Source of the DNA: a virus
Virus record (IMG/VR): IMGVR_UViG_3300045125_000165
DNA: 28,386 bases
Direction: 5' to 3' (one strand)
Part shown: positions 1-28,386 of the stretch, one piece after another
Layout: the number at the start of each line of letters is the position of its first letter
Position numbering within the stretch: position 1 is the stretch's first letter
Program-made: the position numbers and the translations under genes
The notes under the pieces: generated by a model
What the model was told of the DNA's origin: nothing
Seen by the model: only the letters and a program-made list of their open reading frames with translations
Databases searched by the model: none

Positions 1-822
1 AAGCCAAAAGTTGATATACCCGTCAAAACTGAAGAAAGTGATATAAAGCCAACTCAGCAACAAATCAATTCAGGGAGGTTTTTCTGGATTCTTGCGGGTA
101 TTGTGGCGATCGCCTTTGGGTTCTCGCTATTTCAGCAGCCTAAGCAAACTGAAACCTTGATGGAATCTCAACAGCCATCACAGGAGCCACAAGTACAAGC
201 CTCGCAGTTAGTACCTAGTCAAGCCCAAAATGAAGTAGTTCAAAAACAAACAGAACCTCAATCATTACCAGAGCGTGACCCAACAGCTAACATCCGTAAT
301 GTCACAGCAATGGAAGTCCTTAAAGAAACCAATCAGGTTTTAGAAAAGGCTCCAGAAGCAAGAGCAAGATTTCTATATGCTCAATGGCAGCAATTAGCGG
401 TTCGTAATCCACAGAGCTATAGATCCTATCTATTAGCTCAACTAAAAAGGGTAAATACTGCTGCATCCAAGTTAAGTTTAGAATCCAAAACTTCTTTAAT
501 TGGCAGTGCTGAGCAATTGGAAATTGCTTTAGATTTGTCGATTGATGCCGAAGCGATCGCATCTGAATTAAGTTGCCTCTACATTGCCGATGGTAAGATG
601 CCAGCCCCTACAACTCCGTTAAAATGCCAAAACATTGCCGTTAACTCGCCATCCATTGCGATCGCCACTTTGATTAAAAGCTTAAACGCCCTTGAGTTTT
701 ACGAAGGGATGCTACAGCAAGCAGATGCCGAAGAAGAAACTCAGAGAGCATTAGCATTGCAAGCTCAGAGAATAAAAGCAAATACTCAAGCCAAGCCAAA
801 GGTAGGGATTTTAAATAAATGA
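1..822 (+). CDS. Membrane-anchored hypothetical protein (5' partial; frame open from base 1)
   Basis: Frame 1 is open from the window start (KPKVDIPVK...RFFWILAGIVAIAFGFSLF). One TM segment, a Q/P/E-rich linker, then a helical domain. Stop overlaps the next ATG. Confidence 0.7.
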   Translation, partial: KPKVDIPVKTEESDIKPTQQQINSGRFFWILAGIVAIAFGFSLFQQPKQTETLMESQQPSQEPQVQASQLVPSQAQNEVVQKQTEPQSLPERDPTANIRNVTAMEVLKETNQVLEKAPEARARFLYAQWQQLAVRNPQSYRSYLLAQLKRVNTAASKLSLESKTSLIGSAEQLEIALDLSIDAEAIASELSCLYIADGKMPAPTTPLKCQNIAVNSPSIAIATLIKSLNALEFYEGMLQQADAEEETQRALALQAQRIKANTQAKPKVGILNK

Positions 823-2306
823 AATTTCAACCAATCACAACTAAAAATATAGTAATTTGGCTTGCATCAGGCGCGATCGCTGGTGCAATTGGCTTATGGT
901 CTGCTTCGCTAACCTTTGAGCGCACCGTAGGTAAAAGAGTAACTGCCAATGGAGTACCTGTGGTTGTCACTATTGATCGTCCGAACAAAAACAGGCTTTT
1001 ATTTCTATCAATTGCAGCAGGCTTGATTGGTGCGGCGGCGTTGGCAACTTTGGTTGTAGATGAGAAAGGCGATCGCCTGTTATGTCCTGAAACACTGGTA
1101 GATGATATCGGTGAAGCAAATAAGGTGTTAGCTAATAATATTGGCTGTGCATTACTGTTTGTGTCAGGCAGGGGCTTTAAATGGGCATTTGGTAAGCAGT
1201 CAATTGCTAGGCAGATCACATTGTCGGTTTTGCCAGTTGAGATTCAGCGATCGCATGAAGGAATTAGTCTCTAAGAAAGATTGGTTCAAAGATTTTTGTC
1301 AGCACGTAGGCACTATATTTTGTGCGGCTCGACTGGGGACGGAAAGACAATGATGCTCAACGCGATTATTATTACCTTCCTTCAAAACGCTCAAGCAAAT
1401 GTCTCCAATGGAATTAGCAAAGACCGCTTAGCTATATGCGATCTGAACTATGGCAAACGAGACGAAAAAGGAAATCTCAATACTTGGCTTGATTTACCTC
1501 GCGAATATATTGCAGCTACGGTTGACGAAATCATGCTATCGGTTCGCTCTGTAATTGCAGAGCTACGCGATCGCCGCCAAGATGATATCAACTGTGCTAC
1601 AGCAAAATCCAATGGTGACGAAGCTAAATACAAGCTACTTGAGGCTAAGTCGAAAGAGCGTGGCAACGTTCTTTTAGTTGTAGAGGAGCAGATGAGTACT
1701 CGCGCCGCTATCAAGTCGGTTGATCCTGAATTACTCAAAGAATTTGACGCTTCAATTAACGAGATTCTGCGCTATGGACGTGGTTATTTAGTCAAGGTCT
1801 TGATCGTGCTTCAGTACCTCAATGCAGGCAAAGGTGACGAAGGTAACGGAATTAATTTGGGCTTGCGTGACCAGTGTTGCATTGCCTTATTAAAAACAAT
1901 GGCAGTGCAAAAAACTCAAGTTGAAAAAATCTCGACCGAACCTGATGAGTTGGTTAGCCAATTTAAAGAAGCCTTGAAGCGATTCCCGTATCTTGCCTTA
2001 GTTCAAAACGATGGCGGCAATCCAAATATTAGACAGATTCCCGATCTATCTTGGACTAGTGGATTTTCTATCAAGAAAAATGTTGATTCAATTGATGTTT
2101 GGTGGTCACAAGTCTGGACAGAAGCTAATCAGCAATGGGCTATTGACTTGATTGAACAAGGGCGATCGCCAACATCATCAGCATTCGATTCCGAAATCAA
2201 AACCCGTTTCGGAATTGGCAGAAATGCTAAAGACCCTCGCTACCAAAAATATAAGGCGGCGATTGAGCAAATCAAATCTAAGCAAAAACAATTAGTAGGA
2301 GCATAA
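819..2306 (+). CDS. Membrane-anchored FtsK/SpoIIIE-HerA superfamily ATPase (DNA translocase / coupling-protein-like), split by about 2 indels near 1245-1290
   Basis: ORF 819-1274 has 2 TM segments. A bridging frame reads DRMKELVSKKDWF. ORF 1281-2306 has Walker A GSTGDGKT, Walker B LLVVEE and the FtsK-like motif ILRYGRGYLVKVLIVLQ. Confidence 0.75.
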
Positions 2307-2310
2307 AGAG

Positions 2311-2757
2311 ATGTCAGATGGAAGTGGTAAGAATCCAGTAACAAATGTATTCGGTTCGATTGGCGGCGCAATAATGCTTGCTTTTATAGTTATGGGAACT
2401 CTTGCTTTTATATTTGGAATCGTAACGGGTAGAAAGCCAGAAAGGGGTAATTTAACAAGTGTTACGGATGTTTTATCTTGGCTGGGTGCGCTTACTAATA
2501 CCGCTACTCGTTCAACTGTAGAAACTTTTGCCCCTGATATTTACAATAAAACAAATACGATTGATGGTTCTGCCGATCAACTTAAATTGATGCAGCCATC
2601 ACAGCAGGGACTAGTCTTTGACGCTGTGCCAACTAACGCTAAAGCAAAATCTAATCAAACCAACAATGCAGCAGCGATCGCTGAACAAACCGAAGTTTAC
2701 GATGTTGACCTAAACGGGAATCCAATCGCACCATTAACCCCAGCTAAAAAGAAATGA
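2311..2757 (+). CDS. Hypothetical membrane protein
   Basis: N-terminal hydrophobic segment (IGGAIMLAFIVMGTLAFIFGIV). AGGAG upstream. ATGA overlap with the next gene. Confidence 0.7.
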   Translation: MSDGSGKNPVTNVFGSIGGAIMLAFIVMGTLAFIFGIVTGRKPERGNLTSVTDVLSWLGALTNTATRSTVETFAPDIYNKTNTIDGSADQLKLMQPSQQGLVFDAVPTNAKAKSNQTNNAAAIAEQTEVYDVDLNGNPIAPLTPAKKK

Positions 2758-3251
2758 GATTATCTAGTGCTGTAACAGGAGTAGGAGCTATAGCTATCCT
2801 TTGGTTCTGCGGTTTACTGGATTTTGCCCCAAAACTATGGGCTGATTTAGGTAACTGGGAAGGTGCGGACACTATCAATAAGTTTGGAGTAATTGGGCTT
2901 CGTGCTATTGGTAATCAGTGGAAAAACAAGGTAGGTAGCTTGGATGCAAAACCACTACCTACCTACACCGCAAAGAAGTTAGGCGATGATTTCTGCATGA
3001 TCAATACCACTAATCCTGACGCGAAGCTCTCTAAAAAGGATTACGACAAACACGTAGAGGCTATCAATCTTAAGGTGCGATCGCCTCTACAATCCCCAAA
3101 CAGTTCAGTCTATTGCTATGACAAGAACAATCACACAGGACTGATTTATCAAACTGAGTGGATACCAAATAAATTCCTTCGTATTGATGCTGCTACAGGC
3201 GGCGAGACCATAGTTGACACAACTCCAAAAGCTGATGCAGTTAACAGATGA
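2754..3251 (+). CDS. Hypothetical secreted or membrane-anchored protein
   Basis: N-terminal hydrophobic signal/anchor; translationally coupled within the operon. Confidence 0.7.
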   Translation: MRLSSAVTGVGAIAILWFCGLLDFAPKLWADLGNWEGADTINKFGVIGLRAIGNQWKNKVGSLDAKPLPTYTAKKLGDDFCMINTTNPDAKLSKKDYDKHVEAINLKVRSPLQSPNSSVYCYDKNNHTGLIYQTEWIPNKFLRIDAATGGETIVDTTPKADAVNR

Positions 3252-3885
3252 TGAACTACAAACTTTAAAGAAACTTGTGAGGGAGCGCAAAACTGGCTAC
3301 CTCAACGAGAACATCTTGGAAAAAGCTATCCGCAACATTGCCGCCCATGAATCTGATGGGGTAATGGAGTGGATAATACCAGTCCTAATTTTGATTTTTC
3401 TTTCTACTGGTCTGTGGCAAAACTTCAAACCTAAAACACAGATTTTAAATAAGTTGCCAGAGATCAGTACGAGCCAAATCAAAGGTAAAAAACCTAATCT
3501 AGTTTACAAAGAACACTTTATAGATAACTCCCCTGTTGGCTCCTATGACTTTACTTTGATGTCCGACGGTGAAGTTAAAGGGGTAGCAGTTCCTAGTCCT
3601 TGCGATGGCAAAATTGTAATATCTGAAGAGATGCGAGGCTATGGCAATACGATCGCCATTGATTGCAAAGACTATCGTATTTTTATGGCGCATCTAGCAG
3701 AGAAGGGATTACCCGTTGGCAGTGTAGTTAAAGAAGGTGAGGTTATTGCTATTCAAGGAACCACAGGAGATTCTACTGGTGAGCATATTCACTGGGAGAC
3801 ATCACCAGCAGGGACAGATAAACGCATAGAAGATAGAGCAATTACAGCACCATTAGTTTTGCAATACATTAATAAAATTCGATGA
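3214..3885 (+). CDS. M23 family peptidoglycan peptidase with a TM anchor
   Basis: GYGNTIAI...FMAHL...VKEGEVIAIQGTTGDSTGEHIHWE, the M23 HxH motif. TM segment WIIPVLILIFLSTGLW. The start may be the ATG at 3235. Confidence 0.9.
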   Translation: MTQLQKLMQLTDDELQTLKKLVRERKTGYLNENILEKAIRNIAAHESDGVMEWIIPVLILIFLSTGLWQNFKPKTQILNKLPEISTSQIKGKKPNLVYKEHFIDNSPVGSYDFTLMSDGEVKGVAVPSPCDGKIVISEEMRGYGNTIAIDCKDYRIFMAHLAEKGLPVGSVVKEGEVIAIQGTTGDSTGEHIHWETSPAGTDKRIEDRAITAPLVLQYINKIR

Positions 3886-4172
3886 ATAAACTGCCAATCC
3901 TTACACGCCGCCCAAGACTTTACAGTCAGCGCTCTGCAAAAGTAAAGCCAAAGCGATCGCCTAACAAATCGATCAAACAAATAATCAACACTCTAACAAT
4001 GTTTTGCGCCTTGGTTTGCTTAGTATTAATCGCCTATGCCATCTATATCGCTCTACCTCACATTGGTTATGGACTCTGGCTAATGTTGCCTTGCCTTATT
4101 CAGGCGGCGATTATTGCGTTGATTGGTGCAAGCCTTCAAGCGTTTTTGCAGTGGAGCGATCGCGATGGGTAA
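3882..4172 (+). CDS. Small 2-TM membrane protein with a basic N-terminus (holin-like candidate)
   Basis: K/R-rich N-terminus and two long hydrophobic stretches; lies between the two wall hydrolase genes. Confidence 0.55.
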   Translation: MNKLPILTRRPRLYSQRSAKVKPKRSPNKSIKQIINTLTMFCALVCLVLIAYAIYIALPHIGYGLWLMLPCLIQAAIIALIGASLQAFLQWSDRDG

Positions 4173-4515
4173 AAAATATCGCACCAAAATGGGACAAAGA
4201 TATTCTGCCTATATCAACTCCTCAAAATGGAAAAATAAGCTCCCGTTTTTTCACTCATTTTTAATACACCGTGACGCAATTTGTCCTTTACTCCCTGCTA
4301 ACCATGTCCATCACTTAGCTTATTGGGGACTAGGCTGGGAGATCTATATTCTCCATGTAGTACCACTCAATAAATATACTCACGCGATTGTCGGCATGTT
4401 TGACTACGCACCATTCCCGATTAAGTTCCCATTCAATATGCTGCTTAGAGCATTGTGTTTATTCTGGACGATCGCCTTTATCCCTTTGCATCTTTATAAA
4501 AAACTATGTCGCTAA
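4165..4515 (+). CDS. Degenerate HNH-like protein with a C-terminal hydrophobic tail
   Basis: YSAYINSSKW...NHVHHLAYWGLGWE...VPLNKYTH resembles small phage HNH proteins (YxxY..S..W, VHHxxY.LGxE). Start follows GGAG-HIP1-ATG at 4165. Confidence 0.55.
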   Translation: MGKKYRTKMGQRYSAYINSSKWKNKLPFFHSFLIHRDAICPLLPANHVHHLAYWGLGWEIYILHVVPLNKYTHAIVGMFDYAPFPIKFPFNMLLRALCLFWTIAFIPLHLYKKLCR

Positions 4516-5117
4516 CATCATGGGCAAAGCGATCGCCGAGTAACACATCAGTAATCGCACTTACTTTAATTGTGGTGATTGGCTTAAATTTCTATTACCG
4601 CGATCGCCCAAATATTGAAGCTGCAAATAATGTTTCGGATAACGGTAGTGCGATCGCTTCTACAAATATCCCGCCCAAAATCAAAGCGTTTTTGACGGTA
4701 ATTTCATGGGCAGAAGGGACAGACGGGAAAGATGGGTATAAAACCCATTTTGGTTACGAGAAATTTGAAGACTTTAGTGATCATCCTCGTAAGGTAAAAT
4801 CAGCGAGCGGATTCAGATCTGATGCTGCTGGCAAATATCAAGCCATGTCATTTACATGGGATCGGATTGCTAAGAAGATTGGGCTTAAAGATTTCTCTCC
4901 TGCAAATCAAGACTTATTTGCGGTTGAGCTTTTGAAAGAATGCGGTGCTTATGATTTGATTATGCAAGGTAATATCGAGGCGGCGATTATTGCAGCATCA
5001 CCAACATGGGCATCGTTCCCAAAACAAGGTGGTGGGAGCTTTTACCCTGATCAACCTGCTAAACCTATGCCCGCTTTGCTACAACGATACAAAGAAGCCT
5101 TGGAAGCGAATAAGTAA
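4506..5117 (+). CDS. Lambda-R-like muramidase / lytic transglycosylase (GH104-like) with an N-terminal TM segment
   Basis: AFLTVISWAEGT, SDAAGKYQ, TW, DFSPANQD and WASFP motifs. N-terminal hydrophobic anchor VIALTLIVVIGLNFYY. Confidence 0.9.
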   Translation: MSLTSWAKRSPSNTSVIALTLIVVIGLNFYYRDRPNIEAANNVSDNGSAIASTNIPPKIKAFLTVISWAEGTDGKDGYKTHFGYEKFEDFSDHPRKVKSASGFRSDAAGKYQAMSFTWDRIAKKIGLKDFSPANQDLFAVELLKECGAYDLIMQGNIEAAIIAASPTWASFPKQGGGSFYPDQPAKPMPALLQRYKEALEANK

Positions 5118-5125
5118 GAATACAA

Positions 5126-5332
5126 ATGAAATCATCAGAGCTAAAAGAAAACATGGCAGTCAAAACCATCGATTCTGCATTGCGTCGTGAGAATCGAATT
5201 AAAGGATCAAAGCATGGCGTGGTTGTAAGCCCGAAAATCGTTAAAAATGGCACTGTTCCCATGGTGCTTGTGCAATTTGAAAGGGAAACTGAGGCGCGAT
5301 ATGTGCCGATCGTGCGATTGGAAGCAGCGTAA
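5126..5332 (+). CDS. Small hypothetical protein (SH3-like beta-rich)
   Basis: 68-aa ORF directly after the muramidase. Confidence 0.55.
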   Translation: MKSSELKENMAVKTIDSALRRENRIKGSKHGVVVSPKIVKNGTVPMVLVQFERETEARYVPIVRLEAA

Positions 5333-5359
5333 AAATCAACCAAAAACAGGACACAAAAT

Positions 5360-5863
5360 TATGGGTTGGAAAGCATTTAAAAAACACTTCAACATCGAAT
5401 ATATCGTACAAATTCGCGATGGTAAATTATTGATTGGTTCGCCATATATTAGCGAGTTAGTTGCTATCTCGTTGGAAAGTGGCAAAAAGAATCAACTAGT
5501 CGCAAGGATTTTTTGAAAGAGTACTACCCTGCGATACTAGAGGCAACGCCCGAACAAATTAAAGCACTGATTGATCAGGAAGATACTTTTGAGCGCTCCA
5601 TCACGGTTTACACCCATGACAATTTAAAGATTCTTACAAAATATTGCGAGAAATTGGGCTACCCAAATGTTACCCATGACGGTGTTTTGATGTATGAAGA
5701 TAGTTTTTCAACTGACAAAGATCAGGTTATTGAATGGGCAAAGCAACGACATGCTTATAGGTTAGAGGAATTACAAGAGCGTGTCAGAGAAAAGAGAGCA
5801 GAGCTTGCAAAATGGGAGGAACGACTTGAGGAAGTAAGTAGACAAGAATTGACTTTTGAGTAA
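5360..5863 (+). CDS. Conserved phage hypothetical protein, frameshifted near 5490-5515
   Basis: MGWKAFKKHFNI...IGSPYI joins ...GYPNVTHDGVLMYEDSFSTDK, a pattern I recall from a single conserved mobile-element protein family. Confidence 0.6.
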
Positions 5864-5929
5864 ACTCCGTGATCCTCTGTTCCCAGTTTCCAAAAATGGT
5901 AGTATGGCGATAACATCAACGCGATCGCC

Positions 5930-7558
5930 ATGCCTACCCTAAAGCAACTAACAAAAAAACACGCGACTTATATACTAGAGTGCGATCGCTGGACACTACT
6001 AGAAAAACTTGTCGCAGGTGGCAAAAAGGTAGACTTAGAAACAAAGAAAAGTCTACTTCAAAACCCCGATGGCAGACCACCAAACATTATTGAAGCTAGA
6101 GCCAAACTAGCCCCATACGTCAATATCTTGGGTTCGGCACTGCAAAGAGTTGTTGCACAGCTATTTCAAGAACCCGCAAATTTTGAAGGGTCTAAAGATG
6201 ATTTTTGGATTGATTGGCTAGACTCTAAAGCATTTGTGCTTGACGGGGATGATGACAGTAAAGCCAGTTTTACTCTTGGATTGAAGAAAGCTGCAATGGC
6301 GGCTTTTACCAATGGCAAGGCGATCGCCGAAATTAGCACCAAGTATTCAGGTGAAGCGACAAACTTAAAACAACAAAAGGAACTAGGCGAGTTAGATCCT
6401 TATGTCGTGATATTGCCTCAGTCAGCGATGTGGGACTGGGATGTTGATGCAAGTGGGTTTAAATACGTCAAGATTTGTCGATATCGATTGGAGAAAAAAG
6501 ACTGGAAGGATGTTGATGTACCAGTTTATAGCTTTACAATTTATGAGAGGCAGCAAAATAAGATAGTTGTAAGCCAATACGAAGTTAGACCTAAACCCGA
6601 ACTTGAGCAGTACAAAACTAATCCTGCTAGTTTCAAATTAACGGAATCCACTTCAGATGATGACGTGGTGATCTCCACCGTAGAGATTGGTGGGATTAGC
6701 TATGAAAATGTCGAAATATTTAATCTCAATGGCAAGTTCGATTTCCGATCAAGACATTAACCTTTCCGCCTGAATTGTGCATAGGCGATCAGTTAATGGA
6801 TCTGTGCGTTGAGTTTTTCAATATCAAGGCTGGCATTGCTTGGAAACTCCAATCGATTAATTTCTCCATGCCAGTGGTGACTTTACCGCCTAACGTTGAA
6901 ACTGCTGATGAATTATGGGGTAAGGGGCAAAAGTTTGGCGACGGATATTTCTTGGCAGTGCCTAATGGGACAACTGTAACGACTTTAGATATGGGAGGTG
7001 GCAGTATCTCAACAGCTATTAACTATCTCGAAAAGATCGCCGAGAGCTTTATGTCTTTGTTGCACCAAATTTCAACAAGCGCAGCCTCAAGTAATTCGGG
7101 ATTAGGGTCGCAGCGCTGACAAGACTCGCGAAGATAAAAAACTTGAAGTCTCTATGCTTGAAGTAACTGGGATGGAGATCGCTTCGTTTGCGGACTCTAT
7201 ACTTGATTGCAGTGCGATCGCTAGGAATGAAAATATTGATTGGACAGTAGACGGGTTCAATAATTACCTCGGGGAAGGGCTTGATGAGATGTTTAGTGAT
7301 ATTGAGAGAATGCTAAAAAATGCCATCAATACACCAACACTTCGCAGAGAAGAAATAAATAAAACCTCTACAGCTTTCTGCAAAAAATACAAAGTTTCTG
7401 ATGACTCTAAAAAAGCGATCATGGATGAAATCGCCACCTTGCCTGATGAAACTTTACTCAAGCCAATGTCTTTACCTTTACCGCCAACACCACCACAGGA
7501 GCAAGCCAATGCAGACGGACAAGATACTGGAGCAGATATTCAACCAGAAGAAGCCTAG
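5930..7558 (+). CDS. Probable phage portal protein, split into 3 ORFs by indels
   Basis: The N-terminus HATY...RW..L..LVAGG...EARAKLAPYVN resembles DUF4055-type portals. ORFs 5930-6760, 6775-7119 and 7154-7558 join to about 540 aa with an acidic, Pro-rich tail. Confidence 0.6.
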
Positions 7559-7808
7559 CCTTCGGCAATTAATCAGGCAGGCGATCGCCGATCTACCACA
7601 GGAGCATCAACGGATAGTGAGAAAGCGCTTTAAAGACGTGCATTTTTGCGTACTTGCAATTATCAATTACGATCAGTTTTCTGCGCGTGATGCAATTGAA
7701 GGGACTATTGCGGCGATCAATTTTAGTGATCCTGATTTTAAGTTGGACTTCAAGGCGATCGCGGCTAATAGTCCTAAGCGGTATATTGTTGATCGGTTGC
7801 CTGATTAG
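7509..7808 (+). CDS. Hypothetical protein
   Basis: MQTDKILEQIFNQ... overlaps the end of the portal-like gene; last gene before attP. Confidence 0.5.
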   Translation: MQTDKILEQIFNQKKPSLRQLIRQAIADLPQEHQRIVRKRFKDVHFCVLAIINYDQFSARDAIEGTIAAINFSDPDFKLDFKAIAANSPKRYIVDRLPD

Positions 7809-7925
7809 CTAGGCGATCGCTAAAGAAGCTTTGCTATCTCAGTATCCACTTGAGTCCCTATTGAGTCCCCAATATTTTTAAATCCCTAAAACCCATACGA
7901 GCAAAAGATCGTAATCACTATTATA

Positions 7926-7972
7926 TTCCCTTGGTAAGGGAAAGGTCACGGGTTCAAATCCCGTTGAGGGCT
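7926..7972 (+). tRNA. 3' half of tRNA-Thr(GGT); att core, not a full tRNA
   Basis: Anticodon arm TTCCC-TTGGTAA-GGGAA, variable loop AGGTC, T arm ACGGG-TTCAAAT-CCCGT, acceptor 3' strand TGAGGGC-T. No D arm or 5' acceptor strand upstream. Confidence 0.85.
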
Positions 7973-7995
7973 TAACACTAAAAACCATACAGCAT

Positions 7996-8037
7996 AAGCG
8001 GTTCAACCTAAAAGGCTGAACCGCTTTATTGTTTTTT
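7996..8037 (+). terminator. Rho-independent terminator downstream of the tRNA fragment
   Basis: AAGCGGTTCA...TGAACCGCTT stem followed by TATTGTTTTTT. Confidence 0.75.
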
Positions 8038-8101
8038 GGCACACTTTAAACTATCGTAAATTATCGTAAATCATCGCAGTTTATCGCATTTTGAGTCCCC
8101 T

Positions 8102-9129
8102 ATGAGTCCTCAAAAATCTAGTAAGGGAAAAGTCTCAATAGAGGTCAAGAATGGTTATTTGCGTTTGCGATGGCGATACTTGGGGACTCAACACACTTTG
8201 TATACTGGGTTGCCTGATGAACCAGTATCTCGTACTGTTGCTGAAAGCAAAGCCAATGCGATCGCGTTGGATATGTTATCAAACAATTTTGATAAAACCC
8301 TTGCCAAATATAAACCTCAGAAAGCAAAGCCTAAACCAGAAAACAGATCGCCATTAGATTTGTATCTTGAATTTCTGGAATTTAGGCGATCTGCAGGTTT
8401 CGACTGTGACAGCGAAAAATATGAGTCCTTGACCGAGGGCTTAAAACGAGATCCGAAGCCTGAAAAATATTTTAGAAATACTGAGTACTGATAATAATCC
8501 TGAAACGGTTAAGCGAAAACTTGAATGGTTAGACCAGTGCTACAAATTTCATGGCACTACAAACCCGTTTGATTTGGTTAGTCAACGGTTAAAAATACCG
8601 CCAAAACTAAAACCTCAGCCATTTACAAGTGAGGAGGTTGAGTTGATTTTGGATGGGTTTAAAAATATGTACCCTCATTACTTGCCCTATATTCAGTTTT
8701 GTTTAAGTACGGGTGTTCGAGTACAGGAAGCAAGGTTTTTAAAATGGGATCAATTATCCCCAGACTTAACTCGTATTCAAATACTTGATTTTAAGCGTAG
8801 CAAGACCCGAAGTTTTAAGTTGCCTGACTTGGCGATCGCTGCAATCAGATCGGTAGAGCGATCGCGATGAATATGTTTTTACCAGTGTTGAAGGAAAGCA
8901 GATAGATGCTGGTAATTTCAGGAAACGGTATTGGATACCAGTACTAGAAAAGCAAGGGATCGATTATCGCACTCCGTATAAATGCCGATCTACAGCCATA
9001 TCTCATGCGTTGAGTAAAGGCGCTAATCCTATGGCGATCGCCGCCGTAACTGGTCACGATGTCCAAACGCTTTATAACGAATATGCTGGCTTCATTGAGT
9101 CATCACCTAAGATGCCAGACTTGTTTTAG
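8102..9129 (+). CDS. int: Tyrosine integrase with an N-terminal Arm-DNA-binding domain (several indels)
   Basis: GYLRLRWRYLG...TGLPD (arm-binding domain), TGVRVQE, and a C-terminal frame PYKCRSTAISHAL...TGHDVQTLYNEYA ending at TAG 9127-9129. Confidence 0.9.
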
Positions 9130-9424
9130 ATTTTTTGGATAGTTTAAATATTGTTTGTCGAGATTTCGTAAATTCTTCAAGCTGCTCTGGTTCGTTGCGT
9201 AGCCATGCTTCGCAGCGATCGGCAAAATAAGTAATACCACCCTGATTTGTCCAATGATAATGCTCACAAAATGGAATGCCAAGAGCGTTAGGGGTTTGTT
9301 CGCGCTTCCACTTATTGATTGTGGTTACACCTTTACCTAGTCGCTCCGCAATCTCAATCGTAGAAAGGTTGTTTTTTTTGTTCGTTAAAAGTTGTTTGAG
9401 CGCTTCTAGCGTTTCGGTATCCAT
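9107..9424 (-). CDS. Excisionase / recombination directionality factor-like HTH protein
   Basis: LSTIEIAERLGKGVTTINKWKR HTH; convergent on and overlapping the end of the integrase. Confidence 0.65.
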   Translation of the reverse strand: MDTETLEALKQLLTNKKNNLSTIEIAERLGKGVTTINKWKREQTPNALGIPFCEHYHWTNQGGITYFADRCEAWLRNEPEQLEEFTKSRQTIFKLSKKSKTSLAS

Positions 9425-9508
9425 AAACCGTTTTCTGTTTTCTGAAACTGGTAATAGTTTGGCACAAAATAGGCGATCGCCTACTTATGCGATCGCCACA
9501 TCTAAAAA

Positions 9509-10239
9509 TTAATCGTTATAGCTAACCACCGAAGACAATGGACGTGTGAGGGACACGCACATTTTAAGGCTTTCGTGAGGGATAACTGTCGCCGCCATCT
9601 CTATTCCCGTTACTGGGGAATTGTAGATATAGAACTGCTTTTCTAGTGTCGCGATCGCGGCAGCATGATGGAAAGCAGTTATCGCCTTTAGATCGTCGGG
9701 GATTTCTTGATCCGAGATCCTAAGCCCGATCATTTTGTTGACATCTTGAATAGGTCTAGCCCCTTTCCTTGGTCGATAATACCGATAGAACCCATCAAAG
9801 TCCATCACCCATACAGAAGCATCTAATGAATAAGCTACCTCCGTCGCAAATCGCAACTCCAAGGGGAGTTCGATATTGTTGGGGGGACATATATAGAAGA
9901 ATTGGTCTTAGGCATAGTGTGACCTCCTACTAATCCTAGATCTCTTAAAGCCTTCACTGGGAACCTAAAAGGTAACTTTGTTTTATCCGCAAAGTATATT
10001 GTTATCTCTTTGCAGTTAAATAGCTTGTCTGCGATCGACAACAAATGTCCATCTAGACCAAATAAAACCTGCGCTACTTCAGTTGTTTTGGCATGGATTT
10101 CTAGGCGAAACCCTTCAGCTTGATTACCATCTGCAATTCTGATCGCCACATTATCGATCAGGAAATCTCTATTGGTGAACCCTAGTAGCTCCAAGTATTT
10201 ACCAATAACCAAAGAGATAGGCGTAATTTGTTTTCCCAT
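9509..10239 (-). CDS. Protein with a C-terminal PAS-like domain (two ORFs, probably joined by one indel near 9862)
   Basis: VWVMDFDGFYRYY...MIGLRISD.IP...AAIAT.EKQFYIY...MAATVIP...VSLTRPL follows the PAS_4 pattern. There is an internal AGGAGGT ribosome-binding site before the ATG at 9915. Confidence 0.5.
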
Positions 10240-10265
10240 TTTCTTGCTACCGCGACACAGGTAAT

Positions 10266-10704
10266 CTACTTTTTAGGTTTAATTTTGACTATTTCTTCCC
10301 CCGTATCCAAATCAATCCATCCATACAAAATATATAGGAGATCATTAGCCGTGAATGGCTTCTTGGTCTTGGGATTAATCAGATACTTGACGTTTGGTTG
10401 AGTCTCAAACAGGTTTTCGGCAAAGGCTGCGATCGCTGTAAGTGGCATCATCTCAACCTTGACATTCGACTTAGCCGCTTCAAGGTTATAAACCATGCGA
10501 GGAGTAAGCACCCCGTTAGGAAGCCCCGTAACTTCCTCTAAGTAATCAACAAATGCCTCTGCTGATGTCAACCCTATCCTCTCCCGTTCAGCCCTTTAAG
10601 TGATGCCCCAAAGCCGTTCGATATTGATCGACTGGGCGGATCGGGATCAAAGAGGTTTCTTTTTCTTTAGCCCTAACTTTTACTTTCATAGAATAGTCAC
10701 TCAT
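10266..10704 (-). CDS. XRE/CI-like HTH repressor (5' part frameshifted, start approximate)
   Basis: Reconstructed ...ALGHHLK..RERIGLTSAEAFVDYLEEVTG...LTPRMVYNLEAAK (HTH-like). Divergent from the early operon. No S24 peptidase domain is visible. Confidence 0.55.
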
Positions 10705-10719
10705 TGATAATCTTTGCTT

Positions 10720-10940
10720 TCATTTTTCCCCCTTTTTAGTAATTGTCAAACCAATTACAGAAATTGGTAATTTTTATGGTACACTAACTTTAGGGTTAAT
10801 TAAGGGTTAAAAATGAGCCAAAAAATATTTCTATCCCTAAAGCGCTGTCAACACTGATTGATAAGGCTGTTAAGGATTTTGGCTTTCAAACTAATGCTGA
10901 ATTAGTCCGCTATGCAGTCCGCAAGTATTTAGAGGAAAAG
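10720..10940. promoter_or_regulatory. Divergent immunity control region
   Basis: AT-rich intergenic region between divergent operons. Inverted repeat ACCAATT-acaga-AATTGGT (10750-10768), extended -10-like TGGTACACT, direct repeat AGGGTTAA twice. Confidence 0.5.
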
Positions 10941-10941
10941 T

Positions 10942-11808
10942 ATGGCGAACAAACAGATATCTAGCGCGATCGCTACAACATCTATTAAAGAGAAAACACT
11001 CCCTCCTATCCTTCGTTGGGCTGGCGGGAAGCGCAAACACAAATGGTTGTTTGAGGCTATTAAGCAAGTATTCAATCCGAATAAACATAGGTTGATTGAG
11101 CCATTTGCAGGTGGTTTGGCGATCGCGTTGGGAATAGAGCCGAAATGGGCTTTATTGAATGATGCGAATCCGTTTTTAATCTCTTTATATAGGCGGATTA
11201 AAAATGGGTTTGAGATCGATCCAAACCTCAAAAACTATACATCCAAAGAAAGTTATTACAGGTTGCGCGATCGCTTCAATACCTTACTGTCAATGCCGTA
11301 CCAAGAAGTACAGACAGAAATAACAGAGCTTTTCTACTACCTCAATCGCACTGGTTATAACGGGCTTTGTCGATTCAATCAAAGTGGAGGTTATAACACC
11401 CCTTATGGCAAACTCCCAAAGCCAAAACTAGATCACGATTTTGAAGCTTATCGCGATCGCTTCCAAGACTGGGTGTTTACCAGTATGGACTTTGCGGATA
11501 TCCAAGTATTTCCTCATGACATCGTAGTTGCAGATCCTCCCTACGATGTTGCCGAAGGAAAAGATAAGCACAATTATGTCGCTGGTGGGTTTGATTGGGC
11601 GGATCAGGTGCGTCTCGCTGATTGGCTTGAGTCTGCCAATGTACCTGTATTTGCTTGTAATCTTGCGACCGATCGCATCATCAATCTCTACACAGAGAAG
11701 GGTTTCGATATTCAATATGTCAACGCTCCAAGGGCGATCGCTTGTAATGGCGATCGGGCTAAGGTGCGCGAGATTTTAGCTACTAAGAATTTGGGAGTCG
11801 CACCATGA
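10942..11808 (+). CDS. dam: DNA adenine methyltransferase, D12 class (Dam-like)
   Basis: PPILRWAGGK, IEPFAGG, LNDAN, YYLNRTGYNGLCRFN and DPPY motifs. Confidence 0.93.
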   Translation: MANKQISSAIATTSIKEKTLPPILRWAGGKRKHKWLFEAIKQVFNPNKHRLIEPFAGGLAIALGIEPKWALLNDANPFLISLYRRIKNGFEIDPNLKNYTSKESYYRLRDRFNTLLSMPYQEVQTEITELFYYLNRTGYNGLCRFNQSGGYNTPYGKLPKPKLDHDFEAYRDRFQDWVFTSMDFADIQVFPHDIVVADPPYDVAEGKDKHNYVAGGFDWADQVRLADWLESANVPVFACNLATDRIINLYTEKGFDIQYVNAPRAIACNGDRAKVREILATKNLGVAP

Positions 11809-11860
11809 GTTTACGCTATGAAATGGGAAGTTGAGAAGCCAGTTTTGAAAGACAAAAGCA

Positions 11861-12579
11861 ATGCTCAAAATCATTGAACTATTCGCAGGAATACGCGCCT
11901 TTTCTCTCGCTTCTGAGTGGATAGGTGGTTTTGAGACGGTTGAAGCAGTAGAAATCAATTCTTACTGCAACGAGAAAATGCTTAAACGTTATCCCAATGT
12001 GCCTATCCATGAAGACATTAGAACGTATCACCCCGCAATACCAGCAGATGTCATTGTTGGGGAAGCCCATGTCAAGGTAACAGCCAAGCAGGAAAAGGTG
12101 AAGGCTCAAAAGACTCACGCTCAGGACTTATCACTGAGTTCTTTCGAGTTATTCAAGAATCTATGCCTAGATTTGTCATTTGGGAAAATGTCTACGGCGC
12201 GATCGCTAGTGGACAGCTTAGAGAAACCCTCACCGAACTCGATAGACTTGGCTATGGATTCGATGCTGAAATCATATCAGCAGAGGAGGTTGGAGCGCCC
12301 CACGAAAGAAAAAGGATCTTTGTGGTTGCCTACTCCAACAGCATTATCAAAGCCGCCAGAGGCAAAGTACTCGAAAGCTGGACAGACCAAATTAGATCTC
12401 AAATTGCGATCGCTCGGACTTTTGGATGCTGGGAAAGTTCGCAGTTGCCAGACAACGGCGTGGATCATGGGGTTCTCAATCGATTGGCTGGGCTGAGTGC
12501 TTATGGTAATGCGATCGTCCCTCAAGTGGCGATCGCGCCTTTGTTGAGAGTCAAATATTTAGCGGAGCTAGCAGGATGA
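11861..12579 (+). CDS. dcm: C5 cytosine methyltransferase (alpha chain), one indel in the G-run near 12060
   Basis: Motif I ELFAGI. After the shift: GSPCQGNS (motif IV), WENV (VI), HERKRIFVVAY (VIII), AYGNAIVPQVA (X). Confidence 0.88.
12188..12496 (+). CDS. Nested out-of-frame beta subunit of the C5 MTase (carries motif IX)
   Basis: The alternative frame reads ...LERPTKEKGSLWLPTPTA...TAWIMGFSIDW, a motif-IX-like WxMGFPxxW segment missing from the alpha frame. This matches the M.EcoHK31I-type arrangement. Start inferred. Confidence 0.65.
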   Translation: MSTARSLVDSLEKPSPNSIDLAMDSMLKSYQQRRLERPTKEKGSLWLPTPTALSKPPEAKYSKAGQTKLDLKLRSLGLLDAGKVRSCQTTAWIMGFSIDWLG

Positions 12580-13199
12580 ATGACTTACCGATTGAAAAGC
12601 AATTTACCCACATGATGTTTTGCGCTCAAATCGCCAATATAGACTTAGACAGCGCAAAACAACTACTCACCGAGCTTCATATGCTCTACCTAGGGCAGCA
12701 AGCGGTCATGGTCAAGATCGCAAAGCAAGAATTTCTAGGATTCAATACAACTACTGAGGGAGCGAAACTGAAGATGTTTGAACTCAGTCGCGATTATAAA
12801 AGGGCTTTTGAGCTAATCAAGAAAGGCGATCGCCTAATGTTTGAGCTTAGTCGAGATTACGATAAAGCGTGGCAATTGATGCAACAAGGCGATCGCTTAG
12901 CTTGTTGGGTTGACTACGATTCGTGTAGAGATATTGCTACTGCACGAATCATTTGCGGCGCTCTAGATATAGGTGCTAGAGGCATGGGTTATATCTATCT
13001 ATTTGAAGATCAAATTCAAACTAGCAATATGTTTGTTAGTCAGTGTAATCGCCTAAATATTGAGTTTTATCTACCACTGCCTGACGACACGATTGCAATT
13101 AGTCGAGAAAAGTTTGAAGCGATCGCAACTAAAGTAATTCAAGAAAAAGTTGGCAACCCTTTGGACAAATTGATTGAAACTGTGGAGGCGATCGCATGA
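12576..13199 (+). CDS. nblA: NblA-like phycobilisome degradation adaptor (about aa 1-55) fused in frame to a phage hypothetical domain
   Basis: LPIEKQFTHMMFCAQIANIDLDSAKQLLTELHMLYLGQQAVMVKIAKQEF matches the NblA pattern LSLEQQF..F..QV..M..EQA...L..L. The downstream domain begins with a duplicated MFELSRDY. Confidence 0.75.
   Translation: MNDLPIEKQFTHMMFCAQIANIDLDSAKQLLTELHMLYLGQQAVMVKIAKQEFLGFNTTTEGAKLKMFELSRDYKRAFELIKKGDRLMFELSRDYDKAWQLMQQGDRLACWVDYDSCRDIATARIICGALDIGARGMGYIYLFEDQIQTSNMFVSQCNRLNIEFYLPLPDDTIAISREKFEAIATKVIQEKVGNPLDKLIETVEAIA
12774..12899 (+). repeat. Diverged 63-bp tandem duplication, each unit ending at a HIP1 site
   Basis: MFELSRDYKRAFELIKKGDRL / MFELSRDYDKAWQLMQQGDRL; units at 12774-12836 and 12837-12899. 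Confidence 0.9.
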
Positions 13200-13402
13200 T
13201 TAAACTTGCCATCAAATCACACCGCGATCGCCTTGGACTAACCCAAAAAGAACTAGCGAATCTGCTAGGCGTGACGGAGAATACTGTCGCTAATTGGGAG
13301 AATGGGCGATCGGGTTTTGAACAATTTGCAAGAGTAGTTTTGCTCTGCAATACCTTAAATTGTGAAGCTAAAGACTTGATTGAGGAGGCGATCGCGTCAT
13401 GA
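13196..13402 (+). CDS. XRE family HTH regulator (Cro-like)
   Basis: RDRLGLTQKELANLLGVTENTVANWENGRS. Confidence 0.9.
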   Translation: MIKLAIKSHRDRLGLTQKELANLLGVTENTVANWENGRSGFEQFARVVLLCNTLNCEAKDLIEEAIAS

Positions 13403-13729
13403 GTGATTTTTCGATCGACTTGAAAATCTTTCTAAAGAAGAACGAGATCAGGTTCTTAGTGGTTTGCTATTAGCTCAATCGCTAATCAGATTCATTGAGC
13501 AAGACGGATTCAGTATCCCCATGAAATTGCAGCAGAGATCGCTTTATTTGATCGCGCTGAAAACGACACATTTGCTAAGGCATTATTTGATCTTGTTTTC
13601 AGGGGTTTTCCAATCTGTGCAAATAACGGAGATAGCGCCCCTTGGCATTGGATCTCTAGTCAAGAAAAAACAGTGGTCAAGTCTTTGTTCTGTTGGCTAG
13701 TCCGTAGAGCAGAAGGAGCGATCGCATGA
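13399..13729 (+). CDS. Hypothetical protein (frameshifted)
   Basis: Starts at an ATGA overlap at 13399. The reconstructed frame ends ...WLVRRAEGAIA* overlapping the ATG at 13726. Confidence 0.5.
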
Positions 13730-13968
13730 AAGACCAAACAGCACTGGAACGGGTAGCGTATTGGATTCGATGGTACAGAAAAAGCAATGGTATGACTCAA
13801 GCTGAACTCGCTAAAAAGATTTACAGCGCAAGAATCACCGTGACATCGTGGGAAAAAGGGCATCGCTCAATATCTATCGATACTTTAGAAGCAATATCTA
13901 AAGTGTTTAACGTTCGGATTACAGCATTTTTCAAGAAAATACCAAGCGAACAAATATGGAAGCATTAA
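13726..13968 (+). CDS. XRE family HTH regulator
   Basis: YRKSNGMTQAELAKKI...TVTSWEKGHRSISIDTLEAISKVFNV. Confidence 0.9.
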   Translation: MKDQTALERVAYWIRWYRKSNGMTQAELAKKIYSARITVTSWEKGHRSISIDTLEAISKVFNVRITAFFKKIPSEQIWKH

Positions 13969-14165
13969 CCAAAATTAAAAACAGGCAACTCGCGATCGCC
14001 GATGAAATGTTGCATGACAGCCGCAATCCAGCACTTGACGCAAAAGCCTTAAATGCAAGGCTAGTCTACTATCGCCGTCAAATTCTTTCTACTACTTCTG
14101 AGTTAGGAGTGGCGATCGCTGCTCTCGATACCGATATAACTTTACCAATGGAGATACTAGGTTGA
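13956..14165 (+). CDS. Hypothetical protein
   Basis: Coupled ORF within the operon. Confidence 0.55.
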   Translation: MEALTKIKNRQLAIADEMLHDSRNPALDAKALNARLVYYRRQILSTTSELGVAIAALDTDITLPMEILG

Positions 14166-14791
14166 TTAATCTCAAGATCTCTCCGTCATCTCTAACCTTT
14201 CTGTTAGATGAATGCCCTCGATGTTGGTACATGGCAGTAAATGGGATCTATAAACGACCATATACACCATTCCCTAGCATGTTTAATAAAATGGATAAGC
14301 TAATGCGTGGTGCTTACCAAGGTCAATCTAGCCTTGATATTACTGGAAAAGAAGGTGTATTTGACACCAAAGAATATAAGCTTGTTTCTCGACAAATCCC
14401 TATTTCCGACAATCACACCATTCAATTTTCTGGCAAGACTGATTGCTTGATTAAATTTGACGATGGCACTATCGGAATCATGGATTTTAAGACTAGCGAT
14501 GTTAAAGAAGATACAGCTAAGTTTTATGCACCTCAGCTGTATGCCTATCGAGAGTGCATGGATGCTGAGGTGTCAAAAATGGGGTTACTTTGCGCTAGTC
14601 CTGTCAAAGCAGTGCTAGATGGCGGGATCTCAATGCGATTCTCTGAAACATGGGTTGAAATCCCCATAAGCGAAGACTACTGGCAAGGCTTCACTGACAA
14701 ACTAGCTACACTTTTGCTTACTCCCTTCGAGTGGGTACAAGGTAATCCAAAATGTCCACACTGCGAATACCAAAGGAATAAGAACTCTTGA
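14162..14791 (+). CDS. PD-(D/E)XK exonuclease (RecB/Cas4-like, four Cys)
   Basis: ISPSSL...CPRC, SGKTD, IMDFKTS, QLYAY and a C-terminal CPHC. Confidence 0.85.
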   Translation: MINLKISPSSLTFLLDECPRCWYMAVNGIYKRPYTPFPSMFNKMDKLMRGAYQGQSSLDITGKEGVFDTKEYKLVSRQIPISDNHTIQFSGKTDCLIKFDDGTIGIMDFKTSDVKEDTAKFYAPQLYAYRECMDAEVSKMGLLCASPVKAVLDGGISMRFSETWVEIPISEDYWQGFTDKLATLLLTPFEWVQGNPKCPHCEYQRNKNS

Positions 14792-15198
14792 ACTCAATCG
14801 TTTTATATGCCACAGCCACGACCGATCCCGAATTGCGTCACACACCTGACACTCAAAACAGGATCGCGTCATTCCTAATCCAATTTCCTGCGCCCAAACA
14901 GGAAGATCCACCACTAAGGCTCAAAGTTACGGCTTGGAATAACCTCGCAGACAAGGCGATGTTGGAAATCGCTAGAGATTCTCAAGTAATCATCGAGGGG
15001 CGATTACGAATCGATAATGTTGATCGCGGTACGCACAAAGAAAAGCGCACTGAATTAGTTGCCGAAAAGATTCACGCGATCGCCGCCACCACACCTCAAC
15101 CAGTACCAACCAACTACGCTCAGTCTGTTCCCGTAGCCCCGATCGCTCCACAAGTAATTCAACAACAAACAGAAGATTATGATGATATCCCATACTAA
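14788..15198 (+). CDS. ssb: Single-stranded DNA-binding protein (divergent cyanobacterial type)
   Basis: PELRHT...KVTAWNNLA...VIIEGRLRI OB fold, Pro/Gln linker, acidic tail DYDDIPY. Confidence 0.85.
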   Translation: MNSIVLYATATTDPELRHTPDTQNRIASFLIQFPAPKQEDPPLRLKVTAWNNLADKAMLEIARDSQVIIEGRLRIDNVDRGTHKEKRTELVAEKIHAIAATTPQPVPTNYAQSVPVAPIAPQVIQQQTEDYDDIPY

Positions 15199-15221
15199 AA
15201 CCCCGATTAGTTATTTCTGCT

Positions 15222-15731
15222 TTGGGTTATGTCATTATTCCTGAATGGCATTACGAAGATTTGGTTTCCGAGAATCAGATTAAGAGCGATCGCATTCAAC
15301 AATTAGAATCAGATGTCAAGGACAAGGCTAATCGACTGGCAGAGATTAAAAGTAATAGCGATCGGCAAAAGGCAATAATCCAACAATTACAAGAGCTAAC
15401 CGATAAATTAGATTTAAACAATCGCTTCCTTAACGAAAGGCTGGAAGAGATCAATGCTCAAAACGCTCAACTTAACGCTAATTTGCTTGAAGCCCAAAGA
15501 GAACTTGACGCAATCAAGGAAGCTTACACCAAAACTCTGGCTGCCAATGCTGAGCTTGATTTGAAACTAGGTGACGCGATCGCCAGCATCTCAAAGTCCG
15601 AACAGCAATACAACGAACTGACGGTACAAATCAGCTTGGAGCGTACTGCCAACAAAATCGCTATTGAAAACCATCGGCGTGATGTATTGATAACTCTAGA
15701 CAATTTGGAAATTAGTCAAAAAGCCAGTTAG
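15222..15731 (+). CDS. Coiled-coil hypothetical protein
   Basis: Heptad-rich, E/Q/L/N-rich sequence; start uncertain. Confidence 0.65.
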   Translation: MGYVIIPEWHYEDLVSENQIKSDRIQQLESDVKDKANRLAEIKSNSDRQKAIIQQLQELTDKLDLNNRFLNERLEEINAQNAQLNANLLEAQRELDAIKEAYTKTLAANAELDLKLGDAIASISKSEQQYNELTVQISLERTANKIAIENHRRDVLITLDNLEISQKAS

Positions 15732-16000
15732 CGATCGCGGATTCTCTTTCCTCAGTCCAAGAGTGTTGCCTGCGATACCAAGCAAACAACTCTTGGCTAC
15801 CTTTATCGCGATTGCAGGGAGGCAAGCAGGAAGTAGATTGCTACTCACTGTTTCGCCTCCCTTTGCCTTTGGCTTTGCGTGATCCAAAGACTGAGCTAGC
15901 CCCCCGCAGTACACAATTCGTGATTAAAAGCTTCATAGATACTTGCCCTAAAACTGCGAATAATTTCTTTCTTTCGCGCAAATTCAAGATCATGAAGCAT
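15712..16000 (-). CDS. HNH endonuclease (frameshifted)
   Basis: AAGGAG ribosome-binding site, then MLHDLEFARKK..SFRASIYEAFNH. Shifted frames give YCG..AQSLDHAKPKAKGGETVSSNLLPAC..NRDKGSQELFAWYRRQ. Confidence 0.75.
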
Positions 16001-16087
16001 TAAGGCGGATCTCCTTAAGTTTTAACTAATCTAGCAAAAATTAGCTCCCAAAAGCTTAAAATTAATTATGGTTTTCGGTAATTGGTA

Positions 16088-16243
16088 ATGCAAATTCAAC
16101 AAAACGAAGAGCCTGAGTTTGTCGTAGTGCCATTTAAGGCGCAAGTTGCTATGTCCACATTTTTGTATGCAAAATACCAAGAAAATGTGACAAAGCGACT
16201 CGACAAATACCCTGACCTTTCCCCAGTGGCTTCAAACTATTGA
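16088..16243 (+). CDS. Small hypothetical protein
   Basis: MQIQQNEEPEFVVVPFK...; stop overlaps the next start. Confidence 0.45.
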   Translation: MQIQQNEEPEFVVVPFKAQVAMSTFLYAKYQENVTKRLDKYPDLSPVASNY

Positions 16244-16446
16244 GCGATCGCTCCCACCAATTAGAAGACTATTCCGAGTTAGAGGATGAGGTCACGGTGC
16301 AAGACTTCTACTTCGCTACTATCGATTGGCATTTCTTCCGATGGCAGATTGGCGCAGCTTCAGTCATTGGCAACGAATACACCACTTTTGAGATCTCTCT
16401 AGTATTTTTCACACTTATTTGGTTAACAGAAAATCATGGCAATTGA
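16240..16446 (+). CDS. Small hypothetical protein
   Basis: ORF track; coupled to its neighbours. Confidence 0.5.
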   Translation: MSDRSHQLEDYSELEDEVTVQDFYFATIDWHFFRWQIGAASVIGNEYTTFEISLVFFTLIWLTENHGN

Positions 16447-16595
16447 ACAGACAAATGTGGTAGAACCTCGCGAAACTAAAGTTCTGGAAAGTGATTTAGT
16501 GCGATCGGCTTACAAGTTATTAGCGATGGGTTACGATCCAAATTCATCGGTTTTCAGGTCAATGTACGGGCAGTTGAATCTGCGAGTTAGATAAC

Positions 16596-16626
16596 AAAAA
16601 AGCTTCTCAGATTGAGAAGCTTTTTT
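16596..16626. terminator. Bidirectional rho-independent terminator between convergent operons
   Basis: AAAAAA-GCTTCTCA-gat-TGAGAAGC-TTTTTT. Confidence 0.85.
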
Positions 16627-16698
16627 GTGGTTAATATTTTGGGATTTTTGAGCTATAAACTTGTTTGGCGATCGCTGGTTAACGACAAAATTAATTGA

Positions 16699-17085
16699 TT
16701 ATGCGATCGCCTCAACAGTATCAGCCAAAAACGAAATTGCCTTATCCATAGTTGCTTGCTCTGATGCCCTAACAAAAGATAGCTTTATTGCCGATGGGGA
16801 GCATGGGGCGATCGTGAGTTGGATCTTTTTTGAGTGACACAAAAGCATTAACAGGGTTAGAGAACTACCAGAAAAGCCAGTCCTCAAATTGCATGGATAG
16901 TTTAAATCAATGCGATCGCCTCCTTTCCATCCCTTGTTAGAAACAACATTTTCCCAATGGTATAAACCCACCTCAACCTGTCCCATAATATCAGCGATAT
17001 CTTTTGCTAGCTCCGATAACTGAAAAGGATTTTTTCTGTAATTAATTTGATTCTGAAGCCATTCGGCTCCTGCATATTTAGTCAT
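16699..17085 (-). CDS. Hypothetical phage protein
   Basis: 128-aa ORF in the leftward operon; ends DTVEAIA*. Confidence 0.65.
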   Translation of the reverse strand: MTKYAGAEWLQNQINYRKNPFQLSELAKDIADIMGQVEVGLYHWENVVSNKGWKGGDRIDLNYPCNLRTGFSGSSLTLLMLLCHSKKIQLTIAPCSPSAIKLSFVRASEQATMDKAISFLADTVEAIA

Positions 17086-17303
17086 TGCGCGATCGCCTCC
17101 ACCTGTTCAGAAGTTGAATCAATTAATGCGGAAATCTCAAGCATTTTGGGATCAACAGGAAGGAGAGGATGCCCATCAGCACAATCGTTAGAGACTTCGG
17201 CAATAAGTTGCAACACAGCAGCAACGCCTATTTTAGCCATCATACAAAGTAGTTCTGATTTAAACCTATCTTTGTCTTTTTCTGATAAATATTTAATATC
17301 CAT
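17082..17303 (-). CDS. Hypothetical protein
   Basis: ATGA overlap with the next gene; ends EQVEAIAQ*. Confidence 0.6.
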   Translation of the reverse strand: MDIKYLSEKDKDRFKSELLCMMAKIGVAAVLQLIAEVSNDCADGHPLLPVDPKMLEISALIDSTSEQVEAIAQ

Positions 17304-17327
17304 AATCGCGATCGCCCTATCCTTTAA

Positions 17328-17702
17328 TTAAAAATCATCATCGTATTGCCCACCGCAGCCATTACTAGCAGCTTCATTGTCTTTGCGAGAGCCAAGTAGA
17401 TCCAGTCTATCAACCCGAATCACTGGCTTTTGACGCTCATCGCCTGTGGTTCTGTCATTCCATCGATCAAACTTAAGAGAGCCAATAACACCAATTAAGC
17501 TACCTTTCTTGACATAGTTTTGAGCGACTTCAGCAGTCTTGTCCCATAGCTCTAGATCAAACCAGTCGGGCGGATCATCACGGTTACTGGTATTGCGATT
17601 GACGGCGATAGTAAAGTTAGCGACAACTTTACCTGACTCAAAATACTTGACTTCAGGATCGCGTCCTGCACGACCGACTAGATGGACTTTATTTAACGTC
17701 AT
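17328..17702 (-). CDS. ssb: Single-stranded DNA-binding protein (canonical short cyanobacterial type)
   Basis: MTLNKVHLVGRAGRDPEVKYFESGKVVANFTIAVNR...PDWFDLELWDKTAEVA...; tail YDDDF. Confidence 0.95.
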   Translation of the reverse strand: MTLNKVHLVGRAGRDPEVKYFESGKVVANFTIAVNRNTSNRDDPPDWFDLELWDKTAEVAQNYVKKGSLIGVIGSLKFDRWNDRTTGDERQKPVIRVDRLDLLGSRKDNEAASNGCGGQYDDDF

Positions 17703-18004
17703 AGCTTGATTTTGTCCCAATGTTTTTTAGTGAATGCGATCGCCTCTTGGATAGAGTCGAATGCAGTTTTCTCTCTAAATTTGTCTGTTTTATGGCGTGG
17801 CTCTTGCACCCAAGTTTTGTTTTTAGTAAATAAACAATGATTGCAAGAGATTACCCAATACACGTTCTCTAAAGCTCTTTGTCCATCTTTAAGCTCAAAC
17901 TTAAAAACCGAGCGAATCTCTAAAACATCTGCGCGACGTTCATCTAGCAAAATCCGTAAGCTTGGATAAACTGGTAATTCAAAATCCTCAATATTTAGTT
18001 CCAT
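17699..18004 (-). CDS. Hypothetical protein
   Basis: Coupled ORF. Confidence 0.6.
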   Translation of the reverse strand: MELNIEDFELPVYPSLRILLDERRADVLEIRSVFKFELKDGQRALENVYWVISCNHCLFTKNKTWVQEPRHKTDKFREKTAFDSIQEAIAFTKKHWDKIKL

Positions 18005-18251
18005 TGGTTAATTCAAACTCATACGGCGCGATCGCCTCCAAATGTTTACCTTGATCGCCTTTGAAATTTCGATAATAATCAAAAGCTATTTCGTTCTGTC
18101 TCGCGATCGCTGGCAGCTCAAAGCGATCGCCTTTGATATACACAGCACAATGATTAGCGATCGCGCCTTCACCAACTGCAAGGGCAACGGGCGAAGTGTA
18201 CGGGAATGTTGTGGCGATCGCGATATGTTCACTGGTTACACTAATTTTCAT
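17988..18251 (-). CDS. Hypothetical phage protein
   Basis: MKISVTSEHI..., 87 aa; contains 5 HIP1 sites. Confidence 0.6.
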   Translation of the reverse strand: MKISVTSEHIAIATTFPYTSPVALAVGEGAIANHCAVYIKGDRFELPAIARQNEIAFDYYRNFKGDQGKHLEAIAPYEFELTNGTKY

Positions 18252-18464
18252 TTATTGCTTTTCTCGCGAAATAAAATAACGAAGCTTGCTAACCATGTAA
18301 TAGAACTGAGCGTAAAGCCCTTGACGATCAGTTTCACCCCATTGCCTTGCAGCCGATCGCCAGTCAACACCATAGCGATCAAGGATGTAATTATTGACCT
18401 CTCTGACATTGCGATCGTAAAACTCTTGCCAAGTTTCTCTAGGGAATGGGTTTAGTTCCATCAC
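18252..18464 (-). CDS. Hypothetical protein
   Basis: Coupled ORF. Confidence 0.6.
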   Translation of the reverse strand: MMELNPFPRETWQEFYDRNVREVNNYILDRYGVDWRSAARQWGETDRQGLYAQFYYMVSKLRYFISREKQ

Positions 18465-18610
18465 TTCACCTTTTTATCTGCATCAATCAGAAGCTTAGTT
18501 ATTAACTCTGAATCACTTGCTAGATCCCATTTAGCTTTTAGCCTTGCGATAATTGTATCTGCCATAGAGTCAGGCAAGCCAAGCCTGTACCATCTTTGTT
18601 TTTTCGCCAT
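18461..18610 (-). CDS. Small ribbon-helix-helix-like protein (not in the ORF track)
   Basis: MAKKQRWYRLGLPDSMADTIIARLKAKWDLASDSELITKLLIDADKKVK*; abuts or overlaps both neighbours. Confidence 0.55.
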   Translation of the reverse strand: MAKKQRWYRLGLPDSMADTIIARLKAKWDLASDSELITKLLIDADKKVK

Positions 18611-18611
18611 A

Positions 18612-18839
18612 TCAAACCCTGCAAATGTTTAGCAGCCGACCATTTGCAACATGTTCGTTGGGGTATCCGTTATCTATTAATGCCTCTTTGATGCGAAGCA
18701 TTAATTTAATAGGATCTGTTCCTTCTTCTGTATAGGCTTTTACCAGCCCAGAGCCAATATAAACAGTTGGTTCGCTCGTAGTATTTTCGGCTGATAATTC
18801 CCACTCAAAGAAGAACAGAACAGGGACAAAATTACTCAT
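18612..18839 (-). CDS. Hypothetical protein
   Basis: GGAG ribosome-binding site upstream; first gene of a sub-operon. Confidence 0.6.
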   Translation of the reverse strand: MSNFVPVLFFFEWELSAENTTSEPTVYIGSGLVKAYTEEGTDPIKLMLRIKEALIDNGYPNEHVANGRLLNICRV

Positions 18840-19061
18840 TATTTATCTCCAAATAATTTGATTATCGCGATCGCGCCTACAACTTGACCGCAAACAATAC
18901 TTCTAGTAGGAGAAGGAGCGATTTCTCGCCCGTCAATCATCGCTTTATCCTCAAATAGTACCCGTCAACACGGCTGTTCTTTGGTGCGGTCATTTAACTA
19001 ATGTCAATTTAACATTAAAAACCATTTTTAGCAACTGGTAATTTATGGTAAATAAAAAAGC

Positions 19062-19565
19062 TTAAAACCACTCATTATCTGTGATTGGCATCTTCTCAAG
19101 AATCTTGTTAAATGATCGCACAATACACAAATCCCGAATAGGCGCTGGCACAACCTGAATAAAATGACGGTATTCGGGAGTGTCTTCTTTGTAGTTGTGG
19201 CGAGTGAACGCAATTAGCTCTACCCATTTATCAATAATGTCGTCGGTTAAGATCGCGCAGTCATCCATCCAATACCATTGACCTATTCGAGTAGTTGCGT
19301 CCCACTCATGCCATAGCCTAGCTTTCTTGGTTTCCTTGTCTCTAGAGCGATTTAGTACTGTGAAAATATGCTCACCGTGCGCCACTACTTGACCTACTTC
19401 GGGAGGCATGGCAACGGCGATCATGGGAAAGTTCTCTTTCCATTCTTCGCATTCAGTAACGGGGAATATTGCCATAGATTCTGTGGCATAGCGATCGCCT
19501 TTCTTGTTCTTTTTGACGCTTAGAAATAGCGTGTTAGTTGGTTTGTGGATTAGTGTGTCAGGTAT
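19062..19565 (-). CDS. Hypothetical protein downstream of the helicase
   Basis: Frame is open from 19565 (ATA) immediately after the helicase stop; first ATG at 19475. Confidence 0.6.
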   Translation of the reverse strand: MPDTLIHKPTNTLFLSVKKNKKGDRYATESMAIFPVTECEEWKENFPMIAVAMPPEVGQVVAHGEHIFTVLNRSRDKETKKARLWHEWDATTRIGQWYWMDDCAILTDDIIDKWVELIAFTRHNYKEDTPEYRHFIQVVPAPIRDLCIVRSFNKILEKMPITDNEWF

Positions 19566-21920
19566 TTAAAACTCCTCCCATTCATCTAAATCTGGGTTGT
19601 AAGGTTGTGGTGTGGTTTGTAATTGTTGGGGTTGTTGAGGCGCGTAAACTTCAAGGACAGAGATTGGATTGCCTACTCGGCTATGTCTACCATTGAAAGC
19701 TGATGTGCATTTCCCTCCACTTAAATTGTTTCGGCGTTTTAGAAATCCAAATTCAATAAGCCCTTTGTTTGGACTGTTTGGATTATATTTCTCGTCAAGA
19801 TAGGTGTAGATAATGTCATCACAATCCTGTTCAATTTGCCCCGACTGCTTTGCATCCGCAGGTGTAGGTCTAGCATCCGATCTCTTCTCTGCTTCGCGAT
19901 TAAGTTGTACTAAATAGAAAATCGCAACATCTAGTTCCTTTCTTAAATTCCGCAACTGTCTAAGGCATTCGTTAATGTCCTTGGTTTCATCATAGGTGCG
20001 CTTTTCTGGCTTGAGAAGCTGAATGTAATCAATAAAAATAGCTGAGATAGCACCTTTCTCGACCCGAAAAGAGCGAATCCTAGAGCAAAGGGAATCTACG
20101 CTTTCAATATTGTCATAAATATATAAATTGGTCTGCTTGTAAGCTCCAATCAAATCTTTAAAAGTTTGGCGATCGCGTTCTGATGGAAAATCGTTATAAC
20201 GAAACATATCGCCATCTAAACCTGTATTCATCGCAGCCCCTTTAAAAGCTAGCTCCTCTTTACTAGACTCCAAAGAAAGGTAGATTACGGATTGATCGGG
20301 GTAATCGATCGCTACTTGCTGCGCCCATTGTGCGGTAAGTGTAGTCTTCCCGTTGCTAGGTCTGCCATAAATTCCGACAATTGATTTTTGAGCGACTTGC
20401 CCAATTTCATCAAGTTCACGAATACCAGATCTCAAGGTTCGCTTTAATTCGATTTCAGGATTAGCTTCTTTTTTGGCTTGAATCTCAGTACTGTGACGCT
20501 CTAGAATTTCTCCCATGTTTAGAAACTCGCCGCCAGAACTTTGCAAGGTTTGGAAATCGACAAACTTCTGTTGCGCGATCGCTACTAGTTTCCTGACATC
20601 TTGAGACTCTTCGGTAAAAAGCTTGGAAAATTCGCGCCCCAATGCTTCGACCTGTCCGCAAAATGTATTTGTCTTTGACGACTTTGCATTGAAAAGCTAG
20701 ATCATTGTCGGCAAATTGTTCAGCGCGATCGCGATAACTCTGTAGGTCTTTCTGACTAACCTTATCTCCAAATCCTTGCGAGTAAGCCTTTGATGCACAC
20801 TTAAAACATCAATAGGCTCTAACTCATGAAAAAGCTCTAGAATCGCAGCGCAAATTTCGCGGTTTAAAGGGCGGTAAAAGTGGTCAGGGGATACTAGACT
20901 ACCTAAAGTACTGCCAACACGGTTTTTATCTAGCAAAAACTGCCCAATGATGAAAGATTCAGCGTCAAGATCTTGCGGGGGGATCGATTGGCTGTTGATC
21001 GGCACTAGGTTGCCTAACTCTGTCTCAGGGGTGTAAATCCTTTGTGTTTCAATGGACTCAAGGATTAATTGCTTAGCAAGGTCAGGATCACCAATGTCTT
21101 CTACCCAGTCTTTGAGGTCATAGCCCTTGCCTGTCTCCCATCTTTCCCATTCTGGGTTAGTTGGATCAGCATAAAGCCATTGAGCTTTGATGTCTTGACT
21201 GATTTCTAGGCAATGCTTTACACCAGAGCGATCGCGATCGGGGCATAGAACCACGTTAGCGCCCTCTAGTGAAGACACGTAAAGACTAGGCTCTTTGTCT
21301 ACTAATCCCTGAATGAGATTTGGTACATCTTGACTCATTCCTCCATATGCTTTCCACTTTCCAGAGCCGCCGATATTGGTGGTTGCTGCTAGCCCCATGC
21401 TTAGCAATAAATCGACTACTAGTTCACCCTCAACGTAAAACAATGGCTTACCTGTGGCGATCGCGGTCTTGGTTAATTGGATCGTTGATGCGATAGAGGT
21501 TAACTTTGCGCTTAATCTCATCTGGCATATCAAAGCTTTGCCACTTTTCGCCATTCCACCAAGCTTGCCTGATTTCTTTTTGCCATCACCTAAGTCTGTG
21601 CGCTTAACCTGTACCAATTTTTCGCCATTTTGTGCGGGGTATTGAAAATAAACAGGCTTTGATGCTGGTCTAATGGGCTTTTGCCATTGCACAGCCTTTT
21701 CTTTGGTTTCAGCGATCGCGAGATTTTAGGGGTCTGATCGCTTCGCGAATCTTATCGTGTGAGCATTGCCCATTGCTATAGCAGGAGTACTCGCCTGTTT
21801 TTGCGTCTACTGAGAGGCTGTTGCCGCCACAACTAGGACAAACATAGTAACCACGCCCTTTATGACTTGGGGTGAGTGTTTCGTGAAGTTGCGGATATCG
21901 AAGGTTTCTAGTATTCCCAT
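19566..21920 (-). CDS. dnaB: Primase (Zn finger + TOPRIM) - DnaB helicase fusion, split by indels
   Basis: N-terminal YVCPSCGG...YSCY...C zinc finger. TOPRIM YVEGE...CPDRDRSG. DnaB N-domain PPQDLDAE...HFYRP...PIDVLSV. Helicase motifs GRPSNGKT, SLES, IDYIQL, QLNRE, SGQIEQDCD. Confidence 0.85.
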
Positions 21921-21921
21921 G

Positions 21922-23246
21922 TCAAGCCGCCTGTGATGATAATAATTTTTGGATTTCTTGGTTTAATGCGGCGATCAACCCGTCTTTCGCTTTGATAAAA
22001 TTTTCGGATTGGATTTGATACGTCGCAAAATCGCCATCTGCTAAGTGTTTGGCTGTCAATAGTTTTGCAAGCCTTTCGGGATTACCTTGTACTTTTTCCA
22101 AAAACTTTTGACAACGCTCGTCAACTGGATCGGGTGGATGAGTATTGTTCATACCCCAGACGATTTCAGCGTCGCCAGTGGTTTTGTTGAGTCTGCCTAG
22201 CTTTGGATAGAAATGCTCCCATCGACAATCGACCATTAACACCATCCCGTTTTCGTCAACCTCACCAACTTTAGGCATTGCCTGAATCGTACTTTGCGGT
22301 GATTCGGTTTCTTGCGGTTGGTTTAGCGTTGGATTGGAGGCTAGAGCTTTTTCGTAGGCGATCGCTGCATCAACTCGTAACTGAAATGAAGTTAAATCGT
22401 CATGCCTGATGTAGTTGGAAAGGCTGTTTATGGCATTGCCTCGTTCGCAAGGGCTAGAAAGCTTACGCAAGTGTTCGATCTGCACAACCAGCAAAGACTC
22501 TTTGAAATTAGCTTTAGATGTTTCACTAAAAGCCCATTCAGTAAGTATTTCTCGCCATACATCATCCATAGGCTTGATATACCTTTCCCACCATTGAGGC
22601 TTAGCTTTGCGCTCAAACCTCCCCTCAAATTTCGCCTTTAGCTCGGCGACTGCGTCACTTAACGGGGCGGGGGTAGGGGGCGGGGTCTTGTTTGTTTGCG
22701 CTGTCAGCAGATTTTAATTCTTGCTCCATCGCTTGATTTTGATTTGGCGGGTCAGAGAGAAAAGCATCCCCTTCTTTTTCTTCTTTGTCTTTTTCAATTT
22801 GTATATTTTTAGTTTGTATATTTAGAGTCCCATATGGGACTAGTTGGTAGTCCCATATGGGACTAGTCTCAGTCCCATATGGGACTAGTTGGGATTGCTT
22901 TTTTAGGACTAGTCCCATTTGGGACTAGTCCTAAATGGGACTGGTTGCTCTTGATTTTGTCGAATGGAAATACTTTGTATATGTTGGATGATTGGGTTGC
23001 GTCTCCAGTTTTTACGATTTCTATGTAGCCGTTCTGTACTAAATAATTGATAGCCCCGCTAATTGCTGTGCGCCCAATCCTAGCCTTCTTTTGGATAGAC
23101 GAATAACTAGGATTGCATTCATAGCTTTGACTATTTGAATGTCTTCTTAAAATCATGTACACAGCAAATGTGTTAACACCCATTGCGGTTAAATGTCCAT
23201 CGTCAAAGAACCAATTGGGCATCATAAAGAATGGATCTGTAGCCAT
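21922..23246 (-). CDS. Phage replication initiator (HTH_36 / lambda O-like) with internal iterons, split by indels
   Basis: FFMMPNWFFD...AVYMILRRH...CNPSYSSIQKKARIGRTAISGAINYLVQNGYI winged HTH; iteron block inside the gene; upstream of the primase-helicase. Confidence 0.75.
22826..22942. repeat. Replication origin iterons: palindromic AGTCCCATATGGGACT x3 plus 2 degenerate copies
   Basis: Perfect copies at 22826, 22849 and 22871; variants at 22911 (AGTCCCATTTGGGACT) and 22927 (AGTCCTAAATGGGACT). Adjacent AT-rich tract at about 22770-22825. Confidence 0.85.
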
Positions 23247-23697
23247 CTATGCCTCCTGAGATTGTCTTTCATCTCGCACGGAATCCAATACAAAGCAAAG
23301 TTTTTCTGATCGCCAATACGAAGAGTCTGAAAATCCCATACCATCAACAGATATAGAAACTTTTATGTACTGTAGGATCAAATTGGCTTGAGGTAATATA
23401 GTCTTCTCAATCCAATCGTGGATTTTTAAGTCTGCGATAATATCTTGATCGTCAATAGCTGGCAATTTCAATGGAAATAAATCTTCGTATTCATGCCAAG
23501 GCACAGTAAATTCACCTTCTCCTTCGCCAGACTCAAGAATTAAATGCTCTAGCGAATCCATCACATACTCAATAAATTGCTTGAATGAATCCATAAACTC
23601 TTCGCTCTGAATAATTGCAAGAGCTACTTTGCTTGTAGAGCGATCGCGATTGAAATTTAAAAGCCTCTTCCTTGGTAGCGCAATCTAAAACACTCAT
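23247..23697 (-). CDS. Hypothetical acidic protein (5' end frameshifted)
   Basis: ORF 23247-23594; the probable true start at 23697 overlaps the stop of the upstream RHH gene. Confidence 0.55.
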
Positions 23698-23861
23698 GCC
23701 GCCTTCTCCAATTCTTCTGCTCTCGCAATCAAATCACGCATTGCTCTACGCAATTCCTTAGATAAATCGGTATCAAGCTTTTCGGCGGCTTCATTAGCAC
23801 GCTCTCTCAAGGACTTAGGCGCTTGAAAGTTGATAACAACCTTCGCTTCTGATTCTTTCAT
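23694..23861 (-). CDS. CopG/RHH-like small regulator (not in the ORF track)
   Basis: MKESEAKVVINFQAPKSLRERANEAAEKLDTDLSKELRRAMRDLIARAEELEKAA*, a beta-alpha-alpha pattern; first gene after a promoter. Confidence 0.7.
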   Translation of the reverse strand: MKESEAKVVINFQAPKSLRERANEAAEKLDTDLSKELRRAMRDLIARAEELEKAA

Positions 23862-23886
23862 TCTTTATTTGTAACTCAATAATTAA

Positions 23887-23915
23887 AGAATAATTCTTTT
23901 ACACCCATTTGTCAA
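23887..23915 (-). promoter_or_regulatory. Sigma70-type promoter for the replication operon
   Basis: TTGACA-N17-TATTCT on the minus strand. Confidence 0.65.
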
Positions 23916-23942
23916 TTACTGAAACTGGAAAATACAAAAAAT

Positions 23943-23975
23943 AAAGCACAGCATCCTTGCGAATAACTGTGCTTA
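23943..23975 (-). terminator. Hairpin, possible terminator of the upstream leftward operon
   Basis: AAGCACAG...CTGTGCTT stem followed on the minus strand by TATTTTTTG. Confidence 0.45.
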
Positions 23976-24081
23976 TGTGTGGTGTGGAATTGACGGCGAA
24001 TTAATCGCCTAGCCTAGTCGTCAAAGCTATGGTTAGTAATAATTTGGAGGCGATCGCGTAAATAAGATTAGTTGACTGACT

Positions 24082-24651
24082 CTATTTAACAAACGGCTCC
24101 AGCCAAGTCGAAACGTGCATATAGCCAAATCCAGCGTTAACTGCTGCACCGAAATCCTCATCGCGATCGCTGACCATGAGATAACGATAGCGATCGCCTT
24201 CACTTGCTGGCAAGAGTTCCAATCCTTTTGAAGTCCGAACAATATCTTGCAAGGAAGCATTTCGGGAATACCTCAAAGCATTTAACATTCCACCTTGGGG
24301 TTTTCTGAATGTTCCGATGTATTTAGGATATGCGTCGCTGTACTTGCAAGAACTTAAGAAATCCACCAAGTAAGCACTTTGTCCATCGTCAGGGCAAAAC
24401 ATTCCAATACAAATGCCAGTGAGTTTTATCGCATATTGCATCTCAGCGATCGCCTGTTCCAAAGTTTTGTGACCAGCAGCTACACCGCCTTGATTGCTTG
24501 CGATCGCCATAGTCCAACCGTCAGCAGTATAGGCGGCGATCGCTTCTGCAACACCATCAATGAGAACTTGATCTTCAGGGTGTTGGACAAAGGTATGTCC
24601 TGATTTTGTGCGGGTTAAAGTTCCGTCCTTGTCTAGTACTAATAGTTTCAT
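24082..24651 (-). CDS. HAD-IIIA family phosphatase (polynucleotide 3'-phosphatase / GmhB-like)
   Basis: LVLDKDGTL, IASNQGGV, FRKPQGGML, MVSDRDED..AA..AG. Confidence 0.88.
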   Translation of the reverse strand: MKLLVLDKDGTLTRTKSGHTFVQHPEDQVLIDGVAEAIAAYTADGWTMAIASNQGGVAAGHKTLEQAIAEMQYAIKLTGICIGMFCPDDGQSAYLVDFLSSCKYSDAYPKYIGTFRKPQGGMLNALRYSRNASLQDIVRTSKGLELLPASEGDRYRYLMVSDRDEDFGAAVNAGFGYMHVSTWLEPFVK

Positions 24652-24705
24652 GGGTTCTCCTACTCAACAAAAGTCAAAGTCTTCGACTGCATAACCTTGT
24701 CTAAC

Positions 24706-24921
24706 TCAATCTGAAAAGCTTCCAGCGCTTTCATCATCCGCAAAGCCAAACATCCGCCTAATTTGAATCCAACCAGTCGCGAATCGCTCGTAGATCTCTG
24801 ACCACATTGCGCCATCTCTAACCAAGAGATATCTGGCAGTTGGATCTTGCAATGCGATCGCCTCAATATCTTTGCAGTATGACCAGTCAGGATTATCTTC
24901 TTGCTGCCAGATAGTTCTCAT
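24706..24921 (-). CDS. Hypothetical protein
   Basis: ORF track; 3' end possibly shifted to 24660. Confidence 0.45.
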   Translation of the reverse strand: MRTIWQQEDNPDWSYCKDIEAIALQDPTARYLLVRDGAMWSEIYERFATGWIQIRRMFGFADDESAGSFSD

Positions 24922-24995
24922 TGTTTTTCATCAGATAGCATTGCCCAAAGCCTACATTTAATAGGTCGTCTGGTTTCAGTTTCTTTGTCATAGCT

Positions 24996-25199
24996 CTACC
25001 TCAAAATATTTAAACTGTTAGCCTTTTCTATCGCGAATCGAACTACAGCATCCAAAAGCTGATATTTCAGCACTTTTTTGTCGTCTGGCAGTAGCTCGTC
25101 TAACTCATTGATGAGCTTGTTAAAATCTTCATCACCACCATTCGCGATCGCGTCAGTATAAATAGCTTCGATAAAATTCTCGCGGTTTGCGGTATTCAC
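24996..25199 (-). CDS. Hypothetical protein
   Basis: Coupled ORF. Confidence 0.55.
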   Translation of the reverse strand: MNTANRENFIEAIYTDAIANGGDEDFNKLINELDELLPDDKKVLKYQLLDAVVRFAIEKANSLNILR

Positions 25200-25531
25200 G
25201 ACTTTACCTCAATCAATTTGCAAATCTGCTCCAAATCTTCATCGCTCAACCCGTCGCCAAAGCCCCAAGCAGATACAGCTTTTTTGATTTTGGTGATGTT
25301 GCGATCGCGTTGCAAGTGGCGATCGTAGGCTTCTTGACTGTCCCATAGCTCATAGTTATCCCGAATCCCTGTAAAAGGGAATTGCTTCGGTCTGCCATAT
25401 TGAGTAATAGTCAAGTATTTTGAGCCGACCTTATCAACTGGTAATAACTTGGGCTCGTCTCTTTGGCGGCGATTGTCGTTACGGTCTATTAGTAGAAGGC
25501 GATCGCCTACCTTTGGAATATCGGTTAACAT
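25196..25531 (-). CDS. Hypothetical phage protein (SH3/beta-barrel-like N-terminus)
   Basis: KVGDRL...VDKVGSKYLTI pattern common in small phage proteins. Confidence 0.6.
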   Translation of the reverse strand: MLTDIPKVGDRLLLIDRNDNRRQRDEPKLLPVDKVGSKYLTITQYGRPKQFPFTGIRDNYELWDSQEAYDRHLQRDRNITKIKKAVSAWGFGDGLSDEDLEQICKLIEVKS

Positions 25532-25773
25532 AGCGACTGACCATTGATAGAGTTCATTTCAAAAGCAAGCCCTTGCACTAGTAAATCAAGTAGCTCAGGA
25601 CTGTCGGCTAATTGTTTTTGTACTTCAGTGAACACATACACAGCCTGTAATGGATTTAATTCCGAGAGCTTGGCGAACACTTCTTTCCATTTCCTGCGCC
25701 GCGAAAGATGGACAATCTCTACAGCAATATAAATACCATCTGCGTAACTCATCCATTCCCACTGTTTACTCAT
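25525..25773 (-). CDS. Hypothetical protein
   Basis: Coupled ORF. Confidence 0.55.
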   Translation of the reverse strand: MSKQWEWMSYADGIYIAVEIVHLSRRRKWKEVFAKLSELNPLQAVYVFTEVQKQLADSPELLDLLVQGLAFEMNSINGQSLC

Positions 25774-26036
25774 ACCTTTCTCCTATAACCTTTGCTTCTA
25801 TCTTTACTTGCTTCGTAATCCCAATGCACAGCGATCGCCAACATCACATCACGCACTGAATGAACAGATCGCTTAAGCTCGGACGCGATCGCCTTGCTAG
25901 TCCTCCATTCGCCATCTTTCATTAGGTTATGAATTTCAACAGCTAATACTTGACTGGGGTATCTAGCAAGTATGGCAGGGTTTTTGTGATAGGCGATCGC
26001 CCACTTCTCAAGGCTGTCGCGCACTTTTTTACGCAT
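25770..26036 (-). CDS. Winged-HTH-like protein
   Basis: IHNLMKDGEWRTSKAIASELKRSVHSVRDVM...SKGY. Confidence 0.6.
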   Translation of the reverse strand: MRKKVRDSLEKWAIAYHKNPAILARYPSQVLAVEIHNLMKDGEWRTSKAIASELKRSVHSVRDVMLAIAVHWDYEASKDRSKGYRRKV

Positions 26037-26103
26037 GGATTACGCCAAAATAAACGACTGGATTTTACGAGAATCAAGAGAATAAAGCGGGTGATAAATT
26101 CGT

Positions 26104-26430
26104 CTAAGGGCTGGAAGGTAGACAGTGTGGTAGTAGACAAAAAACCGCGTAACACTGTCCCTGCGCCACTCTTTCGACCGTGTAGCCTCTTGACTCCCAA
26201 GTTGACGCAAGCCTTTCTGCCAAAGCGATAATGTCGTACCCGTGAGGATCTATCTCTACGGTTCCCTCTTTTATCAAACGCACCCAGATAGGTTTTGGTA
26301 AAGCCAAAACATCTTGAACGCAATCTTCTTTTGATGTGATGACCATTGCCCCATTGCCTTGCACCCTCACCTGTACGTCAGCTACAAACAAGCCACTTAA
26401 ATCAATTGTCACTTCTTCAACCAAATTCAA
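26104..26430 (-). CDS. Hypothetical protein
   Basis: First ORF after a promoter; 3' end possibly frameshifted. Confidence 0.55.
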   Translation of the reverse strand: MNLVEEVTIDLSGLFVADVQVRVQGNGAMVITSKEDCVQDVLALPKPIWVRLIKEGTVEIDPHGYDIIALAERLASTWESRGYTVERVAQGQCYAVFCLLPHCLPSSP

Positions 26431-26439
26431 TATTCTTTA

Positions 26440-26468
26440 ATGATACAGAGACCGTCTCTTTATGTCAA
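26440..26468 (-). promoter_or_regulatory. Sigma70-type promoter with a palindromic operator in the spacer
   Basis: TTGACA-N17-TATCAT; the spacer contains AGAGAC-N-GTCTCT (26447-26459). Confidence 0.7.
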
Positions 26469-26485
26469 CACAAAAAATAAATATT

Positions 26486-26917
26486 CTAACCAATCCCTCC
26501 AAAACGCACTTCTTGGAAACTAATCACACTAAATGTGTCAGCGTCATTCGCTGAGTGATTCAAGAACGTGCATGGCTTTAGAGTGTCGTCGGTGGAAAAC
26601 CTAAACCCATACTCATACTTAAGCTCGTTCCCTCGATGAGCATCAAACCAGTCCTTATTCACCTTAACTGAGAAGCTACGCTCCTTCTGTTCACCAATAA
26701 ACACTTGATCGCCGCCATCGGTTGAGCCAAAACCACTATTATCTGCTTTCCATAACGGTAACTCTTGCCATTCGTAAGGCTGTAGCAGACTATCAACACC
26801 CGATCGCCGCCAATAAAAACGAGCTTCAAGGAAACCTAATCGGCGACCTATTTTTGCTAGGCGATCGCCGACTCTTCTCAGCCTTTGGTTAACTGTTTTA
26901 CCCATGATGCAAACCAT
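26486..26917 (-). CDS. Hypothetical protein
   Basis: 143-aa ORF overlapping the DUF1653 gene. Confidence 0.55.
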   Translation of the reverse strand: MVCIMGKTVNQRLRRVGDRLAKIGRRLGFLEARFYWRRSGVDSLLQPYEWQELPLWKADNSGFGSTDGGDQVFIGEQKERSFSVKVNKDWFDAHRGNELKYEYGFRFSTDDTLKPCTFLNHSANDADTFSVISFQEVRFGGIG

Positions 26918-27128
26918 CAGAATTATCTGCTTTTAGTATAGGCTTGATCTCCTCAAACTTTTGCTTAAACAAGTCTAACGGTCTTACCCAAAAATTATGA
27001 TCACCATCGTAATAACAAACCAGTAACTCATCTGGATTTTCGGAATGCTTGGCGATCGCTAAAGCATAATAGATTTTTTGCGTTTTGATGTTGCGATAGT
27101 AGCAATGAGGGATTACTTGGTTTAGCAT
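26898..27128 (-). CDS. DUF1653 domain protein
   Basis: YRNIK...YYALAIAKHSE..ELLVCY....WVRPLDLF. Confidence 0.8.
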   Translation of the reverse strand: MLNQVIPHCYYRNIKTQKIYYALAIAKHSENPDELLVCYYDGDHNFWVRPLDLFKQKFEEIKPILKADNSDGLHHG

Positions 27129-27924
27129 TTTGCTTCCTTCTCTAGGGTGTATCTGTAGCTTTTGAAGCCAGTAAAGTTAGCGAATTGCTCACTGGTATCC
27201 ATCGCGATCGCTACGTGTTCAAATGGCGAAAAATGGGGCGGTTTAGAGTTGAGTAGGCGATCGTGTAGCGCGATGTCTGCTTTAGGGTCATCTTTCCCCT
27301 CGTGATTGAGATACGAAACCCTAGCGCACCTTCCTACAGAAATTTTAATTAAATCTCCTACAGTTGGAATTTCTTTGATTAAAGGAATATGCCACTCACC
27401 TGCATCTAATTGTTCAGGGGTGCTTTCCTCATAAGCCGCCTTCATCGCGTCAGCTAAGGCTCTGATTTCGGGCTGAGCATCAGAATGGCAACGTTGATTA
27501 AAAAAGTTCTGATAGTCGGTAGCGGTGCAGATAACAGTAATAGTTGAAAATGGCTCTAGCAAGCGATTGACGACTTGTTTGTGAATCCCCATTTCTGCAC
27601 CTATCTTTGCGAAGGAAATAGCATCCTCTCTAGCAGTCTTCCACCAAGCTTGAGCTTCTAGTAAAGCCTTCCCTTCTAGCTCTTCTTTGCGCTCATGCCT
27701 TTGCAATTGCGCCCCCAGTGCAAGGGATAGACTTCTTGGCTCTCAACTAGAGCGATCATCTTCTCTACAGGGATCGCACGACTGCTGCTACTATTTTTTG
27801 ATAGCATTCTATGGGTCATGAACTCTGAATGGATCATGCGATGGTAAGTTAAGACCATTGTAGTAAGGCGATCGCCCATCAGATTAACGCTATCAGCAAT
27901 GACTGTGGCTTGTGGTTGAAACAT
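27122..27924 (-). CDS. thyX: FAD-dependent thymidylate synthase ThyX (phage type), one indel near 27690
   Basis: RMIHSEFMTHRMLSKNSSSSRAIP, HKQVVNRLLEPF, NFFNQRCHSDAQPEI, GRCARVSY, HFSPFEH. Confidence 0.88.
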
Positions 27925-28190
27925 TATGCTTTCAATCTCCTGTTTCTTAAAATATTTTCGACTCGTTCCGCCATTTCCTTTGTCTCAACCGAAACAGCGC
28001 CTAACTTGATAGCTTGTTCACGTTTTGCCACTGTGATATCGTAGTGCGGTTGTATTCTATGGTTCTGAAACCATTCCTTTTTTAAACCTAGTTTGGCAGC
28101 AAAAGCGTGTAGTTCATTCAAATCATCGGCGACAAGGTGACACCATTTCTTGTTGCGCCATGAGTGGATAGGTTGATCAACGTAGATCAT
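27924..28190 (-). CDS. DUF4031 domain protein
   Basis: MIYVD...WCHLVADDLNELHAFAAKLGLKKEWFQ...HYDIT..KR..AIKLGA. Confidence 0.9.
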   Translation of the reverse strand: MIYVDQPIHSWRNKKWCHLVADDLNELHAFAAKLGLKKEWFQNHRIQPHYDITVAKREQAIKLGAVSVETKEMAERVENILRNRRLKA

Positions 28191-28386
28191 TTATTTTGCT
28201 CCCAAAATATCTGAACAGCAACAATACGCGCCTCAATACTGGTAGCTGACTCATTAATTGCAAAACCAGCTACATCATAGCTATACAGCAATCCAAGGCA
28301 AAGCAAATAAAGGGTTTAATATGTCTCAAACTGCTACAGAATGCTTAGAAATGCCAAAACGATTAGCTGTCACGGTTGTTGACACT

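Follow-up and report, generated by a model that had tools for sequence, protein, structure and literature searches.

Introduction

The DNA transfer systems closest to the locus described here are built around a membrane-bound, FtsK-type ATPase. On plasmid pCW3 of Clostridium perfringens this is TcpA (6o1w/6o1x), in which two N-terminal transmembrane (TM) helices precede an FtsK-like domain. The pCW3 Tcp locus also encodes the peptidoglycan hydrolases TcpG and TcpI, in addition to TcpF (VirB4-like), TcpH (VirB6-like) and TcpC (VirB8-like). In the TraB/Spd systems of Streptomyces, which serve transfer and intramycelial spreading, and in integrative and conjugative elements of actinomycetes (AICEs), one membrane FtsK-type ATPase stands beside small membrane proteins and there is no type IV secretion system (T4SS). 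These systems reside on plasmids or small integrative elements with recombinase and replication genes, in multicellular filamentous hosts. The FtsK-like membrane ATPase of AICEs is their sole transfer ATPase, and AICEs have been reported in Actinomycetales only (PMC3218068).

Part of a related gene set has been studied in the Planktothrix phage PaV-LD (NC_016564). Published work reads ORF123 (an M23 protein with a TM segment) and ORF124 (a 1-TM "holin") as a lysis cassette; upon expression in E. coli and Synechocystis they were lytic or bacteriostatic, damaging membranes and inhibiting growth, and they acted synergistically (PMC9096620). A lysis role is demonstrated for this part of the module. 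The part studied is the hydrolase end, and we found no paper in the literature on the whole module.

Here we analyse a stretch of 28,386 nucleotides from a viral metagenomic record (IMGVR_UViG_3300045125_000165), referred to as the window. An earlier note on this DNA had proposed that positions 1-5117 encode an FtsK/TraB-like translocase with anchored cell-wall hydrolases, which may spread phage DNA from cell to cell. Sequence comparison and modelling make the module a candidate apparatus for the passage of DNA across the cell envelope.

Results

The block at positions 1-5117 comprises eight genes, all on the + strand, with ends that overlap or almost abut in the list of open reading frames. 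Neighbouring genes overlap by up to 50 nt or are separated by up to 4 nt, in agreement with the tight coupling noted earlier. The genes are as follows.

g1, 1..822, + strand: 1-TM protein; truncated at its 5' end by the window edge; full length about 300-340 aa
ATPase gene, 819..2306, + strand: 2-TM, FtsK/TcpA-like; interrupted; TM segments at residues 11-29 and 62-80
g3, 2311..2757, + strand: small 1-TM protein, 148 aa
g4, 2754..3251, + strand: 1-TM protein, 165 aa; no family assigned
g5, 3214..3885, + strand: membrane-anchored M23 peptidase, 223 aa; TM segment at residues 49-67
g6, 3882..4172, + strand: small 2-TM protein, 96 aa
g7, 4123..4515, + strand: small protein; hydrophobic segment at the C-terminus
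g8, 4506..5117, + strand: N-terminally anchored lambda-R-type lysozyme or lytic transglycosylase, 203 aa

The stop codon of g1 overlaps the start of the ATPase gene (ATGA). Promoter-like and terminator-like sites in positions 1-6000 occur at chance level only, which fits one operon. In a Kyte-Doolittle scan with a TM threshold of 19 residues, a hydrophobic segment was present in all eight genes: one TM segment each in g1, g3, g4 and the M23 protein, two at the ATPase N-terminus and in g6, a segment at the C-terminal end of g7, and a shorter N-terminal stretch in the lysozyme g8. The stretch in g8 falls under the 19-residue threshold.

That these genes form a conserved unit is borne out in phages, plasmids and integrated elements. 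The module occurs at six metagenome or MAG loci (L001-L006), in phage PaV-LD, in PaV-LD-like viral contigs (retained in 16/16), on two Oscillatoria acuminata plasmids and at three integrated or plasmid-like cyanobacterial loci (L017-L019). In L001-L006, PaV-LD, the two plasmids and L017-L019, the recurrent order is a 1-TM partner, the ATPase, small TM proteins, the anchored M23 peptidase and a glycosidase. The ATPase, its upstream partner and the M23 peptidase are homologous in all versions, and the glycan-cutting enzyme has been replaced non-orthologously, being of lambda-R type, SLT or GH108. In the window g8 is the final gene of the block, and synteny with L004-L006 stops there.

The PaV-LD region from ORF129L to ORF122L follows the window order, with a small TM protein, a ~270-aa 1-TM partner, a ~475-aa FtsK-like ATPase, small TM proteins, an anchored M23 peptidase and an endolysin. 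Its ATPase is 27-29% identical to the window-type ATPases (2e-18 to 2e-21), and homology extends to the M23 proteins. The two differ in that the PaV-LD genes are intact whereas the window ATPase gene is broken, and in that PaV-LD has a canonical HxxxD motif in its M23 peptidase and a GH108-like endolysin, whereas the window type lacks the HxxxD His and has a lambda-R-like enzyme. No homology was detectable between the small TM proteins of the window and ORF124.

No VirB4 or relaxase gene had been seen in the window, and none lies close by at the flanks searched with Pfam, 10 kb upstream in L004 and 7.6 kb downstream in L005. Pfam likewise found no VirB4 and no VirB6- or VirB8-like gene in L017-L019. 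The PLSDB gene table, which is incomplete, annotates no capsid, terminase, tail, VirB4 or VirD4 gene on the two Oscillatoria plasmids. Unlike pCW3, then, counterparts of TcpF, TcpH and TcpC were not seen near any module copy or on these plasmids. A MOBP relaxase is carried by pOSCIL6304.02; none was seen on pOSCIL6304.01, in the window or at the other loci. On both plasmids and in L017, ParM-like actin genes immediately precede the module, and the plasmids carry DUF5906 replication proteins. In L019 a serine recombinase and a DUF3854 primase-like gene beside the module give an AICE-like context.

Planktothrix and Oscillatoria are filamentous. Among 400 randomly chosen cyanobacterial genomes, HetR was encoded in 3/3 module-positive genomes against a background of 25%, a link to filamentous hosts that comprises three sampled genomes and two named hosts and ignores kinship. 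The module-positive MAG G001, which is fragmented, gave no HetR match.

The upstream partner g1 has syntenic homologs in L001-L006. Its homology to the distant upstream partners is weak (2e-4 for L017, 5e-4 for L018), as is that of the L004 copy to the Oscillatoria plasmid partner (4e-4), and g1 has no match in Pfam, PHROG or Atlas. The small protein g3 is syntenic in L002-L006; its L002 homolog, rather than the window copy, weakly matches the L017 protein d1 (2e-4), and g3 itself gives a weak T4SS_pilin match (E 0.029) under the Pfam cut-off. Homologs of g6 are present in L002, L004 and L006. Those of g7 align only from residue 27 on, and the real start is probably the ATG at 4189 rather than 4123. 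The same gene (4123-4515) had been taken by eye for a degenerate HNH protein, a call that finds no support from any tool, as Pfam, PHROG and PDB all returned no match.

Both wall hydrolases proposed in the earlier note were confirmed. The product of g5 is an M23 peptidase (PF01551, 4.1e-15, 56.2 bits against a Pfam cut-off of 28.7) with a TM segment at residues 49-67, though in its zinc motif HxxxD the Asp is retained and the His is not; the AHL His and HxH are also intact. This pattern is common to the M23 domains of the window type, L017, L018 and Oscillatoria, and those of PaV-LD and L019 have the canonical motif set. Full-length M23 homologs are found in every version of the module. The product of g8 matches phage lambda lysozyme (1AM7/3D3D) over residues 58-181 with E 1.2e-27, the EGTD catalytic motif being aligned, and also matches endolysin family phrog_90 (2e-35).

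The assignment of the ATPase to the 2-TM, FtsK/SpoIIIE type is upheld by both profile and fold. A Walker A motif, GSTGDGKT, is readable in the translation, and Walker A G21/K22 and Walker B E136 are invariant in an alignment of 64 ATPase sequences. The model of the ATPase domain (pLDDT 93.3), in which the C-terminal tail is helical and basic, matched TcpA best (6o1x, Z 18.4, rmsd 3.1 Å over 221 aa), followed by FtsK (Z 16.2) and EccC (Z 15-16), each with about 215-230 aligned residues. VirB4 (14.0), HerA (13.4), STIV B204 (12.8) and TrwB (11.1) scored lower. Foldseek with the same model returned FtsK (1e-6) and TcpA (1.4e-6) with probability 1.00. When the 64-sequence profile was compared with PDB chains, the matches were EccC (7.5e-12), EssC (1.4e-11), FtsK (7.8e-9) and TcpA (3.2e-6); at the sequence level the protein secretion ATPases EccC and EssC match as well as FtsK, and the similarity to TcpA is weak. 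PF01580 scored 18.2 bits with the window fragment (cut-off 24) and 26.9 bits with the intact L005 homolog, and is precomputed for 7/28 ATPase homologs. The module ATPase shares with FtsK/SpoIIIE the RecA-type motor fold and membrane anchoring, but is far shorter (495 aa), with no long linker or recognisable gamma domain evident, is encoded by mobile elements and stands in an operon with wall hydrolases.

These scores, with TcpA and FtsK well above STIV B204, do not place the ATPase among packaging ATPases. A packaging motor like the FtsK-HerA ATPases of membrane-containing (double jelly-roll) viruses was considered and rejected: PaV-LD has a portal, an HK97-type head protein, a tape measure protein and its own TerL, and because of the latter the ATPase is not the PaV-LD packaging motor.

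In the window, 819-2306 is not an intact gene, contrary to the earlier reading. Relative to the 90% identical L002 copy it is broken by two 1-nt indels, an insertion at ~1246, abutting a HIP1 site (1247-1254), and a deletion at ~1297. Reading is out of frame between the two indels, where a TAA lies at 1272-1274. The relatives are intact, at 495 aa. The element around the block contains several broken genes and looks decayed. With an interrupted motor gene amid other broken genes, the window copy is probably inactive, barring sequencing errors at the indels, and the suggested DNA export by this temperate cyanophage probably does not apply to it. The ATPase family is under purifying selection, with dN/dS of 0.05 against L002 and 0.05-0.15 across phage, window-type and plasmid lineages.

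Discussion

Our preferred reading, to which we give somewhat less than even chances, is that positions 1-5117 represent one instance of a conserved envelope machine borne by mobile elements, a conjugation- or spread-like DNA conduit whose hydrolases serve phages for lysis as well. Two N-terminal helices would anchor the TcpA/FtsK-type ATPase, presumably a hexamer, in the cytoplasmic membrane, where it would pump element DNA outward. The ~300-aa upstream partner and several small TM proteins would form or position the conduit, and the tethered M23 endopeptidase and glycan-cleaving enzyme would open the peptidoglycan locally, most plausibly at the septum in filamentous hosts. The hydrolases would double as lysis enzymes in PaV-LD-like tailed phages. 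The hexamer, the DNA substrate, the roles of the partners, the septal site and any transfer are inferred.

Such a logic would be akin to transfer and spreading by Streptomyces TraB/Spd, or to a stripped-down Gram-positive Tcp-type system without VirB4. Like the pCW3 Tcp locus, the module holds peptidoglycan hydrolase genes beside an ATPase with two N-terminal TM helices, but its host is a diderm cyanobacterium, unlike that of pCW3. With TraB systems and AICEs it shares a lone membrane FtsK-type ATPase next to small membrane proteins, with no T4SS gene seen, on plasmids and small elements that have replication or recombinase genes. Compared with TraB and AICEs, the module adds dedicated M23 and glycosidase genes and occurs also in a tailed phage, and clt-like repeats, the motifs recognised by the C-terminal winged-helix domain of TraB, were not found as an array in window positions 1-5900. 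The fold, the conservation, the presence on plasmids without phage genes and the lean towards HetR-positive genomes fit the transfer idea of the earlier note, which is partly supported; none of the sequence-based outcomes that the note had named as refuting it was obtained. Against it stand the broken motor in this copy and the published interpretation of the PaV-LD hydrolase counterparts as lysis genes (PMC9096620). VirB4, an ATPase universal to T4SSs, was not seen in the loci and flanks covered, and one plasmid alone has a relaxase, which also argues against a conduit.

That lysis reading, extended to the whole module, is the strongest competitor, although we consider it rather unlikely. The module would then be a phage-type cassette of holin-like small TM proteins, an anchored M23 peptidase and an anchored muramidase, with the ATPase and its partner as accessories that might, for example, control when the tethered hydrolases act or are set free; copies on plasmids and islands would be either phage-plasmid relics or lysis-mediated release devices, a proposal that shares the same low probability. 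It draws on the membrane damage and synergistic growth inhibition by ORF123 and ORF124 (PMC9096620), on the placement of g8 in an endolysin family and on the fact that ORF123, ORF124 and ORF122L, all in the module, are the sole annotated lysis genes of PaV-LD. Toxicity, however, is expected of any overexpressed anchored wall hydrolase, so the published assays do not separate the readings. Canonical lysis cassettes have no ATPase, whereas here the ATPase and its upstream partner are translationally coupled to the hydrolases and vary together with them even between very distant versions. The module is also under purifying selection beside ParM on plasmids without phage structural genes; it is not confined to phages, and it always includes the ATPase.

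A segregation device is improbable. In such a device an FtsK-like pump would clear or deliver element copies across closing filament septa together with a partition system, and the hydrolases would modulate closure of the septal wall. The FtsK-like fold, the ParM-like genes directly upstream in three of the elements and the ParB encoded by PaV-LD would suit this role, but host FtsK already does the job, the small integrated islands L018 and L019 would not need it, and two dedicated wall-degrading enzymes with several small TM proteins would be unexpected.

Protein export of the EssC/EccC (type VII-like) kind, with secretion or activation of the tethered hydrolases or other cargo, has a similarly small probability. 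It is favoured by the best profile matches and by the EccC Z-scores, and EssC-type ATPases also have N-terminal TM helices. Yet the module ATPase has one ATPase domain instead of three and no FHA domain, its top structural match is TcpA, and Pfam and PHROG detected neither small soluble proteins of the WXG100 kind nor EssA/EssB/EsaA-like partners in the window or the L004 and L005 flanks. Defence or exclusion, in which the ATPase would detect DNA entering the cell and the hydrolases would then kill the cell or seal it, is very improbable: such genes are often on mobile elements and the ATPase weakly matches mad8 in PADLOC (4.8e-6), but no known defence system was matched, the remaining module proteins match no PADLOC model, and a lytic-capable phage lineage has the module in its syntenic core, next to its only lysis genes.

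The conduit reading has a broader form, which we regard as possible but hold with still less confidence: a T4SS-independent system with an FtsK/TcpA motor would carry the DNA of mobile elements between cells of filamentous cyanobacteria, across the septal wall or the envelope, by means of one cassette common to plasmids, small integrative elements and tailed phages. If true, TraB/AICE-like transfer would be known outside Actinobacteria for the first time, and so would a tailed phage with a virion-independent means of spread along the filament of its host.

Organization of the gene block

Eight plus-strand genes fill window positions 1-5117, with junctions that vary between a 50-nt overlap and a 4-nt gap.

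Genes of the block at window 1-5117
1-822, +, g1; 1 TM; 5' end cut by the window
819-2306, +, ATPase reading frame; two N-terminal TM helices
2311-2757, +, g3; 1 TM
2754-3251, +, g4; 1 TM
3214-3885, +, M23 peptidase (g5); 1 TM
3882-4172, +, g6; 2 TM
4123-4515, +, g7; hydrophobic segment at the C-terminus
4506-5117, +, lysozyme (g8); short N-terminal anchor

Promoter-like and terminator-like sites in window 1-6000 do not exceed their frequency in shuffled sequence, and this chance level fits a single operon. No clt-like repeat array was found in the window's block.

The anchored M23 peptidase and anchored lambda-R-like muramidase proposed in an earlier note were both confirmed. The former scores 56.2 bits in Pfam against a cut-off of 28.7, and the latter matches the phage lambda lysozyme (1AM7/3D3D, E 1e-27), with the EGTD catalytic motif aligned, as well as the endolysin family phrog_90 (2e-35). 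The window-type M23 domain is without the His of HxxxD and retains the remaining four residues for catalysis and zinc binding. Searches of Pfam, PHROGs and PDB sequences gave no support for the previous description of g7 as a degenerate HNH protein (best PDB match E 0.14, chance level). Because its homologs align from residue 27 only, g7 probably starts at the ATG at 4189. For g1, no match was found in the ESM Atlas.

Identity of the ATPase

Single-sequence searches with the ATPase detect the P-loop only. A profile of 64 family members, compared with PDB chains, matched EccC (7.5e-12), EssC (1.4e-11), HerA (6.7e-9), FtsK (7.8e-9) and TcpA (3.2e-6); the match to TrwB (0.12) was not significant. 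An earlier full-length model (pLDDT 69, Z below 6) was replaced by an AlphaFold model of the window's own ATPase domain on the deeper, 64-member alignment (mean pLDDT 93.3). In an unbiased fold comparison of this model against 48,161 PDB representatives, the top match was TcpA, the coupling protein of pCW3 conjugation (Z 18.4, rmsd 3.1 A, 221 residues), followed by the FtsK motor (Z 16.2), EccC domains (Z 15-16), VirB4 (Z 14.0), HerA (Z 13.4), the STIV B204 packaging ATPase (Z 12.8) and TrwB (Z 11.1). Foldseek agrees. Counting the two N-terminal TM helices, the protein has the TcpA/TraB/FtsK architecture. In neither of two alignments, one of them the broad 64-member set, was any stretch sufficiently conserved for scanning by pattern.

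The Walker A Gly and Lys do not vary in the family, nor does the Walker B Glu. The family is small, with 86 clusters (50% identity) at E below 1e-3 among 1.84 billion representatives, nearly all of 370-520 aa. By features, most look-alikes in the ESM Atlas come from cyanobacteria or viruses, and the best viral fold matches include a protein from a Nodularia phage; both are leads only.

Conservation of the module

Six metagenome or MAG loci (L001-L006) retain the whole gene order, and synteny ends at the lysozyme. A scan of genome contigs returned one MAG only, and viral-contig scans with two queries gave no match. By tblastn, the ATPase was found in the Planktothrix phage PaV-LD (NC_016564) as ORF127L, annotated FtsK/SpoIIIE, and on both Oscillatoria acuminata PCC 6304 plasmids (pOSCIL6304.01 and pOSCIL6304.02). 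In the phage and the plasmids it has a ~270-360-aa 1-TM protein on one side and small TM proteins on the other, with wall hydrolases next in order. Among 401 cyanobacterial genomes searched, three further, very divergent copies with the same layout were found, in integrated or plasmid-like loci (L017-L019). The same order thus recurs in L001-L006, PaV-LD, the plasmids and L017-L019, in keeping with the earlier treatment of these genes as a unit.

In pairwise comparisons, homology of the upstream 1-TM partner is weak but repeated across module versions, and a small 2-TM protein further upstream is common to the plasmids, L017, L018 and PaV-LD (ORF129L). The anchored M23 protein shows full-length homology in every version. 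The glycan-cleaving enzyme has been replaced non-orthologously: it is of the lambda-R type in the window, SLT in L018 and L019, GH108 in PaV-LD, and GH108 fused to the M23 domain on the Oscillatoria plasmids. Such swaps point to selection on a function, not on a particular gene.

In L005 (6520-9372, +) the genes after the module encode first a 950-aa protein that carries a He_PIG Ig-like domain, then a 318-aa protein of unknown family. Both are absent from the window, so the downstream neighbors of the module vary among elements.

Carrier elements and hosts

The tailed phage PaV-LD encodes a terminase, a portal, an HK97-type head protein and a tape measure protein of its own, and since it has that terminase and portal, the FtsK-like ATPase is not its packaging motor. 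Together with the higher fold scores of TcpA and FtsK relative to STIV B204, this separates the ATPase from packaging ATPases, as its previous placement with FtsK/TraB-type translocases had implied. A packaging ATPase of a membrane-containing virus was likewise ruled out, PaV-LD having TerL and portal. The order ORF130L-ORF120L is kept in 16 of 16 PaV-LD-like IMG/VR viral contigs, in which the ATPase has a dN/dS of 0.05-0.15.

Neither Oscillatoria plasmid, read end to end, carries an annotated capsid, terminase, tail, VirB4 or VirD4 gene in the PLSDB gene table, which is incomplete. On both, ParM and a DUF5906 replication protein adjoin the module, and one (pOSCIL6304.02) has a MOBP relaxase. 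Their ATPases are 20% different, with a dN/dS of 0.09. In L017 a ParM-like gene lies upstream of the module, L018 is a short island with host genes and a TnpB gene as its flanks, and in L019 the module occurs together with a serine recombinase and a DUF3854 gene, a layout that resembles actinomycete AICEs (PMC3218068).

Over 10 kb upstream of the module in L004 and 7.6 kb downstream in L005, no VirB4 or relaxase was detected, which agrees with the earlier observation that neither is visible in the window. With no VirB4 in these stretches or annotated on the plasmids, a canonical T4SS was rejected.

Planktothrix and Oscillatoria are filamentous, and HetR served as a marker of filamentous cyanobacteria. 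HetR was found in 100 of the 401 sampled genomes and in all three sampled module-positive ones (chance about 0.015, with no correction for phylogeny or genome size); a fourth module-positive genome, a fragmented MAG that was the search center, gave no HetR match.

The copy in the window is damaged

The close relatives of the ATPase are all 493-505 aa long. The window's reading frame carries a TAA at 1272-1274, and the codons for the conserved residues between ~1247 and ~1297 are in the +1 frame. Compared with the L002 copy, to which it is 90% identical, the gene has a 1-nt insertion at ~1246 and a 1-nt deletion at ~1297. Across the intact parts dN/dS against L002 is 0.05 (dS about 1), indicating strong constraint on the window ATPase for nearly all its history. 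Hence the interruption either arose recently or reflects a sequencing error.

The window contains 90 HIP1 octamers where 0.4 would be expected, which marks the element as fully adapted to a cyanobacterial genome rich in HIP1. One of them, GCGATCGC at 1247-1254, adjoins the first ATPase indel, and another (8858-8865) coincides with a frame change in the integrase. Because of this coincidence, methylation-sensitive basecalling errors instead of real decay are a live alternative. As its motor gene is broken, the window copy of the module is probably inactive.

Other genes are also interrupted. The integrase (8060-9126, +), 36-47% identical to PaV-LD integrase ORF018R, is split across three frames. 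Just 5' of it, at 7908-7965 (+), lies a partial tRNA-like match (Rfam RF00005, 29.1 bits, model positions 7-64) at which ARAGORN finds no tRNA; together they look like an att-site remnant beside a broken integrase. A portal-like gene (5930-7808, +) is in four ORF pieces totaling ~626 codons, compared with 629 aa in the Microcystis phage Mic1 portal. Its match is confined to the N-terminal ~185 aa (phrog_145, 1.5e-8; Mic1 portal, 7e-9), and no terminase was found beside it. The DnaB-type helicase (19566-21692, -) consists of two same-frame ORFs 54 nt apart, the upstream one holding the N-terminal domain and the downstream one the C-terminal domain, an interruption of the same kind as that of the ATPase. 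A C-terminal fragment of ThyX is at 27122-27706.

Other features of the window

Further genes of the window
10942-12496, two DNA methyltransferase ORFs
14162-14791, PD-(D/E)XK nuclease
14788-15198, +, SSB (Pfam 1.9e-13)
17328-17720, -, SSB (Pfam 3.4e-30)
24082-24651, PNK-type phosphatase

The two SSB genes are separate and on opposite strands. NblA is a phycobilisome degradation protein, and the N-terminal 50 residues of the gene at 12576-13196 (+) match it weakly, below cut-off (E 0.009). Since PaV-LD carries nblA, this may be an auxiliary phage gene common to both.

A 69-nt segment at 26099-26167 (-) is 98.6% identical to L004 8558-8626 and recurs at L006 6756-6824 (93%) and L002 1906-1974 (84%), an identity far above that of adjoining coding DNA. 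In these three loci the segment is ~1.4-1.5 kb upstream of the ATPase, within an ORF and on the same strand as the module; its window copy is inverted, 26 kb distant and set in unrelated flanks. It holds an 8-bp inverted repeat, GACAGTGT ... ACACTGTC, and folds no better than shuffled sequence (z -1.0). The segment may mark a junction left by recombination or inversion, or act as an att-like or cis-acting site.

At 27924-28190 (-) an 87-88-aa gene is 75% identical to one at L004 4664-4927 (-), ~4 kb upstream of the module. This suggests that the window ends adjoin in related elements, as they would in a circular or circularly permuted element or on a common backbone.

Interpretation

We tentatively regard an envelope-crossing DNA conduit as the best single reading of the module. 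A DNA-pump-type ATPase is tightly coupled to conserved membrane partners and two wall hydrolases, which together would provide a DNA route across the envelope; what is more, the module sits on plasmids, for which there is no reason to keep a lysis cassette of phage type. The same plasmids argue against a lysis cassette with an accessory ATPase, a possible but rather unlikely explanation. In its favor, expression of PaV-LD ORF123 and ORF124 has a lytic or bacteriostatic effect, and the authors of that work termed them a lysis module (PMC9096620); these assays are the only experiments on any module member. Most likely, phages also use the hydrolase end of the module for lysis. A role in septal segregation appears improbable, as does, to the same degree, protein export of the EssC kind. 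Defence is very unlikely, as PADLOC returned only a weak ATPase match, and a known system was rejected on that ground.

The earlier proposal of a cell-to-cell DNA spreading system in a temperate cyanophage withstood three tests that could have refuted it: the module is conserved as a unit, a full T4SS is lacking nearby and the ATPase is not of the packaging type. The broken motor gene counts against the proposal for the window copy, which for that reason matters less. A literature search found no paper on the whole module or on a cyanobacterial FtsK-type transfer system. Relative to published knowledge, the module is a variant of TraB/TcpA-type translocase modules, of which the window contributes one further, damaged copy.

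To our knowledge, T4SS-free conjugation has so far been described only from mycelial actinomycetes. If the DNA conduit is real, a parallel system would explain the movement of the many T4SS-less plasmids of filamentous cyanobacteria, and multicellular growth would be tied to a particular style of gene transfer. The boundary between phage and plasmid would be blurred, as a tailed phage could spread along the trichome without virions. It also bears on how the published "lysis modules" in phages of bloom-forming cyanobacteria are read.

Follow-up and report, generated by a model that had tools for sequence, protein, structure and literature searches.

The window, the whole 28,386-nucleotide stretch analyzed here, belongs to a cyanobacterial virus-like element. 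In approximately one of its genes in seven, HIP1, an 8-base palindrome of the host type, sits precisely in the space that separates the ribosome-binding site from the start codon. A sequence-only reading had noticed such sites at gene junctions, together with (E/G)AIA endings on several unrelated proteins, and had proposed that ribosome-binding site, HIP1, and ATG form a universal linker for swapping genes as expression-ready cassettes. All of the junction motifs it quoted are present (Table 1), as are the HIP1 sites 1, 1, 3, and 4 nt ahead of the ATGs at 4165, 5930, 12837, and 17303, respectively. An extra site, absent from its list, abuts the ATG at 1255. The joint at 13388 holds the expected motif but its downstream gene starts at 13399, not 13400. 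The start at 12837 does have HIP1 upstream; this ATG sits within a longer open frame, yet all homologues begin there.

Table 1. Gene joints and HIP1 sites in the window, with strand and composition.
Position	Strand	Joint or site	Composition	Remarks
1247–1257	+	Frameshifted FtsK-like gene	HIP1 1247–1254, abutting ATG 1255	Probable true start
4153–4167	+	ATG at 4165	GGAGCGATCGC, G, ATG	Upstream ORF 3882–4172 ends SDRDG
5921–5932	+	Portal gene fragment 5930–6760	HIP1, C, ATG	
12774–12899	+	Same gene start in two diverged copies of 63 bp	Copy 1 ends with HIP1 12826–12833 and CTA, directly before copy 2 ATG 12837; copy 2 ends with HIP1 12889–12896	MFELSRDY...GDRL
13184–13199	+	Gene 12576/12837–13199 to HTH gene 13196–13402	GGAGGCGATCGCATGA: GGAG, HIP1 13188–13195, ATGA	Upstream tail ETVEAIA
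13224–13231	+	HIP1 inside HTH gene		Predicted to pair with joint HIP1 13188
13384–13402	+	HTH gene to gene 13399–13728	GGAGGCGATCGCGTCATGA: GGAG, HIP1 13388–13395, GTC, ATGA	Upstream tail IEEAIAS
13715–13729	+	Gene 13399–13728 (two frameshifts) to second HTH gene 13726–13968	GGAGCGATCGCATGA: GGA, HIP1 13718–13725, ATGA	Upstream tail AEGAIA
16668–16675	−	HIP1 at operon 3' end		Predicted to pair with P_C tail HIP1 16703 in a hairpin
16699–16713	−	P_C end	GAGGCGATCGCATAA, ending at 16699: GAG, HIP1 16703–16710, then ATAA	Tail DTVEAIA
17082–17100	−	Gene 17082–17303 to P_C gene 16699–17085	GGAGGCGATCGCGCAATGA: GGAG, HIP1 17089–17096, GCA, ATGA	Upstream tail EQVEAIAQ
17301–17315	−	Start of gene 17082–17303	HIP1 17308–17315, 4 nt ahead of ATG	

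In compact operons and phage genomes, translational-coupling joints have the Shine–Dalgarno (SD) sequence in the upstream gene, 5–10 nt ahead of the start, and stop and start codons that overlap as ATGA or TAATG. At the HIP1 joints of the window the SD sequence lies within the upstream gene, and it is kept in relatives. ATGA overlaps occur at 13196, 13399, 13726, and 17085, and the terminal part of ORF 3882–4172 contains the ATG at 4165. GGAG is fused to HIP1 at five of the nine HIP1-bearing joints. The (E/G)AIA tails are a by-product of this arrangement, with the SD sequence (GAG = E, GGA = G) followed by GCG-ATC-GC in the upstream frame. Four of the five tails can be read straight from the open reading frames; AEGAIA is also present, but its gene is open only across two frameshifts, one at a run of five T and the other at a run of four C. 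The tails follow the SD sequence, as VEAIA, VESIL, and KGEAS, and as KGAL and EGAL within ALTKGAL and ALAEGAL. Even if HIP1 is only a by-product, these odd common endings are explained, and annotators should be warned that (E/G)AIA-type tails reflect DNA signals and not protein homology.

The exact octamer GCGATCGC (HIP1) far exceeds the expectation from base composition in the window, with 90 copies in 28.4 kb compared with 0.39 in dinucleotide-preserving shuffles. By reading frame there are 46, 21, and 5 copies, and the density is 3.14 per kb in coding and 3.28 per kb in non-coding DNA. Overall this density (3.2 per kb) is approximately twice that of sampled host DNA and relatives. Among 59 start codons that we curated by hand, nine have HIP1 0–6 nt upstream (nearest end 0–4 nt) where 1.31 would be expected (Poisson P = 1e-5), and nine was reached in 0 of 20,000 random placements and 0 of 4,041 circular shifts. 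HIP1 is concentrated approximately 7-fold at 0–4 nt before starts. The starts at 1255, 12837, and 13399 depend on our reading of frameshifted or fused genes; removal of these three, the least certain, left 6 of 56 against 1.24 expected (P ~2e-3 by our estimate). When one automatic gene call was run identically on every sequence, 4 of 56 window starts had HIP1 against 1.2 expected. In a count that requires no gene call, CGATCGC directly followed GGAGG in 6 of 27 cases in the window and in 12 of 551 in host DNA.

In 1.2 Mb of Pseudanabaena-type host DNA with G+C equal to the window, HIP1 lay just before 10 of 1114 starts and in 1 of 124 tight junctions, and none of the called proteins ended in E(A/S)I(A/L/V). 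Across 71 host-family genomes (305 Mb) the pattern GGAGGCGATCGC-N0-4-ATG occurred 275 times, compared with 3 in the 28-kb window, which makes it ~117 times rarer per base; only about 1 in 10 of the host instances sampled was a plausible gene start. HIP1 was not enriched at starts in three host genomes (observed/expected 0.5–0.85). This agrees with prior results from 20 cyanobacterial genomes, where HIP1 was unassociated with start codons (Xu et al. 2018, PMC5861425). A comparison of HIP1-to-start distances with host genes had been put forward as a check on the linker idea, which equal enrichment at host starts would have weakened. The window is enriched and the hosts are not, so this idea is not refuted by the host test.

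Related viral and metagenome contigs have the same layout, with a ribosome-binding site in the last codons, a short spacer, and overlapping stop and start codons. Of four joints that the window has in common with a relative, three lack HIP1 in the relative, as do six more distant ones; one motif flanking the exchanged genes in both partners was not found. In the 75.7-kb viral contig G478, the P_A/HTH1 joint consists of GTGGAG, TCTATATT, and ATGA, with the SD sequence and ATGA as in the window and no HIP1. The joint between HTH1 and the next gene in this contig (GAGG, TTTTATC, ATGA) also has no HIP1 and is 6 nt shorter than the window's joint at 13388. The joint 5' of P_C in contig L221 is GGAGG, TTGCATT, GTG, with the same start and an unrelated upstream gene, and the six further loci have AAGGGAGAAGCATC followed by ATGA. 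G478 retains HIP1 at the P_C end, and a different gene begins 2 nt beyond it; L221 has GCTATTTT there, then ATGA, and no HIP1. HIP1 sites within genes are also patchy, those at 13119 and 16912 being absent from G478 and that at 16912 being present in L221. No enrichment of HIP1 at starts was found in G478, and other HIP1-rich viral contigs have GGAGGCGATCGCATGA at gene starts. Because HIP1 is absent from most of the compared joints of relatives, it is neither required nor a universal linker. For three of the four joints, the comparison shows that joint HIP1 is a derived, lineage-specific state and that the relatives' joints work without it.

The sequence-only reading had also raised the question of whether mosaic breakpoints fall at junction HIP1 sites. 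Breakpoints between the window and its relatives do lie at gene joints, but the relative mostly has no HIP1 there. The 3' end of P_C with its HIP1, and HIP1 with the start of a gene beginning MFE..., are apart in the window and fused through a single HIP1 in G478; homology breaks exactly at HIP1 for both. The in-frame scar at 12774–12899 has an internal HIP1 joined to a joint HIP1. Reading from HIP1 into this gene start, approximately 26 of 30 nt agree with the joint that follows P_C in G478 (counted by eye), and to the left the flanks are unrelated. Between the P_A and P_C joints 20 of 22 nt are identical, which by eye is closer than the P_A joint comes to its own G478 orthologue, and the tail of the P_A-C family has a phylogeny that differs from that of the rest of the protein. 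One breakpoint lies within P_C, distant from any HIP1, and no HIP1 was found at the borders of the acquired host nblA gene (12576–12743) or at the methylase/nblA junction. Exchange at HIP1 is suggested by two joint halves and one scar but is not universal, and this evidence comes from very few joints and one distant relative.

Several explanations can be weighed for these results. It is possible, although somewhat unlikely, that joint HIP1 is purely a by-product, where a genome-wide HIP1-making force wrote the octamer into the least constrained 8-nt slots with no role in exchange. Selection for the density of HIP1 could be such a force, as could the ratchet of methylation-directed repair that has been proposed for HIP1 (Elhai 2015, PMC4390886). 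Such a force fits the HIP1-free joints of relatives, the equally patchy turnover inside genes, and the doubled density in the window, and the element encodes both a Dam-family methylase (TIGR00571, 158.9 bits, which passes the cut-off) and a candidate C5 methylase (a split gene with a weak score). It leaves unexplained the exact breaks of homology at the P_C end and the MFE... gene start, the 12774–12899 scar, and the closeness of the P_A joint to the P_C joint. Other non-coding DNA is not enriched (3.3 versus 3.1 per kb coding), so tolerance alone fails to explain the peak before ATG. The opposite extreme, a dedicated universal linker, appears quite unlikely and is already largely refuted by the orthologous joints of relatives. 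It draws on two clusters that together contain four small genes with joint HIP1s on either side of each (13188/13388/13718 and 16703/17089/17308), on the two halves joined at one HIP1 in G478, and on the GGAGGCGATCGCATGA starts of other viral contigs. However, only 9 of 59 starts carry HIP1, relatives swap genes at the same joints without it, nblA has no bordering HIP1, one breakpoint falls inside P_C, and G478 has no enrichment.

Very little weight can be given to an effect at the RNA level, in which joint HIP1 would pair with a second HIP1 in the mRNA and either hide the ribosome-binding site (enforced coupling) or form 3' hairpins. Folding predicts an 11-bp stem at 13184–13234 that would bury the SD sequence of the 13196 start, with the AUG inside the hairpin (–21.1 kcal/mol, z = –3.1), and a 3' hairpin at 16668–16711 (–24.1 kcal/mol, z = –4.5). 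Yet for four of the six joints tested the predicted fold was no stronger than in shuffled sequences, and HIP1 pairs ≤40 nt apart are not in excess (8 versus ~10.6 expected by our count). Chance, or an artefact of start-codon choice in a small window, seems extremely doubtful. Only nine sites are involved, three starts are a matter of our reading, and the pattern was noticed post hoc; against this, the excess persists without those starts and under the automatic gene call, and the GGAGG count and the family-wide pattern count, both free of gene calls, agree.

The reading we favor, with about an even chance of being correct, is that ordinary translational-coupling joints became loaded with HIP1 in a HIP1-saturated lineage and were sometimes used as crossover microhomology. 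In these joints the upstream gene carries GGAG or GAGG in its last codons, a spacer of 7–10 nt follows, and the start overlaps or abuts the stop (ATGA); in the window element HIP1 fills the spacer. HIP1 may collect there if any 8-mer is tolerated both in this slot and in the C-terminal tail. A crossover within a joint HIP1 would have 8 bp of microhomology and possibly Chi-like stimulation, as HIP1 is reported to raise recombination and transformation in a Chi-like, methylation-dependent manner (Synechococcus PCC 7002; bioRxiv 10.1101/2024.09.10.611283). With the distance from SD to ATG unchanged, recombinants would still be expressed and so would survive. The two joint halves and one scar are consistent with occasional crossover points and not with a dedicated universal linker. 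The relatives show HIP1 to be an optional filling of ordinary gene joints and at most an occasional crossover point, and the proposal of the sequence-only reading is partly supported. Set against the reading favored here, G478 shows no enrichment although its host is of the same kind, its joints share the layout, and it encodes a related C5 methyltransferase. The lack of enrichment in the window's other non-coding DNA, the very few joints behind the exchange evidence, and our own curation of the starts also count against it. Also, an A/T-rich spacer needs ~5 changes to become HIP1, or a 6-nt indel at 13388, which would be hard by drift.

A bolder version, which we consider rather unlikely, sees SD-HIP1-ATG as a genuine recombination joint of the cyanobacterial mobilome, portable and ready for expression. 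On this view all phages, plasmids, and chromosomes of these hosts have this one 8-mer in common and it stimulates recombination, so a crossover at a joint would swap genes with translation kept. If true, this would give HIP1 a defined part in phage mosaicism. What HIP1 does has been an open question for 30 years, and recent work points towards recombination and DNA uptake. A mobile element with HIP1 concentrated ~100-fold in one functional slot is a small, concrete test system, and the few joints at which the break in homology coincides with the palindrome allow a test of whether HIP1 is the crossover point. They also raise the question of whether phages use their host's own iterated word for gene shuffling.

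As a comparison, the PeSL (promoter-early stem-loop) cassettes of T4-type phages are also short repeated expression signals between small accessory genes, and related phages differ at them by insertion or replacement, as they do here (Arbiol et al. 2010, PMC2839356). PeSLs are promoter and terminator units of tens of bases, for which recombination and mini-circles were shown (Arbiol et al. 2010, PMC2839356). By contrast, the window's repeat is an 8–12-nt translational signal with no promoter, is linked to recombination by sequence comparison, and is absent at the same joints from most relatives. Nor do the window's joints have the promoter and terminator stem-loop composition, since they lie inside operons at overlapping stop and start codons and two of six fold significantly. 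The layout is identical to that of translational-coupling joints and is kept in relatives without HIP1; the usual spacer is A/U-rich, whereas that of the window is a G+C-rich palindrome, with the same 8-mer at many joints. Cluster K mycobacteriophages are said, from work by Pope and colleagues in 2011, to have asymmetric, phage-specific start-associated sequences that are thought to act in translation. These likewise are conserved short motifs directly before a subset of start codons, but HIP1 is a palindrome that the host also has, and orthologous joints can do without it. Lambdoid phage modules reportedly have conserved boundary sequences, an idea ascribed to Susskind and Botstein as linkers and to Clark and colleagues (in 2001) for HK620. 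These, too, are short sequences that recur at the borders of genes and at which the crossovers of mosaic exchange have been proposed to occur; they are phage-specific, whereas the window's common word is a host-wide iterated palindrome. Chromosomal HIP1 (Highly Iterated Palindrome 1) is the same octamer and is likewise hugely over-represented (Robinson 1995; Elhai 2015, PMC4390886; Xu 2018, PMC5861425). Like it, the window copies occur in all three frames and in non-coding DNA, with putative cognate-type (GATC and CGATCG) methylase genes (Dam family and C5) nearby. Unlike it, HIP1 in the window is concentrated at starts, is often fused to GGAG, and is present at approximately twice the density.

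The window contains 90 HIP1 sites (3.17/kb), compared with 0.39 sites in shuffles, and each motif string quoted in the sequence-only reading was found where it had been placed. At nine of 59 start codons, which we curated by hand with no independent gene caller, HIP1 ends 0–4 nt upstream, where 1.31 such starts are expected (Poisson P = 1e-5). Nine starts were reached in 0 of 20,000 random placements and in 0 of 4,041 circular shifts. HIP1 begins 8–12 nt before the ATG at all nine starts, giving a sharp peak, and is fused to GGAG at five of them. Several proteins had been noted to end in (E/G)AIA and this proved to be a product of the DNA signal. The tails ETVEAIA, IEEAIAS, AEGAIA, EQVEAIAQ, and DTVEAIA are GAG or GGA followed by GCG-ATC-GC, which is the Shine-Dalgarno (SD) sequence plus HIP1 read in the upstream frame, so the likeness of the protein tails follows from the DNA, as the sequence-only reading had stated.

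As host controls we used complete host-family genomes at window-like G+C (42%), taking 800 kb of one (G468; 1.81 HIP1/kb) and 400 kb of another (G464; 1.56 HIP1/kb). These replaced our first host proxy, 400 kb of a genome reached via a Pseudanabaenaceae-labelled assembly (G002), because of its 53% G+C; it was kept as an extra control. One simple codon-model gene caller was used on the window and all host DNA alike. The ratio of observed to expected starts with HIP1 0–6 nt upstream was 3.2 in the window with automatic calls and 6.9 with curated starts, compared with 0.5–0.85 in the hosts. Starts with HIP1 made up 9/59 in the curated window versus 10/1114 in pooled hosts (Fisher P = 7e-8). With automatic calls, HIP1 was present at 2/24 tight same-strand junctions of the window versus 1/124 and 0/54 in host DNA, and called proteins ending E(A/S)I(A/L/V)x0-2 were 4/56 versus 0/729. 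GGAGG was followed by CGATCGC in 6/27 cases in the window and 12/551 in host DNA. The exact 16-mer GGAGGCGATCGCATGA occurs once in all 71 family genomes (~305 Mb). GGAGGCGATCGC-N0-4-ATG occurs 275 times in these genomes (0.9/Mb), where about one of the ten instances inspected is a plausible gene start, and three times in the 28-kb window, which is ~117-fold more per base. Equal enrichment upstream of host starts, named beforehand as evidence against the proposal, was not seen. In line with this host control, Xu et al. (2018) saw no link of HIP1 to start codons in 20 genomes (PMC5861425). Together, these data confirm that HIP1 occurs at gene joints and that this is phage-specific.

The window, part of a source contig of 102,531 bp, is 28.4 kb long with 42% G+C and a phage-like gene content that includes DnaB, primase, two SSB, ThyX, a Dam-family methylase, a split C5 methylase, a PD-(D/E)XK nuclease, and two Xre-type HTH genes, with portal and integrase present as fragments. 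Both the Dam-family and C5 methylase classes methylate HIP1 in cyanobacteria. Sequence matches point to a Pseudanabaena-like host range. Residues 1–56 of ORF 12576–13199 have up to 93% identity to nblA of one cyanobacterial family, which is present in 62 of the 71 genomes of that family, and the SSB and ThyX genes have 70–83% nucleotide identity to these genomes. NblA is a phycobilisome degradation protein, and it is the Pseudanabaena-type host version that the start of this ORF matches. After the NblA part, the frame has no stop before an unrelated phage gene, homologues of which all begin at the equivalent of 12837/12900; the frame would be either a fusion or the result of a lost stop codon. 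Many window genes are frameshifted at homopolymers, including portal, integrase, C5 methylase, ThyX, and FtsK-like genes, and these frameshifts may have arisen as errors in long-read sequencing and not through decay of the element.

The relatives compared with the window at the DNA level were a viral contig of 75.7 kb, a metagenome contig of 1.7 kb, and eight short viral loci. The large contig (G478, from IMG/VR; 1.48 HIP1/kb) has in common with the window the C5 methylase (~50% identity), nblA, the C-terminal part of ORF 12576–13199 (P_A-C), the first HTH gene (HTH1), the gene at 16699–17085 (P_C), and a 290-bp block, and the order of the shared genes differs. The metagenome contig (L221) holds a full-length P_C homologue, and further P_A-C homologues were found in seven viral loci. 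From the joints compared in the table, the layout of SD, short spacer, and overlapping stop and start is ancestral and general, with HIP1 an optional, mostly window-specific filling. Across G478, 2/127 genes have HIP1 at the start versus a null of 2.6, which is no enrichment. HIP1 is just as patchy within genes; the sites at 13119 and 16912 are absent from G478, and the latter is present in L221. The joint pattern GAGG + 5 nt + TCATGAG recurs in related viral contigs at several gene pairs that are unrelated to one another, so this group may have a conserved joint of a generic kind even where HIP1 is lacking.

Other routes to relatives yielded little. The DnaB helicase gave none in genome or viral contigs and only distant matches in cultured phages, a megablast search with the window gave no match in cultured phages, the PD-(D/E)XK gene had no match among viral contigs, and P_C had none in the 71 host-family genomes. 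PaV-LD, an annotated control phage, was uninformative because it has only 0.54 HIP1/kb and no start with HIP1. Motif scans of genome and viral contigs mainly picked up non-cyanobacterial DNA of high G+C. Among the HIP1-rich viral loci from these scans, only four have cyanophage-like G+C, and three of the four carry GGAGGCGATCGCATGA at a gene start.

Features of the window and of related contigs
Feature	Position	Window	Relatives or remarks
Starts with joint HIP1, plus strand	1255, 4165, 5930, 12837, 13196, 13399, 13726		
Starts with joint HIP1, minus strand	17085, 17303		
P_A-C 3' joint		GTGGAG+GCGATCGC+ATGA	G478: GTGGAG+TCTATATT+ATGA, other downstream gene; five of the seven further loci: AAGGGAGAAGCATC+ATGA, without HIP1
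HTH1 3' joint		GAGGAG+GCGATCGC+GTC+ATGA	G478: GAGG+TTTTATC+ATGA
P_C 5' joint		GGAG+GCGATCGC+GCA+ATG	L221: GGAGG+TTGCATT+GTG, unrelated gene upstream
P_C 3' joint		HIP1	G478: HIP1; L221: GCTATTTT+ATGA
GAGG + 5 nt + TCATGAG	L215:5280-5300		
GAGG + 5 nt + TCATGAG	G478:C1 ~37590-37610		just upstream of C5 methylase gene
GAGG + 5 nt + TCATGAG	L366		3' end of 83-aa ORF starting at 2839
Methylases	10942-12579	Dam-family adenine methylase adjoining C5 cytosine methylase split over two overlapping frames	
Gene with two frameshifts	13399-13728	T5 run (~13407), C4 run (~13515)	one plausible ~108-aa protein only if read across both
SSB	14788-15198	divergent, phage-like	strand opposite to the other SSB
SSB	17328-17720		79-83% nucleotide identity to host ssb
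Conserved stretch	15712-16000	no convincing gene; candidate regulatory or RNA element	G478 70176-70466, 73% nucleotide identity
Window end	28307-28384	77 nt; no tRNA by ARAGORN; could be attachment-site remnant or small RNA	95-96% identity to short stretches in host-family genomes G459, G440, G428

Two explanations at the level of translation or RNA were considered. An extended SD role for GGAGGCGATC, which is similar to the sequence complementary to the 16S rRNA 3' end (GGAGGTGATC), was rejected, as the perfect anti-SD complement has no occurrence at all (0 in the window, G478, and 800 kb of host DNA). General HIP1–HIP1 RNA pairing was also rejected, since only two of six joints fold significantly; there is also no excess of closely spaced HIP1 pairs. 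The hairpin at 13184–13234 forms from two HIP1 sites (z = -3.1), and its stem buries the SD of the HTH gene at 13196 with the AUG inside. The other, at 16668–16711, lies at the 3' end of the minus-strand operon (z = -4.5) with no U tract after it. Such a hairpin is absent at the four other joints tested.

A second check named beforehand was whether mosaic breakpoints fall at joint HIP1 sites, and the result was mixed: homology breaks exactly at HIP1 at the P_C end and at 12826, but HIP1 is mostly absent from the joints of relatives. Breakpoints lie at gene joints in most cases, with one inside P_C (~16970), and the acquired nblA has no HIP1 at its borders. In G478, 2 nt separate the P_C tail (…GTTGAG+HIP1) from the ATG of a gene starting MFEFNRD, whereas the window has this P_C end plus HIP1 at the close of an operon. 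At 12826 of the window, HIP1 runs into a ATGTTTGA… gene start that is near-identical to the G478 run (~26/30 nt, counted by eye), and the left flank is unrelated. The halves fused in G478 lie apart in the window, so they assort independently on the two sides of a HIP1. Two diverged copies of the ATGTTTGA… gene start are joined in frame at 12774–12899, exactly where the internal HIP1 of copy 1 (GDR codons, conserved in the family) meets the HIP1+CTA+ATG of copy 2. The P_A-C tail is at odds with the rest of the protein; a 78%-identical homologue ends ALTKGAL and the ETVEAIA tail is common to a homologue only 66% identical. The P_A joint of the window matches the P_C joint at 20/22 nt (by eye), closer than to its own G478 orthologue. 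However, breakpoints at gene ends are expected anyway, which calls for caution in reading these patterns as exchange. The DTVEAIA tail is kept in most of 15 P_C homologues, so the P_C HIP1 may be no more than a long-established feature of the gene's end. The strong model, in which RBS-HIP1-ATG is a universal linker for swapping expression-ready cassettes, is not supported. Joint HIP1 may plausibly have served now and then as a crossover point, a weaker role for which the evidence comes from few joints.

In concept, joint HIP1 is akin to PeSL cassettes (PMC2839356) and conserved boundary sequences, but it lacks the properties that define them: it has no promoter-plus-terminator composition, and at most joints the two partners do not both carry the motif. 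A Chi-like, methylation-dependent stimulation of recombination by HIP1 has been reported (bioRxiv 10.1101/2024.09.10.611283), and a role in horizontal transfer has been proposed for it (PMC13756078). The feature described here unites HIP1 with translational-coupling joints, both of them already known.
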